A DNA stretch of 64,000 nt from Chloroflexota bacterium. Lineage in GTDB: Bacteria; Chloroflexota; Dehalococcoidia; Lucifugimonadales; UBA2985. A program made the position numbers and the translations under genes. The notes beneath the pieces are model-generated. The model had not been told where the DNA came from and did no database searches. It was given only the letters and a program-made list of their open reading frames with translations. Where the stretch lies: assembly GCA_028877205.1 (NCBI GenBank), contig JAPPHY010000007.1, positions 236,766-300,765 of the forward strand, written 5' to 3'. The first letter of the stretch is position 1. Every line of letters starts with the position of its first letter. Below are positions 1 to 64,000 of this stretch, piece by piece.

Positions 1-1244
1 AGCGCGGAGCCAAGGGCGAGACCATCTCCAAGGGAGAGATGGAGAGGCTCCTTGCGGAGGCAAACCAGCCGGTAACCAACAACCAGGGCGTCGACCCACA
101 GCGCCGTGGGATGTTCGTCACGGACCTGGTCAAGGAGGTTGGCTCCCGCGGTACTCCGCAGGGCGCGATCCAGCAGACTACAATGGCCTATGACCCCTCC
201 TACGACGAGGAAGAGCAGGGCGGGCCGCTTGAGATCAAGGAGCCGGCCTCCTTCCTGTACGACGAGTGGGACTACCGCATGTCGGACTACCGCTCGCGGT
301 GGTGCCTCCTGCGCGAGAAGGACATGTCGGAGGGGGACTCGACGTACTTCACCGCCACGCTGGACGGCTATGCGGCGCTGGCTTCGCAGATACGGCGTCA
401 GTTCGAGCTGATGCTGCCTCAGGGTCTGCAGAAGGTGAAGCGGCAGCAGGACGGCGATGAGCTGGAGCTGGACGCGGTCATAGAGGCAATGGTGGACAAG
501 CGCTCGGGGACATCGCCGTCGGAGAAGGTGTACGTGCGGCGGAACAAGGTGCAGCGGGATGTGGCGGTTGTGTTCCTCATGGACATGAGCGCGTCGACGG
601 CGGAGGCCATTGACGAGTCACGGCGCCTTGCGGACGAATGGGACGCGCCGGATGACCCGCTGGAGTACATGTTCTGGCTGCGAAGCCGCAGGGGCGAGGG
701 AGTGAGGCGCAGCTACAAGCGCATCGTGGATCTGGAGAAGGAGAGCCTGGTGCTTCTCATCCACGCGCTGGAGACCATCGGCGACACATACGGCATCTAC
801 GGCTTCTCCGGCTACGGACGGGAGAACGTGGACTTCTTCGTCATCAAGGACGTGCAGGAGGCGCTCTCCGACAGGGTGAAGCGCCGCATCGACAAGGTGT
901 CTCCCCTGCAAGCAACGCGCATGGGGCCGGCCATACGCCACGCGGTGACCAAGCTGGACCAGTTGGAGGCGCGCACCAAGTTCCTGATCCTCATCAGCGA
1001 CGGGCGGCCGCAGGACCGCGGCTACAGCCGCGAGGGTGTGGAGAAGGAGTACGCCATCCACGATACTCGGGTGGCGCTGCTGGAGACCCGACGCAGGGGT
1101 ATAACTCCGTTCTGTCTGACGGTGGACAAGGAGGGCCACGACTACCTGCGTTCCATGTGCCAGGATATGGGGTACGAGGTGCTGGCGGACATCCACTCGC
1201 TGCCGCGACGGCTGCCTGCGCTGTACCGCAGCCTGACGGTCTAG
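1..1244 (+). CDS. VWA-domain protein, NorD/CbbO/CoxE-like (5' end outside window)
   Basis: The frame is open from nt 3, with no stop upstream of the Met at 39. MIDAS-type motif VVFLMDMSASTAE (DxSxS) and LILISDGRPQD are typical of VWA activation proteins. Confidence 0.7.
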   Translation, partial: RGAKGETISKGEMERLLAEANQPVTNNQGVDPQRRGMFVTDLVKEVGSRGTPQGAIQQTTMAYDPSYDEEEQGGPLEIKEPASFLYDEWDYRMSDYRSRWCLLREKDMSEGDSTYFTATLDGYAALASQIRRQFELMLPQGLQKVKRQQDGDELELDAVIEAMVDKRSGTSPSEKVYVRRNKVQRDVAVVFLMDMSASTAEAIDESRRLADEWDAPDDPLEYMFWLRSRRGEGVRRSYKRIVDLEKESLVLLIHALETIGDTYGIYGFSGYGRENVDFFVIKDVQEALSDRVKRRIDKVSPLQATRMGPAIRHAVTKLDQLEARTKFLILISDGRPQDRGYSREGVEKEYAIHDTRVALLETRRRGITPFCLTVDKEGHDYLRSMCQDMGYEVLADIHSLPRRLPALYRSLTV

Positions 1245-1300
1245 TCGCCCGGGCGCTGCGACCGTCGTCTCCTTCCGTATTGACCGTCGCTTCCCGCTCC

Positions 1301-1369
1301 CGTTCGTGCTGAGCCTGTCGAAGCATGGCCGCGAGCGCCGTCGCCCTTCGACATGCTCAGGACGAGCGG
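1301..1369. repeat. REP-like imperfect inverted repeat (hairpin), family 1
   Basis: Arms are cgttcgtgctgagcctgtcgaagcat (1301-1326) and cccttcgacatgctcaggacgagcgg (1344-1369), with core gagcctgtcgaa / ttcgacatgctc. It lies in the convergent intergenic gap. The same family occurs at 15946-16095 and 54408-54500. Confidence 0.8.
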
Positions 1370-1537
1370 GAGGATTGGATTGCTGACGCCCACAAACGCC
1401 GCTAGCGGACTGGGACACCGCGAATCGCGCTAATCCCATTCCCGCGCCCCGGCGGGGATCCATCCCCCGCACTCTCCGAATGGGGATGGACTCCTGCTTC
1501 CGCAGGAGTGGTAGCCAGGCCGTCGCCCATCCGCCCG

Positions 1538-1560
1538 CCCTTCGACATGCTCAGGGCAGC
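1538..1560. repeat. Solo arm of REP family 1
   Basis: cccttcgacatgctcagggcagc repeats the 1344-1369 arm. Confidence 0.7.
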
Positions 1561-1576
1561 CGCATCAGCCCCCCGT

Positions 1577-2821
1577 TCAGCCGTGAAAGTTGGGGTTGTT
1601 GCGCAGCAACTCCAACAGCTCCAGCAAGGCCTGCACGACCGCTCGCTGCTTTATTAGCGCTCGCTGGCCCGGAAATCGCCTGCTTATGTGATGCTCGCCC
1701 CACAGGTGCGAGAACCCCATGTGGACGGTGCCCACAGGCTGCCCTTCCAGCTCGTCCGGCCCTGCCACGCCAGTTATGCCTATGCCGATGTCCGCGCCCA
1801 TCGCCTCCCGGCCGGCGCGGGCCATATCGCGGGCCACCTCCGGGCTGACCACGCCGTGTTCCCGTATGAGCGACGGGTCGACGCCCCAGGCCGCCTTCAC
1901 CTCGTTGGTGTAGGATACGATACCGCCGAGGAAGTAGTCTGAGCTGCCCGCGACCTGAGTGATGGTGTGCGCCAGCAGCCCGCCCGTGCAAGACTCCATG
2001 AGGGCCAGGGTCAGGCCGCGGCGGATCAGCTCGCGGCCAACCTGCTCCTCCAGGACGTCTTCGTCGGCGCCCCAGATGTTGTCTCCCAGCAGGTTGCGCA
2101 GCTCCGCCTCCACGGGTGACAGCATGCGATCGGCTACTTCTGCGCTTGCTGCGCGGGCCCGCAGGCGCACCTGCACGCCCTGCGCCTGAGCGTACATTCC
2201 CAGGCTCACGTCCGGCAGGTGGAACAGGTGGCCGATCAGCTCGTTGATGGCCGACTCGCCGAGGCCGTGCGTCTTGAGGCTCCGGGTGAGGATGACTGAG
2301 CCGTCCGAGCGGTCTCGCAGGCGCGGCTGCACCTGCGATTCCCACATGGGGTGCATCTCGCCGGGAGGGCCGGGCATAGCCACTATGATCCGGCCGTTGG
2401 ACTCAACCCACCAGCCGGGAGCTGTGCCGTGGTCGTTGGGAATCGAGCGTGCCGAGGGGATGAGGTTGGCCTGCTTGACGTTGGCCTGTACCATGCTTGC
2501 GCCTCTACGCCGGAAGGTCTCGCGAAGGCGCTCAAGAGACTCCGGGTCGACGTAGAGCGTCTCGCCCAAGAGGGAGGCGATGGCCTCGCGGGTGAGGTCG
2601 TCGTCGGTCGGGCCGAGGCCGCCGGTAGTGAGCACGAGGTCGGATCGCTGCCACGCCTGGCGCAGGACCTCCGCGAGGGCGTCCAGGTTGTCGCGTGCGT
2701 GCGTGATGCGCTGCAGCTCGATGCCTATGGACGGTAGGCGGGCTGCCAGGTAGGCGGAGTTGGTGTCCACCAGCTCGCCCATGAGGAGCTCAGTGCCGAT
2801 GGATACTATGTCAGCCTTCAA
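1577..2821 (-). CDS. cinA: CinA family protein (MoCF-binding domain + nicotinamide-nucleotide amidase domain)
   Basis: N-terminus MKADIVSIGTELLMGELVDTNSAYLA, TTGGLGPTDDDLT, and a C-terminal CinA/PncC-type half (ESCTGGLLA...). Confidence 0.9.
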   Translation of the reverse strand: MKADIVSIGTELLMGELVDTNSAYLAARLPSIGIELQRITHARDNLDALAEVLRQAWQRSDLVLTTGGLGPTDDDLTREAIASLLGETLYVDPESLERLRETFRRRGASMVQANVKQANLIPSARSIPNDHGTAPGWWVESNGRIIVAMPGPPGEMHPMWESQVQPRLRDRSDGSVILTRSLKTHGLGESAINELIGHLFHLPDVSLGMYAQAQGVQVRLRARAASAEVADRMLSPVEAELRNLLGDNIWGADEDVLEEQVGRELIRRGLTLALMESCTGGLLAHTITQVAGSSDYFLGGIVSYTNEVKAAWGVDPSLIREHGVVSPEVARDMARAGREAMGADIGIGITGVAGPDELEGQPVGTVHMGFSHLWGEHHISRRFPGQRALIKQRAVVQALLELLELLRNNPNFHG

Positions 2822-2872
2822 GGAGGTTTTCCTGCCGGTTCGGCCTGTGCTGTTCGTCGGGCTCGCGCTGTC

Positions 2873-3868
2873 CTAAGGGCCTGCGTTCTGCGTGCCGTCG
2901 GTGTGAGGGTAGTCGGCGGCGAGGGACTGCATGGCCTCCACCCACGAGGCCTCAATCGTGAAGACCTCAGGGAATGGAAACTCTCCGCGCACTGTCTGCG
3001 CGTAGTAGGCGCTTCCGTCCTCCGTGAGACCGCCCACCAGGTAGCGGGTATGGGATAGGACGTTGAATCCTTCATCGTCCAGCTTCTGCGTCTCCATGAA
3101 AAGGGAGAGCACCGGTTCATCAAGGCCGTAGGGTGTCAGGTCCAGCGTGTCGAATAGCACAAGCTCCTGATCCGGTTTCTCCAGGTGCTCCAGGATGCCG
3201 GGCAGCACCTCGGGGTCGACGAGGGCAGCTTCCTCGTTGTTGAAGCGCCATTCGTCGTTCTCCTTGATGAGGGACAGGAATCCTTCGTCCGTGAACAGCT
3301 CGAACCTGTTGATGGACGCGGCGCTCGCGTTGTAGTACCACTGCGGGTAGGGAGGATCGTCGATGAGCTTGGTGAGGCTCTCCCGCCACCCGGAGAAGAC
3401 AGTGAACACCTGCGGGAAGCCCTCCACCTGCGCGTAGTTGTTCGAGCCGTCGGGCGTGGCGAATCCCAGGAGAACGTTGATGCTGCGCCCGTCCTTCAGG
3501 TCCACCTCCACCACGGTTGGGGGAGCGTCCAGGCCGTAGTCGGCGAGGTTGGGGTCGGTCGGCTGCTCGTCCAGCAGCCTGCGGCTGCGAGGGCCGGTGA
3601 GCAGCAGTGTAATGCCACCCCAGCGGTCCAGACCCACGGGAATGCCCTCCGGATCGCCTATTCGCCAGTTGTTGTCCTCGCCCAAGTGGAAGGAGGCATT
3701 CCCCGCGCTGTCCTCGATGTGGATGCGAGTCAGGTCTGCAATGTCAAGGTTGTAGAACCAGGGCGGCTCCTCCTCTTCCTCCTCGACCTGCCTGAGCTGG
3801 ATGAAGAAGACGTAGCCCGCGACCATTGCCAGGGCAACAACTAGGATGATGGACGTGCGGATGCTCAT
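2873..3868 (-). CDS. DUF4340-like protein with N-terminal membrane anchor
   Basis: It has an N-terminal TM (IILVVALAMVAGYVFFI). It sits directly downstream of a GldG-like gene, as is typical for DUF4340. No catalytic motifs seen. Confidence 0.55.
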   Translation of the reverse strand: MSIRTSIILVVALAMVAGYVFFIQLRQVEEEEEEPPWFYNLDIADLTRIHIEDSAGNASFHLGEDNNWRIGDPEGIPVGLDRWGGITLLLTGPRSRRLLDEQPTDPNLADYGLDAPPTVVEVDLKDGRSINVLLGFATPDGSNNYAQVEGFPQVFTVFSGWRESLTKLIDDPPYPQWYYNASAASINRFELFTDEGFLSLIKENDEWRFNNEEAALVDPEVLPGILEHLEKPDQELVLFDTLDLTPYGLDEPVLSLFMETQKLDDEGFNVLSHTRYLVGGLTEDGSAYYAQTVRGEFPFPEVFTIEASWVEAMQSLAADYPHTDGTQNAGP

Positions 3869-3877
3869 GGGGCCGGA

Positions 3878-5593
3878 CTACCTTCTGCGCCACCAGGCGA
3901 TGCCGGCGAAGAGCATGAGGCCGGTGGGGAGCAGGAACCAGCTGGAGTAGCGTATGAAGTCGAACTGCCTCTGGTCTATGACCAGGAGGCGGAAGGCCTG
4001 CGGCTTGGCGCGGATGGAGATGAGGTCGTACTTCTGCGCCAGCCAGTCCACGGAGTTGAGGAAGAGATCGCTGTTGTTCAGGGCGTAGTAGAACCTGTTT
4101 GACGCGAAGTCCGAGTCCCCGAAGATGATCATGGAAGCCAGGGTCGGATCCTGGCCCGGCAGTAGCTCCGGCGCCTCTTCTCCGACGAATGCAACCAGCT
4201 CTACGGCCAGTGCCAGGGCAAACGGGCCGGGGATGTCGTCTTCATCGGAGCAGTCGGTGGCGTCCCGTTCAACGGTGATGCAGCTGAACAGGGACGAGTG
4301 GGCGAGAGGGATGTGACGGATGTTGATCTCGTCGGGGTTTGGGGGAAGCCCCTCGGGCGCCCTTTCTATGGTGCTCAGAATGCCGGTTGAGTCGGTGAGG
4401 AATGTGTCGTCCAGCTGGCGGGTGATGGGGTGGTCCTGGTTGTAGGCGCTGCGCCGGATGATGGGGCTGCGCGGGTCCGCCACGGTGGAGCTCGCAGTGT
4501 CGACGATGTTGCCCTGTGGCAGCTCGATGCCGAACTTGGCAAAGGTGGTGTTCATCTGCGTGTTGATGGCGTCGTCGATCAGGAAGAGGCCGCGTCCACC
4601 CCTCTTCAGGTACCGCTCCACCATCTCTCGCTCGCCCACGAGTATGGAGTTTCGGGGGCCGGCCATGATGAGGACGGCGGCGTCCTCAGGGATCTCCTCG
4701 ACCTCCCTGAGGTTCAGCGTCCTTACGATGTAGTTGTCGCCGAGAAGGCCGGCGCGTGCGAGGCCGAAACCGTCGCTGTCCTCGGAGGCGTCGTTCGTGT
4801 TGCGTTCGCTGTGGCCGGTGGTGAAGTAGACCACCTTCTGCTGCTCGCCGGTGGAGATGAGGAGGGCGCTGACAAGGTCCTGCTCGGCGAGAGTGAACTC
4901 CTCACCGAAGAACTGGGGTGTGAGCAGGTACGGGTTGCGCTCCGACTCCGTGGCTCGGAACGCAATGGTGGGGTACTCCCGGACGCCGTCGCGGCGCGCC
5001 TGGGCCGGCGTGAGGTCGGGGTCCACGAAGTCGTAGCTGAACCTGCTGTTGCGCCGGTTGAACTCGAAGAAGAAGTCCTCGGCCTGGCGCCGGATCAGCT
5101 CGTGGCGTGCGTCGGTCGGACTGGAGTAGATGGTGGCGTTCACCGGTTCGGCCACGCTCTCCAGCACCAGCTCCGTCTGCGGAGCAAGTGTGAACTGCCT
5201 GGTTGCGGTCACGTCCAGCCGGTAGGAGTTCTCGTATGAGATGAAGCCCAGCAGCACCAGTATGGCGGTGAGTGCGGCCACCATGATCAGGGTGTTTGCG
5301 GCGTAGCGCCCGGCCCGCGCCCTGATGGCGCTCCTCACCGCGCCCAGGTTGGTAAGGGCCGCTGTGAGCAGCATGAGGACGGCCAGGGCCATGAGAAGCT
5401 GACCGGGGCCGCGCAGCTCCGGGATGGTGATGTACACCACGAAGCCGCCTACGAATATCACCGCGCCGGAGAGCGAGAAGATGGGGCCGGCATCAGAGAT
5501 GGCTGTCCACAGCTTCTCGCGGTCGAAACGGCCCTGAGGCTCTTCCCTGGCGCGGCTGCGGCGCTCTCTCCGCCTGTCGCCGCTGGTGCTCAT
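3878..5593 (-). CDS. GldG-like ABC-transporter auxiliary protein
   Basis: The track ORF runs to 5941, but the likely start is ATG 5593 (MSTSGDRRRE...), which overlaps the upstream stop as ATGA. It has N- and C-terminal TM segments around a large extracytoplasmic domain, and sits in an operon with an ABC-2 permease and ATPase. Confidence 0.7.
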   Translation of the reverse strand: MSTSGDRRRERRSRAREEPQGRFDREKLWTAISDAGPIFSLSGAVIFVGGFVVYITIPELRGPGQLLMALAVLMLLTAALTNLGAVRSAIRARAGRYAANTLIMVAALTAILVLLGFISYENSYRLDVTATRQFTLAPQTELVLESVAEPVNATIYSSPTDARHELIRRQAEDFFFEFNRRNSRFSYDFVDPDLTPAQARRDGVREYPTIAFRATESERNPYLLTPQFFGEEFTLAEQDLVSALLISTGEQQKVVYFTTGHSERNTNDASEDSDGFGLARAGLLGDNYIVRTLNLREVEEIPEDAAVLIMAGPRNSILVGEREMVERYLKRGGRGLFLIDDAINTQMNTTFAKFGIELPQGNIVDTASSTVADPRSPIIRRSAYNQDHPITRQLDDTFLTDSTGILSTIERAPEGLPPNPDEINIRHIPLAHSSLFSCITVERDATDCSDEDDIPGPFALALAVELVAFVGEEAPELLPGQDPTLASMIIFGDSDFASNRFYYALNNSDLFLNSVDWLAQKYDLISIRAKPQAFRLLVIDQRQFDFIRYSSWFLLPTGLMLFAGIAWWRRR

Positions 5594-6303
5594 CGCCACC
5601 TCCTGGACTCCAGCGAGCGCACCGTGAGAAACAGCATGAACGTGGTGAAGATTGCGTAGTAGACGATGTCGTGCGTGTCGATTACGCCTCGCGCAAAGCT
5701 CTCCAGGTGGGTTGTGATGGAGAGCTGAAGAACCAGGACCTCGAATATGCCGCCTGCATATGTGGAGGCAAGGTCCAGCACCGTGAGGATGAGGAGGATG
5801 CCCATCGCAAGCACGGCGGCCACTATCTGGTTGCCGGAAAGCGAGGAGGCGAGCAGCCCCACGGATAGCGTCGCCATTCCGAACAGGACAAGGCCAAGGT
5901 ATCCGCTCAGTATCGGGCCGATGTCCGGCGTGGCGAACCACGTCAGCATTATCACCAGGTAAACGGTGGGCACCAGTATGGAGAGCAGGCTGGCCATTGC
6001 GGCCAGGAACTTGCCCATGACAATCTCGAAGTCGCGCACCGGCGCGGTCATGAGAAGCTCCAGGGTGCCGAGCTTCTGCTCCTCCGCCAGCAGCCTCATG
6101 GTGATGATGGGCGAGAGGAGCGTGAAGATGAAGGTACTGGGGATGATGTAGCCGCGGATGGTGGCTTCCGGCAGGGCTCCGCTGATGCTGGTAACGAAGT
6201 AGTATGCGGCCAGGGCGGCGTAGACCGCCATGATGATGTAGGCCATGGGGGAGGCGAAGTAGGTCCGGGTCTCCTTCCAGGCTATCGTGATGGTGTTCTT
6301 CAT
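5590..6303 (-). CDS. ABC-2 type transporter permease (GldF-like)
   Basis: Six hydrophobic segments. Both junctions are ATGA overlaps (5590-5593 and 6300-6303). Confidence 0.75.
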   Translation of the reverse strand: MKNTITIAWKETRTYFASPMAYIIMAVYAALAAYYFVTSISGALPEATIRGYIIPSTFIFTLLSPIITMRLLAEEQKLGTLELLMTAPVRDFEIVMGKFLAAMASLLSILVPTVYLVIMLTWFATPDIGPILSGYLGLVLFGMATLSVGLLASSLSGNQIVAAVLAMGILLILTVLDLASTYAGGIFEVLVLQLSITTHLESFARGVIDTHDIVYYAIFTTFMLFLTVRSLESRRWR

Positions 6304-7265
6304 TCCCTGTCCGAGTCCGGTTCCGTGAGGCGCAGGAAGATCTCCTCCAGGCTCATCTGTATAGGTTGCAGCCTGAGGAGGCCCCAGCCTCGCTGCAGCA
6401 CAAGGTTGGAAATAGCCTCGCGGAGGTCTTCGCTTCCCGTGGTCTCGATGCGGTAGACGCCCACGTCGTCTCTGTCAGCGCGGGTGACGTCCTGGACGCC
6501 GGGCAGGTCGCGGAGGGCGGTCATCACGTCCGCAGAAGGGCCGCGTATGTCCACCTCCAGCCGCTCGGTGCCTCGGAGGCGCTCGGACAGGTTGTCCGGC
6601 CGGTCAACGGCCACCACCTGGCCTTCGTGGATGATGATGACGCGCTGGCACACCATGCTCACCTCGGGGAGTATGTGGGTGCTGAGGATGACGGTGTGCT
6701 CGCCGCCGAAGCCCTTTATGAGGTTGCGCGTCTCCACCACCTGGATGGGGTCGATGCCGATGGTCGGCTCGTCCATGATCAGCACCTCCGGCTCGTGGAG
6801 GATGGCCTGGGCAATGCCAACCCTCTGCCGGAAGCCCTTGGACAGCTTGCCGATGAGCGACGTGCGGTAGTCGCCGAGCCGGCAGATGTCGATGACCTCG
6901 CTGATGCGCCGCTGGCGCCACTCCTTGCCCATGCCGCGGATGCGGCCCATGAAGTCCAGGTAGTCGATGACGCCCATCTCAGTGTAGAGGGGTACGGTCT
7001 CCGGCAGGTAGCCGATGTGTCGCCTCACCTCCAGGGACTGGTCGACCACGTCGTAGCCCGCGATGCGCGCGGTGCCGGAGGTGGGCGGCATGAAGCCGGT
7101 GAGGATGCGCATGGTGGTGGTCTTGCCGGCGGCATTGGGTCCCAGGAAGCCCAGGATCTCGCCGCGGTTGACGGTGAAGCTGATGTTCTCGATGGCGGGG
7201 TATTCGCCGTAGTACTTGGTGAGGTCTTCGACCTCGATCATAGGTATATCGGTGTTCTCTTGCAT
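6300..7265 (-). CDS. ABC transporter ATP-binding protein (GldA-like)
   Basis: Walker A GPNAAGKTT, signature LSKGFRQR, Walker B LIMDEPT. Start is ATG 7265 (MQENTD...) with aaggggcggag upstream. The remainder of the 893-aa track ORF is antisense to relA. Confidence 0.9.
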   Translation of the reverse strand: MQENTDIPMIEVEDLTKYYGEYPAIENISFTVNRGEILGFLGPNAAGKTTTMRILTGFMPPTSGTARIAGYDVVDQSLEVRRHIGYLPETVPLYTEMGVIDYLDFMGRIRGMGKEWRQRRISEVIDICRLGDYRTSLIGKLSKGFRQRVGIAQAILHEPEVLIMDEPTIGIDPIQVVETRNLIKGFGGEHTVILSTHILPEVSMVCQRVIIIHEGQVVAVDRPDNLSERLRGTERLEVDIRGPSADVMTALRDLPGVQDVTRADRDDVGVYRIETTGSEDLREAISNLVLQRGWGLLRLQPIQMSLEEIFLRLTEPDSDRE

Positions 7266-7403
7266 GCTCCGCCCCTTGAGCGTCTCCCCGCTATCCGAAA
7301 TGCGCGTTGGTGGATTATATAGGCAACTGCGCAACAGCTTCAAGGGGATGGCATGGTTCGTAAGGTATATGAAGGAACGATTGCGTAGTTTGCAGGAACA
7401 AGT

Positions 7404-9647
7404 GTGAGTCGCTATACTCTCAGCATGGCTAGGCCGCGCGTTGCGTACGAGATTCATACGTCCGAGGACATCCTGTCTAAGGCCAGGACCTATCTGCCTC
7501 CCGATGGGCTTACGCTCATCGAGGACGCCTTCGAGTTTGCCTGCCACGCGCACGACGGCCAGAAGCGGCTGTCCGGGGAGCCCTACGTGGAGCACCCCAT
7601 CAACACGGCCCTGTTCCTGGCCGAACTGAACCTGGACGCCGCAACGCTCGCCGCCGCCCTCCTCCACGACGTGATCGAGGACTGCGACGTCACCTTCGAC
7701 GACCTGCGCCGGCAGTTCGGGCTGGAGGTCGCACGGCTGGTGGATGGCGTCACCAAGTTGAGCAAGATGGACCTCATGTACTCGGAGGACGGCCCGCGCT
7801 ACGACTACGACGACGGTCAGGCGGGCAGCCTGCGCAAGATGCTGGTGGCCACGGCCCAGGACATCCGCGTCGTTCTCATCAAGCTGGCGGACCGCCTTCA
7901 CAATATGGAGACGCTCAGCGCCCACTCGCCTGAGAAGCGGGTTGCCATCTCCAGGGAGACCCTGGACATCTACGCGCCGCTGGCCCACAGGCTGGGCATC
8001 TGGGACTTCAAGTGGCGTCTGGAGGACCTGGCGTTCAGCTTCATTCACCCCGACCAGTACCGGGAGATATCGCGCCTGCTCACCACCAAGCGGACGGAGA
8101 GGGAGAAGTACATCCTCCGGCTGAGCCAGACGCTCCGGGACGAGCTGAACGAGCGGGGACTTGAGGCGGAGGTTATGGGCCGCCCCAAGCACATCTTCAG
8201 CATCTACCAGAAAATGAGGAAGTACGCTGAACAGGGCAAGGAGTTCAGCCAGATATACGATCTCTTTGCGCTGCGCGTCCTGGTGCCGGAGGTTCACGAC
8301 TGCTACAGCGCTCTCGGCGTCATCCACGGGCTGTACCACCCGATACCCGGCGAGTTCGACGACTACATAGCCAACCCCAAGGACAACATGTACCAGTCGC
8401 TCCACACGGCTGTGATGTACCAGGGCAACACGCCGCTGGAGATACAGATCAGGACCTACTCCATGCACCAGGTGTCGGAGTACGGGGTGGCGGCCCACTG
8501 GCGCTACAAGGAGGGCGAGGCCAGGGACCGCCGCTTCGAGGAGAAGATGAGCTGGCTCCGGCAGCTGCTGGACTGGCAGCGAGAGGTCGTGGGGGCGGAG
8601 GAGTTCGTGGAGTCCGTGAAGACAGACCTGTTCCAGGACCAGGTATTCGTGTACACGCCCAAGGGCGACATACGGGAGCTGCCGGCAGGCTCGACGCCCA
8701 TCGACTTCGCATATCGTATACACACTGACCTTGGTCACCGGTGCATCGGCGGCAAGGTGAACGGCAAGCTGATGCCGCTGTACACGCAGCTCAAGAACGG
8801 CGACACGGTCGAGATACTGACGAGCAAGCTGGAGCGCGGGCCAAGCCTGGACTGGCTCAACGTAAACCTGGGCTACGCAAACACTGCGAACGCCCGCCAG
8901 AAGATTCGCCTGTGGTTCCGTAAGCAGGAGCGGGGCGCCAACATCCAGCGCGGCAAGGAGCTGCTGTCCAAGGAGCTGCACCGCCTCAGCGTGAAGATGG
9001 ACGAGCGCGACGTGGCTTCGCTGTTCAAGTACGATACGGGGAACGAGTTCCTGGCGGCGCTAGGCAGCGGGCTCGTGAGCATAGCGCAGGTGACGTCACG
9101 GCTCGCCGCGCAGCAGGATGAGGCGCCGACGCAGCCGGCGGCCGCGCCGGTGCTCACGTGGCCGTCCTCGGGCATCGAGGTGCTTGGCGTGGGCGACCTC
9201 CTGACCCGCGTGTCCCAGTGCTGCAACCCCATTCCGGGCGACGACATCATCGGCTACATCACTCGCACCCGCGGCGTGTCCGTGCACCGGACCGACTGCC
9301 ACAACATACGCAACGAGAGCGAGCAGGAGAGGCTTGTAAGTGTGAACTGGGGCAGCGGCCAGACGCTCTACCCGGTGCGGCTGCGCATCGAGGCGTGGGA
9401 CCGGGTGGGCCTGTTGAGGGACATAACCACGCTGGTGTCGCAGGAGAAGGTGAACATCGCCAGCGTCATAACCACCGAGCACGAGGACAGCAGCGCGTCC
9501 ATATACCTCACGCTGTACACGACGGGAGTGGGACAGCTGAGCCGGCTGTTCTCTCGGCTGGAGGGCGTGCTAGGCGTGTTCTCGGTAACGCGAAGCGCTC
9601 CGGAGGAGGAGCGCGGCCTGCGGATCGGCGCAGGAAGACAGAACTGA
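7404..9647 (+). CDS. relA: Bifunctional (p)ppGpp synthetase/hydrolase, RelA/SpoT family
   Basis: HD hydrolase motif (HDVIED), RelA_SpoT synthetase core (YQSLHTAV), TGS (VFVYTPKGD...LPAGSTPIDFAY) and C-terminal ACT-like region. GTG 7404 or ATG 7425 may be the start. Confidence 0.95.
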   Translation: MSRYTLSMARPRVAYEIHTSEDILSKARTYLPPDGLTLIEDAFEFACHAHDGQKRLSGEPYVEHPINTALFLAELNLDAATLAAALLHDVIEDCDVTFDDLRRQFGLEVARLVDGVTKLSKMDLMYSEDGPRYDYDDGQAGSLRKMLVATAQDIRVVLIKLADRLHNMETLSAHSPEKRVAISRETLDIYAPLAHRLGIWDFKWRLEDLAFSFIHPDQYREISRLLTTKRTEREKYILRLSQTLRDELNERGLEAEVMGRPKHIFSIYQKMRKYAEQGKEFSQIYDLFALRVLVPEVHDCYSALGVIHGLYHPIPGEFDDYIANPKDNMYQSLHTAVMYQGNTPLEIQIRTYSMHQVSEYGVAAHWRYKEGEARDRRFEEKMSWLRQLLDWQREVVGAEEFVESVKTDLFQDQVFVYTPKGDIRELPAGSTPIDFAYRIHTDLGHRCIGGKVNGKLMPLYTQLKNGDTVEILTSKLERGPSLDWLNVNLGYANTANARQKIRLWFRKQERGANIQRGKELLSKELHRLSVKMDERDVASLFKYDTGNEFLAALGSGLVSIAQVTSRLAAQQDEAPTQPAAAPVLTWPSSGIEVLGVGDLLTRVSQCCNPIPGDDIIGYITRTRGVSVHRTDCHNIRNESEQERLVSVNWGSGQTLYPVRLRIEAWDRVGLLRDITTLVSQEKVNIASVITTEHEDSSASIYLTLYTTGVGQLSRLFSRLEGVLGVFSVTRSAPEEERGLRIGAGRQN

Positions 9648-9660
9648 AGGAGAGGTCCCA

Positions 9661-9915
9661 ATGCCAAGTGAAAAGTCCGCCCGCGTGGTGGCTCGGAAGA
9701 CGGAGCGAAACCGGCCGATACGCACGGCAACACGCACCTACGTGAAGAGGGCGCAGGACGCCATTGAGCAGGGTGAGTCGGAGGCTGCGACGGAGAGCGT
9801 GCAGCGTGCGATCAAGGCGCTGGACCAGGCGGCCGTGAAGGGCGTCATCCACCCGAACAACGCGGCGCGCCGGAAGTCCCGGCTGATGGCAAAGCTCAAC
9901 CGCCTAGGCTATTAG
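9661..9915 (+). CDS. rpsT: 30S ribosomal protein S20
   Basis: 84 aa, basic, ...AAVKGVIHPNNAARRKSRL... is typical of S20. Confidence 0.95.
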   Translation: MPSEKSARVVARKTERNRPIRTATRTYVKRAQDAIEQGESEAATESVQRAIKALDQAAVKGVIHPNNAARRKSRLMAKLNRLGY

Positions 9916-9952
9916 CCGCGGCGTCAGCGCACGTAGTCCGCATTGAATCAGG

Positions 9953-9991
9953 CCTCCGCGCCCCAATGGGAGCGCGGAGGTTTGGTGTTTT
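9953..9991 (+). terminator. Rho-independent terminator after rpsT (possibly bidirectional)
   Basis: Stem cctccgcgc (9953-9961), 10-nt loop, stem gcgcggagg (9972-9980), then tttggtgtttt. Confidence 0.7.
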
Positions 9992-9998
9992 CCGGCCC

Positions 9999-10766
9999 CT
10001 ACCTGGCCTGTCGGGTCAGAAGTTCTGACAGCGAACGAACCTCGACATCCGGCTTGGGGTCGTTCTCCGCACGAATGGCTCCAGTGCGATTGAGCCAGAT
10101 TGAGGTAATCCCGGCGGTATTCGCGCCTGCCACGTCCGACACCAGGCTGTCTCCAACATGACACACGGCTCCCTTATCCACTCCTAGCCTGCTGAGGGCG
10201 ACTTCAAAGCCCGCTGATGCGGGCTTCGCAACGCCAACCTCTCCGGAGATGACGATGCAGTCAAACCAGCTTTCGATGTTGAGGGCGCGTACCTTGTCGC
10301 GCTGGGTGTCGGATGCTCCATTCGTGATGAGAGCTAGTGGAATGTGAGCCTCTCTTGCTGCCGACACAAACTCCAGGACGTCGTCGAACAGGCGGTAAGC
10401 CTCGCGGGCTAGCCGGCTGTGAGTTTGAGCCGCGTACTGCGCGACCGATTCATCGCTGCACCCGCAAGCCTGTAGTGTGCGTCGCCAGGTTTCGAGGCCT
10501 ACAGAAGCACCGTCGATAGCGCCAGTCATAAAGTCGTGCGCTACCTGGGGCCAGTAGGACTCCCGGGCTCTGTCGTTGGCCTCGGCTAGATGAGCGTGAT
10601 CCAGTCCGGGCTGGACCGCCGCGATCTCCTTGCACGTGCGCACGATCACCTCCTGCTGGGGGCCGTCATCCAGCAGCGTATCGTCCAGGTCAAGGAAGAT
10701 GGCCTGTGGGGGCTGCCTCGATAGACCCCGCACGTGAGCCGTCTCCAAACCTGGTCTGTCTTCCAT
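9999..10766 (-). CDS. HAD-superfamily hydrolase
   Basis: Motif I FLDLDDTLLD, later ITNG and a GDS..D motif. The likely start is ATG 10766 (MEDRPG...) because the track ORF N-terminus overlaps the upstream gene. Confidence 0.75.
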   Translation of the reverse strand: MEDRPGLETAHVRGLSRQPPQAIFLDLDDTLLDDGPQQEVIVRTCKEIAAVQPGLDHAHLAEANDRARESYWPQVAHDFMTGAIDGASVGLETWRRTLQACGCSDESVAQYAAQTHSRLAREAYRLFDDVLEFVSAAREAHIPLALITNGASDTQRDKVRALNIESWFDCIVISGEVGVAKPASAGFEVALSRLGVDKGAVCHVGDSLVSDVAGANTAGITSIWLNRTGAIRAENDPKPDVEVRSLSELLTRQAR

Positions 10767-10780
10767 AGTCACGCTCGCGC

Positions 10781-11575
10781 CTAAAGCTCGTCCAAACGCG
10801 ACACAGGCCGGTCGTTTCTGCGGCCCACCATCCGCGTGAATCCGAGAGTCCGCCCTTCGTCGAGGGCAAGCATGTCCGCCTCGTCGGCAGGCTTGCCCAG
10901 CTTCTCCGACCACATCAGGTCCGATTCCATCCAGAGCCGCCATCCGTCCGGCAGCAGGTCGGCATGCTCGACGGTCACCAGCCCGCTTCGCTCCCAGTGA
11001 CGCTTCCACCAGGCCGGGCTGTGGAGGCTGAAGAGCGCCGGCTCCCAGTACTGCGAAAGGTGTTCCGGCGGCTCGTCCGATGGCAGCTCCTCGACCAACC
11101 CTGGCACCACGATGCCCATCTGCCCGCCGGGCCTGACTAGGCGCGCCATGTGACTCTCCAGGTAGAGGTCATCCGTCCCGAAGTAGTGGTATGCGTCCAC
11201 GCTCACCATGGCGTCGAAGAACCCGTCGGCGAACGGCAGGGCGTGGGCTTCGGCGCGGATGGGAAACACCCTGTCGTGGACACCCGCTTCGCAGAACCGT
11301 CGATAGTTCTCGCTTGCGTCTATCCAGAGGTCGACTGCCCACACCTGCAGCCCGTACTCCTTGGCGAGGAATATCGAACTCAGGCCCCTGCCGCAGCCCA
11401 AGTCCAGCACACGCATCCCGGGGCTCAGGCTCATCCGCTCCGCCAGCGACTCCGTCAGCCACAGGGCGTTGGGGCCCATCATGTTGTCCAGGACCCAGTC
11501 GGGATCGTAGGCCGCGGATCGAGGAAACCCGGCGGGCGTGAACGCGTCCCCGCGGCCCTCGCCTGAGCCGCTCAT
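10781..11575 (-). CDS. Class I SAM-dependent methyltransferase
   Basis: SAM-binding motif VLDLGCGRGLSSIFLA followed by FDAMVSVDAYHY. Confidence 0.8.
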   Translation of the reverse strand: MSGSGEGRGDAFTPAGFPRSAAYDPDWVLDNMMGPNALWLTESLAERMSLSPGMRVLDLGCGRGLSSIFLAKEYGLQVWAVDLWIDASENYRRFCEAGVHDRVFPIRAEAHALPFADGFFDAMVSVDAYHYFGTDDLYLESHMARLVRPGGQMGIVVPGLVEELPSDEPPEHLSQYWEPALFSLHSPAWWKRHWERSGLVTVEHADLLPDGWRLWMESDLMWSEKLGKPADEADMLALDEGRTLGFTRMVGRRNDRPVSRLDEL

Positions 11576-11579
11576 CTCA
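11564..11579. repeat. 16-bp perfect direct repeat, left copy (tgagccgctcatctca)
   Basis: Identical to 13889-13904. It contains the first four codons (MSGS) of the methyltransferase on the minus strand. Confidence 0.9.
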
Positions 11580-13888
11580 TCCTCCTACTCCGTTTCCGCC
11601 TTTATCCTTTTGGATAGTCCTATCTCCTCCAGTGTCCAATTGTCGCAGATAAACTGCCGGGAGCTTGTCAAAAACACAGCTACCGCACAATTGCGCAACT
11701 GCTATTTGGTGACACCGGATCTTGATTCTCGCGCCGAAATGAAGGCATTGGTCGCCTCTCGTTGTAGGTCAGTCAAATCTGCCCAGCGTTCACTTTGGAT
11801 TCGCTGAACAGGATTGACCAAGTCTTCAGGGTCAATGAACGCCCTAGCAGCGTCGATGGGGAAATACCAGCCTTTACGCGACGAGAACTTCCCTGCTGAG
11901 CTGGATTGCCGAGCGATCATTCCTTGCAAGAATGCCAAAACGCCATCATCTGACTCAGTAAGGCGCCTTACAAACCTTTGGCATTCCTCGATGGGTGCCC
12001 AGTCCTTCCATCTGTACAGCAGAATCCCAAGATGGGGGGATTGAGCAAGCGACATCTGCTCGGCCTCAGTGCTAATCCTAGTGACAAGCCTATTTCGAAC
12101 CTCGCTCCACTGAGTCTCATCTAGTAGTCGTTTCTCAAATTGGGAATGCTCGCCGTAGAATCGCGTAAAATCAACAACTGCTCCTAAGGAAATCGCTCTT
12201 GTCGCCGCTTTGAGGAGGATGCCCAGTCTCTCGGGTTCCGTCAGACGAGCCAGCAGCCTGTGAACAACGTTCTCAGCCCTTAGCAATTGATTTTCGGACC
12301 AAAGCCCCGTCTGCAACTTGTCACCTGTGTCAAACAAAGCCAAGACCGCGGCCCCAATATGCTCCTCAGGCAGATCGGCCGCAGCATCACCGAGGCGTAC
12401 AAGGAAGCTATCGATCTTGCTGAATCCCACTAGTTCTTCAAGCTCAACTACTAGCCTTGCGTGGTCCCAAGCGTACCCCACAATTGTCTCAAACTCAGTT
12501 TGGGTTACCTCTCCTTCTGGCGGACGTAGATAAAAGTAGCGCGGGAAGTAGTCTATAGTGCAAATCCGTCTCGACTTACGCCACACCTCATGGTACCCGT
12601 CGCTGAAGGTCGAGCCACCATACAAGGTCTCGGTTTCTGGGAAAAGCTGAGAGCAAATCTCTCTCATGGCCGCTCGCAACTCTGACCTGCAAAGCGAATA
12701 AGCTTCGTCCAGTCTGTTTCTATGCTGTTCTCTCGTAGTCAGGCCACCCATGGACCAAGAACCGCCAGCTGCTCCAACCATGATTTCTCGATTGTTCCGG
12801 ATGAACGAGTAGAGCTCTGGTGCAAATGTCCTAACAGCCTCGATACCAGCAAGGTCTACAGGGTTCACTTCGTCTGCAACAATTCCACCACTAACCGCAA
12901 GACCGTTGACGTACCGAACCACATCTCGGGGTGTTCTGATTAACTTATCAAGTCCACCGGCAGTCAAATCAATCCAGCGGATGAGGTTTTCCTCGCTGCC
13001 GCTTGTGAAATGGCCTAGCTTGTCTATGGATTGCGAGAAGAACCGTTGAAGTTTGTTCGGTTCTGCTGGAGGGATGTCAAACCCAACTTGGACGATCTTC
13101 TCCAAGTATTCACTGCCTGATACCCCCTGTTCCCGAGCAAGTACCGACGTTACAACGTCCCGGTCGAATGCTAACACGTATGTCATCCGGTCAAAGTCGG
13201 CGTTGAGGCGGATTAGTCGGAACATAAGCCGCATGGACTCTTGGTCGAGCCTATCAATGTTATCGATGAGTACGAAGATTCGGCGATTCAGCTTGCGGAG
13301 CTCTCTGTTGGTACGCTCCTTGACTTCGATGAGTGATTCTGTTTTCCCTTCCAGAGCCTCAGCGCCTCGCTCAACTGTTTGCGACAGACCTCTGAAAGAA
13401 GAACCTACTACCGGGGAGACTTCCCCGACAGCTAGTATGACAGATAACGCTTGAAGGGACCTTTGTACATTCTTAGCCAACTTAGACCCTGAACGTCCAG
13501 CACCCACCTGAAGCTCGCGGAAGAACATCAAAAGGAGCGAATCCAGGTTTGAGAAGTTCCAGGGATTAAATCTGATTACGATTGGCGCCAGCGCGGAGTC
13601 TCCTGTCTTTTGGGCAATTTCCTTGGCGAGCAGGTTGAGCAACGAAGACTTCCCGGTACCCCACGGAGCGTATAACGCTACGACTAGACAACGGTCGTCT
13701 CTATAGCTTTTAAGTTGCCTTGCTAGCTTTGATGCGAACTCCCCGCGACCAAGATAGTCTTGGTCAACGGCTGAGATAGGTTGGTCAGGGACGAGGGCGG
13801 GTTCAGCCATTTTGTTAGAGACCTTCCATAGCTTTCAACCTGGTTAATTGTGCTCGTATTGGGCCTCACAGCGCAATCGGAATGAGTT
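11580..13888 (-). mobile_element. Putative 2.3-kb insertion (islet) carrying a KAP NTPase, no recombinase
   Basis: It is bracketed by the 16-bp direct repeat. It is A/T-richer than the flanks: line 12061 has 31/60 G+C, line 16201 has 45/60. Deleting it restores an ATGA-coupled gene pair. Confidence 0.5.
11702..13810 (-). CDS. KAP family P-loop NTPase
   Basis: Walker A ALYAPWGTGKSSLLNLL, Walker B-like RIFVLIDNIDRLD, and a long helical C-terminal region typical of KAP NTPases. Confidence 0.85.
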   Translation of the reverse strand: MAEPALVPDQPISAVDQDYLGRGEFASKLARQLKSYRDDRCLVVALYAPWGTGKSSLLNLLAKEIAQKTGDSALAPIVIRFNPWNFSNLDSLLLMFFRELQVGAGRSGSKLAKNVQRSLQALSVILAVGEVSPVVGSSFRGLSQTVERGAEALEGKTESLIEVKERTNRELRKLNRRIFVLIDNIDRLDQESMRLMFRLIRLNADFDRMTYVLAFDRDVVTSVLAREQGVSGSEYLEKIVQVGFDIPPAEPNKLQRFFSQSIDKLGHFTSGSEENLIRWIDLTAGGLDKLIRTPRDVVRYVNGLAVSGGIVADEVNPVDLAGIEAVRTFAPELYSFIRNNREIMVGAAGGSWSMGGLTTREQHRNRLDEAYSLCRSELRAAMREICSQLFPETETLYGGSTFSDGYHEVWRKSRRICTIDYFPRYFYLRPPEGEVTQTEFETIVGYAWDHARLVVELEELVGFSKIDSFLVRLGDAAADLPEEHIGAAVLALFDTGDKLQTGLWSENQLLRAENVVHRLLARLTEPERLGILLKAATRAISLGAVVDFTRFYGEHSQFEKRLLDETQWSEVRNRLVTRISTEAEQMSLAQSPHLGILLYRWKDWAPIEECQRFVRRLTESDDGVLAFLQGMIARQSSSAGKFSSRKGWYFPIDAARAFIDPEDLVNPVQRIQSERWADLTDLQREATNAFISARESRSGVTK

Positions 13889-13904
13889 TGAGCCGCTCAT
13901 CTCA
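13889..13904. repeat. 16-bp perfect direct repeat, right copy
   Basis: tgagccgctcatctca. On the minus strand it reads TGAGATGAGCGGCTCA. That is the stop codon of ORF 13897-14127 overlapping an orphan ATG-AGC-GGC-TCA. Confidence 0.9.
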
Positions 13905-14127
13905 CGTGCAGCTGCCTGACCACTCCGTCCACCACCGTCCCGACCACGTGCCCGCCAACCGCTCCTCGAATGCGATCGTCGTCCCATTCGTCGCCCAGGT
14001 CATAGGCGTAGGTCTTGAAGTCCGACGCCGGCTCCGCCTCGAAGGCGAACACCTGCACCTCCAGCGACAGTTCCTTAGCGGCTGTGTCCATGCTCAGCAG
14101 CATTCCGGATATTCCTTCCCTTGCCAT
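13897..14127 (-). CDS. Hypothetical small acidic protein (76 aa)
   Basis: Internal start ATG 14127 is preceded by aagagggggaccgg. No recognisable motif. Confidence 0.4.
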   Translation of the reverse strand: MAREGISGMLLSMDTAAKELSLEVQVFAFEAEPASDFKTYAYDLGDEWDDDRIRGAVGGHVVGTVVDGVVRQLHVR

Positions 14128-14221
14128 CCGGTCCCCCTCTTGTGTTTCGTGCTTCAGCCGAGAATAACACTGCAGCGCCCACTTGGGCAATCGAAGCGCC
14201 GGCGCGGAGGGCGGCCGCCCT

Positions 14222-14596
14222 TCAGCCGAACCAGATGCCCAGATACTTCGTGAACCAGAACAGGCCTGCGTACGTGGCCACCGCCGACCCCGCAAGTACG
14301 ATCAGCATGCGGCGGTACCGGTACGCGCCGCGCACGTTGCAGGCGCCGCGGCCACGCAGGAACAGCACGACCGCCAGCGTAGCTACGCCGAGTCCAGCCG
14401 CCCGGAAGTACCAGCCATACTCGTAGTAGAGGGTGTCGCCGAGCGTGACCGCCTCGGCGGCGGTTGCGATGCCAAGCAGCACCAGCACCACGGGCGATAC
14501 GCAGCAAGTGATGGCGACCAGGCCGGAGGCCACGCCCATGAGGAGTCCCCGTTTCACAGTCCTATTCGCTGCCTCAGGCGCCGTGTGTTCGGACAT
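14222..14596 (-). CDS. Small membrane protein with vicinal-cysteine TM motif (MerT/MerF-like?)
   Basis: It has 3-4 TM segments. The first contains AITCCVSPVVLVLLG, which resembles the CC motif of mercuric-ion transporters. Family assignment is uncertain. Confidence 0.45.
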   Translation of the reverse strand: MSEHTAPEAANRTVKRGLLMGVASGLVAITCCVSPVVLVLLGIATAAEAVTLGDTLYYEYGWYFRAAGLGVATLAVVLFLRGRGACNVRGAYRYRRMLIVLAGSAVATYAGLFWFTKYLGIWFG

Positions 14597-14762
14597 CGTC
14601 CATTCTCTCGTGAAGTAGAGCCGTCATGCCCCGTTCAACAGGCTAGTCCCTTGCCTGGAGGCGCGTCAACAAGGTTGGATGCTCGCGGAGGCCGGACGGT
14701 TGCGGTCGGGCCGCGAACTGCCTCGCATCTCGCCACAATCCCGTTGACCAAACAGAACACAC

Positions 14763-15122
14763 GTGCTATTCTCTCGCCTGAACGTATCCCATGCAGGGAT
14801 GCCATCGCAGGAGGAAGCCTTGCCGGATTCTCTGCACACTCTGGTACTCGTTCAAGGGGCGCTCACTGCCCTGTCCGGCGGGTTCAACGCAGTCTACTTC
14901 GCCCGCTACTCCGCGTCCGACCGGAGCAGGCGGATTGCGTCGCGGGTGCTTGCGCTGGTTAACCTGAGCTTCCTTCTGCAGGGCCTGTACTGGGCTGGAG
15001 ACGCGGCCGGCGATCAGGTGGATGGCCCGCCGCCGTGGCCGGGACTCGTAACGCTGCTGGCCTCGCTGGCCATAACCGCGATGGTGGTCCGTCGAAGATA
15101 CGGCGGCGGCCGCAGTCGATAG
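14763..15122 (+). CDS. Hypothetical membrane protein
   Basis: Three hydrophobic segments. An alternative start is ATG 14799 (MPSQEE...). Confidence 0.35.
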   Translation: MLFSRLNVSHAGMPSQEEALPDSLHTLVLVQGALTALSGGFNAVYFARYSASDRSRRIASRVLALVNLSFLLQGLYWAGDAAGDQVDGPPPWPGLVTLLASLAITAMVVRRRYGGGRSR

Positions 15123-15153
15123 TAGAACAGCACTCGGGGAAGGGAGGCCGCCT

Positions 15154-15312
15154 GTGAGCGCCATGTCGAAGGCCATCGAGAAGCGTGAGTGGGAGGTGGT
15201 TGCCGTGTGCCTGCTGAGGGGGCTTGTGCAGGCGGCCTCCGCACTGCCGCCGGATGCCGTGCACCACTTGGTGGAGGCGCTGGAAGGAGACGAAGGTGCC
15301 CGGAAGGTCTAG
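15154..15312 (+). CDS. Hypothetical small protein (52 aa), not in ORF track
   Basis: GTG 15154 lies 6 nt after gggaagggagg. The product is VSAMSKAIEKREWEVVAVCLLRGLVQAASALPPDAVHHLVEALEGDEGARKV. Confidence 0.3.
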   Translation: MSAMSKAIEKREWEVVAVCLLRGLVQAASALPPDAVHHLVEALEGDEGARKV

Positions 15313-15916
15313 CGAAACGACGCCGGAGCCCGGCGCCTTCTACGAGGAGGCCCTGTCGCGGGCGGAGCGAGTGCGCCTCTCGCGGGCACGACAGCTCCAG
15401 GGCCTGGACGAGGAGATCGCGCTGCTGAGGGTGCGCCTGGGCAGGCTGGCGGAGCGCGCCCGAGCTTACCTGCTGGACCTGCTGCAGAGCGGCGGCGCCA
15501 GGCTGCACGTGGACTTCATCGACGTGATACACCGCGCCCTGCACGACCTGTCAGAGGCGCCGCGCATCAGCTTCGGAGACAACCCGCGGAACCTGTCCGG
15601 CGTGGCGCTGGAGATGGAGATGGAGATGGGCCCGCTGCTCCAGCGAGTGCGCCGCAAGAGGCTCATCCGCGCCACGGCCTACCGGGAGTGGAACGAGATG
15701 GCGCTGCGGATCCTGGAGAAGCGCACGGGCGTGAAGTACCTGCCGGTGAGGCAGCGAATCGTGTGGGGGCCGCTGCTTCCGCAGGACCGCAGCCGGCTGG
15801 TGAGGGAGCAGCAGACGCTTGTGGAGGCGGGCATCCAAAGCCGGCGCCGCGCCATGGAGAACCTTGGCATCGACGACCCGGATGCGGAGCTGGAGCGGCT
15901 GAGGGCGGAGGGGTGA
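15224..15916 (+). CDS. Hypothetical protein with phage-portal-like C-terminal tail (possible remnant)
   Basis: The C-terminus ...VEAGIQSRRRAMENLGIDDPDAELERLRAEG resembles the conserved tail of SPP1-type portal proteins. The start is uncertain (TTG 15224 or GTG 15296, which overlaps the preceding small ORF). Confidence 0.35.
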   Translation: MCRRPPHCRRMPCTTWWRRWKETKVPGRSSETTPEPGAFYEEALSRAERVRLSRARQLQGLDEEIALLRVRLGRLAERARAYLLDLLQSGGARLHVDFIDVIHRALHDLSEAPRISFGDNPRNLSGVALEMEMEMGPLLQRVRRKRLIRATAYREWNEMALRILEKRTGVKYLPVRQRIVWGPLLPQDRSRLVREQQTLVEAGIQSRRRAMENLGIDDPDAELERLRAEG

Positions 15917-15945
15917 GAGCGTTGGCTGGCCGCGGCCCCCCGTTT

Positions 15946-16095
15946 CCGCTCGTGGTGAGGCTGTCGAAGCATGAACGGGGAGAAACCACGACCGTCGGCA
16001 ATCCGCCCGCCCTTCGACAAGCTCAGGACGAGCGGGACACAATGTGCTTGCTCACCGACCCGCTCGTGGTGAGCTTGTCGAACCATACGAGCGGG
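15946..16095. repeat. REP family 1 cluster (three arms, A-B-A)
   Basis: ccgctcgtggtgaggctgtcgaagcat, cccttcgacaagctcaggacgagcgg and cccgctcgtggtgagcttgtcgaaccat. The arms are mutually complementary apart from a GG/GG bulge. Confidence 0.8.
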
Positions 16096-16131
16096 CCGAT
16101 TGCCAATAGCGACGTGAGTCGTGGCCCTTAC

Positions 16132-17460
16132 CTAGTCCGGGTTGGCGCTCCAGACCACTGAGTAGCTGAAGTCAGGCATGAACGCGCCGGAGATGCCGAT
16201 CTCCGCCGGCTTCCGTATCTGCCGCGCGCCCGCCCTGCCCTGCAGCTGCTGCACGCTGTCGATGTGGAGCCAGAAGCGGGTGCGGCCGGCCCCGGCGTTG
16301 CCGCCGCTGGGCGACGCAGGGTTCGGTCCCTCGATCGAAATGTCGGTCTGGTAGAAGTCCAGCGCCTCGCCGCGCTGCACCCCCGCGAACCGCAGTCCCT
16401 CCAGGTGGAACTGGTGGAACAGCGTGAAGCCGTCGTACATGTTCTCGAATGAGAGATCGCTTGGGCCTATGCCGGCGCCCTCGTACAGCTTGCGGCCCGT
16501 GAAGTCGGCGGCGTCCTGCCATTCCTCCAGCGTGGGCACCACGCTGCGCGCCGCAGGAAGCGTGCGGTTGTGGTTGAGGATGTAGACCGGCTTCTGCTTC
16601 ATGTCCTTGGCGCGCTCCGCAGTCGTGAACACGAAGGCCGCGGAGACGCAGATGGGCAGGTCGTTGTCGAACAGGTTGGCGGGCTTGGCGATCCAGCGGG
16701 CCGCCAGGTAGTCCTCGACCGACAGCGGCTCGGGCCGGTGCTGAGCCCAGAAGCCCTCCGGGAACAGCAGGCCGTTGCGCTTCTCCTCGACCACGAACTT
16801 CGCCATCATGTCGTGGCTCTTGCCGTACTTGCGGCAGTAGGCCTCGAAGATCATCGCCGTCGTGTAGCAGGCCACGGTGCCCCACAGTCCCTGCCACTTG
16901 CCGGGCCCGGCTATGGTGTTGCCGGCGGCGTCGCCCTGCCCAACGTAGTACCGCCCGCCGAAGTTGTGCCAGCCGCGCACCACAAGGCAGGTGTTGGTCA
17001 TGCCGTCTCCCACCGCCTGCGCCGCCACAACCAGGGCATTGGACATGCAGATGGGCGCGTACATGACGAACTTGACGTTGGTCAGCTCCGGCATGTTCTT
17101 GAGGATCCAGTCGGAGCTGAGCTTGGCGATGCCATCCATGGGGTCGTCCGTGGACTCATAGGTGTCGAGGAAGTCCTGCGGGATGGGCTTGTCGGCCGGC
17201 CAGGGCGATCCGGTGGAGGTCTCCGGCGTGAGCACCAGCCCGTCGACCTGGTCGGGAGTGACGCCCGCGTCCTCTATCGCCCTGCGTATGGCCAGGATGG
17301 TCCAGGCGCCGACGCTGGTGTCTGCGGTCTCGTCCCAGCGCCTCGCGGTGGGCGACACTCCAACGCCCACGGCCGCCACCTTGCCCCTGTGCTCCCACAC
17401 TCCAAGTCCCTCGGTGCTTCTGTAGATCGAATCCGGAGCCATCTGTGCCTGCGTTACCAC
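16132..17460 (-). CDS. Thiolase-like (SCP-x/lipid-transfer-type) protein, non-canonical
   Basis: Thiolase-fold landmarks are present (APICMSNALVVAAQAVGDG, ...SGGNAGAGRTR...). The usual GHP catalytic His motif is replaced. Confidence 0.75.
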   Translation of the reverse strand: MVTQAQMAPDSIYRSTEGLGVWEHRGKVAAVGVGVSPTARRWDETADTSVGAWTILAIRRAIEDAGVTPDQVDGLVLTPETSTGSPWPADKPIPQDFLDTYESTDDPMDGIAKLSSDWILKNMPELTNVKFVMYAPICMSNALVVAAQAVGDGMTNTCLVVRGWHNFGGRYYVGQGDAAGNTIAGPGKWQGLWGTVACYTTAMIFEAYCRKYGKSHDMMAKFVVEEKRNGLLFPEGFWAQHRPEPLSVEDYLAARWIAKPANLFDNDLPICVSAAFVFTTAERAKDMKQKPVYILNHNRTLPAARSVVPTLEEWQDAADFTGRKLYEGAGIGPSDLSFENMYDGFTLFHQFHLEGLRFAGVQRGEALDFYQTDISIEGPNPASPSGGNAGAGRTRFWLHIDSVQQLQGRAGARQIRKPAEIGISGAFMPDFSYSVVWSANPD

Positions 17461-17584
17461 TTCTCACCTCCTCAAGGGTCTCTACTGCAACCCGCAGCCT
17501 GATTCGACTGGCACACCGCCGCGCCTCTGGAATGGCGGGCAACCGGATTGTAACCCAGCAGCCTGCACAAGTCGAGCCGCAAAG

Positions 17585-20017
17585 CTATCGCAGCCTGAAC
17601 AGGACGGCCCACTTGATGCGGCTCCACGCACTCGCCAGCCCGTCCGACTCCGTAGAGTCCGGCCGCGAGCCGCCGTATCTGTGCCGCACGTAGGCATGCG
17701 CCACAAGCTCCACCTCCGATCGAGCATCCGGTATCAGGGTCGAGAGGCTGTGCGAGTACTCGATGGCCGTCTGCGAGGACGGTGCGCGAAAGCCCAGCAA
17801 GGCCGCCAGGCGCTGCATCCTGCGGTAGGCGGCCTGCGCGGACCAGGGAGCGCCGTACTGGGCAACCCACAGGATGCGCATCACCGCCGCTCCAGCCAGC
17901 ATGAAGCCAGCGAACATGAGACCGCCCGCGCCGAGCGGCGTCCCGAACCTGAAGTTCGGCTCACGCGACGCCTCCTCGTCCGCGGCAGTGGCATCGGCCT
18001 CCACTGCCACCGATCGCTCTTGAGGCGACAGCTGGTCCGGGCCGCGTGGCCGCACGGGGTAGATGGGCGTTGGCTCGAATGGCGCCCAGCCTAGGCCGGG
18101 GAAGTAGACCTCCGGCCACGAGTGGTTGTGGTTGTCGCGCACCAGGAACCCCTCCGGGTCTGCCTCGCCGGGCCCGAAGCCGAGCACAAGCCGCGTGGGT
18201 ACTCCCTGCGTCCTCAGCATCATCGCCATTGCGGAGGCAAAGTAGTCGCTGTAGCTCTCCTGCGACTCGAACAGGAAGTAGTCCACCGCGTCCGCCTCGT
18301 TGGGCAGGAAGATCGGGACGCCGCTGTACTCGAACTCACGCAGGTGGGACTCGATGGCCACGGCCATGTCGTAAGGGTTGGCTGCGCCGTCCACCAGCTC
18401 GGCGGCGAGAGTGGACACCCGATCAGGCAGAGACGGCGGTATCTGGAGGTATCGCTCCACAATGGCGGGAGGATAGTCCCGCGGCGCGGCGCGCAGGGCT
18501 TCCTCGTCGGCGATGAGTATGTCGGATTCGACGGCGTAGCTGTTGCCCAGCCCAAGCTGGCCCTGCGTGGTGAAGAGCACGGGGGAGCCCTCCAGAGGCG
18601 CGCGTACCACGTCAAGCGCGATGGTGCGGCCGGGGCCATCCAGCGCGCTCCGCAGGTCGTCGGCGTACGTCGGCGATGCGGGGTCTACGGCCACGACCGA
18701 CTCCTCGCCTGCCGGGCCTGCCGGCTTTACGACGGCAGACACGCGCAGGTCGTCGGGCAGCCGCGATACGTTGGGTGGGCCCGTCGTGGAGGCCAGCGCC
18801 GCCTCGAGGTCGCGCAGGTCGCCGGCGAGGCCATCACTGCGGCCGGGCTCGGCCAGATCCAGCCGGTATGCCGGAGAGGCAGGAGCTTGCAACTGCGCGT
18901 CGGGGTCTACGTCCGCGGGAGTTCCGGCCATGAACAGGTACGGCGTCTCCACGTAGAGGTACACGGTGTAGACGGTTGGCCGCGTGTGAGGAGGCCCATC
19001 GCCTTCTCCAGAGGCAGGCGCTTCCGGCGGGGGGAGCACGTCCTGCGTTGCCGTGTCCTGCACCTTCCACACCTTGGACGTGTAGTGGTCGTACGCCACC
19101 GCCGACCAGTAGTACGGGTAGTCGGCCTCCGCAAAGAGGATGGGTTCGGTGCTGTTGGACACAGGCCTCACGAGCGACAGCACGGAGCCGAGGAACCGAA
19201 CGGAGAGTATCTCACGGTCACTCTGGCCGCCGAAAACGCGGCGCACCTCGTCGCGTATCTCGCCCCTTGCCGTCCCGTTCACTGGGTTGTAGAACCAGTC
19301 CAGGGGCGACGCCGGCGTCTGGCCCAGCGGCAGCGTCGCTGCAACAAATACCAGAGCCGCGCTCGCCCACAAGCCGTGCGTCAGCGACATTCGATGCAGC
19401 GATGCGGGATGCGCCACGCTGTCCGCCTGAAACTCGTCTAGGCGTCCCCGAATGGTGGAGTGCGCGATCATGAGCAGGCAAAGCAGGAGGAACGGCCACA
19501 GGTATGGAGACGTGCTTCCGGGCTGGTATGTAACGTTGATGACTGTGACTGCGCCCACCGGCAGGATGGTCATCCACACACTGCGGTAACGCAGGAATCC
19601 CAGCGTGGTCAGGTAGGACATGGCCCACGTGAGTGCCGTTATGGTAACGGACAGCGGCAGCCGGTCGGAGATGGGATCGCCGCTGCCGACGGCCGAGAGC
19701 CAGCTGCTGAGGCCGGTGATGAGCGCGCCGAGCTTGTCGAACAGCCCATCGCCTTCGGCGACGATAATGCCGCAGGCGCATGCCGCGAGCATGCCGGCGG
19801 CCAATGCCCGAAGATGAAGGTATGCGCGCCTCTCCTCGGACGCGAAGGCGTGGGCGGCGAGTACGGCTGCCAGGAAGGCCGCCGGCGCAAGAATGGGGGC
19901 GCTCACCCAACCGGCGAACTGCAGCGACAAGGCCGCCGTAACCAGCAGGGCCGCCTGAAGCCAGAAGGCCGCGCCGGCCCTTTGCAGGAAGCCCGGAATG
20001 TAGGCTGATAGTGGCAA
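17585..20017 (-). CDS. Transglutaminase-like domain membrane protein (TgpA/DUF3488-like)
   Basis: About 6 N-terminal TMs, a large middle domain, the core YSDYFASAMAMMLRTQGVPTRLVLGF...HSWPEVYFPGLGWAPFEPT, and a C-terminal TM. TTG start. Confidence 0.8.
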   Translation of the reverse strand: MPLSAYIPGFLQRAGAAFWLQAALLVTAALSLQFAGWVSAPILAPAAFLAAVLAAHAFASEERRAYLHLRALAAGMLAACACGIIVAEGDGLFDKLGALITGLSSWLSAVGSGDPISDRLPLSVTITALTWAMSYLTTLGFLRYRSVWMTILPVGAVTVINVTYQPGSTSPYLWPFLLLCLLMIAHSTIRGRLDEFQADSVAHPASLHRMSLTHGLWASAALVFVAATLPLGQTPASPLDWFYNPVNGTARGEIRDEVRRVFGGQSDREILSVRFLGSVLSLVRPVSNSTEPILFAEADYPYYWSAVAYDHYTSKVWKVQDTATQDVLPPPEAPASGEGDGPPHTRPTVYTVYLYVETPYLFMAGTPADVDPDAQLQAPASPAYRLDLAEPGRSDGLAGDLRDLEAALASTTGPPNVSRLPDDLRVSAVVKPAGPAGEESVVAVDPASPTYADDLRSALDGPGRTIALDVVRAPLEGSPVLFTTQGQLGLGNSYAVESDILIADEEALRAAPRDYPPAIVERYLQIPPSLPDRVSTLAAELVDGAANPYDMAVAIESHLREFEYSGVPIFLPNEADAVDYFLFESQESYSDYFASAMAMMLRTQGVPTRLVLGFGPGEADPEGFLVRDNHNHSWPEVYFPGLGWAPFEPTPIYPVRPRGPDQLSPQERSVAVEADATAADEEASREPNFRFGTPLGAGGLMFAGFMLAGAAVMRILWVAQYGAPWSAQAAYRRMQRLAALLGFRAPSSQTAIEYSHSLSTLIPDARSEVELVAHAYVRHRYGGSRPDSTESDGLASAWSRIKWAVLFRLR

Positions 20018-20163
20018 GCTAGGCCTCCGGGCCTGACTCTATTGTGTGGCCGGCCCGCGCGCCGAGGCAACTTCGCGGCCGCCGGCCGCTGCGGGAGCGA
20101 GATCGGATACCCGGCTCACCGGGCGGCCTGGCTCGCTCCCTGCGTAGTCGAGCACTCTCGCAG

Positions 20164-21501
20164 CTAGGACGGGACGTTGGAGAGGCAGAGGTAGGCGGAG
20201 CTGGTGAAGGGTGCGAAAGCGCAGATTGCGGTCTCCGCCTTCACGTTGACCTGCCGGCTGCCGGCGGTCCCGCGGAGCTGCTGAATGCTGTCGATGTACA
20301 TGGATGTGCGGGTGCGCCCGTTGCCCAGGTTGCCGCCGCCGGAGCAGAAGGGGTGCGGCCCCTCGACGCTGATGTCGCCGTTGAAGAAGTCACGTGCCTC
20401 GCCGTAGCCCACGCCGTGCCAGCCGAAGGCCTCAAGGAAGAACGGGAGGAACCAGGAGTAGCCGTCGTACGGGTTGAAGATGTCGACGTCTCGGGGAGTC
20501 CAGCCTGAGCCTTCGTATGCCATCTGGGCGGCCATGGCGTTTGCCACCTCCTGCTCGTCGCAGGTGATCTGGCTGCTGCGCGTCCTGGCGGTGTTGCCCT
20601 GGTTGTGGTTCATCACGTAGATGGGCTTCTGCTTCATGTCCCTGGCGCGCTCCGCGGTGGTGAAGACGAACGCGCCAACGGCGTTGATTGGCCTGTCGCA
20701 GTCCCAGATCTTGATGGGCCAGAAGGTGGGACGGGAGTTGATGTAGTCTTCCACGGTGAGGCCGGAGGCGCCGTTCTGGTAGTAGAAACTCCAGCCCTCC
20801 AGGTCCGACTCCTGCTTCATGAGGCCGTTCCGGTGCTCGTTGATGATGACGGGGGCCATCATGTCGTCCCATTCCACGCCGTACTTGTGGCAGTAGCCCT
20901 GCAGAGGCAGCGCGTCCTGTCCGCCGGCCGCGCCCCACGGCGTCGACCACTGGCGAGCGCCCCGGGCGTGGTCCTCGGCGTTGTCGCCGCCTCGGCGGTA
21001 GCGACCCTCAAGGTTGTTGGCGGTGTAGACGTACACCCCGACCTGGTACTTGCCCTCGGCGCAGGCCTGGGCCGCGTAGCCCATACCCTCGCCGATGGCC
21101 GGCACGTCGTCCGCGGTGTAGGTCACGTTGGACAGCTCCGGCATCTGGCTCAGCAGCCACTTGTTGGTGACGATGCTGATGCCGTCCTCGGAGTCGTAGG
21201 GCGGCGGGAAGTAGGGGCGGAAGGGCCCCCACTGGCCGGCGGGGCCGGCCACGTTGAAGCCGGCCATGTTGTCCGGGCAGCAGAGCAGGCCGTCGACCTC
21301 CTCCGGCTTCACGCCCGCGTCGTCAAGGGCGCGGCGGACTGCCAGGATGGCGTAAGCGCCCAGGATCGTGTCCATGGTGACGCCGTCCCATCGCCGGTCC
21401 ACGGGCGAGTGGCCCCATCCTGTGATCGCCACCTTGCCCTGGTGCGGCCAGACGCCAAGCCCGGTTCTATCTCTTCTCCAGGTGGTTTCCTGTGTGGCCA
21501 A
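20164..21501 (-). CDS. Thiolase-like protein, non-canonical paralogue
   Basis: It is homologous along its full length to 16132-17460 (e.g. VFTTAERA.DMKQKP.Y..NHN). It lies immediately downstream of DUF35. Confidence 0.75.
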   Translation of the reverse strand: MATQETTWRRDRTGLGVWPHQGKVAITGWGHSPVDRRWDGVTMDTILGAYAILAVRRALDDAGVKPEEVDGLLCCPDNMAGFNVAGPAGQWGPFRPYFPPPYDSEDGISIVTNKWLLSQMPELSNVTYTADDVPAIGEGMGYAAQACAEGKYQVGVYVYTANNLEGRYRRGGDNAEDHARGARQWSTPWGAAGGQDALPLQGYCHKYGVEWDDMMAPVIINEHRNGLMKQESDLEGWSFYYQNGASGLTVEDYINSRPTFWPIKIWDCDRPINAVGAFVFTTAERARDMKQKPIYVMNHNQGNTARTRSSQITCDEQEVANAMAAQMAYEGSGWTPRDVDIFNPYDGYSWFLPFFLEAFGWHGVGYGEARDFFNGDISVEGPHPFCSGGGNLGNGRTRTSMYIDSIQQLRGTAGSRQVNVKAETAICAFAPFTSSAYLCLSNVPS

Positions 21502-21558
21502 GTTTCACCTCACTTAGTAGGCAGTGATTTGCTGCGTATCGACCGTGCGATGCGTACG

Positions 21559-21957
21559 CTACTCGACCAGCTTCCACTCGTGTATCAGCTGGCCCGGAGC
21601 GACCTCTTCGAAGATGACCTCTACGGCGGCCCCCACGGGCACCTCCCGCACGGGAACGCCCGGCAGGTTGGAGTAGAAGTTGATGCGCGGGTCGTCGTCC
21701 AGGGAGATGAGGGCGATGTTGAAGGGCTGGTCGGGCACGCGCCTCTGGAGCCGGGTGTCCGTGGACACCATGAACGTGGATATGTGCCCCTTGCCGCTGG
21801 TCTCCTTCCACCCCAGGTTCTCGGAGTTGCAGTCCTGGCAGCGAGGTCTGGGCGGGTATTGCAGCGTGGGGCAGTCGTTGCAGCTCTGGACCATCAGCTT
21901 GCGTTCGTTGACGGCGTCCCAGAACGGCTTGCTCAAATCATCGGGCACCGGAATCAT
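21559..21957 (-). CDS. DUF35 OB-fold/zinc-ribbon protein
   Basis: The likely start is ATG 21957 (MIPVPDD...). It has a CxxC...CxxC ribbon (CNDCPTLQYPPRPRCQDC) followed by an OB-fold-like segment. Confidence 0.8.
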   Translation of the reverse strand: MIPVPDDLSKPFWDAVNERKLMVQSCNDCPTLQYPPRPRCQDCNSENLGWKETSGKGHISTFMVSTDTRLQRRVPDQPFNIALISLDDDPRINFYSNLPGVPVREVPVGAAVEVIFEEVAPGQLIHEWKLVE

Positions 21958-22178
21958 CTTTGGCAATGCATACCTCCTCTGCGTGCGACCTTTTCGACGA
22001 CATGATATGCGACTCCGCAGTTTTCGGCAAGCGGCCGGCGTGTGGGGTGCAGGTCGCGCCGCCTGCTTCAGGCTTGCCCGTCGCATTCAACGGAATGTAT
22101 ACTCATCGTCAACCGCGGCGAGAAGCGCGCGGCGCCTCGCACATGCGACGGCGCGCAACGCCGGGCGATAGAAGTCAC

Positions 22179-22255
22179 GGGCGGTTAGCTCAGCTGGTTA
22201 GAGCGCTTGCTTCACACGCAAGAGGTCAGTGGTTCAAGTCCACTACCGCCCACCA
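22179..22255 (+). tRNA. tRNA-Val (anticodon CAC)
   Basis: Hand-folded cloverleaf: GGGCGGT/ACCGCCC acceptor, GCTC/GAGC D stem, CTTGC-TTCACAC-GCAAG anticodon arm, AGTGG-TTCAAGT-CCACT T arm, encoded CCA. Confidence 0.9.
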
Positions 22256-22329
22256 TCAGGCCTGATAAGATCAAGGACCTTCAAATTGCGGCTCGAGCTG
22301 GGGTGTAGCTTGGGCAACGACGAAGGAGA

Positions 22330-24264
22330 ATGTTTATGGACAACGTCATCTCCCTTGAGTATCTCTTCCATAAGCGCCTGTTCAACGTGCCCGACTACCA
22401 GCGGGGCTATGCTTGGGGGCGTGAGCAGATCACAGACTTTCTTGACGACCTGGACATTCTCTCCCCCGGGCGTTTCCACTATACGGGCACTGTCGTATTG
22501 CACCGGCGCGCTGACAAGCCGGAGGTTGAAGACGAGGGCGGGAACACTTACTCCCATTTGGACGTCGTGGACGGACAACAGCGCCTAACGACTATAGTGT
22601 TGCTTCTAGACGAGATTCAAAAGGCACTGCGTGATCCAGATGCCGCGGTGGTGCCACCGCTGGCGCTAGGAATCTCTCGCAACTACATCGCCGCCACCGA
22701 CCCCAACGGCCAGCTCATTCGCAAATTGACGCTCAACAGGGATACAAAGAGCTTTTTCCAGTCTTACATTCTGGACGGAGACCACGCATTTCAGGCATCC
22801 AACGCCGCTCACATGCGACTTAGGGATGCACAGTCCCAAATCCGGAACCACATTTACCAGCACATCAGCGGATTGGATGGTACGGAGAGGATCGATTGGC
22901 TGCGAGATTTTCAGGCTAAGGTCACCCAGCGCTTGGGGTTCACCCAGTTCATTGTTGATGATGAGGCGGAGGTTGGAGTCATATTTGAGGTCATGAACGA
23001 CCGCGGCAAGCTACTCACGGACTTGGAGAAGGTCAAGAACTATCTCCTCTATGTCGGGAGTACCGTGGGCTTCGACAACCCAATCGCCGATGAGGTCAAT
23101 GAGGCTTGGTCGCACATCTTCGGGCAGCTTATGTCGGCGGGACTAACTAGGCCAGACTATGAAGACCAGCTCCTCCGAGTGCACTGGCTCTCACACTACA
23201 ACCCTCAGAAGAAGAACTGGGAAGGGGCCAAGAGCATTCGACAGAGATTCGATCTGCGAGCGTATAGGGACAGAGGTCAGGACTTGGTGAGGGATGTGCT
23301 GGAGTACACGCGTACCCTGCGGGCCTGTGTTGTACCACTCTGTGACGCATATCAGCCGCAGCGGCAAAGCGCATTCGCCGCATTTCACTCTGGGCCTGCC
23401 AAGTCTGGCGCTGTGGCATGGGGCACGCGATTGCGAAGAACGAATACCCTTGCGACCTTCCTTCCGCTTCTTCTTGCAGTTAGAGCCAGGTGGCCTGAAG
23501 ATGCGGCGACGTACCTGGAATTCGTTAGGCTCAGCGAAGTATTCGCATTTCGGGTTTACCGGTTCATCGGTGCCCGGGCCGATTACGGTGAATCGGCTCT
23601 GTATCGCCTAGCCCACAATGTGGCGCGGGGAACTGAGTCCTTTGAAGGAGCCATGGGGCGCTTCAAGCTAGAACTCTACTCGCGATGCTCGGATGAGAAA
23701 TTTCATGTAGCCCTCAGCGAAGGGAACGAGCTCATTCAAGCCGCTTACGGCAAGCGTTACCTGCGCTACTTCCTCTATGAGTATGAGACTCACCTCGCAG
23801 ACACTAAGAAGACTGAGCCGAGGGTGTCGTGGGAGGAAATACAGAGGGAGGATCTCAGAGACACTATCGAACACGTCCTTCCGCAAACGATAGACGGCCA
23901 ACGCTATTGGCGCTCGCGGTTTTGTGATCACGGTGGAGAAGTCCACGAGCGCTACAAGCATGACTTAGGCAATCTTACATTGACGAAGTGGAACCCCCAC
24001 TATGGCAACAAGTCGTTCCCTGAGAAGAGGGGAAGCCTGGGACAAGAGACAGAGTACTGCTATGCAAAGGCGCCGTTCTTCTCGGAACAGGAGTTGGCCG
24101 GTTGGTCGGACTGGGAACCCTCAAGCATCGATCAGAGGCGCGAGAACTTGCTAGCGTGGGCAAAGGAGCGGTGGAGGGTGGACTTCAGTGGGATTACGAA
24201 GCAGTCCCCGGAGGAGGAGCCGCCGGATGACGAGAGCGAGGAAGATCAAGACTCAGGGGACTGA
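22330..24264 (+). CDS. DUF262/DUF1524 protein (GmrSD-like type IV restriction enzyme family)
   Basis: The N-terminus has FNVPDYQRGYAW and DGQQRLTT (DUF262). The C-terminus has IEHVLPQT...DLGNLTLTKWNPHYGNKSF (DUF1524, His-Me finger-like). ATG 22336 has better spacing to gaaggag than 22330. Confidence 0.85.
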   Translation: MFMDNVISLEYLFHKRLFNVPDYQRGYAWGREQITDFLDDLDILSPGRFHYTGTVVLHRRADKPEVEDEGGNTYSHLDVVDGQQRLTTIVLLLDEIQKALRDPDAAVVPPLALGISRNYIAATDPNGQLIRKLTLNRDTKSFFQSYILDGDHAFQASNAAHMRLRDAQSQIRNHIYQHISGLDGTERIDWLRDFQAKVTQRLGFTQFIVDDEAEVGVIFEVMNDRGKLLTDLEKVKNYLLYVGSTVGFDNPIADEVNEAWSHIFGQLMSAGLTRPDYEDQLLRVHWLSHYNPQKKNWEGAKSIRQRFDLRAYRDRGQDLVRDVLEYTRTLRACVVPLCDAYQPQRQSAFAAFHSGPAKSGAVAWGTRLRRTNTLATFLPLLLAVRARWPEDAATYLEFVRLSEVFAFRVYRFIGARADYGESALYRLAHNVARGTESFEGAMGRFKLELYSRCSDEKFHVALSEGNELIQAAYGKRYLRYFLYEYETHLADTKKTEPRVSWEEIQREDLRDTIEHVLPQTIDGQRYWRSRFCDHGGEVHERYKHDLGNLTLTKWNPHYGNKSFPEKRGSLGQETEYCYAKAPFFSEQELAGWSDWEPSSIDQRRENLLAWAKERWRVDFSGITKQSPEEEPPDDESEEDQDSGD

Positions 24265-24440
24265 GCGGAGACTGCTTAGGTGAGGGCGCTATGGGAGAGT
24301 GGATGACCAGCTCTGTGGTAACGACGACCTTAATCACCTCCAGGGCAGCGCGTGCGGCCTCCTTGCGCCGCGACGTATTTTTCGACCGAGCGGCGCCTCC
24401 CACATGCGTTGGCGCGCCACGCCGGGCGCTTGCGGGACGA

Positions 24441-24515
24441 GGAAGGTTAGCTCAACTGGTTAGCGCTTGCTTCACACGCAAGAGGTCAGTGGTTCAAGTC
24501 CACTACCGCCCACCA
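24441..24515 (+). pseudogene. Degenerate tRNA-Val(CAC) copy
   Basis: The 3' 53 nt (24463-24515) are identical to 22203-22255. The 5' acceptor ggaaggt gives two mismatches, and a 2-nt deletion destroys the D stem. Confidence 0.6.
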
Positions 24516-24587
24516 AACCCCCAACGACATACCTTCATTCCACCTCATCTGGCGAAGAACCAATACCAGCGAGGAGAGTAAGCAACA

Positions 24588-25313
24588 GTGATGACAATTA
24601 GATACGCAGGTCTTGCATTGATGGTGGGTGTGGTCTTGGCTTGGATCGGGGGGCTATTCATGCCGGGGTATACGTTCATAAACCCGGTGGACCAGACCGA
24701 CTTCCCCGCAGCTCGGGACGCTCTGGGCGATTCTGCGATCCTTGCACATTGGATGAATCTTATCATGCTCATTTCGATGTTGCTGATGATATTCGGCTTC
24801 CTGGTACTCTACCCGCTGGCTAGCCGACAAGCTGGTGTGGGAGGCAGGCTCCTGCAGTTTGGCATCATCACCTCCATCATTGAATGGAGTATCCTCATCA
24901 TCGTCGCGGGGGTGAGGCACTTCGAAATCCACCTGATGCAGCGTAGCAAGCTGCCTGCTGACGGGTCTCTGTCGGGGGCGGACTTCGAGGCTGCGGCTCT
25001 TGCCGTTCACGTCGACATGACTGCGGTCTTGTTGGCGTTTGTGGTGCTGTACCCGCTGGCGTCCATCATGGTTGGCCTTGGGATAGCCAAACGGTTCGCA
25101 TCAATCGGACTCTACAAGGGTGCGGGCTACGTTATGGCGGCAGCCGGGCTTTTGGGGCTGGTCAACTTCGTCCTTGCAATGAACGTTCCCGACGTGGGCC
25201 TCCAGACCCAGTACGCGGTTAACAGCATAGCCCTCTATGTTGCGGGAGTTTCCCTGTTCGTCGTCGGGCTCGGCATGTACCGGGGCCGGAGCGAGCTCGG
25301 TGAGGTGTCGTAG
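24588..25313 (+). CDS. Multi-pass membrane protein, paralogue family member 1 (DUF4386-like?)
   Basis: It is similar along its full length to 45091-45816 (IRYAGLALMVGV...QFGII.SIIEWSIL...FEIHLMQRS). ATG 24591 fits the paralogue N-terminus better. Confidence 0.7.
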   Translation: MMTIRYAGLALMVGVVLAWIGGLFMPGYTFINPVDQTDFPAARDALGDSAILAHWMNLIMLISMLLMIFGFLVLYPLASRQAGVGGRLLQFGIITSIIEWSILIIVAGVRHFEIHLMQRSKLPADGSLSGADFEAAALAVHVDMTAVLLAFVVLYPLASIMVGLGIAKRFASIGLYKGAGYVMAAAGLLGLVNFVLAMNVPDVGLQTQYAVNSIALYVAGVSLFVVGLGMYRGRSELGEVS

Positions 25314-25531
25314 GTCGCATCTCGGTGTCACCACGAGGTGGAGGACGTTCGATGGCCTACTCACCCCAACAGCGATACAGGCGGAAGACAGGAACCCCAT
25401 AGCTGACACGTTCGGTACAGGCGGCCGCGGCGGGGTAGATGTCGCGGCGCCGAGTCTCCACGTGGCCCGGGAGACGGCCTCCCTACTCCGCCAGGTACTC
25501 GTTCACCTCTAGAGGAGCGTGACGGTTCGGA

Positions 25532-26014
25532 TCAGTCGTGCTCATTGCGAAACGCCTTATCCAGTTCGCCTATGTCCAGCTTGGTCATCTTCAGGAAAGC
25601 CGCTGTGACGCGTTCCACGGCCGCCGCGTCATCGCTCGACAGCATTTCGGCCAGCGCTGTGGGCACGATCTGCCAGGAAACGCCGAAGCGGTCCGTGAGC
25701 CAGCCGCACTGACCCTCCTCGCCGCCATTGGAGGTCAGCCGTTCCCACAGCCTGTTCACCTCGTCCTGGTCAACGCAATTGACCGCGAGCGACATCGCTG
25801 GGCTGAAGGTGTAGACGGGGCCTCCGTTGATGATGCAGAACTTCTGCCCCGCCAACTCGAACTCGGCGGTCATCACGTCGCCCGGCGTGCCCATGCCACC
25901 CTCGCTGAAGCGCGTAACGCTGGTGACGCGTGCGTCCTCGAAGCACGACGTGTAGAGCTCGAGAGCCTCCTCTACCCTGCCGTCGAACCACAGGTTGGTG
26001 ACGATCTTCTGCAT
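25532..26014 (-). CDS. VOC-superfamily protein, PhnB / 3-demethylubiquinone-9 methyltransferase-domain type
   Basis: MQKIVTNLWFDG..EEALELY...FELAGQKF..INGGP...GWL.DRFGVSWQIVP. Confidence 0.8.
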   Translation of the reverse strand: MQKIVTNLWFDGRVEEALELYTSCFEDARVTSVTRFSEGGMGTPGDVMTAEFELAGQKFCIINGGPVYTFSPAMSLAVNCVDQDEVNRLWERLTSNGGEEGQCGWLTDRFGVSWQIVPTALAEMLSSDDAAAVERVTAAFLKMTKLDIGELDKAFRNEHD

Positions 26015-26261
26015 GTCCTACTCTCCATCGGTCATGTCGACCGTACACGACGCCATTAACCTGATCTTGCTTTCGGATACTGCCCGGAACCGGAATGGGT
26101 CGCAGAGCGGAAATTACATTCTGTCGGCCGTCGTGATGGCGCCGTTCACGGCATCCTCCGGCCAGTGCGGGCTGATCGAGTGGATGACCGGCTCGCCGGT
26201 GCCAACTCCATTCACCGCCTCCAGCGCTGCGCGGACGGCCCCCGGCAAGACCCGGTTCTGT

Positions 26262-26942
26262 CTATTGCCACAGGTCGGGGTCGGGGCGGTTCATCATTCC
26301 GAAGCCCAGGTATCCATACCAGATGACCAGCAGCACGTAGCAGCCCCGGGCCAGGCCGATGAAGGCGTCTCGGCCGCCTTCGCTGAGTACGGCCATCATG
26401 AAGAAGACCATTATGGCCAGGCTGACCAGGGCTGCCAGCAGGGAGACTATCCGGTTGAAGTCGTCTCTCGTGGAGAGGCCCAACGCGAATATGAAGCCGC
26501 CAAACCCAAGCGTGATCCCACCGGCATAGACGAGCGCTGAGCCGACGTAGTAGACGGGGACGCTCCCACCGATCTGGTCGCTGGTCTGGGCATCGGCCAG
26601 AATGAGGTCAATGCCGCTGGCAAAAATCCAACCGGTCAGTCCGACGAAGACCATGAAGAAGCCCATTTGGACCAGCGCCTTGCCGTTGCCCTGCAGGGTT
26701 ACATTTCGCATCAGCGCATAGAGGCCCGAGAGGATCAGGGCCAGGCCAAGGATTATCCCGATGTTGGTTATCTTGGACAGCGCGGCGTTGGCGCCCTTGG
26801 CCGTTATAGAGCCAACGGAGTCTGTCACTTCGGCGCTGTCTATCAGCAGTCCACCCGGCTCCAGGAGAAAGAAGACGAAGGCGACTATCGGGCCGAAGAT
26901 GAGGGAGAGACCTGCCAGCCGGTTCACGGATATCGTGCCCAT
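26262..26942 (-). CDS. Multi-pass membrane protein, paralogue family member 2
   Basis: It shares the N-terminal TM plus the PGGLLID motif and overall topology with 48942-49658. Confidence 0.65.
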   Translation of the reverse strand: MGTISVNRLAGLSLIFGPIVAFVFFLLEPGGLLIDSAEVTDSVGSITAKGANAALSKITNIGIILGLALILSGLYALMRNVTLQGNGKALVQMGFFMVFVGLTGWIFASGIDLILADAQTSDQIGGSVPVYYVGSALVYAGGITLGFGGFIFALGLSTRDDFNRIVSLLAALVSLAIMVFFMMAVLSEGGRDAFIGLARGCYVLLVIWYGYLGFGMMNRPDPDLWQ

Positions 26943-27205
26943 GTTTGAACCTCCTTGGTTTCACGTCATGAGAAGGGTCCACCGGGTTCAATCCCTCCCA
27001 GTATACACCCGCACGCCGGAGTTGTGGCATAGACGGTAGTACCACCGGCTCATGCCTTGTCTCGACGCCCGGCTCGTCTTCGATGGCGCAGGCAGCGTTT
27101 CATGTTGGTTGGCCCTGGTTAGGTCGTTCGGACTCGTCACGTCGGCAGTCTCACGGGTCGCAGGAACAGGCGTTAACGGGGGCAGCCACGTCGTTTTCTG
27201 CGTAC

Positions 27206-27271
27206 GGTTACAACAAGTCATACATGTTTCGTCAGGTAGTTACACGCAAGTTACACACGACGTGGTAAAGT
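27206..27271 (+). promoter_or_regulatory. GTTACAC-box promoter module S1
   Basis: GTTACAC at 27239 and 27250 (11-bp spacing), then 9 nt, then TAAAGT 27266-27271 (TG at 27263-27264). It lies 84 nt upstream of the RCC1 gene ATG. Confidence 0.55.
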
Positions 27272-27354
27272 GATTTGGAGCGTACCCACGAAACGAGATG
27301 TGAGAGCTTGCCTTCGCGCGCACGGACGGCCGGATGACACGGCAGGAGGCCTAA

Positions 27355-29277
27355 ATGTCAAACGCCAAAGCAGTAGCAGTGCTGTTCGCCATGTTCCTTA
27401 CCCTAGTCCTAACCGGATGTTCGGAGGAGTCGAGTCCCACGCCGACGGCGAGGGTGGTCCCGAGTCCCACCTTCACAGCGGCGCCTGCTGCACAGCCCAC
27501 GCCCACAGCCGGCACTAGCGGGGCGACCGAGCAGGCCCCGCCCTCTGACGGCGGCTCACTCAGAAGTGAGCAGAGTGGGGTTGCTGCCCAACCCACCGAG
27601 CAGCCTGAAAGTACCCGGTCCGCCAGCGGTAGCTCGACGGTCCCTGCCACCGAAGTGGTGGAGCACGTTCCAGGTTCCTTCCTATCGGTCAGTGCCGCCG
27701 GCGGATTCACGTGCGGCATGCAGACCGATGGATTGCTGGCTTGCTGGGGAAGGAATGACGGAGGCAGGGCTGCGCCCCCGGCGGGGGAGTTCATCGCGAT
27801 TAGCGTGGGAGGAGGTGCTAGTCTCAAGCCTGGCAGCTCCTTATCTACAGACGGCCACGGATGTGGACTGAATACGGACCGTACCCTCGTATGTTGGGGA
27901 AGCAATAGCTATGGCCAGGCCACCCCTCCTGCGGAGGAGTTCGTCTACGTCAGCGCAGGGAACAACAACACCTGTGGAGTAAAGGGAGACGGCTCGGTCG
28001 CGTGCTGGGGTGATGATCAGTTTGGCCAGTCCAGTCCGCCGACCGGGGAGTTCGCCTCGGTCAGCGCCGGGAGAGCGCATGCTTGTGGGGTGAAGACCGA
28101 CGGTTCCGTTGAGTGCTGGGGCGACGGCGCGTTCGGCCGGGGCTCGCCCTCGCCGGGGGAGTATCTCTCTGTCAGCGCCGGGGATGAACACACCTGTGGG
28201 GTGAGAACCGAAGGTTCTGTCGCATGCTGGGGCACTGAACGCTATGGCTTGAACGCGCCTCCGGCAGGAGAGTACATCTCCGTCAGCACTGGATGGCTGC
28301 ACACCTGCGGAGTGAAGGTCGACGGCTCAGTCGCCTGCTGGGGCGCTGAGTGGGATGGCCGCACGACGCCGCCGGCCGGGGAGTTTGTCTCCGTCAGCGC
28401 GGGGATTGATCACACCTGTGGAGTCAGGACGGACGGCTCCGTAGCCTGCTGGGGCGCTGACTATGCCGGCCAGGCAACGCCTCCGGTCGGAGAATTCGCC
28501 TTGGTCAGCGTTGGAGGCGGATTCAGATGGTCGGACGGTTCTGCAGACGGCCACACGTGCGGGGTGCTGAGGGATGGTACCCTCGTGTGTTGGGGCGATA
28601 ACCGGTCCGACCAGGCCGCTCCTCCGAGCGGAGTCTTCGCCTCCGTCAGCGCCGGCCTAATCCATACCTGCGCTGTCGATGTTGACCATTCCGTTACTTG
28701 CTGGGGCAATGATGAAGCTGGACAGTCCAGCCCTCCGGTTGGCGAGTTCGCTTCAATCAGCGCGGGGTATGCACATACCTGCGGTGTAAAGACAGACGGC
28801 TCCATCGAATGCTGGGGCAATGATGAAGCTGGACAGGCTGCGCCACCGTCAGGGGCTTTCGACTCCGTCAGTGCCGGGGGGCTGCACACCTGCGGTATCG
28901 GGACGGACGGCTCCATTGAGTGCTGGGGTAATGATGAAGTTGGGCAGGCTGCGCCGCCTGCAGGGTCGTTCGTCTCCGTAAGTCCGGGAGGCTTTCATAC
29001 CTGTGGGGTCAAGGCCGACGGAACCGTCGTCTGCTGGGGAGAGAATGAAGATGGACAAGCTACGCCGCCGTCAGGGAGGTTCGCCTCTGTTGTGGCTGCG
29101 GTCGTCCACACGTGCGGTATTGTGACGGACGGCTCCATTGAGTGCTGGGGCAATGACGACTATGGCCGGTCTACGCCTCCCATCGGGGAATTCGCCTCCA
29201 TTAGTGCCGGGTGGTTCCACTCCTGCGGGGTGAAGACGGATGGATCGGTCGCCTGCTGGGGAGTGCAACGGCGTTAG
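27355..29277 (+). CDS. RCC1-repeat (beta-propeller) lipoprotein, 14 blades
   Basis: Lipobox LVLTGC|SEE. There are 14 repeats of H.CG(V/I)..DGS..CWG....GQ..PP.GEF.SVSAG. Confidence 0.85.
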   Translation: MSNAKAVAVLFAMFLTLVLTGCSEESSPTPTARVVPSPTFTAAPAAQPTPTAGTSGATEQAPPSDGGSLRSEQSGVAAQPTEQPESTRSASGSSTVPATEVVEHVPGSFLSVSAAGGFTCGMQTDGLLACWGRNDGGRAAPPAGEFIAISVGGGASLKPGSSLSTDGHGCGLNTDRTLVCWGSNSYGQATPPAEEFVYVSAGNNNTCGVKGDGSVACWGDDQFGQSSPPTGEFASVSAGRAHACGVKTDGSVECWGDGAFGRGSPSPGEYLSVSAGDEHTCGVRTEGSVACWGTERYGLNAPPAGEYISVSTGWLHTCGVKVDGSVACWGAEWDGRTTPPAGEFVSVSAGIDHTCGVRTDGSVACWGADYAGQATPPVGEFALVSVGGGFRWSDGSADGHTCGVLRDGTLVCWGDNRSDQAAPPSGVFASVSAGLIHTCAVDVDHSVTCWGNDEAGQSSPPVGEFASISAGYAHTCGVKTDGSIECWGNDEAGQAAPPSGAFDSVSAGGLHTCGIGTDGSIECWGNDEVGQAAPPAGSFVSVSPGGFHTCGVKADGTVVCWGENEDGQATPPSGRFASVVAAVVHTCGIVTDGSIECWGNDDYGRSTPPIGEFASISAGWFHSCGVKTDGSVACWGVQRR

Positions 29278-29361
29278 GGAGCGCAAAAGAAGCTACCTGG
29301 ATGGCCTCACGGAATCCAGAAGTAGGCGTAACCAGGGGTAATCACGCCGTTTTCTGCTTAT

Positions 29362-29427
29362 GGCTACAACAAGTCATACATATTTCGTCCAGAAGTTACA
29401 CTAAAGTTACACACGATGGGGTAGAGT
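29362..29427 (+). promoter_or_regulatory. GTTACAC-box promoter module S2
   Basis: GTTACAC at 29395 and 29406, TAGAGT 29422-29427. It is colinear with S1. Confidence 0.55.
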
Positions 29428-29509
29428 AACTGGAGAGTATGCCGCAAAGCAGCTGTGCGTGTGCGCCTTGGCGTGCACGAAGAGCTGGATGACACAGCGG
29501 AGGGCCAAT

Positions 29510-31591
29510 ATGCCAAGGGCCAAAGCAGTGGCAGTGCTGGGAGCTATGCTCTTTGTCATAATGCTCGCTGGATGTTCTGAAGAGCCTACGCCCGCGTCCA
29601 ACACCAGCATCTACGCCGCGTGGGACAGCAATGTATGGGACATCGGCGCGTCCAGCCAGCACCCGGCGCTTATGGGCGTCGGCCCGGTCTCGCCCGGTGA
29701 CCCGCTGCTTGCTGAGTTCGACCCGGACAATGACGGCGTGATTGAGGAGATGGACATGCGGAGGGCGATAGCTGACTTCTTCGGGCCTTCGCCTACGTTG
29801 AGCCCGGCGGACATGCGGCGGTTGGTCGGCATCTACTTCACCTCTACTCTGACAGCGACGTCAACGGCCACGCCGGAGCCTCGATTCACGGCTATTAGCA
29901 GTGGCTATCTACACACCTGCGCGCTCACTCCAAGAGGGGTCGCCGATTGTTGGGGCCACAACGAGTATGGCCAGTCATCACCACCGGACGGTGAACAGTT
30001 CACCTCCATCAGCAGCGGGAGCCGTCATACTTGTGCCCTTACTCGAGACGAGATCGCCGTTTGTTGGGGCAACGATGAGCACGGTCAGTCATCGCCGCCA
30101 GAGGGCGAGCGGTTCATCGCCATCAGCAGCGGAGGTGAGCTGTTCGCCGGTCAATTATACGACGGACACACCTGTGCGCTTCGCCACGACGGCTCCGCCG
30201 TTTGCTGGGGGGACAACAGCTTTGGGCAGTCATCGCCACCGGAAGGCGAGCGCTTCACATCCATTAGCACTGGAGAAAGGCACACCTGCGCCCTCCGGGA
30301 GAATGGGACAGCCGTATGTTGGGGTCAATCAACCAAAACGCCGAAGGACGAGAGCTTCACTACCATCAGCGCCGGCGAGGAATACACGTGCGCTCTGCGC
30401 GGCGACGGTTCTCCCATCTGCTGGGGGTATAGTCGTGATGGGGCGGCAACTCCTCCGCAAAAAGAGAGGTTTACTGCTCTCAGCAGCAGCGAGGGATACA
30501 CCTGCGGTTTGAGAAGTAATGGCTCGGCTGTCTGCTGGGGGCTGGTCCCTCCTATAGACGCCTCTCCGCTATGGAATAACTTCGGTCAGGCTACGCCGCC
30601 TGCGAGTGAACGCTTCACGGCCATCAGCAGCGGGCCGCTCCACACCTGCGCGCTTCGAGTGGACGGTACGCCTTACTGCTGGGGTGTGGCCGCCTTACCC
30701 GGAGATTCTCTCGACATACCGGTCGCAGAGCATTGGTCAACGTTTGATTCAATACCATTGAAAGAGGAACGCTTCACTACAATCAGCAGCGGCAGCTACC
30801 AGACCTGCGCGCTTCGCAAGGATGGTTCTGATCGCTGCTGGGGGCCATGGGGGGTATCCAGCAGATTCCGTCTCTTGAATGAGGAGAGAGATTTCGTAGA
30901 AAACTCAAGATTTGTCGCCATCGACGCCGGGGAAATGGCCTGCGGGATTCGAGAGAACGGCTCAATAGCCTGCTGGAATTCGGGTTTCTGGCAACCTATC
31001 TCACCTCCGGAGGACCACCGCTTTCAAGCTGTCGGCGTCAGGCGCGACGCCTGCGCCATTAGGGATGACGGCGCTCTTACCTGCTGGGATTGGTCCTATG
31101 AAGATGCAGTAGTGCTGCACGATGGCCCCATCATAGCCATAGGCTTGGGCTACGACCGGGTTTGCGGGCTACGCGAAGACGGATCTCCTCTTTGCTGGGA
31201 CCATGTCGAGTTCAACCAAATGTCCGTCCCAGAAGGGGAACAATTCACCGCAATAAGCAGCGGCTGGGGGTTCGCCTGTGGACTGCGCCAAGATGGGATA
31301 CCCGTGTGTTGGGGCCGAAGCCGAACATCGCCACCAGAAGGCGAGCGTTTCATTGCCATTAGTAGTGGTCGTGACCACATTTGTGCGCTCCGAGAGGATG
31401 GCTCTCCCGTTTGCTGGGGTTCGAATAGCGCAAACCAGACATCGCCCCCGGAGGGTGAACGGTTCATCGCCATCACTAGCGGTGAAGACCATTCCTGCGC
31501 TCTACGAGAAGATGGCTCTCCTGTCTGCTGGGGTTGGAGGGACTTCGGCCAAGCCTCACCTCCGCTACAAGCCACTCCGACTGAGCCATGA
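29510..31591 (+). CDS. RCC1-repeat lipoprotein, 14 blades, with EF-hand/dockerin-like loop
   Basis: Start is ATG 29510 (ggaggg upstream). Lipobox IMLAGC|SEE, DPDNDGVIEEMDM Ca-loop-like segment, and 14 .TCAL..DG...CWG repeats. Confidence 0.85.
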   Translation: MPRAKAVAVLGAMLFVIMLAGCSEEPTPASNTSIYAAWDSNVWDIGASSQHPALMGVGPVSPGDPLLAEFDPDNDGVIEEMDMRRAIADFFGPSPTLSPADMRRLVGIYFTSTLTATSTATPEPRFTAISSGYLHTCALTPRGVADCWGHNEYGQSSPPDGEQFTSISSGSRHTCALTRDEIAVCWGNDEHGQSSPPEGERFIAISSGGELFAGQLYDGHTCALRHDGSAVCWGDNSFGQSSPPEGERFTSISTGERHTCALRENGTAVCWGQSTKTPKDESFTTISAGEEYTCALRGDGSPICWGYSRDGAATPPQKERFTALSSSEGYTCGLRSNGSAVCWGLVPPIDASPLWNNFGQATPPASERFTAISSGPLHTCALRVDGTPYCWGVAALPGDSLDIPVAEHWSTFDSIPLKEERFTTISSGSYQTCALRKDGSDRCWGPWGVSSRFRLLNEERDFVENSRFVAIDAGEMACGIRENGSIACWNSGFWQPISPPEDHRFQAVGVRRDACAIRDDGALTCWDWSYEDAVVLHDGPIIAIGLGYDRVCGLREDGSPLCWDHVEFNQMSVPEGEQFTAISSGWGFACGLRQDGIPVCWGRSRTSPPEGERFIAISSGRDHICALREDGSPVCWGSNSANQTSPPEGERFIAITSGEDHSCALREDGSPVCWGWRDFGQASPPLQATPTEP

Positions 31592-31676
31592 GTGCCTTTC
31601 TAAGCGCACCGTACTCATAACTCCTCTCGGGCTGTACCCGCCGTTCTTGCAGCGGATGCATGTTCAGAAGAGAAGA

Positions 31677-33095
31677 CTATGCACGTACGCTCAGGGGAAG
31701 GCGTATGGCCACGGTGACGCCCTGTCCGAGTCCATCGCTTGCTATCGCGATGGTTCCCCCATGCGCCTCGACTATGGCTCGGACGATGGCCAGTCCCAGG
31801 CCCGTGCCGCCTACTCCGTGGCTACGAGCCTGGTCGGTACGGTAGAAGCGCTCGAAGACGTGGGGCAGGTCTGCGGCATCGATGCCGATCCCGTCATCGG
31901 TGACCGAGACGGAGAGCGCCTCGCCGCCATCCAGCCCGGCCCGAATGACAATGCTGCCGCCGGGCTCGGTGCAGTTGATGGCGTTGCTGATGACGTTTCC
32001 CAGCGCCTGGCTCATGCGCATCCGGTCGAGGACCACGTCCGGGAGGTCGCCGGGTAGCTCCAGCGAGAGTCCGACCTGCCGGGCCTGAGCTTGCGGCTGC
32101 CATCGCTCCGCTTCCGCGGTGAGCAGGTCACGAATCGAGACCGACTCCCGTGTGAGCCTCATCCCGCCATGATCGGTCTCCGCAAGCCAGTCCAGGTCGG
32201 TCACGATGCCGCTTAGCCGGTCGACCTCCTGAATGATGTGGTCGGAGGCGCTCTCGGGGGTCTGAAGGCCATCGTGCAACCCCTTCGCCTCCAGCTTGAT
32301 GACGCTCAGAGGCGTATTCAGCTCGTGGGAGACGTCGTTTATCAGACGCCTGCGGAGCTCGCGCTGCGTTTCCAGGGCGGAGGTCATGCGATTGAACGCC
32401 TCGCTCATCCGGCCCAGCTCATCCTCGGACGTGACCGGCAGCCGGGTCGCGTCCCCCTGGGCAATCGCCTGGGTCGCCTCCGTGAGGGCCGTCACCGGCG
32501 CCGTGATTCGCCTGGACAGCCAAAGCGCCAGGAGTATGGCGACGGCGACAGTCAGCGTCCCGCCGATTGCGGTGATGTACAAGAGCGTGCTGAGGAACCC
32601 GTGGGACTCGCTCGACAGGAGATCCCGGTTCACGTCCACGTAAACGTGGCCCACTGGTCGGTTCGAACTCAAATCAAGAATCGTTTCGCGATGCCCGTCC
32701 AGGTTGGGTGCGATGGCTCCAGGCAACAGCTCGGACAGGTTGTCCTTCACCACACGGCCGTCAGCGCCGACGATGACGACTCGCACCCGGTCCTGGTGAG
32801 ATGACTCGGAGTGCTCTTCTTCACCCTCTTCGGACCGCTCTCGGGATTGCTCTCGTTGCGGAGTTCCATCGTAGCCGGCCTCGGACAGCGCCTTGTCCAC
32901 AGTTTCCCAACCGCCCGATGCTGTATACTCGCGACTCAGGTCTCGGGCCAGCTGGACTGCCTCCTCACTCCCGATTTCATCCACGAACACACCCAGGCGA
33001 GACTGCGTGGCGTAGTAGCCCACAGCAACGCTTGTCAGGACGGTGAGGACGACGACGAAAACGGTCGAAGCCATGATTCGCCAGCGTAGTGACAT
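31677..33095 (-). CDS. Sensor histidine kinase (2 TM, periplasmic domain, HAMP, HisKA, HATPase_c)
   Basis: H-box VSHELNTPLS, N/G boxes (NVISNAINCT, DDGIGI, GTGLGLAIV). Confidence 0.9.
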   Translation of the reverse strand: MSLRWRIMASTVFVVVLTVLTSVAVGYYATQSRLGVFVDEIGSEEAVQLARDLSREYTASGGWETVDKALSEAGYDGTPQREQSRERSEEGEEEHSESSHQDRVRVVIVGADGRVVKDNLSELLPGAIAPNLDGHRETILDLSSNRPVGHVYVDVNRDLLSSESHGFLSTLLYITAIGGTLTVAVAILLALWLSRRITAPVTALTEATQAIAQGDATRLPVTSEDELGRMSEAFNRMTSALETQRELRRRLINDVSHELNTPLSVIKLEAKGLHDGLQTPESASDHIIQEVDRLSGIVTDLDWLAETDHGGMRLTRESVSIRDLLTAEAERWQPQAQARQVGLSLELPGDLPDVVLDRMRMSQALGNVISNAINCTEPGGSIVIRAGLDGGEALSVSVTDDGIGIDAADLPHVFERFYRTDQARSHGVGGTGLGLAIVRAIVEAHGGTIAIASDGLGQGVTVAIRLPLSVRA

Positions 33096-33772
33096 CAGAC
33101 GTCCTCCACCACGAACCTGTATCCGGCGCCGTAGACGGTTTGAATGGGCCGATTTCCATCCGTGCTGATCAACTTGCGCAGGCGAGCCACGTGGTTGTCG
33201 ATGGCACGGTCGAACCCGTCGAAATTGTCGTTGAAGGTCAAAGAGATCAACTGGTCGCGGGTAAGCACCTGGTTGGGATGACGCATGAACGTCGATAGCA
33301 GAGCGGTCTGCGCCCGGCTCAGCGCCACGGGTTCTCCATCGACCGTCACAATGCCTGTGGTCTCGTTCAGCATGATGCTGCCGTGTGTCAGGACCTGCTG
33401 GACTTTGCCCTTGACGCGGCGCAGCACGGCCTCGGCGCGCGCGATAAGCTCCTCCGGGTCGAAGGGCTTGACCACGTAATCATCGGCGCCGCTGTCCAGG
33501 CCCATGACCCGTTCGGCGGGGGCTTCCCTGGCCGTCAGCATGATGATTGGAACGTCCGACTCCCGTCGCAGGATCCTGCACAGCTCCACGCCGTCGAGAC
33601 GGGGAAGCATGAGATCGAGGATGATCAGGTCCGGGGCCAGTTCACGGGCCAGGGCCAGGCCGGATTCGCCGTCGTGGGTCACGTCGGCAGAGAATCCCGC
33701 CCGCTCGAAGTACACCTTGACCCAGTTCGCGATCCTCGTATCGTCTTCGATTATCAGCACTGTGCCGCTCAT
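33095..33772 (-). CDS. OmpR/PhoB-family response regulator
   Basis: REC domain (LIIEDD...DLIILDLMLPRLDG...KPF) plus a winged-helix Trans_reg_C (...LRKLI....IQTVYGAGYRF). There is a 1-nt overlap with the kinase start. Confidence 0.95.
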   Translation of the reverse strand: MSGTVLIIEDDTRIANWVKVYFERAGFSADVTHDGESGLALARELAPDLIILDLMLPRLDGVELCRILRRESDVPIIMLTAREAPAERVMGLDSGADDYVVKPFDPEELIARAEAVLRRVKGKVQQVLTHGSIMLNETTGIVTVDGEPVALSRAQTALLSTFMRHPNQVLTRDQLISLTFNDNFDGFDRAIDNHVARLRKLISTDGNRPIQTVYGAGYRFVVEDV

Positions 33773-33905
33773 CGCAGCCCTCTAGGAAGCTATCTCAGGA
33801 TGCGGCGCCTCCGTGAAGGCGCCGCATCTATCCGATCCATGCGTCGGGTCGATTATCTCACTTCAATGGAAGTCTCGCATCTCCTCAGGGAGACTCTCAA
33901 TGGTT

Positions 33906-35504
33906 CTAGCCGCCTCCCCGACCCTCGCCGCCTGAGCCATGCTCACCACCGCCTCCGGAGCCGTGCTCGCCGCCGGCCTCTCCGCCGCTGCCATGCTCAC
34001 CACCCGACTCGCTACCGGACTCTCCACCTCCTTCACCGCCGCCGACCTCGGCGTGGGCCACCCATCCGGTGAACGGCGCCTGCGTCGACATCAGGGTGAC
34101 GTTGGCCACCTGACCCGGAGCCAGGTCTACCGGAGTCGTCGGTCCGAGCTCTGTCCCGTTCGACAGGTGCACCTCGATCCTCACCCGGGTCAGGATCTGG
34201 CTGGTCGTGTTCTCCACGGTGCCCTTGAAGGAGTTGCTGGCGGCGTCGTAGCTCAGGATCAGCCGGGCGCCGCTGCGAACCATGTCGAAGGTCTCATCCG
34301 GCGCCAGTTGATTGGCGCTGCTGCCCTCTTCACTGCCGCCGCTACCGCCTTCACCGGACTCGCCGCCACTCTCACTGCCGGAGCCTTCGCCACCTGGGCC
34401 ATGCCCCTCGCCGCCGGCTCCTTCCCCACCGCCGCCTTCACCGCCTTGTCCTGGCGCGTGAGGCACAGGGCCGGTGCCGCTGCAGGGGAACACCTCCAGG
34501 TGAACCACATACCCGTCAAAGGAGACTCCTGCGAGGCTCGGTTCGCTGGAAACCGGCACGCTGGTCTCAGCTGACTGTCCGGGGCTCAGGTGCCCCAGCA
34601 CGTCGGGACCAAGCTCGCCGACTGTCGTAGTGCCCGACTTCAGGTGCGGTTCGGCCTGCACGTAGCAGAGCACTTGAGGAAGCGTGTTCGTTACCAGCGA
34701 CTGGACGGACTGGGTTGTCGGGTCGAACCGAGCGACCACGTCCAGCCCGCCAAGGTTGCCTGCCCAGGTCTCGCTGAGCGGAATGATGGGGCTCGACATC
34801 TCGGCTTCACCGGCCTCGGCGCCCATGCCTCCGCTCTCAGTGCCCTCGGGCCCCTCATTGGCGCCCTCGCTGCCGCTGCCTTCACCACCGGACTCTCCGC
34901 CGCTTCCCTCGCCGCTAGCCTGCGTCCCGCTTCCCTCGCTTCCGCTGCCAACCTCGGCGTGGGCCACCCATCCGATGAACGATGCCTGAGTAGAGGGCAG
35001 GTCGACTGCCGCCACTTCGCCTGGCGCCAGGTCTATCGGAGTCGTAGGTCCGAGCTCGGTCCCGTTAGACAGGTGCACCTCTATCCTGATTCTTGTCAGG
35101 ACGCTGTTGGTGGTGTTCTCCACAGTACCCTTGAAGGAGTTGCTCGCAGCGTCATAGCTGAGGATCAGCCGTGCGCCGCTGCGCACCATGTCGAACGTCT
35201 CGTCCGGCGCCAGTTGATTGGCGCCGCTGCCTTCTTCGCTGCCGGACCCTGCTCCCTCGCCGCCGCTCTCACCACCGGCGCCTTCGCCGCCGCCCTCAGT
35301 GCCCTCTCCACCGCTTCCATGCTCGCCGCTGGACTCGCCTCTACCCTGTTCGGAGACCTCCTGGCTTTCCGTTGCGGTGCCGGACTCGCGGCCTTCCCCC
35401 GTTCCGTTCTCGCCCGTCGTACAGCCGACCAGTATCCCAGCGCCCAGCAATGCCGCCAGGGCCGGCCCTACCAGAAACGTCCTTGTCATCAGCTTCTTGA
35501 TCAT
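33906..35504 (-). CDS. Secreted lipoprotein with three copies of a ~95-aa domain and G/S/E/H-rich linkers
   Basis: Start is ATG 35504 (ggaggaagggaag upstream). Lipobox ILVGC|T. The first and third domains are near-identical (ANQLAPDETFDMVRSGARLILSYDAASNSFKGTVENTT...WVAHAEVG). Confidence 0.7.
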   Translation of the reverse strand: MIKKLMTRTFLVGPALAALLGAGILVGCTTGENGTGEGRESGTATESQEVSEQGRGESSGEHGSGGEGTEGGGEGAGGESGGEGAGSGSEEGSGANQLAPDETFDMVRSGARLILSYDAASNSFKGTVENTTNSVLTRIRIEVHLSNGTELGPTTPIDLAPGEVAAVDLPSTQASFIGWVAHAEVGSGSEGSGTQASGEGSGGESGGEGSGSEGANEGPEGTESGGMGAEAGEAEMSSPIIPLSETWAGNLGGLDVVARFDPTTQSVQSLVTNTLPQVLCYVQAEPHLKSGTTTVGELGPDVLGHLSPGQSAETSVPVSSEPSLAGVSFDGYVVHLEVFPCSGTGPVPHAPGQGGEGGGGEGAGGEGHGPGGEGSGSESGGESGEGGSGGSEEGSSANQLAPDETFDMVRSGARLILSYDAASNSFKGTVENTTSQILTRVRIEVHLSNGTELGPTTPVDLAPGQVANVTLMSTQAPFTGWVAHAEVGGGEGGGESGSESGGEHGSGGEAGGEHGSGGGGEHGSGGEGRGGG

Positions 35505-35813
35505 CTTCCCTTCCTCCTTTCGTGAAGCACCTCTGACACTGCTCACGATAGAGGTGGAATGTCGCAGAAATATGTCGCCGGCACCTTTTCTGGACAATGC
35601 TCACTGCCTGGGCAAATGCAGGAAGACGGAAGCTTACGGATGCTCGAACCGGATTCGGAAGCCTCTGCAGTTCGAGTTTGTGGAAAGCTCGAAAGGGAGT
35701 GCCGCGTGATGCAGTCACGGAGCAGGGTTCCGCTCAACTATACAGAGGCGCGGGGCGCCCGCGGCCTCCGTACGCCTAAGGGTGCCGGTGCGCCACGGCG
35801 GGTGATTGCGAGC

Positions 35814-35890
35814 GGGCGGTTAGCTCAGCCGGTTAGGGCGCTTGCTTTGCACGAAAGAGGTCAGCTGTCCAGGTCGACTAACGCCCGCCA
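35814..35890 (+). pseudogene. Degenerate tRNA-like sequence, third copy of the tRNA-Val unit (anticodon-loop TGC)
   Basis: It is colinear with 22179-22255 including upstream sequence. There are mismatches in the acceptor (G6:A67), anticodon stem (G30:A40) and T stem. The T loop TCCAGGT violates the TTC..A invariants. Confidence 0.5.
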
Positions 35891-36014
35891 CACTCGACGA
35901 GTTCAAGTATGTGGCGGTTCAGGTTGGTCACGCAGGCAGTGCTCAGCTGTACCGCGTCCGCAAATGCCGGCAAGTCAACCGGAGGCGGAACGCGTTCTCA
36001 GGTCCAGTCCGTCC

Positions 36015-37943
36015 CTAAGACGCATCTGGAACGTCAGGCTGGTCGTCGTAGTAGCGCGACGTGAAGAGCAGCCCGTCGTGGCGGATGGCCCACACATGAG
36101 CGTACAAGGTCTCCGAAGACCTGGTGTTGGGGAAGACGAAGCTGACCCAGAGGCCCTCCTCTGTGGCCGCTGCCATCTCCTCGCCAATCTTGCGGACGCG
36201 GCCGATTTCCTTCAAGTCGGTGCCTATCAGATGTGGAGTGAGGACGGCGACCTGCACAACGTCGTTCTCATCGGCCAGGGTCAGGTTCCACTGACCGTCA
36301 ACGCTCTCCTGGCTGTTGTAGTGGGCAATGGCGGCGTCCAGTCCGTTGGCCTGGTAGTACTCAATGGCCTGCTGCACGTACGCCTTGGTATGTGCCGCCG
36401 GGTCTTCGACCTGAACGTAGTAGCCGGAGGCAAAGAGCATTCCGTCACGGCGCACGGCGTAGCCCACCTTGGGGACCTCCTTCAGCGTCACCGGGTGCGG
36501 CCACAGGTACTCCACCCAGACGCCCTCCTCGGTTGCCTTAGCCAGCTCCTCGCCCAGCCTGTAACCGTCAGAGCCAACCACGTCCTTGATGTCTGTGCCT
36601 ATGAGCTGCGGCAGCAGAGGGTGGACGTGATAGACGTCGCTTTCGTCAGTGGCGAAGAGATACCATTCGCCCTCGAAGCTGGCGACGCTGTTGTAGTAGT
36701 TGAGCATGGATTCCAGGCCCTGGCTCTCGTAACGCTCTATGGCCTGGTTCACATACTGGACGGTGTACTCCCTTGGGTCGGCGTCACGCCAGGCCGGGGG
36801 GCCGGTCTCCGGCTCGCCGGCGTAGTAGCCGGAGGCAAAAATCAGCCCATCGTGGCGAATGGCCCAGGTGACCTTTTGCTGTTCCTTCCTGGAATCGGGA
36901 TGGGGCCACAGGTATTCCACCCACACGCCCTCCTCCGTGGCCAGGGCTATCTCTCTGCCCAGCTCCTGTCCGTCTGAGCCGACCACGTCCTTGATGTCGG
37001 TGCCGATGAGATGGGGGAAGATGGGATGGGCAAGATAGATGTCATCTTCGCCGATGAGGAACAGGTAGAACTGCCCGTCCAGGCTCTCCTGGCCGTTGTA
37101 GTGGGAGATGACAGAGTCGAGGCCGTCGGATTCGTACCTGTCTATGGCCTTGCCCACGTACTCCTGTACGGACACCGCAACGTCCTCCACCAAGGCAGAG
37201 TGGGCGGCGGAGAACACCAGGCCGTCGTGAAGGACCAGGAGGATTCGCCGTGGCTCTTCCTGTTTGGTGGCCGGGTTGACGCCCTGAGTTGTAATCCAGA
37301 AACCCTCCTCGGTGGCCGCGTCCAGCATCCCCGTGAAGCCGGAAAATGTCGAGCCTTGGCCAACGTACTGGCCTTGCAGAGCAGCAATGTTCCGGTATAC
37401 CAGCAATCTTCCTTCGGCTTCGTCCAGGAGAATCAGCGAACGCCCATTTTCAACGCTCGACTCAGACCTGTAGAACTCAACCGTGGCATCCAGTCCGTTC
37501 TCTCCGTAGTATTCTATTGCAGCCATTACGTAGGCCATGGTCAGGGCCTCGTCGTCCAGCGGAGCGCCGTCAGGAATAGGACCTTCACCAGTTAGCGCTG
37601 CGATCTCCTCCGGCGTCAGGCAGGCCATAAAGCTGAGCATCGTTGATCCGCTCAGGTTCTGCTCCGCGATGAACGCCTCAGCTACTGACGGGTCCTCCTC
37701 GAAGAGGTCCATCAAGCAGGCTTTGGTCTCGTCGCTCAGGCCGATAGCAGCCTCCTCGAGCATCTGCATGTAGGCGTTAAAGGCAGCGATCTCTGGGCTG
37801 ACGGTGGGCGTCGCCGTTGGCTGAGGGGTGGCCGTCGGCGTTGGCGTGGCTGTGGGCTCCGGTGTTGGAGTAGGGTCTTAGCTACAGGCAACTGCAAAGA
37901 GTGCAATGGAGGCCGCGAATAGAAGCAAGAACAATGCCTTCAC
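36015..37943 (-). pseudogene. Lipoprotein with four tandem sCache_2-like domains, interrupted by one in-frame TAA
   Basis: GTG 37943 encodes the signal peptide VKALFLLLFAASIALFAVAC-S. Next come TAA (37880-37878), a PT-rich linker and the 584-aa track ORF, all in one frame. There are four repeats of ...Y...AI..Y...G........YN...S.DG..YLF......D.....HP..P.LIGTD.KD..GSDG..LG.E.A.ATEEGVWVEYLWPHP......K...A.RHDGL.FASGYY. Confidence 0.6.
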
Positions 37944-38117
37944 GCCTGCTGGTACCCGTCGGTGCTTTAGTCCTGTCCTATTCGCCTGCGTTTTGCTCTC
38001 TCGCTCAGTTCGCAAAGTTGCCCCTCTCTAGAACGAATTACCAATATATCATATCATTACTGTCTACCATTGGGTGTGCGCAATGTCTCAGATAGCATTG
38101 AGATTAGGTATTAGCTA

Positions 38118-39854
38118 ATGTTCCGAAAGTCCCAGGGCAGACACGAGATTCAGTACGAGCCGGATGAGAAGTGTCCGCCGCTTCTGTCGATATCCGCGGC
38201 CCTGCAGATTTTCATTCCCAACACCATCGGCCTGGTCATGCTGGCGGCGCTGGTGGTGCGGGCATCCGGAGAGTCGGAAGCCTATCTGTCATGGGTGACG
38301 TTTACCGCACTGGCAGTCACCGGAGCCAGTATGATCCTGCAAGCCATCAGGCTGCGGCATTGGGGCTCGGGTCGCCTCATAGTAGCGAACTTCAACGTCC
38401 CGTTCTTGGCGATCTGCGCCTTGGCTCTCCATGTCGGTGGGCCCGGTATGCTGGCCAGTCTGGTGGTGGTTTCCACCCTGATTCAGTCTGCTTTGACCCT
38501 GCGCCTTGCCACTCTTCGCCGTATTTTCACTCAGACGGTGAGCGGAGTAGTGGTCATGCTGGTGGCGGTTTCGGCCGTGCCCTTCATCATCAGCAGGGCG
38601 GTTATTCCGCCGGAAGGACAATCTGTGGTGGTCTTCCTGGCGCCGGGAATGGCTGCTCTGGCCGCCGGAGTCCTGATGTCCCTGCAGGACGCACAGGTCT
38701 GGCGTATGTGGATCCTGCCGATCACCGTGGCCGTCGGGCTGGTTGTTGCCGTGCCTCTGGGCTTCTACGACACCGGCGCAATAACTGACGCTCCGTGGCT
38801 GCGCCTGCCGGATTATGGCTGGCCGGGGCTGGACCTGACCCTCAGCGCAGACTTTTGGACCCTGCTTCCGGTCTTTGTGTTCGTGCATCTCACCGCCTTC
38901 ATGAAGGCGGTGGGAGACCTGTCGGTGATCTACCGTGCCTCTTACCGGAGCCAGACGGCCGTCGACTTCCGCACGGTACAGGGGGGCTTGAACGTGTACG
39001 GGGTAGGCACCCTTCTTTCCGGCCTCCTGGGAACCCTGCCTGTGGCCGCGCCCTGGGCTACAACTGTGGTCTACTATGGCTTTACCGGGGTCGCCGCCAA
39101 GAGCGTGGGGATATTCCTGGGAGCGTTGACCATACTGGTCGCCTCCTTCTCCAAGTTGCTTGCCGTACTGGTCGCCATTCCCAGTCCAGTGGTTAGCGCA
39201 GTGTACATCATCATTTTCGGCATGCTTTTCGTCGAGGGTGCGAAGACGGTGTTTACAGGCCAGGTTGACCAGAAGAAAGCTACCATCACAGGCGTCTCAA
39301 TGGTCTTGGGCCTGTCCGCAGGGATACTCAGTGGATTCTTCGAAGGGATCACCAGTCATGTGGTGGGCAATTCCATTGTCGTCGGCGGTATGGCGGCCAT
39401 AGTGATGACCGTGTTCACCGAACTATCGGGCATTCGCGCCAGGAAGCTAAGGGTCGATTTATCCCAGTCTTCCCTGCCTGCCGTTGACGATTTTCTCTGC
39501 CAGTTCGCCGACGGACACAATTGGACGGAAGAAGGGAGAGACCGGCTCCGTCTGGTAGGCGAAGAGGTCATGCTGAGCCTGTTCAATGAAGAGACCGACG
39601 GTCCGGTCGAGCAGAAGCGCAGGTTGGTTGCCACCATCCGTCCTGACGGCGGATCGGCCGAGCTGGAAATCGTGGTCGCTTCGGACGACGCCATCCAGGG
39701 CAACATCGAGAATCGCATGGCGTATCTTGGGCATGACCAGGCGATGGAAGACGAACAGCAACTGTCCGTTCGCATCCTGCGCCACTACGCCTCATCGGTA
39801 CACCACCGCAAATACTACGGCGTGGACATCATCAGTTGCCGCGTGGACAAGTAG
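38118..39854 (+). CDS. Polytopic permease (NCS2/xanthine-uracil-permease-like?) with ~150-aa cytoplasmic C-terminal domain
   Basis: About 12 hydrophobic segments. Family assignment is tentative and based only on overall resemblance. Confidence 0.45.
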   Translation: MFRKSQGRHEIQYEPDEKCPPLLSISAALQIFIPNTIGLVMLAALVVRASGESEAYLSWVTFTALAVTGASMILQAIRLRHWGSGRLIVANFNVPFLAICALALHVGGPGMLASLVVVSTLIQSALTLRLATLRRIFTQTVSGVVVMLVAVSAVPFIISRAVIPPEGQSVVVFLAPGMAALAAGVLMSLQDAQVWRMWILPITVAVGLVVAVPLGFYDTGAITDAPWLRLPDYGWPGLDLTLSADFWTLLPVFVFVHLTAFMKAVGDLSVIYRASYRSQTAVDFRTVQGGLNVYGVGTLLSGLLGTLPVAAPWATTVVYYGFTGVAAKSVGIFLGALTILVASFSKLLAVLVAIPSPVVSAVYIIIFGMLFVEGAKTVFTGQVDQKKATITGVSMVLGLSAGILSGFFEGITSHVVGNSIVVGGMAAIVMTVFTELSGIRARKLRVDLSQSSLPAVDDFLCQFADGHNWTEEGRDRLRLVGEEVMLSLFNEETDGPVEQKRRLVATIRPDGGSAELEIVVASDDAIQGNIENRMAYLGHDQAMEDEQQLSVRILRHYASSVHHRKYYGVDIISCRVDK

Positions 39855-39973
39855 CGGGGCAGGATCACTGGTAGTAGTCAAGCGGGAGCGCTAATGGGTG
39901 TCTCACTGAGACGGCTCCTCGCATCCGTCGTTGTGGGCAAGCCGCCGCCAATGCTAACCGCACCCACGGCCGC

Positions 39974-41710
39974 CTAGAACAGCGCTTCGAGGTTCTCCCG
40001 GAGGTTCCGCCACCAGTCTCGGTCAGATCCACGGTCCGGTATGAAATGGACCCAATATGTCCCGTCTTCCTCCACAATGAGCCGCCCGGCAATGGTCACC
40101 ACGCGGTCCGCGGCGATTGTCTGAAAGAGGTCTGTCGGTACGCGTACGCTCACCTGCTGTACGTACTCGTCCCGGTCCATCTCAATCAGCAACTCGTTGG
40201 CGTCTTGAAACACGACTGCGCCTCTGACGCTCACGCAATTATCGCGGAACAGGTCGCCGGCCACCGCAATCTGCGCGGGTGTCGGGATAGGGAGAGAGTC
40301 GAGGTGACACGGTTTTTCGCGCGGCGAGAGCACATCCAAGCTGAACAACACTACCAAGACCAGCGCCCCTATGACTACCAGGCCAACCACCCCCATGAAG
40401 CACCCGCGGAGGCATCCGCCGCCCTTCTTCTCCTCAACCGCCCTCTCCCACCTTTGCGGCTGGTACTCCGCAGACGACATTCCCGCTGTGGCTGCCGGAG
40501 GGCTTCCCTGCGTCTCCGGCTCGCTGGGAATCATTTCAAACTGGGCGGTGGGCTCGCTGTGCGCGAATTGCTCCGGCTGCTCGGCCTCCGGCGACTCCTG
40601 GTCGAGCTGATCGAGCTCTTGGAGCAGCCGGAGCTCCTCTTCATAACCGTGCTGCGCGGCCGCCTTGGCCGCATCGTCCGACCTCCCGGTCAGCCACCAC
40701 TCCGGCGCGTGCATGAAGGCGCGATAGGCCGCGTCCAGGTCGGCGCCCCTTAGAGCGGATGCGCTGCCGGACCCGAACCAAGGCGGAGCCTCGGCCGTAA
40801 CGTCGAGCCACGGCTGGGCCACGTTGAACGCGACGGCGTAGGGCAGCATGGGATCCGACTGGTCCCGAGCGCCCGTATGTTCAGTGCCTGTCAAGGAGTC
40901 TTTCAGGCCAAGCCACTGACCTATCTCAAGCACGCCCGCCTGTGTCGGCGTCAGCATGCCGGTCATCGCCCCTGACGGCATTGCAAGAAACGAGTACACG
41001 AAACCCGCAACCACGCCGATCAGGACGTTCGCCCACCACTGGTCCAGCCATAGAGCCGCCCAGAGCCCAATGCCGGCGCCCGTCAGGATGGAAGCGACCA
41101 GCCACCAATCGCTTCCGTCGTCGGACTTTTGCCTCCTGACCCGCACCGGATTGTCATGGAACAGACCGCGCTGCTGCAGGTAGTCCCCAATCTGGTCGCC
41201 GATGGCGTCCTCGCGCTCATTCATCGCTTCGCGGAGCGCGTCAACCGTAGAGGGGCGCGGCGGCAGGCTGTCGCATATCGTTTGCTCCCAGGCATAGTGC
41301 GTGAGACCCTGTCGGGTAAGCCGAAACAGAAGGCCGACTCTTGTTCCAAGAGCCTCGATCCGCAGTGTGCCGCGCTGGCACATCTCGATGATGGAGGCCA
41401 GCAGCGTTTGGCTCCCTATCGCGTGGCCTTGCAGCGCAGATACCGCAGCCGCGGGCATTGAACCGGGCTGCATGGTTCCGGAGTACCATTGGCTAGCCTC
41501 TGGGGGCCGGTACTTGGGCCATAGCCACAGCACGATGGTGAGCAGCTGTGCCAGGACTACACCTATGGTGCGGAAGACCCAGAATGCCCGCTGCTTCCAG
41601 TCCATCTCCTGGAAGTCGGGAAAGCCGCTTTCGGCGATCGCCCCGGCGGGGTCGATAGCGAACAGTACCCCGATTGTGACAAGGACCGCCACCGCTACCA
41701 GCAGACTCAC
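39974..41710 (-). CDS. Membrane protein, DUF2207-C-terminal-like
   Basis: It has several TMs. The segment ...PPEAS....MQPGSMPAAAVSALQGHAIGSQTLLASIIEMCQRGTLRIE... resembles the DUF2207 membrane-proximal region. GTG start. Confidence 0.4.
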   Translation of the reverse strand: MSLLVAVAVLVTIGVLFAIDPAGAIAESGFPDFQEMDWKQRAFWVFRTIGVVLAQLLTIVLWLWPKYRPPEASQWYSGTMQPGSMPAAAVSALQGHAIGSQTLLASIIEMCQRGTLRIEALGTRVGLLFRLTRQGLTHYAWEQTICDSLPPRPSTVDALREAMNEREDAIGDQIGDYLQQRGLFHDNPVRVRRQKSDDGSDWWLVASILTGAGIGLWAALWLDQWWANVLIGVVAGFVYSFLAMPSGAMTGMLTPTQAGVLEIGQWLGLKDSLTGTEHTGARDQSDPMLPYAVAFNVAQPWLDVTAEAPPWFGSGSASALRGADLDAAYRAFMHAPEWWLTGRSDDAAKAAAQHGYEEELRLLQELDQLDQESPEAEQPEQFAHSEPTAQFEMIPSEPETQGSPPAATAGMSSAEYQPQRWERAVEEKKGGGCLRGCFMGVVGLVVIGALVLVVLFSLDVLSPREKPCHLDSLPIPTPAQIAVAGDLFRDNCVSVRGAVVFQDANELLIEMDRDEYVQQVSVRVPTDLFQTIAADRVVTIAGRLIVEEDGTYWVHFIPDRGSDRDWWRNLRENLEALF

Positions 41711-42001
41711 AGTCGGTTACCTTCTTTCCCGGGTAGTACTGCCTGACTTGAATTCGCCGTACAGCCGTCCTTCACACCACTAAAGGGAGGGCAGCTGTCG
41801 CCTGGTGATACCCGCGCCCAGCCACGTCGGCGGCGACTACGATCACCTTGGCCGGCTTGCATCTCACAGTACGGGCCAGGGCATCGCAGCCTTTCCTGAC
41901 CGGAGTGACCATACCCCATATTTGCACCTGCCACGGAGAGTGCGCAGTGCAGTCCTCTCCAGCGACGCCATCGCTTCCGATAGGTACCGTTCTCTGCTGA
42001 T

Positions 42002-42067
42002 AGTTATAACAGATTATACCATTTCTGTCGATTAGTGACACATAGGTTACACATCCGGTGGTAAAGT
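42002..42067 (+). promoter_or_regulatory. GTTACAC-box promoter module S3 (orphan, no downstream gene)
   Basis: GTGACAC at 42035, GTTACAC at 42046, TAAAGT 42062-42067 (TG at 42059-42060). It has the same spacing as S1/S2/S4. Confidence 0.5.
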
Positions 42068-42323
42068 TGATTATGAGTATGCCCGCAAAATGGGAAGTTC
42101 GCGCTTAGCCCTCGTACAGCAAAAACCTGAACCTATTTTGACGATAGCCAGAAACATCTTTGAAACGCGGCTGGGCAGTTTGTGAGTCAACAGAGCCGGG
42201 TGCTACGAGGTCGACAGCGGGAACCCCGCGACTCTAGAGGAGAGCTGAGGCAGCTGAGCCGCAAGGCGTCTCCAACAAACGACGCGACACATTCCGTGCC
42301 GGATGGCGCCGCCGCTCTTATGC

Positions 42324-44759
42324 CTAAGTCGTGAAGTCGAGCTCGTCCCACTGGCGCATCAGCATGGAGCGCAGCCTCATGTTCTGGTACGCACCCCAGA
42401 CCGTCATCGCGGGCGGGACCAGCACGACGGAGACAAGCAGCGAGTACGCGATGGTGATCGCGGCCGTAATGCCGAACTGCTGGGACGCAGCCAGCGGCGA
42501 GGCCGCCAGCACACCGATACCGAGAGCCGTTGTGAGCGCGGAGCCGAGCAGCGCTGAGCCGGTCCTCACAAGTGTCTGGACAGCCGCCGCCTCCGGGTTG
42601 CGCAGGCGCGTGAACTCCTCCCGGTAGCGATGGATCATGTGGATGGTGTAGTCAACGCCGATCCCGATGGAGAGCGCCGTTATGATCGACGTGATGATGG
42701 TGTAGGGGATGTCCAGCAACGCCATCGTGCCCAGCACAGAGATGAGGACCAGCACGGTCGGCGCAACCGCCACGAACGCCAGCACCGGCTGTCGCACGGT
42801 CAGCCAGAAGAAGAAGGCAAGCACGACAACCGCCACGAATACGGTCGTGGTTATGGACTCCGTCTGCCGGTCCCTGATCTCATCGGTAACCGCGAACGAG
42901 ACGATGCTATCGGAAGTAGCCGTGATGGTGCCGTCGTCACCGAGCCAGAGCTCCTCGACATCGGCCTGAAGGTTCCTGGATGCTGCCGGATCGCCGGTGT
43001 AGGCCGCGAACTGCACCAGGATAGTGTCCATGCCGGTCGGATCGTTGACCAGCGCGTGCGAGAGGGCCGGGTCTCTGGTTGCAATCTCATCGATCAGCTC
43101 CTGCATGAGCGCCTGGTCCAGACGCACCTCAGCGGTGGCTTCCGCGTAGAGTGCTGCGAGCTCAGGATCGTACTTGTCGCCGGGCATTCCGTTGTCGGTG
43201 ACCCAGTCGTAGACGAGCAGCTCGTACGACGTCAGAATTGGCCCTGCTACCGCCGGTGGGCGGTGCGCTTCGTCCTGGAAGGCGACTCTGAGGCCCTGCA
43301 GGTTGAGCAGGGTGCGAGTCTCCGTGGCCTCCGCCTTTATGATCAGATTCGTGTTCTCCGTCGAGCCGCCGACGGCCGTGTCCAGGGTGTCCATGTCCTG
43401 CAGCACACTGCCGCCCCTGGGCAGAAGGTCGCGGATGCTGAACTCCGACTTGATGTCGGTGGCGGCATACCCAAGCCCGGCCGTAACCGCAAGCACGGCG
43501 ATGATGTACGGAGCGGGCCTGTGGGTGACCTGCCTCCCAAGGAACTCCGCCACGCGTTCCATTCCGGGCAACGCGCCGGAGATCGGACGGGCCGGTCGCA
43601 GCGTGCCGCGTGACTCACGCCGCCGGTCGATGATCGTCCGACCGGCCGGAATCAGCGTCAGCATCACTATCAGGCTCATCCCCACGCCCATGCCGGCGAT
43701 GATTCCGAAGTCGCCCACAATGTCGACCGGGGAGAACAGGTTGGCCAGCAGGCTCACGATGGTAGTCACGGCAGCCAGCATCAGGGGAATGACGACGTTT
43801 CGCAGCCCCGTCTGGACGGCGTCCGCCACCTGCGCGCCCTCGGCGCGCTGCTCCCGGTAGTGCGAGACCGCCTGGATCGCATAGTCCACAGTCAGGCCGA
43901 TTACGATGATGGGCACCATGGATGTCAGCGTGTTCGGTGGGCCTGTCAGGCCCAATCCCCTCGGCCCCACCCAGCCCTCCGCGCCCATAATCCAGACCAG
44001 CGACACTACCAGGCCCGCAAGCGTCAGGAAGAGGTCTGTCAGCGTGCGCATGAATAGCAGGATAAGGCCTGCGATGAGTAGCAACGCCAACCCGATGAGA
44101 GGCCCCATCCCGTTTTCCGTGGCCTCACGGGACTCGTCCTCGAGCACCGTATACGAAATGGTGCTGACGGCCAACGGGCCATCGTCGCTCTTCGCCAGCG
44201 CATCGACTCTCCGCTCGGCCTCCTGAACCTGCTCGTCACCGGTGTCACGCAGGCTGACTGAGGCGACGGCGACCTTCGTGCCGTCCGAGTCGGTTCCCGT
44301 GAACGCGTCGAGCGCGGCGAGGAGCTGCGGCGGGCCGCGGAGACCGTCAATATCGGCCTGGGTGACTGAGTCGAAGCTCTCCACCTGGAGCAGGGCCATG
44401 ACCAGCAGCGAAGGCGCAAAGATCGGATCCGCGGGCGCAAGGAGCTCTCCAACGCCCGGCTCGCTGACGATGTCGCCAAGCAGCGCGTTCATCTGCGCGA
44501 GGCCGTCCGGCGTGAGGGCATCGCCGCGGAAGAGCAGCGTCACAACCCTTACGTCGCCCGATTCGCCGAACAGCTCCTCTATCTCCGCCAGTGCCTCAGC
44601 AACTGGGTTCCCGTCGGGCAGTGTTGCAGCGAGCTCAGGGGGAGGCTCACGCAGGGACGCGCCGGAGGCGAACAGGACGGTAAGGGCAAGGAGGACGGCA
44701 AGAGTGACCCACGGGCGTACCGTGACCAGCCGGCTCAGTTTGCCAAGAATATCGCTCAT
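42324..44759 (-). CDS. MMPL/RND-superfamily exporter
   Basis: 811 aa with a 2 x (TM + large loop + 5 TM) architecture and typical MMPL TM blocks. Confidence 0.8.
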   Translation of the reverse strand: MSDILGKLSRLVTVRPWVTLAVLLALTVLFASGASLREPPPELAATLPDGNPVAEALAEIEELFGESGDVRVVTLLFRGDALTPDGLAQMNALLGDIVSEPGVGELLAPADPIFAPSLLVMALLQVESFDSVTQADIDGLRGPPQLLAALDAFTGTDSDGTKVAVASVSLRDTGDEQVQEAERRVDALAKSDDGPLAVSTISYTVLEDESREATENGMGPLIGLALLLIAGLILLFMRTLTDLFLTLAGLVVSLVWIMGAEGWVGPRGLGLTGPPNTLTSMVPIIVIGLTVDYAIQAVSHYREQRAEGAQVADAVQTGLRNVVIPLMLAAVTTIVSLLANLFSPVDIVGDFGIIAGMGVGMSLIVMLTLIPAGRTIIDRRRESRGTLRPARPISGALPGMERVAEFLGRQVTHRPAPYIIAVLAVTAGLGYAATDIKSEFSIRDLLPRGGSVLQDMDTLDTAVGGSTENTNLIIKAEATETRTLLNLQGLRVAFQDEAHRPPAVAGPILTSYELLVYDWVTDNGMPGDKYDPELAALYAEATAEVRLDQALMQELIDEIATRDPALSHALVNDPTGMDTILVQFAAYTGDPAASRNLQADVEELWLGDDGTITATSDSIVSFAVTDEIRDRQTESITTTVFVAVVVLAFFFWLTVRQPVLAFVAVAPTVLVLISVLGTMALLDIPYTIITSIITALSIGIGVDYTIHMIHRYREEFTRLRNPEAAAVQTLVRTGSALLGSALTTALGIGVLAASPLAASQQFGITAAITIAYSLLVSVVLVPPAMTVWGAYQNMRLRSMLMRQWDELDFTT

Positions 44760-45090
44760 GGTTCACACCACGCTTGAGGACCCCGTAGCAGCCGTAGGCC
44801 GGGGAAGGTGGCCCACTCTTTTTTCCCCTCGCCCATGCGTCCAATCCGGCAGGGGGTGTCGCACGTCACCCATACTACCATACCCGATAGATCTACCGGG
44901 CCGTTTGTATGCCGCGCAACGCGGTCAAGGCGTTTCCGCCTGCTGGCTTCACCGCTGCGCTCGTCGTTCGAATTGAAGGATTCGCTTGTTGACCATTACG
45001 TCAAAGTGCTATGCTTCGCCCCGCAGGACATGGCGTTTCCTGAGGATTCTCCGACGGCGGCGCCAAACCATTCTGGCATAGGGGGCAGAA

Positions 45091-45816
45091 ATGGCAATCA
45101 GATACGCGGGTCTTGCATTGATGGTCGGTGTGTTGCTCTCCTTTGTGGTTCCGCTCTTCGTACCGGGGTACACGCTCATAAACGCGGTGGACCAGACGGA
45201 CTTCCGCGCCGCGCGCGACGCCTTGGGAGATATGCCGGTACTGGCGCAGTGGACTACATTCTTCACGCTCATCTCGCTGGTGCTGATGATCTTCGGGTTC
45301 GTGGGCCTATGGCCCCTGGCGAGCAGGCAGGACGGGCTGGGCGGCAAGCTCCTTCAGTTCGGCATAATCGCCACCATCATCGAGTGGAGCATCCTCTTCC
45401 TTTCGCAGGGCATAAAGCACTTTGAGATCCACCTGATGCAGCGAAGCAACATGGAAGCCGAGGGGTCGGCACTGGCGGCCGAGTTCGAGGCGGCAGCCCT
45501 GGCTTTGCACATGGACGTTACGGGAGTCTCCCTGGCATTCGTGGCGCTGGCGCCTATTGCGTCCAGCATGTTCGGTCTTGGGCTGGCCCAGCGATTCGTC
45601 TCGATGGACCTACTGAAGGCTGCGTGCTACGTCCTGCCGGCAGGCGGGCTGATCGGGCTGCTCAACTTCATGTTCGCAATGAACGCTCCCGGCGTGGGCA
45701 TCCAGTCTCTTCTCCTGGTGAACACCCTGGTCCTGTATATACAGGGTGTCTGCCTGATCATCGTGGGACTTGGCATGTTCCAGGAGCGGAGGGAGCTCTC
45801 CGAAGAGACGTACTAG
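45091..45816 (+). CDS. Multi-pass membrane protein, paralogue family member 3
   Basis: It is the closest paralogue of 24588-25313. DNA-level similarity is already visible around the start codon. Confidence 0.7.
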   Translation: MAIRYAGLALMVGVLLSFVVPLFVPGYTLINAVDQTDFRAARDALGDMPVLAQWTTFFTLISLVLMIFGFVGLWPLASRQDGLGGKLLQFGIIATIIEWSILFLSQGIKHFEIHLMQRSNMEAEGSALAAEFEAAALALHMDVTGVSLAFVALAPIASSMFGLGLAQRFVSMDLLKAACYVLPAGGLIGLLNFMFAMNAPGVGIQSLLLVNTLVLYIQGVCLIIVGLGMFQERRELSEETY

Positions 45817-45853
45817 CGGAGCGAACGCAGGCTGGTCCGCATCGGAGTCGTCA

Positions 45854-45888
45854 GAGGGGGTTGCCCCATTTCGCCGGGCAACCCCCTC
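45854..45888 (+). terminator. Perfect 13-bp GC-rich hairpin downstream of 45091-45816
   Basis: gagggggttgccc - 9 nt - gggcaaccccctc. There is no U-tract, so terminator function is uncertain. Confidence 0.4.
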
Positions 45889-46061
45889 CGCATCTGCGAA
45901 GGCCTTTCTCAGATGAGGGAGTCCCGACCCGGCCGAAGCCGCTGCGGGCCTAATGCTGTGAGGTGGTCACGGCGCCTGCTGCGACCCTTAGGGACGTCTG
46001 GTCGTCCTGCAAGGGGAGGGACAATGCGCCATACCGACGCCGCACTAGAATACACCGCCAA

Positions 46062-48152
46062 ATGAGAATGCTCGGCTTCCTCCGGCCCAGTCCCACCCTG
46101 ACCCCGCGCGAGGTGCGCTCCAGTCTGCGCATGATGATGCTGGAGGGCCTGACCAGCGAGGCCCTGGCTACAGTCCAGGTCATGGGCTACCTGGCCGCGT
46201 ACGCACTGGCACTGGGGGCCAGCAACCTGCAGGTAGGCATTGTATCGGCCGTGCCGTTCGCAACGCTGGTCATACAGCTGCCCGCGATCCTCCTCATCGA
46301 GCGGTTTCGCGTGAGGAAGGCCATTGGTCTGCCGGCGTGGCTTCTGGCCCAGCTGCTGATGGTGCCCGTCGGCGCGGTCCCCTTCTTTCTGGACGTGCCG
46401 AGCTCGCTTGCGGTATTGACCGTGATCTTCCTGCTGGCGTGCCGCGGCCTGTTTGCGCCATTGTGGGTTACGTCGTGGATGAGCTGGATGCACGACCTGG
46501 TACCGCGAAGCTTGGTCGGCGGGTACTACGGGCGCAGGCTGGCGGCCAGCACGACGGTGCTGGCCGTGTTGGGGCTGGGCGCGAGCTTCTACATCAGCTG
46601 GTGGGAGGGACAGGCGCCGGCGGGACAGGAGGCCTACGGGTACTCGTTCTTCTTCATCGCGGGGGCGCTCACTCTCGGCGTAATCGGCCCCCTGATGGTC
46701 GCCAGGGCCAGGGAGCCGCTGATGCCGGCGGCCCCGGACGTCAAACAGTCTCCGATTGGTATCTTGACGGAGCCGCTGCGGGACAAGAACTTCTCGCACC
46801 TCCTGCGGTTCCTGTGGGTCTGGGGCATGACGTCCAACATCGCCATTCCGTTCTTCGTCGTCTACATGCTGACCGACCTGAATCTTGAGCTCCCGGTTGT
46901 AATGGGGCTGGTGGTGTTGAGCAACGTGATGCACGTGTTGTTCGTCCGCGTCTGGGGCCCAATGGCCGACCGTGTAGGCAGCAAGACCGTGATGTCGCTC
47001 TCAGCATCGCTGTTCCTGCTGGTGTTCCTGGGCTGGGTCTTCGTCGAGCACACGGAGAAGCACGTGCTGACGATGCCCCTGCTGATAGCTCTCAACGCGT
47101 TTGTGGGAATTGCGCGCGGAGGCGTAATGCTCACCCTGAACACGCTAGCGCTGAAGATTGCGCCGGACGACAAGGCCACTGCCTTTCTCGGCGTGGCTGG
47201 CATTGCCGCGTACGTCAGCATGGGCATCGGGCCGATCATCGGTGGCCTCCTGGCGGACTTCTTTGCCACGAAGACCCTGCGCTTCGATCTCACGTGGATT
47301 TCGCAGTCGGGTGCGGTGGAGATACCCGCTCTTCAGCTCATTGGGTTCGACTTCGTATTCCTCATCGCCTTCTTCTTCAGCCTGCTCTCGTTGAACCTGC
47401 TGGTGGCTCTGCGGGAGGACGGCGAGCTTCCCAGGGACGTTGTTCTGGCAGAGCTTCTGGCGCACGCGACGCCCGCAAGACGGGCCCTCACCTCCCTGCC
47501 CGTCATCGGCTCGCTGACGTCGAGGTCCTACGGGTATCTGAAACGGCTGCCCGGCGCGGACGTGGCCCTGGGCGTGACGGCATACCAGCTGGCCGCGTCC
47601 ACCCAGGCGGCGGTTACTTCCGTGGGCCGTGGAAGGATGCTGGTGCGGGAGGTGTCGCATGCGGTAGGCAGGGCCGTGGAGGAGGCTGTCGAGGACGTGG
47701 GTGACTTTGCCGAGCACGGCCTCGAACTGGCGCGGCACGCAACTCGAGGCGCAGTCCACGTTGGCGATGATCTGGCGGACCAGATGGGCCGCGCCGCCCG
47801 GGGCGCGGTTCTAGGCACGCTGCACACGCTGACTACGCGGCAGGTGCCGCTGCTCGACGCCCTGCACGGCGCCGGCTACGGAGTGGTGGAGGGCGCGCTG
47901 GAGAGCGGTCTCAGCGCCGGCGAGGTAACAACCGAGGCGCTGGAGGCGGCAAGGCAGGCCGCAAGAGAGCTGGGCATTCCTGCGGAGGAGGCCGACACCG
48001 CGCTTGCCGCGGGTATGCTGGAGGCCGCGGAAGCCGCCGGCGAAGAGGCGCTGCTGGAGGTGCGCGAGGCGCTGCCGGACGAACTGGCTGCGCTCGCTGA
48101 GTATGTGACGGCTGAAGCGGAGGAACCGGAGCTCGCGCAGGGCTCGGATTGA
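46062..48152 (+). CDS. MFS transporter with ~260-aa Ala/Glu-rich soluble C-terminal extension
   Basis: 12 TM-like segments and the motif-A-like loop LIERFRVRKAIG. The likely start is ATG 46062 (MRMLGF...). Confidence 0.7.
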   Translation: MRMLGFLRPSPTLTPREVRSSLRMMMLEGLTSEALATVQVMGYLAAYALALGASNLQVGIVSAVPFATLVIQLPAILLIERFRVRKAIGLPAWLLAQLLMVPVGAVPFFLDVPSSLAVLTVIFLLACRGLFAPLWVTSWMSWMHDLVPRSLVGGYYGRRLAASTTVLAVLGLGASFYISWWEGQAPAGQEAYGYSFFFIAGALTLGVIGPLMVARAREPLMPAAPDVKQSPIGILTEPLRDKNFSHLLRFLWVWGMTSNIAIPFFVVYMLTDLNLELPVVMGLVVLSNVMHVLFVRVWGPMADRVGSKTVMSLSASLFLLVFLGWVFVEHTEKHVLTMPLLIALNAFVGIARGGVMLTLNTLALKIAPDDKATAFLGVAGIAAYVSMGIGPIIGGLLADFFATKTLRFDLTWISQSGAVEIPALQLIGFDFVFLIAFFFSLLSLNLLVALREDGELPRDVVLAELLAHATPARRALTSLPVIGSLTSRSYGYLKRLPGADVALGVTAYQLAASTQAAVTSVGRGRMLVREVSHAVGRAVEEAVEDVGDFAEHGLELARHATRGAVHVGDDLADQMGRAARGAVLGTLHTLTTRQVPLLDALHGAGYGVVEGALESGLSAGEVTTEALEAARQAARELGIPAEEADTALAAGMLEAAEAAGEEALLEVREALPDELAALAEYVTAEAEEPELAQGSD

Positions 48153-48194
48153 AGCCGGGAGACTGTGAACGACGCTGCCCGGCTTAGAGTCGCC

Positions 48195-48632
48195 TTACTC
48201 TGGCCTCTGGGTGTGTTCCTGAACCGCGTCTCGCAGCCGGTCTTCCTGCTCCGCAAGCTCTGGCGTGAGCGCTTCGCCGAAGTCCTCCGCTTCGAACACC
48301 GGCCGTATCTCAATCTCGCAGGGTCCGGGCATCGGGTTTGGGCAGCGCTTCACCCACTCGACAGCTTCGTCCATGTTCCGCACCTGCCAGAGCCAGAAGC
48401 CCGCGACGAGCTGCGTCGTCTCGGCGAACGGGCCGTCTATGACCGTTCGCCCAGGCCCGTCGAACACCACGCGCTTGCCTCTCGACGACGGATGCAGCCC
48501 CTCGCCGGCCAGCATCACGCCGGCGTTCACAAGCTCCTCGTTGAAGCGGCCCATTGCCTCCAGCATTTCGGTAGAGGGCATGACGCCGGCCTCGCTGTCC
48601 CCGGTTGCCTTGACAATCACCATTACTCGCAT
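48195..48632 (-). CDS. YciI-like (DGPF domain) protein
   Basis: MRVMVIVKAT.....G.MP..E.L.AM..FNEEL..AGV.L...GL......DGPF.E...L..GFW. Confidence 0.8.
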   Translation of the reverse strand: MRVMVIVKATGDSEAGVMPSTEMLEAMGRFNEELVNAGVMLAGEGLHPSSRGKRVVFDGPGRTVIDGPFAETTQLVAGFWLWQVRNMDEAVEWVKRCPNPMPGPCEIEIRPVFEAEDFGEALTPELAEQEDRLRDAVQEHTQRPE

Positions 48633-48779
48633 TGACGCTACCCCCGCGTTGTCTGGCTCCATCGTAGACGACCGGGAGTCCGCGGGCAACCGGCTTCCTT
48701 GACACCCCAGATTGCGCCCCCGTATCATACTCCGCGAGGCGCGAAACGGCTGGACTGTTCGCGCCTTGTCTACCCAAAC

Positions 48780-48853
48780 GGGCCATTAGCTCAGGTGGTT
48801 AGAGCGCGGTCCTGATAAGACCGAGGTCCCTGGTTCGAATCCAGGATGGCCCA
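48780..48853 (+). tRNA. tRNA-Ile (anticodon GAT)
   Basis: GGGCCAT/ATGGCCC acceptor, CGGTC-CTGATAA-GACCG anticodon arm, CCTGG-TTCGAAT-CCAGG T arm. CCA is not encoded. Confidence 0.9.
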
Positions 48854-48941
48854 CACTCCGCAGTCCAGGCTTGAGAAGGTTGCGAATGGATAGCCTCTGT
48901 CGGGGCTGCCTGAGCCGGAATACAAGACTGCGGAGGTAGAG

Positions 48942-49658
48942 ATGACGATAAACTCGGCTACCGGTTGGTCGCTTATCCTTGCTGTGGCCATTGGTTTGGT
49001 TGCGTCGATGTTCACGCCGGGAGGTTTGCTTATCGATCCTGTAGACTCCGCCGCGTTCGGGGAGGCTGCAGGCGTCCTGGGCAACAACGGTCAGCTGGCC
49101 CAGTTCGCGACATTCCTGTTCGTGGTCAGCGTAGTGCTCTACTGGTTTGGGCTGCACAGCCTGAACCGGGCGTTCAGCGGCAGTTCCGTAATGGACTACG
49201 TGTCCCGGTTCGCACTGAGTATGTTCCTGGTCGGCTACGCCTTTCTGGTCGTCGAGTTGAGCGTCAGACACATACTGACCCACGTGCTCGAGCACGGCGC
49301 GGGAGGCACGGCTGCGGAAGAACAGGCTATGGCGACCACCCTCTTTGCTGCGGCCTCCGGTGTTCACATTGCCTTTCTCTACGTCACAGCCATCGGCTCG
49401 ACGATATTCGGGTACGGCTTGGCACGCCGCTTCGATGGGACGAGCATCTTCAAGCTCGCGTCTCTTGGGTTGGCCCTCACCGGTGCGCTCAGCTTTGTGG
49501 TGCTGATGATTGCAGAGCACGTACCGGAGATAGATCTGCATGGAGTTGCAGTCGTCAGCAACATCGTGCTGTTCTTCGGCTCACTCTGCATTCTCGCCAT
49601 TGGTGTGGGTATCATGAAGGGACGCCGGGAGTTCGTGGGCGAGGAAGCAGCGGCCTAG
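48942..49658 (+). CDS. Multi-pass membrane protein, paralogue family member 4
   Basis: It has the same length class and topology as the other members, with PGGLLIDPVD after TM1. Confidence 0.65.
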   Translation: MTINSATGWSLILAVAIGLVASMFTPGGLLIDPVDSAAFGEAAGVLGNNGQLAQFATFLFVVSVVLYWFGLHSLNRAFSGSSVMDYVSRFALSMFLVGYAFLVVELSVRHILTHVLEHGAGGTAAEEQAMATTLFAAASGVHIAFLYVTAIGSTIFGYGLARRFDGTSIFKLASLGLALTGALSFVVLMIAEHVPEIDLHGVAVVSNIVLFFGSLCILAIGVGIMKGRREFVGEEAAA

Positions 49659-49707
49659 CTGTAGCCCTGACGACGAGACAGCCGGAAGAGGTCCGCGCCC
49701 TGCGCCA

Positions 49708-50634
49708 CTACCGGCTCAAGCGCCAGTTGCGACGCAGCTCTGAGACGTAGCTCCTCCCGAGGCCGTCCGCGTTTTCCTTGAGCCAGTCGCTCAGCTTGGT
49801 CGCACCGGTCGGCTCGCCCCTTGACGTGAGCAACCCGGCCATCAATCCTTCCACCTCGTCGCGGGTGAGCGCAAGGTCGCCCTTCACGCGGCCGACGAGC
49901 TGGGTGAGGGCGAGCCCCAGGGTCGGAGGCGCGTGCACCAGCCGGGCGCGGACGCCCATCGCGGAGGCCAGCAGCCGAAGCAGCTCCTCAAAGGAGAAGA
50001 TCTCCGGCCCCGCGGCGTCTGCGACGACATTCTCTCCCTGGGAACCCGCGTCCACCGCCTGGACAGCCACGTCCTCGACGAATACGGGCTGCACCGGGTA
50101 ATCGCCGCTTCCGTAGACGAGAAAGACAGGGAAGCGGCGGAGCGCCCAGGCAATGTTGTTGAGTAGCAGGTCGCCACCCCCGTAGATCAGTGTGGGCCGG
50201 ATAACGGCATAGGAGACGCCGAGGCCCTTGAGCATCTCCTCCACTTGGGCCTTGCCCCTGAAGTAGGGCAGCCTGGAGTCGTGCGATGGGTTGCTTACGG
50301 AGAGGTGGACAATCCTTCCAACACCCGCTCTCACTGCTGCCTCGAACAGTGTCCCGGAGTTCTCGACGGCGCGGTCGAAGGTCATTCGCCCGCGGGCATA
50401 CCGTATCCAGTAGGTGTTGTAGAGGACGCCCGCCCCCTCTATCGAGCGGCACAGCCCGTCCGGATCCGAGAAGTCCAGCGGGACCGTCTCCACCAGAGCG
50501 CCGAGCGGACTCCGCCCGGCCGGCCGGCGGCTCAGGGTCCTCACCCGGACGCCCCGGTCGATGAGCCTCCGGGCTATGTAGCCGCCCGTATAGCCGAATG
50601 CGCCGGTCACGACGGCAAGGTCGGGATGTCCCAA
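49708..50634 (-). CDS. NAD(P)-binding Rossmann-fold protein (NmrA/atypical SDR epimerase-like)
   Basis: VVTGAFGYTGGYIARRL glycine-rich motif at the N-terminus. Confidence 0.8.
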   Translation of the reverse strand: MGHPDLAVVTGAFGYTGGYIARRLIDRGVRVRTLSRRPAGRSPLGALVETVPLDFSDPDGLCRSIEGAGVLYNTYWIRYARGRMTFDRAVENSGTLFEAAVRAGVGRIVHLSVSNPSHDSRLPYFRGKAQVEEMLKGLGVSYAVIRPTLIYGGGDLLLNNIAWALRRFPVFLVYGSGDYPVQPVFVEDVAVQAVDAGSQGENVVADAAGPEIFSFEELLRLLASAMGVRARLVHAPPTLGLALTQLVGRVKGDLALTRDEVEGLMAGLLTSRGEPTGATKLSDWLKENADGLGRSYVSELRRNWRLSR

Positions 50635-50678
50635 TGTGCCAGTCCTCCTGCACTATGGAAGGTAAGGACGCACGGTCA

Positions 50679-53084
50679 TCACTTAGTTGAGGGCGGCTTC
50701 TCGGTCTGCGCCCCGCCTATCGGCATCCGGTAGCCGACGCGGGGCTCGGTGAGGATGTAAGTGGGGTTGTCGGCGTTGTCGCCCAGCTTGCGGCGGAGCT
50801 TGCCCACGATGGTGCGAATGGGGCTCACCGGGCTATCGTTCTTCTCCCCCCAGACCCGTTGCAGCAGGCGCTCGTAGGTCAGCACCCGACCGGAGTTGGC
50901 CGAGAGCTCGATGAGCAGCCGGTACTCCAGCGCGGTCAGTTGAACCTGACGATCGCCGAGGGTCACTCTATGCGCGGAGTAGTCGATCGTCAGATCGCCC
51001 AGCACGTAGGGCGTCGCTGGTTCGGACACCGCCCGTCGGCGCAGTGCCGACCGGATCCTCGCCGCCAGCTCCGTGGGCGAGAAGGGCTTGACCACGTAGT
51101 CCACGGCCCCCATGTCGAAGGCCCTGACGATGAGATCTTCCCGTCCGTAGGCGGACAGGAAGATGACCGGCACGTCCGCAATCTCCAGGATCTCCTTCAT
51201 CAGCTCGATGCCGTCGGTTCCGGGCAGCATCAGGTCCAGCAGCACGATCTGCGGCTGCTCCGCCTCCATGAAGTGGAGTGCCTCATCCGGGTCCCCGGTC
51301 ACCACAGGCGAGTAGCCGGACCTGGCGAGGGAGTCGCGTATGTAGCGCAGGTCGTTAGGGTCGTCGTCCACCGCGAGTACCCGCACGCGCTGCTCCGGCT
51401 CCATTCGCCTTTGCCGTCTGGAGTGAGTCGGGGCCGGCGGGACTCCCGCCTCGGCGCCTGCATCCGCGACCATCGGAATGGTGAATGTGAAGCGGGCGCC
51501 GAGGCCCGGCCCGTCGCTCTCGGCCCAGATGCGGCCCCCGTGCGCCTCCACCAACCCTTTGCAGATGGCCAGTCCCAGGCCCGTGTCTCCTCCCTGGTCC
51601 TCGGGCTGCGTCGCGGAGAACTTGCGGAACAGGTAAGGCAGGGTCTCGGCCGGGATGCCCCGACCCTCGTCTGCCACCGAGACCGCAACGTGAATGCCGT
51701 CCCGCACTGCGGACACCCTGATGACCGACGACTCCGAGGAGTGCCGGGAGGCGTTCGTCAGCAGGTTGACCAGCACCTGGACTATTCGGAGACGGTCCGC
51801 CATGACCAGGGGCAGGTCCGCCGCCACGTCGATGGCCAGGTTGTTCCTGCCGCCCGCGTTCTTGAAGGCGTTTCTGGCCCGGTCGACCAGCACGGCCACC
51901 TCCGCAGGCTCCGGGCTGACGGGCAGGGTGCCCGTCTCGATGCGGGCCACGTCCAGCAGGTCGGCGACCAGGGCGTTCATGTGATCGGCCTGGTCCCCAA
52001 TGATGCGGATGAACTGGCGGATCACGGCGGGATCGATGTCAGTCGCCGAATCCATGATGGTGGTGACGGAACCCTTGATGGAGGTCAGGGGAGTCCTCAG
52101 CTCGTGGCTCACCATGGCCAGGAACTCCGCCCGCATCCGCTCCAGCTCCTCCACGTCGGCCATGTCCTGCATGGTGACGACCATCGACTCGACCGTACCC
52201 TCGTCCGAGACGATGGGAGTCGCGTTGAGCAGCAATGTGAGGCTCCGCCCGTCGGGAACGCTGATGATCACCTCCTCGGCCCGCACCGTCTCGCCGACGC
52301 TGAGGAGTTCGGCCATTGGGAACTCCTGCAGGGAGACCTCCTGCCCGTCGGCCCGCCTGAAGGTCACCACGGCGAGAAGGTCCTCCGGCGACTGGCCGGG
52401 GTTGCGCAGGCTGTCGACGATCCGCATCGCCGCCCGGTTGAAGGACTTCGGGACTCCCGTCCTGGCATCGAAGACCACCACGCCCACCGGGGAGGTGTCT
52501 ATCAGCGTCTCCAGGTCGGCCCTGGCCCGTCGCTCCTCCCGGTGCCTGCGGGCGTTGGCGATGGCCATCGCCGCCTGGGATGCGAAGAGCGCCAGCGTCT
52601 CCTCGTCCTCCTGGGTGAATTCCTGACCGCGTTCCTTCTCGGCGAGGAAGATGCTTCCGACGCGCTCGCCCCGGTGCAGGAGGGGGGTCGCCATGAAGGA
52701 GACAGTATCGCTCACCGCCACAGGGGGGACCAGCTCAGGAAGGCCCAGGGACCGAATATGGCCGAGCAGGTCGGGAACCCGCAGGGGGCCGAGAATCCCC
52801 CCCAGGTACTCGAAGTGATCTGGCCAGCCCGGTAGCGTCCACAGCTCCTGCGCCTCGTCCACGGTCATACCAGAGGAAAGGAAGTCCTCCGCGGCGCCCG
52901 CATGGGCGTGCAGGGCGATGACGCCGTAGCGGGCGTCGGTGAGGGATCGGGCGGAGTCGAGTACGCCCTGGAGCACGGTGTTGAAGTCCAGGTCTTCTGT
53001 GATTCGGAGGCCGGCCTCGCTCAGTCTGGAGAGGCGGTCTCGCAGCTCCGCTATCTCTCGTGTCGGATCGTCCGGTTGTGGCAA
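50679..53084 (-). CDS. Soluble GAF-PAS histidine kinase fused to a complete OmpR-type response regulator (REC + winged helix)
   Basis: No TM segment. H-box VSHELRTPLTS, the G-box region DTGLGLAICKGLVEAHGG, REC (VLAVDDD...VLLDLMLPGTDG...KPF), and Trans_reg_C (LTALEYRLLIEL...VGKLRRKL....YILTEPRVGYRM). TTG start 5 nt after ggaggt. Confidence 0.85.
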   Translation of the reverse strand: MPQPDDPTREIAELRDRLSRLSEAGLRITEDLDFNTVLQGVLDSARSLTDARYGVIALHAHAGAAEDFLSSGMTVDEAQELWTLPGWPDHFEYLGGILGPLRVPDLLGHIRSLGLPELVPPVAVSDTVSFMATPLLHRGERVGSIFLAEKERGQEFTQEDEETLALFASQAAMAIANARRHREERRARADLETLIDTSPVGVVVFDARTGVPKSFNRAAMRIVDSLRNPGQSPEDLLAVVTFRRADGQEVSLQEFPMAELLSVGETVRAEEVIISVPDGRSLTLLLNATPIVSDEGTVESMVVTMQDMADVEELERMRAEFLAMVSHELRTPLTSIKGSVTTIMDSATDIDPAVIRQFIRIIGDQADHMNALVADLLDVARIETGTLPVSPEPAEVAVLVDRARNAFKNAGGRNNLAIDVAADLPLVMADRLRIVQVLVNLLTNASRHSSESSVIRVSAVRDGIHVAVSVADEGRGIPAETLPYLFRKFSATQPEDQGGDTGLGLAICKGLVEAHGGRIWAESDGPGLGARFTFTIPMVADAGAEAGVPPAPTHSRRQRRMEPEQRVRVLAVDDDPNDLRYIRDSLARSGYSPVVTGDPDEALHFMEAEQPQIVLLDLMLPGTDGIELMKEILEIADVPVIFLSAYGREDLIVRAFDMGAVDYVVKPFSPTELAARIRSALRRRAVSEPATPYVLGDLTIDYSAHRVTLGDRQVQLTALEYRLLIELSANSGRVLTYERLLQRVWGEKNDSPVSPIRTIVGKLRRKLGDNADNPTYILTEPRVGYRMPIGGAQTEKPPSTK

Positions 53085-53182
53085 CTGTTACCTCCATTGG
53101 CCGACGAAGATCACCATACTCAGGCCCAGAGAGGGCCGGAGGAAATGGCGTCGACAAGGACATTATACAGATTCCAATTGAA

Positions 53183-53248
53183 GGTTACAAGAAGTTACGG
53201 ATAATTGGTCTAAGAGTTACGCCTAAGTTACACGACTGGTTGTATACT
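53183..53248 (+). promoter_or_regulatory. GTTACAC-box promoter module S4
   Basis: GTTACA 53184, GTTACG 53194, GTTACG 53216, GTTACAC 53227, TATACT 53243-53248. It lies in the divergent region between the fused kinase-regulator and the methyltransferase. Confidence 0.55.
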
Positions 53249-53394
53249 ACAGGGTGGTGGATAATCCACCCGAAAGATGAGACCCCGCGGCGCCACAGGC
53301 GTGCCGGGCTGCGGCATCAGGGGTCTCGCTCTGACTGCAATCGGTCCTATCGCTCGACAAGCGAAGCCACAGACTGGTAAGGAGGGAGTTAGAG

Positions 53395-54216
53395 ATGACC
53401 CACGAAACATCAGCAACGCCTGACTACACCATGGGCTTTAGTGAGGGATTCCTGGAGTCCCTCAGGCGATACACCGCGGCGGCCAACGCCGCGTACCTGC
53501 TCCCGTATCTCAGGCCCGGCTTGCGCATTCTCGATTTCGGCTGCGGACCGGGCACCATATCGGTGGGTCTGGCCCACGCCGTGGCGCCCGGGGAGCTGCA
53601 CGGCGTGGACATGGAGAAGTCGCAGACGGACATGGCCGAGGCAGCCGCCGCGTTTTATGGACTGGACAACGCCGTCTTCCACGGTGGAGACGTGACCGAT
53701 ATGCCCTTTGAGGATGACTTCTTCGACGTTGCCCACTGCCACAATGTCCTTATGCACGTACCGGACACGGCCGCCGTGCTGGCCGAGGTGAAGCGCGTAC
53801 TGAAACCGGGCGGCATCATCGGCTGCCGGGAGTTGAACTGCTCAGCGAGCTTCACCTATCCCGACTTCGGAATCATAAGGAGAGCATGGGATATGTTCGA
53901 AGACGTGCTGACTGCCGACGACGGCCACCCACAGATGGGCAAGGAGCTGAAGTCCCACATCCTGGCGGCCGGCTTTACCAACGTCAAGGCGTCCGGGTCA
54001 TTCGTCACCTACAGCTCCCCGCAGGACATCGAGTACATCTACCGGTTCATCCAAAACTGGTTCCTGTCTGCGGAGATCACGGAGGCGGCGATAAAGTACG
54101 GCGCAGCGACCGAGCGGCTGTGCGAAGAGATACGAGTCGCCTACAGCCGATGGAAGGAGCACCCCGGGGCGGTCATAGGTGTCGCCTTCGGCGAGGTCCT
54201 GGCCAACAAGCCCTAG
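53395..54216 (+). CDS. Class I SAM-dependent methyltransferase
   Basis: ILDFGCGPGTISVGLA, ...FDVAHCHNVLMHV..., strong SD taaggaggg. Confidence 0.85.
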   Translation: MTHETSATPDYTMGFSEGFLESLRRYTAAANAAYLLPYLRPGLRILDFGCGPGTISVGLAHAVAPGELHGVDMEKSQTDMAEAAAAFYGLDNAVFHGGDVTDMPFEDDFFDVAHCHNVLMHVPDTAAVLAEVKRVLKPGGIIGCRELNCSASFTYPDFGIIRRAWDMFEDVLTADDGHPQMGKELKSHILAAGFTNVKASGSFVTYSSPQDIEYIYRFIQNWFLSAEITEAAIKYGAATERLCEEIRVAYSRWKEHPGAVIGVAFGEVLANKP

Positions 54217-54275
54217 CTTCAGAGAAAGCGCCGCCCGGACGACACTGGGTCAGAGACCGGCGCTCCGGCTCACAT

Positions 54276-54331
54276 GGCGCTGCCCCCGCTTCTCCCCCTA
54301 CACACCGTGGATGCGCTGCGGGGGCAGCGCC
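54276..54331 (+). terminator. 14-bp perfect hairpin downstream of the methyltransferase
   Basis: ggcgctgcccccgc (54276-54289) and gcgggggcagcgcc (54318-54331) with a 28-nt loop. No U-tract. Confidence 0.3.
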
Positions 54332-54407
54332 ACCAATCCACGAAGTTCGGCCATTCTGGTACAGTCCTCGCTTTGCACTTCCCTCTCGCTGCTTGACGTG
54401 TGCGCGG

Positions 54408-54500
54408 CCCGCTCGTGGTGAGCTTGTCGAACCATTCGAGCGGGCTAGGGAGAGGCCACAGTCCGCTCACGCCCTTCGACGAGCTCAGGGTGAGCGGACT
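54408..54500. repeat. REP family 1 hairpin
   Basis: cccgctcgtggtgagcttgtcgaaccat ... cccttcgacgagctcagggtgagcgg. Confidence 0.8.
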
Positions 54501-54556
54501 GGGTGGCACTCGATGCCGCCGCTCAGCTTGACACGCGGACGGAGGCAGGCCCCACC

Positions 54557-54662
54557 GTCATTCTGAACGGAGCGCAATGAAGAATCCAGGGCCTTTGCTC
54601 GCAAAGCTGCGCCGTCTTCACGGAGCCCCTTTGGATTCCTCGCCTGCGGCTCAGAATGTCAT
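54557..54662. repeat. Second palindromic element (family 2)
   Basis: Arms are gtcattctgaacggagcgcaatgaagaatcc (54557-54587) and ggattcctcgcctgcggctcagaatgtcat (54633-54662), forming an imperfect inverted repeat. Confidence 0.6.
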
Positions 54663-54746
54663 TCAACGAAGCCGCCGCGTGGGTTACCCAGGGGTCTTCT
54701 TGAGGGGGAAGATCGAGATTGGGAGGCAGGCTCTAACTCACTCCGC

Positions 54747-55238
54747 TTACCGGCTTGATTGCTTCATGGCAGCGTAGTTGGCCAGTATCCTGTCGGCAAC
54801 CGACCTGCACATGATCATCTCTTCGCGGCTGACTCCCGCGAGGAGCCTGACATTGAACGCCGTCACGCGGCGCTGCAGCTCATTGATCAGGTCGCGCCCC
54901 GTCTCGGTGAGGCTCAACAGCACAACGCGACGGTCATCGCGCACCCGGCGTCTCTGTAGGATCTCCATATCAACCAACCTGGACACCACGCGGCTTATCC
55001 GCGAGGCGTCCACGGGCAGGACCTGCGCCAGCTGAGTGGCGGTGCACTCTCCCTCCGCCAGGCAGAACCTCAGGAGGCTGTACTCCAGGGAAGTGATATC
55101 GTGGGGCGCCGCCTCGTCCGATATTCCCGAAGCGAACGCGTTCAGCAGGTCCATGATGTACGGCCCCAGGTTCGTCGCCATTCTCTCGGTAACCTGCGGG
55201 TCAACTTCCTGATACTGATCTCGAAGGTCTGTCACCAT
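54747..55238 (-). CDS. MarR-family transcriptional regulator
   Basis: The winged-helix core is TATQLAQVLPVDASRISRVVSRLVDMEILQRRRVRDDRRVVLLSLTETG. Confidence 0.9.
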   Translation of the reverse strand: MVTDLRDQYQEVDPQVTERMATNLGPYIMDLLNAFASGISDEAAPHDITSLEYSLLRFCLAEGECTATQLAQVLPVDASRISRVVSRLVDMEILQRRRVRDDRRVVLLSLTETGRDLINELQRRVTAFNVRLLAGVSREEMIMCRSVADRILANYAAMKQSSR

Positions 55239-55378
55239 TTGCTCTCCATACAGAATAGCGCCGTAGTGTCCGGCGTCAGAACGGCTCCGGACGGCGAGAT
55301 TCCCCAGCCCGCCGGGGCTAACCGACCTGCCGGTTTAGATTGGTGAGACGAATTTAATGAATTCTTCATCTTTTGCTC

Positions 55379-55407
55379 TTGACAAGAATTGCTAACGCAT
55401 ATATTGT
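55379..55407 (+). promoter_or_regulatory. Sigma-70-like promoter candidate facing the giant gene
   Basis: TTGACA (55379-55384), 17 nt, TATTGT (55402-55407), with an A/T-rich upstream tract. An 11-bp palindrome TCTTGaCAAGA overlaps the -35 and could be the MarR operator. Confidence 0.4.
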
Positions 55408-55829
55408 ATCTGCAATGGTTGTGTTACGCAAGTGTTCCAGGCAAGGTAAATAGCCCGGAGAAATCTTACAAAGGGATACTTGCAGGAAGCCTGGGAAGAG
55501 GAACGTGAGACGGCAAACAAAGAACACCGTGTGCTGGAATCCCAGCCTTTGCGTGAACGCCGGTTCACAGCGGACTGTATTAGCATCTCTGTCTCATCGT
55601 GCGGCTCATGCGCTCTTGCGCTCCGCTCTGTCCCCTCATGGACCCGTGGGAGAAAGGGTGGGATATGGGTAATCCTTCGAGTTGGGGAGGCCTGGCTCTG
55701 GGCAGGAGCTGGGCCCCCTGCGAAAACGGCTCCGGCGCGACCGACTCTCACATCGAAGACGCTCCGAGAACCACCGCCTACACATACTACCGCATAGCGC
55801 CTGGCCTCACAAGCGGCTGGGGGTCGGCC

Positions 55830-55873
55830 GTTGTAACATTCGGGTTAAGTGGTTGTAACATGCGGGTTAAATC
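55830..55873. repeat. Tandem 22-bp direct repeat
   Basis: gttgtaacattcgggttaagtg / gttgtaacatgcgggttaaatc. The reverse complement of each contains GTTACAAC, the distal box of modules S1/S2. Confidence 0.85.
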
Positions 55874-56032
55874 GCGAAGCGCCTTCGCGATCCGGCGCCC
55901 GCTCTTCCACAGGTTTGCGTCTCCCTCACGCCGCGTCTCTTGGGCGCGGCGGCTTCCAGTCTATCACAGCCGTAGCCGCTCACTCGGTCGGTCCGCGTGC
56001 CGGCTCCAGCAGCAAGGGGAGGCGAGCTGAAC

Positions 56033-59000
56033 GTGAGCGCAGGCAGCTACGGATCGAAGGGCAGGCTGGAAGGCGCGGCGGCAGCGGCGCTGATAGTCGC
56101 CCTTGCCGTGCTTGCCGCGGTCATGCTCTCCGCGCCGCTGGCCTACGCGCAGGACCCCGTAATCGAGCCTACCGAGGCGCAAGCAGCGCCAACACCCGAA
56201 TCCACCACTGAGCCTCCGCCCGAATCGACCCAGACTACAACGCCCGAACCTACCCAGCCCCCAACCCCCGAGCCTGTGCCGGAACCCACGGCGGAGCCAA
56301 CACCGGAGCCCACGCCCGAACCGACGCCTGAACCTACGGCAGAGCCTACTGCCGAACCGACGCCTGAGCCCACGGCGGAGCCTACTGTCGAGCCGACGCC
56401 TGAGCCCACGACGGAGCCTACTGCCGAACCCACTCCTGAGCCAGCAGTCAGCGTACCGGCAGCGCCCACGGGGCTGCAGGCCAACGCCTCACCCGGCTCG
56501 CTGAGCATATCGGTGGGCTGGGGTGACGTCACCGGAGCGAGCCATTACCGGGTCCGCTGGCGAGTGGCCGGACCGGGCAACAGCCTGAACACGGGTGTGG
56601 AGACGCAGTCCTCCAACGCCACCATCACCGTCAGTAGCTACGGCGAATGGGTGGTGCGGGTAGAGGCGTGCAACAACGCGGGCTGCGGGTCGCACATCGC
56701 ATTGCGGTTTGCGGTCGATCCGGCTCCTGAACCAACGCCGGAGAACAACCTGGCGCCGGTCTTCAACCTCGCGATCAGCGGCCTGTCCTTCCAGGAAGGC
56801 GAGGACGACGGCGAGACGACACTGCCGGAGGCCGACGGCGGCAACGGCGCTCTGACATACAGCGTGACGCCGGCCCTGCCCGAGGGACTGACATTCGACC
56901 CTGAGACCCGCGTCCTTGGCGGCACGCCGTCTGAGGCCGGCGAGTTCTCCATGACCTACACCGCCACCGACGAGGACGGCGACGAAGCCTCGTTCACGTT
57001 CACCATCACCGTGGACCCTGGCCTTGTGACAGCCCAGTCAAATTCGCTGCCCGCGCCCGTCAACGTCACCGTCTCCCGCAAGCGGTCCGACGTGCAGATG
57101 AACCCGGCCATTGACGTGAGCTGGGCCGCTCCGAGCCACCACCGGACAAACCTCGGATACGCGCTGCGGGTAATGAAAATCGGCTCAGACCAGACAGCAA
57201 CCCAGGTAGCAATCCATGGTTTTGGCGAGAACACGCTCAACACGACCCTGACAGACCTGGACGCCGGCGCCGTATACCGAGTCGACGTGCGGGTGAAGTG
57301 GGCGGTTGACGGATTCAGCAGCTGGGTTAGCTCGTCACACATCACCGCCAACCGGCCGCCCACTACAACCAACACATACGTCGCTGAAGCTAGTCTTCCG
57401 TGGGGCCAGACCGGGTACAGTGAAACCGCGCTGCCGACCTATTTCAGCGACGCGGAAGGCGACACGCTGACCTGGTCGGCCTCTTCTGCGTATCCCGGCG
57501 TGATCGCTGCCGGGGTGGACGGGTCCGGATCCACCGCCAGGCTATGGGTCAGGCCGGTCAACCCCGGCTCGGCATTGGTTACCTACGGAGCGCACGACGG
57601 ATACGGCGGGTATGCCTCTCGCACCGTGAAAATGACCGGCACCGCGAACGAGGTCCGGAGCATCCCTGAGAACTCTCCCAGCGGCACCAATGTGGGCGCG
57701 CCTCTCGCGGGCGTCCCCTACAACGACGAGACGCTGACCTACTTCTGGACCTTCAACGGCGACCCTTGGCGGCAATTCTCCTTCAACACTTCCACCGGCC
57801 AGATCATCGTGTCCGTAAACGTCATCCCGTCGAAACTGGACTACGAGACCGGCCCGAACAGCTACACCGGCAAGGTGGAGTACACCGTGCAGGGCCAGAA
57901 AGCGGTGATCAACTACACCATCAACATCACTGACGTCACTCCCGGCAAGCCCGCCGCTCCGACGGTGACGCGTAAGCAGTCAAGCGTGGCGACGACGCAC
58001 CCAGCGCTGGACGTGACGTGGACGGCGCCCGATGCCAACGGCACCACCATCAACAGCTACGAGGCCCAGTACCGGGTCAAGGTGGCTGCGGGCGAGACGG
58101 AAAACGCCTGGACGGCGTACACCGGCACGCTAGGGGCGACCGCGACGAGCCTCAGCTTGACAGGTCTGCAGTCCGGTGCCACCTACGAGGTCCAGGTGCG
58201 CGCCGTCAGCAACGACGAGGGCAAAGGCCCCTGGTCGGACTCCGGGGAGGGCCAGGCCAACACGGTGCCGAGCACCACCGCGTTATCCATCGCTGCGACG
58301 ACGATCCCGTGGGGGGAGACCAGAACCTACGATCTCGCCGCTTCCGGGAGTGAGTATTTCACGGACGCGGACGGCGACACCCTGACCTACTCGGCCTCCG
58401 CCACGTACCCTTGCATCGTCGGCGTCAGCTTCTCGGGTTCCGTGCTGTCCATCACCGCCCTCAACCCCGACGCGTCCACCATAGTCTACGGGGTGACCGA
58501 TCCCTACGGCGGTTACACTTCTCGCGCCGTGACCATCACCGGCTCGGGGAACGTCACACGGGAGGTGCCGGAGAACTCCGCCGCTGGAACGAACGTGGGC
58601 GCGCCGATAACCTCTGCCCCCTGCGGCGATGAGTATATTTCCTACGGGTTCGATGGCGAGGCATCGACCTCCGGGAAGTTCGTCATCGACCATGAGACCG
58701 GCCAGATCAGCGTGGCGGAAGGCGCTACGCTGGACCACGAGACCAAGAGCTCCTACACAGGCCGGGTGCATTGGGTGGTGCACGGGGACCAGTTCCCCGC
58801 CGCCAACGTCACGATCAACGTGACCGACGTGGGGGCGGGCAAGCCCGGTACGCCGACGGTGACGCGGACAACGTTCAGTGAGCCGACAGCCCCTGCCCTG
58901 GACGTGACGTGGACGGCCGCGACTGCCAACGGGGGCGCGACCATCTCGGGCTACCAGGCGCAGTACCGCAAGAAGGCAGAGGAACCTGTGGCGTGGACGT

Positions 59001-62000
59001 CCTACAGCGGCACGCTGGGCGCTACGGCGACGACCCTGAACCTGGCGAACCTGGAAGCGGGAGCGACCTACGAGGTGCAGGTGCGGGGAGTTAGCAGCGA
59101 GGAGGGTGCCGGGCCCTGGTCGGACACCGGAGAGGGCACGGCCAACACGCCGCCGGCTGCCACCAGTACGCCCTTCAACGGCGGTACGTTCCCGGTCGGC
59201 ACCGTCGCCACCTACTCTGAGACGGGCCAGGGAGCATTGGGGGTGTTCTTCCAGGACGCCGACAGCGACACGCTGACCTATGCGGCCTCCGCACAGCACC
59301 CCGCCCTGCTGGGTGTCAGCCTGTCCGGCGCAGCCGGGAGCGCCCAGCTGCGAGTAACCCTGCTCAATCAGGGCTCATCCCAAGTCATCTTTACGGCCAG
59401 CGACCTCTACGGCGGGTCCGTAACCCGCACCACGACCATCGGCATCACGGCGAAAACGAGCCGCAGCATCGCTGAGAACTCCCCCGCGGGCACGGCGGTA
59501 GGGGGGCCGGTGACAGGCATTCCGTACAACGGCGAGGCGCTGACCTACTCGCTGGAGGGCAAGGCGAAGGATTCCGGGAAATTCGTCATCAACTCCGCCA
59601 GCGGCCAGATCAGCGTGGCGCAGGGCGCTACGCTGGATTACGAGACTGACGATGACGACAGGGAGATCGAGTACTGGCAAGGCGAGGTGTTCAACAAGTT
59701 CTACAGGGGAGAGGTGCACTACACGGTAGACGGCCACGCGGCGGTCATCAGCGTGCTCCTCATCTTGACGGACGTGGACTCCCCCAAGCCCGCGGCGCCG
59801 ACGGTGGCCCGCACGCAGTTCAGCGAGCCGACCAACCCGGCGCTGGACGTGACATGGACAGCGCCCTCCGCCGGCGGCATGACCATCACCGGCTACAAGG
59901 CCCAGTACCGCAAGAAGGTCGCGCAGGGCGAAACCCCCAACTCGTGGACTGCTTACAGTAGCACGCTGGGCGCTACGGCGACCACCATCAACCTCCCGGA
60001 CCTGGAGGCGGGGGCCACCTACGAGGCGCAGGTGCGGACGGTGACCAGTGAAGAGGGCGATGGGTCTTGGTCGGATATCGGGGAGGGGCAGGCCAACACG
60101 CCGCCGAACACCAACATCTGGTTCATGACTGATTTCTCTTTCTGGTGGGGTTCCTCTTCTGTACCTCACGGCGTGTCAGGATATTTTGAGGACGCGGACG
60201 GCGACACACTGACATACTCGGCCTCATCAGAGTACCCCGGCGTGATCCAGGTCTGGATGACTGACCCTGACGTCCTGACGATGTTAGCGGTCAACCCGAG
60301 CTCATCAACGGTGACGTACGGAGCCTCTGACGGGTACGGCGGATATATCTCGCGTACCTTCAAGGCCACCGGCACAGGGAACGAGACTAGGAGTGTGGCG
60401 GAGAACTCTCCTGCGGGCACAGCGGTAGGTCGGACGGTGCATGGAACGCCATACAACGACGAAACACTGACCCACACCTGGGAGGGTGAGGCGAAGGACT
60501 CAGGGTTGTTCGAATTCAACTCCGCGACTGGGCAGATCAGTGTCGCGCAGGGCGCAACGCTGGACTACGAGACCAAGAGCTCCTACACCGGCAAAGTGAA
60601 ATGGACCGTGCAGGGTCAGGAAGCCGTTGTGAACCTGACCATCAACGTGACGGACGTGGAGGCCGTCATGTCCGCTGCGCCGACGCTCGCCCGCACGCAG
60701 TTCAGCGAGCCGTCGAACCCGGCCCTGGACGTATCGTGGACGGCGGCGACCGCCAACGGACTGACCATCACCGGCTACGAGGCGCAGTACCGCAAGAAGG
60801 CTGCAGATGGCGAGCAAGCTGCTGGATGGACGGCCTACAGCGGCACTTTGTCGGCGACGGCGACGACCCTCAACCTGCCGGACCTGGAGGCAGGCGCCAC
60901 CTACGAGGCGCAGGTGCGGGCGGTGACCAGCGAGGAGGCCGAGGGGCCGTGGTCGGATATCGGGGAGGGCACAGCCAACACGCCGCCGGCCTGGACGCGA
61001 CTTTACTACCCCGACGCGACTTACAGGTACAGGGTCGTCTGGACAATCGTCAGCGGCGGGACGCTCGCTGCCCACTTCTCAGACGCCGATGGCGACACGC
61101 TCACCTATTCGGCGACCCCGGCGCACCCGGCCCTGGCCAATGCATGGGTAGCAGGGAACGATCTGACGATAGAAGCACGGAACGCCGGTGCGACCAGCCT
61201 TACATACAGGGCGCGTGACTCCTACGGCGGAGTCAGCAGCGATGTACGTCATGGATTCACGGTCACCGCAAGCGAGACCCGCACCGTTCCTGAGAACGCC
61301 GCGGCCAACACGATGGTCGGTGACCGGGTGCAGGGGGTTCCCTACACCGGGGACACGCTGTCGCTGGGCTACACGCTTACGGGGGAGCTGGCGACGTCCG
61401 GGAACTTCCTCATCAAGCCGCACGGAAGGATCCGGGTGAAGACTGGGGCCGTGCTTGACTACGAGACCAAGAGCTCCTACACCGGCAAGGTGGAGTACAC
61501 CGTCGGGGGCATTGCCTCCGCCATTGACGTCACCATCAACCTGATTGACATCGAGGCGGGCAAGCCCGGCACGCCGGCGGTGACGCGCACACAGTTCAGC
61601 GAGCAGTCGGCCCCGGCGCTGGACGTGACGTGGACTGCGGAGGCCGCTAACGGACTGACCATTACTGGCTACGAGGCGCAGTACCGCGAGAAGGCCGCCG
61701 ACGGTGAAGAGGCCGCAGCGTGGACGGCCTACAGCGGCACGCTGTCGGCGACGGCGACGACCTTCAACCTGCCGAACCTGGAGTCTGGCGCGACCTACGA
61801 GTTCCAGGTGCGGGCAGTGACCAGCGAAGAGGGCGAGGGGCCGTGGTCGGACATTGGGGAGGGCACGGCCAACCGGCCGCCAAATAAGACCAACAGGCAC
61901 CTCGTCGACAGCACGTACCCGCAGTTCACCAGCGGCTACGCTGACCTGTTCAACTCTACGCCACTGTTCTTCGAAGACGCCGATGGAGACACGCTGACCG

Positions 62001-64000
62001 CTACCAACGTCTCACAGTACCCCGGAATTGTCAGGGTCACTGTGGAAGGTGGAGCAGTCGGCAGGGTCTGGTTCTTCTACATCAACCCGGGCTCGTCGAG
62101 AGTGACATACGGGGTGTATGACCAGTACGGCGGGTACGTGTCTCGCAGCCTGACCCTCTCCGTCTCCGCGAACTGGACCCGCGAAGTCGCCGAGAACTCG
62201 GCTGCGGGTACTTTGGTGGGCAGTCCGGTGGTGGGAACGCCATACGGGGACGATGCGTTCGTCTACACGCTGACGGGCGAGGCAGCGACCTCTGGGGCCT
62301 TCGAGATCGACTCGGGCACTGGGCAGATCAAGGTCAAGCAAGGGGCCAGCCTGGACCACGAGACCAAGGACTCCTACACGGGGAAGGTGAACTGGACGGT
62401 GCAGGGCCAGGCCGCCGTGGCCAACGTCACCATCAACGTGACGGACGTAGAGGCCGGCAAGCCCGGAACGCCGACAGTCACCCGCACGCCGTTCAGCGTA
62501 CCGACGGACCCTGCGCTAGACGTGACGTGGACGGCGGCGGCGACCAATGGCCTGACCATCACAGGCTACGAGGCCCAGTACCGCGTGAAGGCTGCAGACG
62601 GCGAGCAAGCTGCTGGGTGGACGGCCTACAGCGACACGCTGGGTGCTACAGCGACAACGTTCAACCTGGCGGACCTGGAAGCAGGAGTGACGTACGAGGC
62701 ACAGGTGCGGGCGGTTACCAGCGAGGAGGGCGAAGGGCCCTGGTCTGACGTGGGGGAAGGCACGGCCAACCGGCCGCCGACCGCCAGCGGCGCGGACCTT
62801 GCTGACGCCACAATCGCGGTCTCAACCGCCACAGACTATGACATCAGCGACAAGTTCGCGGACGCGGACGGCGACACGCTCACGTATTCGGCCTCGTCGG
62901 CCTATGCAGGCGTGCTCACGACCGCGATAACGGGGAGCACTCTGACGGCAACCGCCATCAACCCCGCCGCTTCCACGGTCACCTACGGAGCCGACGACGG
63001 GTACGGTGGGTATGTCTCCCGCACGTTCACTGCCACCGGCGCCAGGAGTGAGACCAGGAGCGTGGCCGAGAACTCCGCAGCGGGCACGTCGGTGGGCGAT
63101 CCGGTGACGGGCACGCCGTACGACGACGGCGATAGTCAGACCGATGACGCGCTGAGCTACACGCTGACGGGAGACGCGGCGGACGCCTTTGTCATAGACT
63201 CGGCCAGCGGCCAGATCAGCGTGAAGCAGGGCGCGACGCTGGACTACGAGACGAAGGACTCCTACACGGGCGCCGTGGGGTACACAGTGCAGGGGCAGGC
63301 GGCGTCGGTCAGTCTCACCATCAGCGTGACGGACGTGGGGGCGGGCAAGCCCGGCACGCCGACGGTGACTCGCACAACGTTCACTGAGCAGACGAACCCG
63401 GCGCTGGACGCAAGTTGGACTGCCGCCTCTGTCAACGGCACGACCATCACGGCGTATGAGGCCCAGTACCGCAAGAAGGCGGCAGATGGTCAAAACCCCG
63501 AGGCGTGGACTGCCTACACCGGCACGCTGGGCGCAACGGCAACGAGCCTCAACCTGCCGAACATGGAGGCTGGCGCGACCTATGAGTTCCAGGTGCGGGC
63601 AGTGGCCCAGCTGGAGGGCGAGGGCCCATGGTCGGACATCGGCGAAGGCACGGCCAACACGCCGCCGTCCGCCAGCGGCACTGGCCTCACCGCCGCTACA
63701 ATCGCGGTCGCCACCGCCACGGACTATGACATCAGCGGCGAGTTCACGGACGCCGACGGCGACACGCTGACCTACTCCGCCTCGTCGGCGCAGCCAGGTG
63801 TGCTCACGACCGCGATAACGGGGACTGATTCCGACACACTGACGGTGACCGCCATCAACCCAGCCGCTTCCACAGTCACCTATAGCGTCTCCGACGGATA
63901 CGGCGGTTACGCATCTCGCACCGTGACGGTCACCGGTCAAGCGAGTGTGACTCGGTCCATCGCCGAAAACTCGGCAGCGGGCACGGCGGTGGGCGATCCG
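56033..64000 (+). CDS. Giant secreted repetitive protein (FN3, putative-Ig, cadherin-like domains), 3' end outside window
   Basis: The frame is open from 55976 to the window end and is not in the ORF track. Start is GTG 56033 (SD aaggggagg). Signal peptide ...AAAAALIVALAVLAAVMLSAPLAYA|QD, then a (T/A)EPTPEP linker and repeated domain motifs (see findings). Confidence 0.85.
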   Translation, partial: MSAGSYGSKGRLEGAAAAALIVALAVLAAVMLSAPLAYAQDPVIEPTEAQAAPTPESTTEPPPESTQTTTPEPTQPPTPEPVPEPTAEPTPEPTPEPTPEPTAEPTAEPTPEPTAEPTVEPTPEPTTEPTAEPTPEPAVSVPAAPTGLQANASPGSLSISVGWGDVTGASHYRVRWRVAGPGNSLNTGVETQSSNATITVSSYGEWVVRVEACNNAGCGSHIALRFAVDPAPEPTPENNLAPVFNLAISGLSFQEGEDDGETTLPEADGGNGALTYSVTPALPEGLTFDPETRVLGGTPSEAGEFSMTYTATDEDGDEASFTFTITVDPGLVTAQSNSLPAPVNVTVSRKRSDVQMNPAIDVSWAAPSHHRTNLGYALRVMKIGSDQTATQVAIHGFGENTLNTTLTDLDAGAVYRVDVRVKWAVDGFSSWVSSSHITANRPPTTTNTYVAEASLPWGQTGYSETALPTYFSDAEGDTLTWSASSAYPGVIAAGVDGSGSTARLWVRPVNPGSALVTYGAHDGYGGYASRTVKMTGTANEVRSIPENSPSGTNVGAPLAGVPYNDETLTYFWTFNGDPWRQFSFNTSTGQIIVSVNVIPSKLDYETGPNSYTGKVEYTVQGQKAVINYTINITDVTPGKPAAPTVTRKQSSVATTHPALDVTWTAPDANGTTINSYEAQYRVKVAAGETENAWTAYTGTLGATATSLSLTGLQSGATYEVQVRAVSNDEGKGPWSDSGEGQANTVPSTTALSIAATTIPWGETRTYDLAASGSEYFTDADGDTLTYSASATYPCIVGVSFSGSVLSITALNPDASTIVYGVTDPYGGYTSRAVTITGSGNVTREVPENSAAGTNVGAPITSAPCGDEYISYGFDGEASTSGKFVIDHETGQISVAEGATLDHETKSSYTGRVHWVVHGDQFPAANVTINVTDVGAGKPGTPTVTRTTFSEPTAPALDVTWTAATANGGATISGYQAQYRKKAEEPVAWTSYSGTLGATATTLNLANLEAGATYEVQVRGVSSEEGAGPWSDTGEGTANTPPAATSTPFNGGTFPVGTVATYSETGQGALGVFFQDADSDTLTYAASAQHPALLGVSLSGAAGSAQLRVTLLNQGSSQVIFTASDLYGGSVTRTTTIGITAKTSRSIAENSPAGTAVGGPVTGIPYNGEALTYSLEGKAKDSGKFVINSASGQISVAQGATLDYETDDDDREIEYWQGEVFNKFYRGEVHYTVDGHAAVISVLLILTDVDSPKPAAPTVARTQFSEPTNPALDVTWTAPSAGGMTITGYKAQYRKKVAQGETPNSWTAYSSTLGATATTINLPDLEAGATYEAQVRTVTSEEGDGSWSDIGEGQANTPPNTNIWFMTDFSFWWGSSSVPHGVSGYFEDADGDTLTYSASSEYPGVIQVWMTDPDVLTMLAVNPSSSTVTYGASDGYGGYISRTFKATGTGNETRSVAENSPAGTAVGRTVHGTPYNDETLTHTWEGEAKDSGLFEFNSATGQISVAQGATLDYETKSSYTGKVKWTVQGQEAVVNLTINVTDVEAVMSAAPTLARTQFSEPSNPALDVSWTAATANGLTITGYEAQYRKKAADGEQAAGWTAYSGTLSATATTLNLPDLEAGATYEAQVRAVTSEEAEGPWSDIGEGTANTPPAWTRLYYPDATYRYRVVWTIVSGGTLAAHFSDADGDTLTYSATPAHPALANAWVAGNDLTIEARNAGATSLTYRARDSYGGVSSDVRHGFTVTASETRTVPENAAANTMVGDRVQGVPYTGDTLSLGYTLTGELATSGNFLIKPHGRIRVKTGAVLDYETKSSYTGKVEYTVGGIASAIDVTINLIDIEAGKPGTPAVTRTQFSEQSAPALDVTWTAEAANGLTITGYEAQYREKAADGEEAAAWTAYSGTLSATATTFNLPNLESGATYEFQVRAVTSEEGEGPWSDIGEGTANRPPNKTNRHLVDSTYPQFTSGYADLFNSTPLFFEDADGDTLTATNVSQYPGIVRVTVEGGAVGRVWFFYINPGSSRVTYGVYDQYGGYVSRSLTLSVSANWTREVAENSAAGTLVGSPVVGTPYGDDAFVYTLTGEAATSGAFEIDSGTGQIKVKQGASLDHETKDSYTGKVNWTVQGQAAVANVTINVTDVEAGKPGTPTVTRTPFSVPTDPALDVTWTAAATNGLTITGYEAQYRVKAADGEQAAGWTAYSDTLGATATTFNLADLEAGVTYEAQVRAVTSEEGEGPWSDVGEGTANRPPTASGADLADATIAVSTATDYDISDKFADADGDTLTYSASSAYAGVLTTAITGSTLTATAINPAASTVTYGADDGYGGYVSRTFTATGARSETRSVAENSAAGTSVGDPVTGTPYDDGDSQTDDALSYTLTGDAADAFVIDSASGQISVKQGATLDYETKDSYTGAVGYTVQGQAASVSLTISVTDVGAGKPGTPTVTRTTFTEQTNPALDASWTAASVNGTTITAYEAQYRKKAADGQNPEAWTAYTGTLGATATSLNLPNMEAGATYEFQVRAVAQLEGEGPWSDIGEGTANTPPSASGTGLTAATIAVATATDYDISGEFTDADGDTLTYSASSAQPGVLTTAITGTDSDTLTVTAINPAASTVTYSVSDGYGGYASRTVTVTGQASVTRSIAENSAAGTAVGDP
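57449..64000 (+). repeat. In-frame tandem repeats of ~0.9 kb (eight supermodule copies)
   Basis: The DA[DE]GDTLT-coding motif starts at 57449, 58364, 59255, 60191, 61082, 61976, 62861 and 63749. Spacings are 885-936 nt, all divisible by 3. Confidence 0.85.

What the first reader, a model, noticed from the sequence alone, without database searches (positions are those of the whole stretch)
11564..13904. Lone KAP NTPase gene sits on a 2.3-kb insertion bracketed by a perfect 16-bp direct repeat that splits a translationally coupled gene pair
The sequence tgagccgctcatctca occurs at 11564-11579 and 13889-13904. These are exactly the borders of the A/T-richer stretch (line 12061 has 31/60 G+C, line 16201 has 45/60).

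On the minus strand the repeat reads TGAGATGAGCGGCTCA. At the right copy, TGA is the stop of ORF 13897-14127, and the overlapping ATG-AGC-GGC-TCA encodes Met-Ser-Gly-Ser. At the left copy, the same ATG-AGC-GGC-TCA is the real start of the methyltransferase 10781-11575 (MSGSGEG...). Deleting one repeat plus the 2,309 nt between them would recreate an ATGA-overlapping gene pair.

That is the signature of a precise insertion with a 16-bp duplication. The insert carries only the KAP P-loop NTPase. It has no recombinase and no terminal inverted repeats that I can see. It supplies a new AGGAGG in front of the displaced methyltransferase start. KAP-type NTPases recur in defence-island contexts, so a mobile single-gene KAP cassette is worth a look.
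Basis: seen in the sequence. Interest (0 to 1): 0.6.

Follow-up and report, generated by a model that had tools for sequence, protein, structure and literature searches.

The report
Lone defence gene inserted into operon
One species of sponge-dwelling Dehalococcoidia picked up a foreign PifA-like KAP NTPase (a probable anti-phage gene), which landed exactly on the stop/start overlap of a two-gene operon and copied 16 bp of the target so both neighbours survived; this looks like a clean one-off gene capture, not a new kind of mobile element.

Summary
A perfect 16-bp direct repeat (11564-11579 and 13889-13904) brackets a 2,309-bp segment with 51% GC against 65% in the flanks. The segment holds one gene, a 702-aa KAP P-loop NTPase that matches the PADLOC PifA model over its full length (E=4e-91).

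Two sister species (L007, L008) have the small ORF and the methyltransferase contiguous, with an ATGA or GTGA overlap. Deleting one repeat plus the insert in silico gives a gap-free alignment to them. So this is a real, lineage-specific insertion with a 16-bp target duplication.

The "mobile cassette" reading is not supported. Eight homologous KAP loci (64-76% aa) sit in defence islands, but none has flanking repeats or shared ends. The insert has no terminal inverted repeats, no recombinase, no tRNA-like site and no attC-like structure.

Both junctions fall where the nearest KAP relatives carry sequences resembling the target (GACATGAGGGGACTCG upstream, CAGATGAGG downstream). That favours short-homology-guided illegitimate recombination or template switching, with selection keeping both flanking genes.

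The locus is a hypervariable island beside a prophage remnant, and the same junction is joined to a different methyltransferase in L009 and L076. Interest is modest.

The parts
13889..13904 (.). Direct-repeat copy 1 (upstream copy in gene orientation). On the minus strand it reads TGAGATGAGCGGCTCA. It contains the small-ORF stop (13899-13897) and an orphaned ATG (13900-13898).
11564..11579 (.). Direct-repeat copy 2 (downstream copy). It contains the working ATG of the methyltransferase (11575-11573).
11580..13888 (-). 2,309-bp foreign insert with about 51% GC. It is absent from sister species L007 and L008.
11702..13810 (-). KAP P-loop NTPase of 702 aa, PifA-like. Walker A is APWGTGKSS. Walker B is RIFVLIDNID (aa 177-186; FVLIDNID from aa 179). 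A borderline hydrophobic insert lies at aa 118-139, and the C-terminal half is helical.
13811..13848 (-). Degenerate remnant of the roughly 14 N-terminal codons seen in the closest KAP subgroup (MNNQIESDRRSLTEI...). The ancestral ATG is now ATT at 13848-13846, there is a 1-nt deletion, and a new ATG lies at 13810.
13844..13900 (-). Left-over 18-codon ORF (MSGSNSFRLRCEAQYEHN*) started by the orphaned methyltransferase start codon in repeat copy 1.
   Evidence: sequence
11580..11701 (-). 3' flank of the insert. The first ~100 nt after the KAP stop are conserved with L072/L158/L159. A weak terminator-like hairpin lies at 11699-11682. AGGAGG at 11586-11581 now serves the displaced methyltransferase.
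13897..14127 (-). Small ORF of 76 aa with no family match. It is the upstream partner of the split pair.
10781..11575 (-). Class I SAM-dependent methyltransferase of 264 aa. It is the downstream partner of the split pair.

Best explanation
The inserted gene is a horizontally acquired single-gene defence candidate: a PifA-like KAP P-loop NTPase with an N-terminal NTPase sensor/switch and a helical C-terminal region of about 360 aa and unknown function. It was captured once, in the ancestor of one species of sponge-associated Dehalococcoidia.

The DNA came from a pool of about 52%-GC KAP genes that circulate in defence islands of other sponge-metagenome genomes. It integrated without any recombinase of its own, exactly at the 4-bp stop/start overlap of a small-ORF/methyltransferase operon.

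The most likely route is short-homology-guided illegitimate recombination, either two template switches at a stalled fork or the equivalent joining of a DNA fragment or circle:
1. The left junction formed where the donor's region about 50 nt upstream of KAP resembled the target (GAnATGAGnGG-CTC).
2. The right junction formed where the donor carried AGATGAG about 125 nt downstream of KAP.
3. Because both joins used the same 16-nt stretch of the recipient, that stretch was duplicated.

The duplication leaves the small ORF's stop and the methyltransferase's start intact. The insert's purine-rich end provides an SD sequence. The insert points the same way as the operon, so KAP is probably transcribed with it.

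Shown: the insertion, the duplication, the foreign origin, the gene family, and the defence-island context of relatives. Inferred: the microhomology mechanism, co-transcription, and anti-phage activity.
For: Insertion and its polarity:
- Empty sites occur in L007 and L008, and in-silico excision aligns gap-free to them.
- The insert is present in all 10 conspecific contigs, which differ by at most 1 SNP.
- KAP GC3 is 0.54, against 0.82-0.91 for core genes.

Identity:
- Pfam KAP_NTPase E=6e-48.
- PADLOC PifA E=4e-91, covering protein residues 6-680 of 702 and model positions 5-708 of 720.
- Walker motifs and a hydrophobic insert are present.
- Full-length relatives occur on plasmids of haloarchaea, cyanobacteria, Vibrio and Bacillus.

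Defence context of homologues: type IIG and type I R-M, Schlafen/AlbA, PIN, CBASS SMODS/Cap17, TIR, HNH and IS elements. KAP NTPase plus unknown C-terminal region proteins were shown experimentally to block phages (PMC13552941).

No element machinery: no terminal inverted repeats, no recombinase among the called genes within about 10 kb on either side of KAP, and no tRNA-like site.

Short homology at the junctions:
- Window GAGATGAGCGG-CTCAAACTCATTC versus L072 GACATGAGGGGACTCGAACCCTTTC, at the same offset from the KAP start. 13 of 2000 shuffles reach the score over 63x65 nt, and 0 of 2000 over the matched segment.
- Donor-type loci L072, L158 and L159 carry CAGATGAGG in the column where the window's downstream repeat lies.
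- The window's insert ends inside the downstream region that L072/L158 and L159 share to about +350; L160 matches only to +57, plus a 74-nt patch near +334.

The same island shows other short-repeat rearrangements: an 8-bp TGAGCGGC repeat at the MT2 indel and a 10-bp overlap at a 2.98-kb deletion.
Against: - The true donor (above 90% nt identity) is not in the databases searched. Junction microhomology is therefore inferred from proxies with 73-76% aa and about 77-80% nt identity.
- The last ~22 nt of the insert (…CGGAAACGGAGTAGGAGGA) do not match those proxies.
- The left-junction similarity was noticed post hoc, and the right one is only a 7-mer.
- A perfect 16-bp duplication is also what a staggered-cut integrase or a 16-bp att core would give.
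- Two other recombinase-less, repeat-bracketed defence insertions were seen: GmrSD between tRNA-Val copies in this window, and L137. They hint that something more systematic could exist.
- Anti-phage activity and transcription are untested.
- Direct BLAST similarity to the enterobacterial F-type PifA-like protein covers only aa 9-339.
Confidence: 0.55

Rival explanations
1. The 2.3-kb unit is a non-autonomous cassette moved as a circle by a site-specific (tyrosine or serine) recombinase encoded elsewhere. The 16-mer, which contains the palindrome TGAGC-G-GCTCA, would be the att core shared by attL and attR.
For: - A perfect 16-bp direct repeat with an internal 11-bp palindrome.
- The same junction carries other cargo in L009 and L076.
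- Core-like sequences flank KAP at equivalent offsets in L072 and L158.
- Two other integrase-less, repeat-bracketed defence insertions were seen: GmrSD between tRNA-Val copies and L137.
Against: - No second copy of the 16-mer or of the insert ends in 1.5 Mb of related loci.
- No significant flanking repeats in any of eight homologous KAP loci.
- Boundaries of the conserved KAP unit differ between loci, and the window's insert ends inside the region that L072/L158 and L159 share.
- The MT2 gene in L009 and L076 natively starts MS(G/V/A)..., so its 8-bp 'repeat' is simply two similar gene starts.
- No recombinase among the called genes within about 10 kb on either side of KAP, or in the ORFs tested out to about 29.3 kb.
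Confidence: 0.2
2. The 16 bp is a target-site duplication made by a transposase- or casposase-like integrase acting in trans on a non-autonomous element. A 16-nt staggered cut would be filled in.
For: The duplication is exact and abuts the insert on both sides. Casposons make TSDs of 14-15 bp (own knowledge).
Against: - No terminal inverted repeats at the insert ends.
- No other copies of the ends.
- No transposase or Cas1 in the neighbourhood.
- 16 bp is outside the range of common bacterial IS families (own knowledge).
- Homologous KAP loci lack TSDs.
Confidence: 0.07
3. KAP is ancestral at this position, and L007 and L008 lost it by precise deletion between the 16-bp repeats.
For: Short-repeat deletions do occur in this island: a 10-bp overlap at the 2.98-kb portal/terminase deletion and 8 bp at the MT2 indel.
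Against: - KAP GC3 of 0.54, against 0.82-0.91 for core genes, shows it has not ameliorated.
- KAP is absent from all four other species-level relatives of the island (L007, L008, L009, L076).
- The repeat itself would still need an origin.
- The 16-mer includes the lineage-specific fourth codon TCA, identical in both copies.
Confidence: 0.05
4. Assembly chimera or mis-join in a MAG.
For: The source is a metagenome assembly.
Against: The structure is identical in independent ENA, NCBI (two assemblies) and Logan (three runs) contigs.
Confidence: 0.01

Closest known systems
PifA of the F plasmid / PADLOC 'PifA' family (KAP P-loop NTPase, single-gene phage T7 exclusion)
   Same: It is a single gene of about 700 aa with a KAP NTPase domain at the N-terminus. 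It matches the PADLOC PifA profile over its full length (E=4e-91), and relatives are carried on plasmids and in defence islands.
   Different: tblastn against enterobacterial F-type plasmids aligns only aa 9-339, at 26.6% identity, so the C-terminal half may differ from canonical PifA. The host is a Dehalococcoidia sponge symbiont. No phage phenotype is known.
KAP NTPase plus region-of-unknown-function defence proteins (EF_KAP and relatives; PMC13552941)
   Same: The architecture is a KAP NTPase followed by more than 300 aa with no known domain. It acts as a stand-alone gene and lies in variable or defence regions.
   Different: Those proteins were found next to small serine recombinases and have clear transmembrane helices. 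Here there is no adjacent recombinase, and only a borderline hydrophobic segment at aa 118-139.
Phage 'morons' and other single-gene insertions between adjacent genes
   Same: One extra gene of deviant composition sits precisely between two neighbouring genes, beside a prophage remnant (portal/terminase).
   Different: There is no evidence that the small ORF and the methyltransferase are phage genes. No convincing promoter or terminator of its own was found. A 16-bp duplication is not a defining moron feature.
Integrase-borne genomic islands / CIME-type att-flanked remnants
   Same: A direct repeat of typical att-core length (16 bp) flanks foreign DNA.
   Different: There is no integrase, no tRNA/tmRNA target, the size is only 2.3 kb, and no second occurrence of the core was found.
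Integron gene cassettes
   Same: A single, apparently promoterless ORF is inserted in the direction of a host transcription unit.
   Different: There is no attC-like imperfect palindrome or GTTRRRY core at the 3' end (fold z-score -0.5), no IntI or attI nearby, and boundaries are a 16-bp duplication rather than split core sites.
Microhomology-mediated illegitimate recombination (HFIR, SPDIR, MMBIR/template switching; own knowledge of de Vries & Wackernagel 2002, Harms et al. 2016, Hastings et al. 2009)
   Same: The junctions lie in short imperfect homologies. The target is duplicated by an arbitrary length, no element-encoded functions are needed, and the event is unique.
   Different: These processes are mostly documented experimentally for short patches or with a long homologous anchor. 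Here a whole 2.3-kb gene went in with no detectable long anchor.

Membership tests
KAP family P-loop NTPase (Pfam PF07693) | Profile match above the gathering threshold | tested here: met
   164 bits against a cut-off of 20, E=6e-48, aa 23-307
KAP family P-loop NTPase (Pfam PF07693) | Walker A and Walker B motifs with a hydrophobic/transmembrane insert between them | tested here: inconclusive
   Walker A is APWGTGKSS and Walker B is RIFVLIDNID (aa 177-186). The best hydrophobic segment, aa 118-139, has a Kyte-Doolittle score of 1.6, only borderline for a transmembrane helix. The structure model has low confidence there.
PifA (PADLOC PDLC02361) | Full-length match to the PifA profile | tested here: met
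   E=4.1e-91, protein residues 6-680, profile positions 5-708 of 720
PifA (F plasmid protein) | Homology to the enterobacterial plasmid protein over the C-terminal half | tested here: not met
   tblastn hits on E. coli, Klebsiella and Salmonella plasmids cover only aa 9-339, at 26-27% identity
PifA (F plasmid protein) | Exclusion of T7-like phage triggered by gp1.2/gp10 | not testable with these tools
   Needs expression and phage challenge
Insertion sequence / non-autonomous transposon (MITE-like) | Terminal inverted repeats at the ends of the insert | tested here: not met
   The best inverted pair is internal and 76% complementary. Nothing lies at 11580 or 13888.
Insertion sequence / non-autonomous transposon (MITE-like) | Multiple copies with the same termini | tested here: not met
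   No other occurrence of the repeat plus 10 nt of insert end in the window or in 1.5 Mb of fetched loci
Integrase-mediated genomic island | Integrase gene in or next to the island | tested here: not met
   The insert holds only KAP. Called genes within about 10 kb on either side carry no recombinase family, nor do the ORFs tested out to about 29.3 kb.
Integrase-mediated genomic island | att direct repeats, often the 3' end of a tRNA or tmRNA | tested here: inconclusive
   A 16-bp direct repeat is present but is not tRNA-derived: ARAGORN and Rfam are negative
Integron gene cassette | attC site (imperfect palindrome with R''/R' cores) at the 3' end, and IntI/attI nearby | tested here: not met
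   The 3' flank folds no better than shuffles (z = -0.52). No GTTRRRY boundaries appear in the sequence. No integrase in the neighbourhood.
Casposon | Cas1 casposase, PolB and terminal inverted repeats, with a 14-15 bp TSD | tested here: not met
   Only the TSD-like length is similar. There are no inverted repeats and no other genes in the insert.

The most novel reading that the evidence does not exclude
Sponge-symbiont genomes may have a general, so far undescribed route that drops single defence genes or mini-islands at gene boundaries with duplication of the target. It could be a trans-acting recombinase or a recombinase-independent circle-integration process.

Three cases seen here would be products of one mechanism:
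- the KAP insertion, with a 16-bp repeat;
- the lone GmrSD gene between two tRNA-Val copies 8 kb away, with a repeat of about 132 bp of which 54 bp are identical;
- the AAA_21/DUF4276/KAP trio in L137, with a 44-bp repeat inside a host gene's 3' end.

None of the three carries an integrase.
Probability: 0.12. Interest if true: 0.65.

Novelty: new member of a known kind. Interest (0 to 1): 0.33.

Why it matters
This is a base-pair-resolved example of how a defence gene enters a chromosome without any mobile-element machinery and is wired at once into an existing operon. The target duplication preserves an overlapping stop/start, and the insert end supplies a ribosome-binding site.

It adds a Chloroflexota sponge-symbiont member to the KAP/PifA-type single-gene defence candidates. 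It also marks the island between the thiolase gene and rpsT in this clade as a natural experiment in operon-compatible gene shuffling.

If the repeat-bracketed GmrSD and L137 cases prove to share a mechanism, the finding would point to an integrase-less class of defence cassettes. On present evidence it is an instructive but ordinary horizontal-transfer event.

Tried and rejected
- **tRNA-derived att site.** L072's upstream motif contains GGGGACTCGAACCC, which looks like a T-arm. ARAGORN and Rfam find nothing in the window region or in L072. Rejected.
- **Upstream motif as the end of the IS5-like element next to KAP in L072.** That IS is bounded by a perfect 12-bp inverted repeat at 5075-5086 and 5902-5913, so it ends 37 nt before the motif. 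Rejected.
- **Conserved KAP cassette with repeats in other genomes.** The longest flanking exact repeats in eight loci are 8-10 bp, and up/down flank alignments are not above shuffles. Rejected.
- **Conserved upstream ORF shared with L072.** The nucleotide similarity has a 1-nt indel that changes the frame, so the peptide resemblance is coincidental (my reading).
- **attC-like or other structure in the 3' flank.** z = -0.52. Rejected.
- **Promoter or terminator scan.** Counts are at chance. There is only a weak hairpin after the KAP stop.
- **Third, 2-mismatch copy of the repeat at 33761.** It is just another gene start.
- **JGI metagenome scan with a KAP alignment.** It returned only relatives of 45% identity or less, which are useless for boundaries. 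The viral-contig scan found no close relative.
- **Structure prediction of KAP.** Confidence was low (pLDDT 60, pTM 0.42). Foldseek against PDB gave no hit with E<=0.001, only weak ORC/Apaf-1/RdrA-like ATPase and helical-repeat matches. A sequence search of PDB was empty.
- **Generic scan for direct repeats of 15 bp or more at 0.3-6 kb spacing in all loci.** It was dominated by repetitive proteins. Only the KAP, tRNA-Val/GmrSD and L137 cases combine a repeat with a drop in GC.
- **Riboswitch in the conserved leader upstream of many methyltransferase homologues.** No Rfam hit.
Full report
**Observation.** The 16-mer TGAGCCGCTCATCTCA occurs exactly twice in the window, at 11564-11579 and 13889-13904. 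Shuffles give 0.04 expected matches even with two mismatches. The identity stops abruptly on both sides.

The repeats coincide with a compositional step. GC is 0.50-0.54 in 300-nt windows inside and 0.62-0.68 outside. GC3 of the enclosed gene is 0.54, against 0.82-0.91 for neighbouring core genes.

On the minus strand the 76-aa ORF 13897-14127 ends GTG AGA TGA, and the ATG overlapping that stop is orphaned. The same ATG in the other copy (11575) starts the 264-aa class I SAM methyltransferase 10781-11575. AGGAGG sits 5 nt upstream of that start, inside the insert.

The identical structure is present in ENA, NCBI (two assemblies) and Logan (three runs) contigs. These differ from the window by at most one SNP in the insert and one in the flank. 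The structure is therefore real and fixed in the sampled population of this sponge-associated Dehalococcoidia species.

**Empty sites.** A scan of species-representative genomes with the methyltransferase returned 64 loci. Three of them also carry the small ORF.

- In L007 and L008 the small ORF stop and the methyltransferase start overlap directly: GTGAGATGAGCGGCATGG and GTAAGGTGAGCGGCACAGG.
- Removing one repeat plus 2,309 nt from the window in silico gives a gap-free alignment to both, and restores an ATGA-coupled pair.
- KAP is absent from all four other species-level versions of this island: L007, L008, L009 and L076.

Together with the unameliorated composition, this makes insertion in the window's lineage far more likely than repeated precise loss.

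**What the cargo is.** The only gene in the insert (11702-13810, minus strand, 702 aa) matches Pfam KAP_NTPase (E=6e-48). It also matches the PADLOC PifA profile end to end (E=4e-91, residues 6-680, profile positions 5-708 of 720).

It has Walker A (APWGTGKSS), Walker B (RIFVLIDNID) and a borderline hydrophobic segment between them.

Full-length relatives at 26-31% identity are annotated as KAP-family NTPases on plasmids of haloarchaea, cyanobacteria, Vibrio, Bacillus and rhizobia. Enterobacterial F-type plasmids match only the NTPase half, aa 9-339. So the gene is PifA-like by profile, but its C-terminal half is not shown to be that of canonical PifA.

No solved structure is detectable by sequence. 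An AlphaFold model from 26 homologues was poor (pLDDT 60), apart from an all-helical C-terminal region. Foldseek gave no significant hit.

[quoted passage not shown] That is the best functional analogy. Activity here is inferred, not shown.

**Where the gene comes from.** The closest proteins in 5.8 billion are only 64-76% identical, with about 77-80% nt identity in the fetched loci. All come from metagenome assemblies.

Eight of their loci were fetched. KAP lies among type IIG and type I restriction-modification genes, Schlafen/AlbA, PIN, CBASS (SMODS/Cap17), TIR, HNH, RelA/SpoT-like genes and IS elements. The gene is about 52% GC in every host.

No close relative was found in viral contigs, and JGI metagenomes gave only distant ones.

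The window's copy belongs to the subgroup whose N-terminus reads MNNQIESDRRSLTEI. Those 14 codons persist upstream of the present ATG as a degenerate remnant, with ATG changed to ATT and a 1-nt deletion. Other family members also start at the shorter position, so the gene is probably intact.

**Is it a mobile cassette?** The evidence says no.

- There are no terminal inverted repeats, no recombinase in the insert or within about 10 kb, no tRNA-like sequence, and no unusual structure in the 3' flank.
- None of the homologous loci has flanking direct repeats above background: 8-10 bp exact, and flank alignments no better than shuffles.
- The insert ends are found nowhere else in 1.5 Mb of related sequence.
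- The extent of flanking conservation differs between loci. L072/L158 and L159 share about 350 nt downstream of KAP, while L160 matches only to +57. The window's insert stops 122 nt into that region.

**How it probably got in.** Both junctions lie in short similarities between the donor-type flanks and the target.

- *Upstream.* The window reads GAGATGAGCGG-CTCAAACTCATTC. L072 and L158, at the same distance from the KAP start, read GACATGAGGGGACTCGAACCCTTTC. Over unbiased 63x65-nt windows 13 of 2000 shuffles reach the score, and 0 of 2000 do over the matched segment. The 30 nt nearer the gene are not similar.
- *Downstream.* L072, L158 and L159 carry CAGATGAGGCAGGG exactly where the window's second repeat copy (GAGATGAGCGG) lies.

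A nascent strand, or an incoming fragment or circle, that paired first with the upstream site and then returned through the downstream AGATGAG would insert KAP and duplicate the 14-16 nt of target between the two joins.

Selection would then favour such a product. Because the flanking genes overlap, only an insertion that duplicates the overlap leaves both intact. The co-directional orientation and the purine-rich insert end keep the methyltransferase translatable.

This mechanism is an inference from 73-76%-identical proxies. The real donor is unsampled, and the last ~22 nt of the insert are unexplained.

**Context.** The segment between a thiolase gene and rpsT is a hypervariable island next to a prophage remnant.

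- L008, L009 and L076 keep an intact portal and large terminase. The window lost 2.98 kb there between sequences with a 10-bp overlap.
- The small ORF is coupled to the methyltransferase in L007 and L008.
- In L009 and L076 it is coupled to a different 265-aa methyltransferase (MT2), followed in L076 by DinB, a HAD fragment, the methyltransferase and a cupin.
- MT2 homologues natively begin MS(G/V/A)(S/T)xTDD. The 8-bp TGAGCGGC 'repeat' in L009 is therefore two similar gene starts, and the L008/L009 difference is best read as a short-repeat deletion or insertion of the same illegitimate kind.
- HAD and a MerT-like gene also change position between relatives.

Rearrangement junctions cluster at SD/start-codon sequences. 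Those are the commonest short homologies between genes, and they are also the only places where operon function survives.

**Rivals.**

- *Trans-acting site-specific recombinase using the 16-mer as an att core.* It fits the perfect repeat and its internal palindrome. It predicts further copies or circles that were not found. I give it 0.2.
- *Transposase or casposase-type TSD.* It lacks inverted repeats and copies. I give it 0.07.
- *Ancestral presence with precise loss.* Composition and distribution contradict it. I give it 0.05.
- *Assembly artefact.* Independent assemblies exclude it.

**Verdict.** The 'mobile KAP cassette' reading is not.

The finding is a new member of a known kind, a PifA-like KAP NTPase defence candidate, acquired by an ordinary though unusually well-resolved illegitimate integration.

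The most novel reading still open (probability about 0.12) is that this case, the GmrSD gene between duplicated tRNA-Val copies 8 kb away and the repeat-bracketed defence trio in L137 are products of one integrase-less insertion mechanism.

Noticed in passing
window 22124-24515 (tRNA-Val 22179-22255 and 24441-24515; GmrSD 22330-24264, + strand): A second lone defence gene is bracketed by a direct repeat. A GmrSD type IV restriction gene (Pfam GmrSD_N 8e-33, GmrSD_C 9e-18) with GC 0.56 against 0.63 in the flanks sits between two copies of tRNA-Val(CAC) plus about 55 nt of upstream sequence. The repeat is about 132 bp, and its last 54 nt are identical. The second tRNA copy has two acceptor-stem mismatches and is probably a pseudogene. 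No integrase was found among the ORFs tested out to about 29.3 kb.
   Followed up: partly
L137 491-534 and 4646-4689 (metagenome contig ORJL011206801.1): A 44-bp direct repeat with 1 mismatch brackets a 4.1-kb, lower-GC segment (0.62 against 0.72). The segment holds an AAA_21 ATPase, a DUF4276 protein and a KAP NTPase homologue (33% identity). The first repeat copy lies in the 3' end of a luciferase-like monooxygenase gene. There is no recombinase inside.
   Followed up: partly
window 10781-11575 and loci L007-L066: The methyltransferase is 75-91% identical at the protein level across MAGs of different phyla that live in sponges: Dehalococcoidia, Acidimicrobiales/Ca. Poriferisodalis and Ca. 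Synechococcus spongiarum. That implies recent inter-phylum transfer. Many copies share a conserved upstream leader (…CACCCTCGTGCTAGCGTGTAG…) with no Rfam match.
   Followed up: partly
window ~15224-15916 (+); L008 2263-5367; L009 and L076 equivalents: This is a prophage remnant. Relatives keep an intact portal (434 aa) and large terminase (486 aa). The window carries a 2.98-kb deletion that fuses a portal fragment to an upstream ORF, with a 10-bp overlap at the breakpoint.
   Followed up: yes
L009 7121-7918; L076 5001-5798: In two sister species the small 76-aa ORF is translationally coupled (GTGA) to a different class I methyltransferase (MT2, 265 aa) instead. L076 additionally has DinB, a HAD fragment and a cupin in the array. 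HAD and the MerT-like gene occupy different positions in the window, L009 and L076.
   Followed up: yes
L158 3471-4950 versus L072 5945-5954: An IS with a UPF0236-family transposase is inserted about 50 nt upstream of the KAP homologue in L158. The breakpoint has a ~10-bp overlap (CCAAGACATG) and abuts the motif that resembles the window's repeat.
   Followed up: no
L074 2412-3593 / 3590-5746: In one homologous locus the KAP gene overlaps (ATGA) an upstream HNH_5 nuclease gene. This may be a two-gene variant of the system.
   Followed up: no
window ~57400-64000: There is a long array of diverged repeats of about 890 bp, consistent with a very large repetitive protein-coding gene.
   Followed up: no

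Follow-up and report, generated by a model that had tools for sequence, protein, structure and literature searches.

A direct-repeat promoter module recurring in a Chloroflexota genome, a probable binding site for a fused OmpR/PhoB-type regulator

Genes and promoter modules of the window

The DNA examined here (the window) is a 64-kb stretch of a Chloroflexota metagenome-assembled genome. It contains two RCC1-repeat lipoprotein genes on the + strand (27355..29277 and 29510..31591). For the first, the lipobox is LTGC, the ribosome-binding site AGGAGG and the leader ~77 nt long. Directly downstream of the second lies, on the - strand, a classical pair (31677..33772) consisting of a histidine kinase (31677-33095) and an OmpR-type response regulator (33095-33772). 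A second regulator of this output class is encoded on the - strand at 50679..53084 and has the Pfam architecture GAF-PAS-HisKA-HATPase_c-Response_reg-Trans_reg_C, the composition of a hybrid two-component system contained in a single polypeptide. It is followed on the + strand by a SAM-dependent methyltransferase gene (53395..54216) with a structured leader of ~140 nt (z = -2.65).

An earlier note on this DNA had described a 66-nt promoter module with 11-bp-phased repeats, and its four sequences occur on the + strand exactly as quoted, at 27206-27271 (S1), 29362-29427 (S2), 42002-42067 (S3) and 53183-53248 (S4). Each module consists of heptamer 1 (GTTACAA), 3 nt, heptamer 2, 15 nt, heptamers 4 and 5 (GTTACAC), 9 nt and a -10 hexamer, and the heptamer consensus is G-T-Y-A-Y-R-N. 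The proposed 11-bp phasing applies to the proximal pair (heptamers 4 and 5); the distal pair (heptamers 1 and 2) has a period of 10 bp. In the same way the heptamer layout is present at the sites described, but 66 nt is too short an extent, as homology among S1-S3 continues for ~30 nt further upstream and for ~30 nt into the leader. The gap between the proximal heptamer and TAnnnT is, as claimed, 9 nt in all of S1-S4, and is 8-9 nt at the loci from other genomes described below. The proximal pair forms 7+4+7 bp direct repeats in 4/4 copies and, with 9 bp to the -10 and no -35, the pho-box-type geometry ascribed to the modules is borne out.

Module S1 extends over 27185..27271 when a decayed heptamer 0 (GCCACGT, 27185-27191) is included, and comprises heptamers 1 (GTTACAA, 27207-27213), 2 (GTCATAC, 27217-27223), 4 and 5 (both GTTACAC, 27239-27245 and 27250-27256) and the extended -10 TGg-TAAAGT (27263-27271). 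Its presumed target is the first RCC1 gene. The second is the presumed target of S2 (29341..29427), which has a heptamer-0-like ATCACGC (29341-29347), heptamers 1 (GCTACAA, 29363-29369), 2 (GTCATAC, 29373-29379), 4 and 5 (both GTTACAC, 29395-29401 and 29406-29412) and the -10 TAGAGT (29422-29427); S1 and S2 both sit inside a tandem gene duplication. The S4 module (53162..53248) carries heptamers 0 (ATTATAC, 53162-53168), 1 (GTTACAA, 53184-53190), 2 (GTTACGG, 53194-53200), 4 (GTTACGC, 53216-53222) and 5 (GTTACAC, 53227-53233) and the -10 TATACT (53243-53248), with the methyltransferase gene as its presumed target. The downstream genes are thus those named in the earlier note. In S3 (42003..42067) the heptamers are 1 (GTTATAA, 42003-42009), 2 (ATTATAC, 42013-42019), 4 (GTGACAC, 42035-42041) and 5 (GTTACAC, 42046-42052), followed by the extended -10 TGg-TAAAGT (42059-42067). 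On the + strand, S3 is followed by neither a credible ORF nor a ribosome-binding site, and Rfam gave no match there.

Two of the modules also contain candidate promoters on the opposite strand. At S4, the putative promoter of the fused regulator itself (53162..53190, - strand) reads TTGTAA (53190-53185), 17 nt, TATAAT (53167-53162), with heptamer 1, read in reverse complement, supplying the -35 and heptamer 0 the -10. A sigma-70-like promoter within S3 (42013..42041, - strand; GTGTCA, 17 nt, TG-TATAAT, 10/12 consensus matches) arises from heptamers 4 and 2 read on the opposite strand and points to a DUF2207_C gene at 39974-41710 (- strand), ~300 nt away. In the forward direction a sigma-70 consensus scan of 26900-29600 found no promoter, and the S1 hexamer 17 nt upstream of the -10, read by hand, is CACGCA and not a -35, which upholds the claim that this element is missing. 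Extended -10 elements (TGnTAnnnT) are frequent, TGn being present in 10/14 modules when read by eye across all loci, while S2, S4 and one module from another genome (L011) have neither TGn nor a -35.

The modules are not a chance feature of the window. The pattern GTKACRC-N4-GTTACAC with at most one mismatch has four matches, S1-S4, against 0.02 expected from shuffles, and allowing up to three mismatches adds only three weak and unrelated ones. A matrix scan for four heptamers plus the -10 layout, with the heptamer matrix built solely from the modules of other genomes, gave S1-S4 scores of 32-39 bits; the next site in the window scored -1.4 bits once shifted registers of S1-S4 (at most 0.7) were excluded, and the best of 10 shuffles scored 5.5, a comparison that is partly circular in that the training heptamers were chosen by eye. 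Ten of the 16 GTTACA hexamers in the 64 kb lie within five intergenic control regions. The hexamer at 17549 was rejected as a module box, being no more than the -10 of an ordinary promoter (TTGTGC-17-TACAAT). A tentative candidate for a fifth, inverted site is a 22-bp tandem repeat, GTTGTAACAT[T/G]CGGGTTAA, at 55830..55870 (+ strand); it lies ahead of a giant fn3/cadherin-repeat gene and includes two copies of TTGTAAC, which reads GTTACAA on the other strand.

Conservation of the module and its association with fused-regulator genes

Conservation in related genomes had been proposed as a check on the module, and the layout does recur in other Chloroflexota genomes. The fused architecture is shared by more than 120 cluster representatives (70-79% identity), and the module, with the same distance to TAnnnT, is found in divergent orientation next to genes for fused-regulator homologues at eight other loci (L010, L011, L013, L024, L025, L026, L014 and L015, the last counted on its near-identity to L014) and in weaker, partial form at a ninth (L012). 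The proximal pair is weak or missing in L011, L012 and L013. The arrangement on the regulator side seen at S4 is found, as cAATTATGCC, 13 nt and heptamer 1, in L010-L013 and L024-L026, and L025 and L026 are syntenic, with a methyltransferase and/or MarR gene adjoining; L025 has the methyltransferase arrangement of the window. Nine upstream regions of 330 nt contain 18 copies of GTYAYA on the strand that leads away from the regulator, compared with ~1.5 expected at a background of 0.00049 per nt. A distant case, L014, encodes a 57%-identical homologue with an altered recognition helix and retains the 2+2 repeat layout with the boxes GTCACA/GACACC. Among close paralogues, recognition helix and boxes do not clearly vary together, and only L014 differs in both.

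Over the 30 nt upstream of S1 and S2, 16-19 positions agree with the regulator-side flanks of other genomes (null 7.5 +/- 2.4, P(>=16) ~0.001), and judged by this similarity the flanks of S1 and S2 are apparently decayed copies of the promoter of the fused regulator. Two Dehalococcoidia genomes contain three further modules within 8 kb with no regulator gene close by, which shows that regulon-type copies also occur in other genomes.

The strict pattern RGTKACRC-N3-RGTTACAC-N8-GTANNNT, run over 185,579 species genomes, recovered four loci and not the source species itself; two of the four, L006 (Mogibacterium) and L008 (Nanhaiella), look like chance and were discarded as modules. A metagenome search with the fused regulator yielded three usable relatives. 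The partial match L016, which begins at query residue 187, has GC-rich, coding-like sequence upstream, and L001-L004, at 99.9% identity to the window, have no footprinting power. The best RCC1 homologues elsewhere are at most 50% identical, and the module is absent at both loci examined (L029, L030). Given the four strict-scan loci and these RCC1 homologues lacking the module, the content of the regulon appears to be lineage-specific.

The probable binder and competing explanations

Repeats with a periodicity of 10-11 bp, ending about 10 bp from a -10 that has no -35, together with Trans_reg_C regulators that are both encoded in the window and associated with the module, are the features of an OmpR/PhoB-type operator class. 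The most likely account is that the module is a real but conventional binding site for the fused regulator of this type. We assign a probability of roughly 0.55 to the fuller reading, in which S1-S4 are operator-promoter modules of an OmpR/PhoB-type regulator, the fused kinase-regulator is the likeliest binder, and the module is a bidirectional cassette with detached copies. The two head-to-tail heptamer pairs would each bind a dimer of a winged-helix regulator of this family. Numbered from the presumed transcription start, the proximal pair would cover about -39 to -22, in place of the absent -35 and beside an often-extended -10, and the bound regulator would there either contact RNA polymerase in a pho-box-style class II activation or, alternatively, block it. 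The likeliest binder is the putatively cytoplasmic GAF-PAS-kinase-receiver-winged-helix protein encoded at 50679-53084. With distal heptamers that overlap the divergent promoter of this protein at both its -35 and its -10, S4 may act as a single bidirectional control region that autoregulates the sensor-regulator and drives the methyltransferase gene. S1, S2 and S3 would be detached copies of the cassette, of which S1 and S2 bring the two RCC1-repeat lipoproteins under the same control, and S3, which faces no + strand ORF, may drive the DUF2207_C gene from the promoter on its reverse strand.

The earlier note had named both regulators of the window as candidates. Both are indeed encoded there, but their candidacies are not equal, for the modules repeatedly adjoin homologues of the fused regulator and at S4 overlap its promoter. 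The association with fused-regulator genes fits equally well, however, with another regulator that controls them, and the recognition helices of the fused paralogues (PMRTIVxKLRRKL) are nearly identical, which counts against the fused protein as binder as regards specificity among paralogues. The same operator-promoter module could instead be bound by the classical response regulator (33095-33772, with the kinase at 31677-33095), which would then control the RCC1, methyltransferase and fused-regulator genes. The position of this pair next to the second RCC1 gene invites such an assignment, as do its conservation as a single-copy system in the lineage (75-83% identity), expected of a global regulator, and the top NCBIfam matches of the regulator, PhoB and MtrA. 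Its recognition helix (AIDNHVARLRK) looks closer to those of PhoB, WalR and MtrA than does that of the fused family, and the MtrA box GTCACA is also GTYAYA-like. The same resemblance holds for the boxes of PhoB (TGTCAYA) and WalR (TGTWAH), both given in PMC4168254. At the orthologous loci L027 and L028, however, the operon (a gene of unknown function, regulator and kinase) is kept while the RCC1 neighbours and the module are absent even at five mismatches, so the adjacency of the classical pair and the RCC1 genes is incidental and the pair was rejected as their primary local regulator. The matrix scan, moreover, places no module upstream of the classical operon in the window, and module position tracks the fused-regulator genes rather than the classical pair. 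We consider the classical regulator an unlikely binder.

Whoever the binder, the heptamers could be repressor operators, with self-sufficient extended -10 promoters silenced by a regulator lying over about -39 to -22 and over the divergent -35/-10. The many TGn motifs mean that the absent -35 alone is no proof of activator dependence, and the modules that have TGn could fire without an activator; the promoter of the regulator itself has its -35 and -10 under the distal heptamers, both at S4 and at the homologous sites, and ArcA, of the same family, is reported to repress through multiple direct repeats (PMC4173790). S2, S4 and L011, on the other hand, would be very weak promoters unaided. The boxes also lie 9-10 bp upstream of the -10 and are oriented toward it, which is the classic activating position of a pho box, and we regard repression as rather improbable. 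Still less can be said for the view that the copies are relics of a duplicated promoter, or a dispersed or mobile repeat, and bind nothing. The tandem duplication around S1 and S2, and the flanks and leader start that S1-S3 share beyond the boxes, would suit it; it is very improbable in view of the retention of boxes and spacing while the spacers diverge, both across genomes and between S1 and S4 (23/28 heptamer positions identical against 16/32 other non-box positions, in agreement with the earlier note), of the persistence of the layout with altered boxes at L014, and of the concentration of GTTACA in control regions. A MITE or other mobile repeat was discarded, no inverted repeats of at least 10 nt being present around S1, S3 or S4. 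As for an alternative sigma factor with the heptamers as its -35-type element, a conserved motif upstream of a conserved -10-like box and the lack of a canonical -35 are what it would predict; yet the spacers to the -10 (9 nt from the proximal and 20 nt from the distal heptamer) are outside 16-19 nt, four to five repeats on one helical face are typical of transcription-factor operators, and the -10 has a sigma-70 form with TGn, so that we give this idea hardly any credence. With respect to RNA elements, only tRNAs reached Rfam gathering scores in the window, S3 had no match up to E = 1, and the leaders of related loci had none.

A more far-reaching version of the preferred reading, which we offer only tentatively, would make the module a portable, bidirectional and self-regulating promoter cassette of an expanding single-polypeptide two-component family in Chloroflexota. 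Copies without the regulator, with a decayed -10, would have been pasted before lineage-specific genes for surface or eukaryote-like repeat proteins (the RCC1 lipoproteins and possibly the giant fn3/cadherin protein), and the regulon would grow by duplication of the cassette and not by point-mutational gain of sites.

To our knowledge almost nothing is known of transcriptional control in uncultured Chloroflexota. If the preferred reading is true, it would provide a defined operator motif, a candidate sensor-regulator with kinase, receiver and DNA-binding domain in one putatively soluble protein, and a first handle on how eukaryote-like RCC1 surface lipoproteins are switched on in a probable sponge symbiont. 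It would also illustrate clearly how a control region can be copied and still keep remnants of the divergent promoter it came from. The class of mechanism, direct-repeat boxes of an OmpR/PhoB-type regulator that replace the -35, is textbook knowledge, and the advance would lie in scope and not in principle.

Comparison with known regulatory systems

Like the pho box of E. coli, the modules have a pair of 7-bp direct repeats, 4 bp apart, that point toward the -10, end ~10 bp upstream of it and replace the -35. They differ in having a second repeat pair (10-bp spacing) 22 bp upstream and an often-extended -10, in a likely binder that is fused to its own kinase, and in identified targets that include no phosphate genes. 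The PhoB core TGTCATA/TGTCACA (PMC4168254) is close to the GTCATA, GTCACA and GTTACA boxes found here. The NCBIfam PhoB model scores the two regulators at 207.6 and 159.5 bits, below its cut-off of 296.2, and with RCC1 lipoproteins and a methyltransferase as targets and nothing phosphate-linked among them a Pho regulon proper was rejected.

PhoP of B. subtilis recognizes four TT(A/T/C)ACA repeats with 11-bp periodicity, and this repeat agrees with GTTACA at 5/6 positions. PhoP of Streptomyces binds direct-repeat units of 11 nt near the -35, of which two or four are usual and at least two needed (PMC2275107). Tandem 11-nt units with ~7 conserved and 4 variable positions are shared with the Streptomyces sites, whereas the modules differ from both PhoP systems in that their units form two pairs split by an unoccupied turn (15 nt), in the distal period of 10 bp, and in phylum and regulon content. 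The WalR/VicR (YycF) box is TGTWAH-N5-TGTWAH (PMC4168254), and the reverse complement of the proximal pair of S1 and S2, TGTAAC-N5-TGTAAC, is an exact match to it. This match lies, however, on the strand opposite to that of the promoter, and WalRK is a cell-wall system of Firmicutes. A WalR/VicR regulon was rejected in spite of the reverse-strand match, with YycF scores of 156.9 and 143.7 against an equivalog cut-off of 340 and WalK scores below the cut-off of 725.

The repeats of ArcA are phased at 11 bp. ArcA is reported to be an OmpR/PhoB-family repressor that acts on a variable number of direct repeats (PMC3798270, PMC4173790). Its repeats are contiguous, in contrast to those found here, and repeat sequence, organism and physiological role differ as well. 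The hybrid two-component systems of Bacteroides have AraC-type outputs. They are reported to unite a kinase, a receiver and a DNA-binding output within a single polypeptide and to be membrane sensors (PMC11253607). By its Pfam domains the fused regulator has GAF and PAS inputs and an OmpR-type winged-helix output (Trans_reg_C), and was on this basis rejected as a hybrid of the Bacteroides type; what it shares with these systems is the placement of kinase, receiver and DNA-binding output on one chain.

Module anatomy and genomic setting

The four modules described in the earlier note were found as quoted on the + strand, at 27206-27271 (S1), 29362-29427 (S2), 42002-42067 (S3) and 53183-53248 (S4), and are the sole matches in the window to the pair pattern GTKACRC-N4-GTTACAC with at most one mismatch (0.02 expected from dinucleotide shuffles); with three mismatches the extra matches were all weak and unrelated. 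The distal pair combines heptamer 1 (GTTACAA) with heptamer 2 (GTCATAC or GTTACGG) across a 3-nt gap, and is separated by 15 nt of non-conserved sequence from the proximal pair, heptamers 4 and 5 (GTTACAC), which have a 4-nt gap. The proposed division into 11-nt slots thus holds for the proximal pair, with its 11-bp period, and fails for heptamers 1 and 2, which follow a 10-bp period. Counted from heptamer 0, box starts are spaced 22, 10, 22 and 11 nt, and heptamer 5 is followed after 9 nt by a TAnnnT box. S1 and S3 have an extended -10 (TG one base 5' of the -10), a feature that we read in 10 of 14 modules overall. A -35 is indeed missing, as a consensus scan detected no sigma-70-type -35/-10 pair around S1 and S2; the hexamer 17 nt 5' of the S1 -10, read by hand, is CACGCA.

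By reading, S1 and S4 agree at 23 of 28 heptamer positions and 16 of 32 other, non-box positions, and the likeness among S1-S3 extends ~30 nt upstream and ~30 nt into the leader. A ribosome-binding site and start codon lie downstream of S1, S2 and S4; neither was found downstream of S3 on the + strand, and no Rfam family searched matched there. A heptamer matrix derived from non-window modules, combined with the layout, recovered exactly S1-S4 at 32-39 bits (next distinct site -1.4, shifted registers of S1-S4 at most 0.7, shuffle maximum 5.5), a test that is partly circular because the training boxes were picked by eye.

Pfam confirmed the genes named previously: RCC1-repeat proteins 1 (27355-29277) and 2 (29510-31591), the kinase (31677-33095) and OmpR-type regulator (33095-33772) of the classical pair, the fused GAF-PAS-HisKA-HATPase-REC-Trans_reg_C protein (50679-53084, - strand) and a SAM methyltransferase (53395-54216). 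The methyltransferase leader (53255-53400, +, ~140 nt) forms a strong GC-rich hairpin and a second stem that stops at the ribosome-binding site, with a folding energy of -60.3 kcal/mol (z = -2.65) and no Rfam match. Exact copies of the 33095-33772 protein occur in the metagenome-assembled genomes GCA_028874055.1 and GCA_028874555.1 (NCBI), in one Logan run assembly, and in ENA scaffolds named ROBB21, a label that points to the coral-reef sponge dataset of PMC8163846 as a possible origin. Related assemblies share 99.9% identity with the window and therefore have no footprinting power.

Elsewhere in the window, a GmrSD-type restriction endonuclease gene (22330-24264) lies between a tRNA-Val (22179-22255) and another tRNA-Val copy whose 5' end diverges (24441-24515). 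GC is lower (0.56) in the stretch around this gene, from 22 to 24 kb, and 22179-24515 looks like an island integrated at a tRNA gene. The lowest-GC stretch (0.52) encodes a 702-aa protein (11702-13810, -) whose N-terminus weakly matches QatA, the Qat anti-phage ATPase; its gene may serve in defence. Two paralogous 241-aa genes without Pfam domains (24588-25313 and 45091-45816) lie 20.5 kb apart with 74% nucleotide identity over 300 nt, and within the FxLYD-domain gene 5' of the classical regulator a 300-nt segment is duplicated (34036-34335 and 34942-35241, 83% identity).

Association with the fused regulator

The proposed binding-site module proved to be conserved in related genomes, since its layout recurs in other Chloroflexota loci beside homologues of the fused regulator. 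Seven close-homologue loci were compared, together with a 57%-identical homologue from a metagenome scan (L014/L015); among the metagenome-scan loci, upstream regions were read for L014 and L016. On the strand that reads away from the regulator gene, L010, L011, L013, L024, L025, L026 and L014 have two box pairs at the same distances, with TAnnnT in register, and L012 has the distal pair only. On this strand, over 9 x 330 nt of upstream sequence, GTYAYA was observed 18 times against ~1.5 predicted at a background of 0.00049 per nt. L014 keeps the 2+2 layout with boxes GTCACA/GACACC, and its recognition helix reads AIRTFVRRLRSKL versus PMRTIVxKLRRKL in the fused family. Conservation in this family is high, with over 120 cluster representatives at 70-79% identity; its homologues are labelled Chloroflexota or Dehalococcoidia. 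Its members occur in non-syntenic gene contexts, sometimes with two divergent copies (L010); L025 shows synteny with the window, a methyltransferase and MarR lying nearby, and L026 also has MarR alongside.

We therefore favour the fused protein as the probable binder of the heptamers, with a probability of roughly 0.55. The earlier note had offered two candidate regulators, and both are encoded, but they are not equally placed: modules stand beside the fused homologues and none at the orthologues of the classical pair (L027 and L028), where the operon is kept and both the RCC1 neighbours and the module are absent. Binding by the classical regulator thus appears unlikely, even though its recognition helix looks more like those of PhoB, WalR and MtrA; this pair is conserved too (75-83% identity), and the matrix scan of the window placed no module upstream of its operon. 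Control of the fused-regulator genes by some other regulator would place modules in the same positions as binding by the fused protein itself.

Pho-box-type geometry, as claimed earlier, is present, with the proximal pair ending 9 nt from the -10. Each repeat pair would hold one dimer of a winged-helix regulator, with both dimers on the same face of the helix and the proximal pair at about -39 to -22 from predicted transcription start sites. PhoB, when bound at the pho-box position, recruits sigma-70 and thereby stands in for the -35. Alternatively, the heptamers may act in repression, for which the TGn in many copies leaves room. At the fused regulator's own promoter the boxes cover both -35 and -10, which suggests negative autoregulation.

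Several other features accompany these homologues. Giant proteins without Pfam domains (1,566-4,096 aa) adjoin them in other genomes. In L011 (~9700-9870, -) and L024 (~5690-5830, -) the module transcript opens with a small ORF, with a TTG start after GGGAGG and a run of 12 C read as Pro-Pro-Pro-Pro (...GNGALxxPPPPD...). This may be a leader peptide that stalls ribosomes at polyproline, or a homopolymer tract prone to slippage; L010 has the same conserved leader start, CCCGGACTGGCCG. In L010 a group II intron domain (17583-17683, -; Rfam RF00029, 66.6 bits) is found close to transposase genes and adjoins the divergent fused-regulator paralogues.

Divergent promoters and detached copies

The consensus scan identified at S4 a - strand promoter pointing into the fused-regulator gene (TTGTAA at 53190-53185, 17 nt, TATAAT at 53167-53162; 10/12). 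Heptamer 1, reverse-complemented, supplies the -35 of this promoter, and a heptamer-like ATTATAC (heptamer 0) exactly 22 nt 5' of heptamer 1 supplies the -10 in the same way. The same element, as cAATTATGCC, 13 nt and then heptamer 1, recurs in L010-L013 and L024-L026; this arrangement also speaks for the fused protein as the binder. Although no regulator gene lies divergent to S1 or S2, decayed versions of the element (GCCACGTCG and ATCACGCCG) stand at the same distance there, and the 30-nt flanks of S1 and S2 match those of other genomes at 16-19 positions (null 7.5 +/- 2.4). These sequences are most simply read as descent of S1 and S2 from a bidirectional control region of the regulator type. 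S3 has its adjacent flank and leader start in common with S1 and S2, and the flank comparison found no decayed -10 element there. Its changes relative to S1 and S2, from GTCATAC to ATTATAC and from GTTACAC to GTGACAC, create a strong, near-consensus, extended reverse-strand promoter (42013-42041, -; GTGTCA-17-TG-TATAAT) facing a DUF2207_C gene (39974-41710), and S3 may serve this gene rather than anything on the + strand.

A strict scan for the proximal pair plus -10 across 185,579 species genomes returned four loci only. Two of these (L007 and L009) are orthologous, from Dehalococcoidia genomes, and on relaxed rescanning each had three complete modules within 8 kb (L007 3300-5260; L009 1840-4700), two of the three divergent. 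These modules stand in front of genes for an SWM-repeat protein and for small proteins that are membrane-bound or of unknown function, with no regulator gene in the fetched 8-kb stretches, and so detached, regulon-type copies exist in other members of the class. RCC1 homologues elsewhere are at most 50% identical and, in the two loci compared (L029 and L030), lack the module, so regulon membership is probably lineage-specific. A more far-reaching and less likely reading is that the regulon grew when a bidirectional promoter cassette under its own control was copied in front of genes for eukaryote-like surface proteins.

A 22-bp tandem direct repeat at 55830-55870 (GTTGTAACAT[T/G]CGGGTTAA x2; expected 0.01) holds two copies of TTGTAAC, which is GTTACAA reverse-complemented, at a spacing of 22 nt, and may represent a fifth, inverted site for the regulator of S1-S4; no such repeat was found in other fetched loci. 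It sits ~170-200 nt upstream of a giant ORF (55976 to beyond 64000, +) that runs off the window end and likely starts at GTG 56033 after aggggagg. The product has a signal peptide and a Pro/Thr/Glu-rich linker of 12-nt repeats (56213-56464), and 3' of the linker are approximately seven units of ~890 nt with fn3 and cadherin-like domains.

Comparison with known systems

Neither regulator is a WalR orthologue and a Pho regulon was rejected, equivalog scores being below cut-offs in both cases and no identified target gene being phosphate-related. A known RNA family (no Rfam match) and a MITE (no inverted repeats of 10 nt or more around S1, S3 or S4) were likewise ruled out for the module copies, as was an alternative-sigma -35 element by the spacers of 9 and 20 nt. 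Judged from its sequence, the module is genuine and conserved, and belongs to the OmpR/PhoB direct-repeat type of cis-regulatory element. Forward-strand boxes resemble the pho-box core TGTCATA/TGTCACA, and the reverse strand of the S1 and S2 proximal pair is the exact WalR/VicR consensus TGTAAC-N5-TGTAAC (PMC4168254). Streptomyces PhoP binds 11-nt repeat units, usually two or four and at least two being needed, near the -35 (PMC2275107), and the module likewise has ~11-nt repeat units near the -35 position. What is new here is that such a module is linked to a Chloroflexota family of two-component regulators fused into a single polypeptide.
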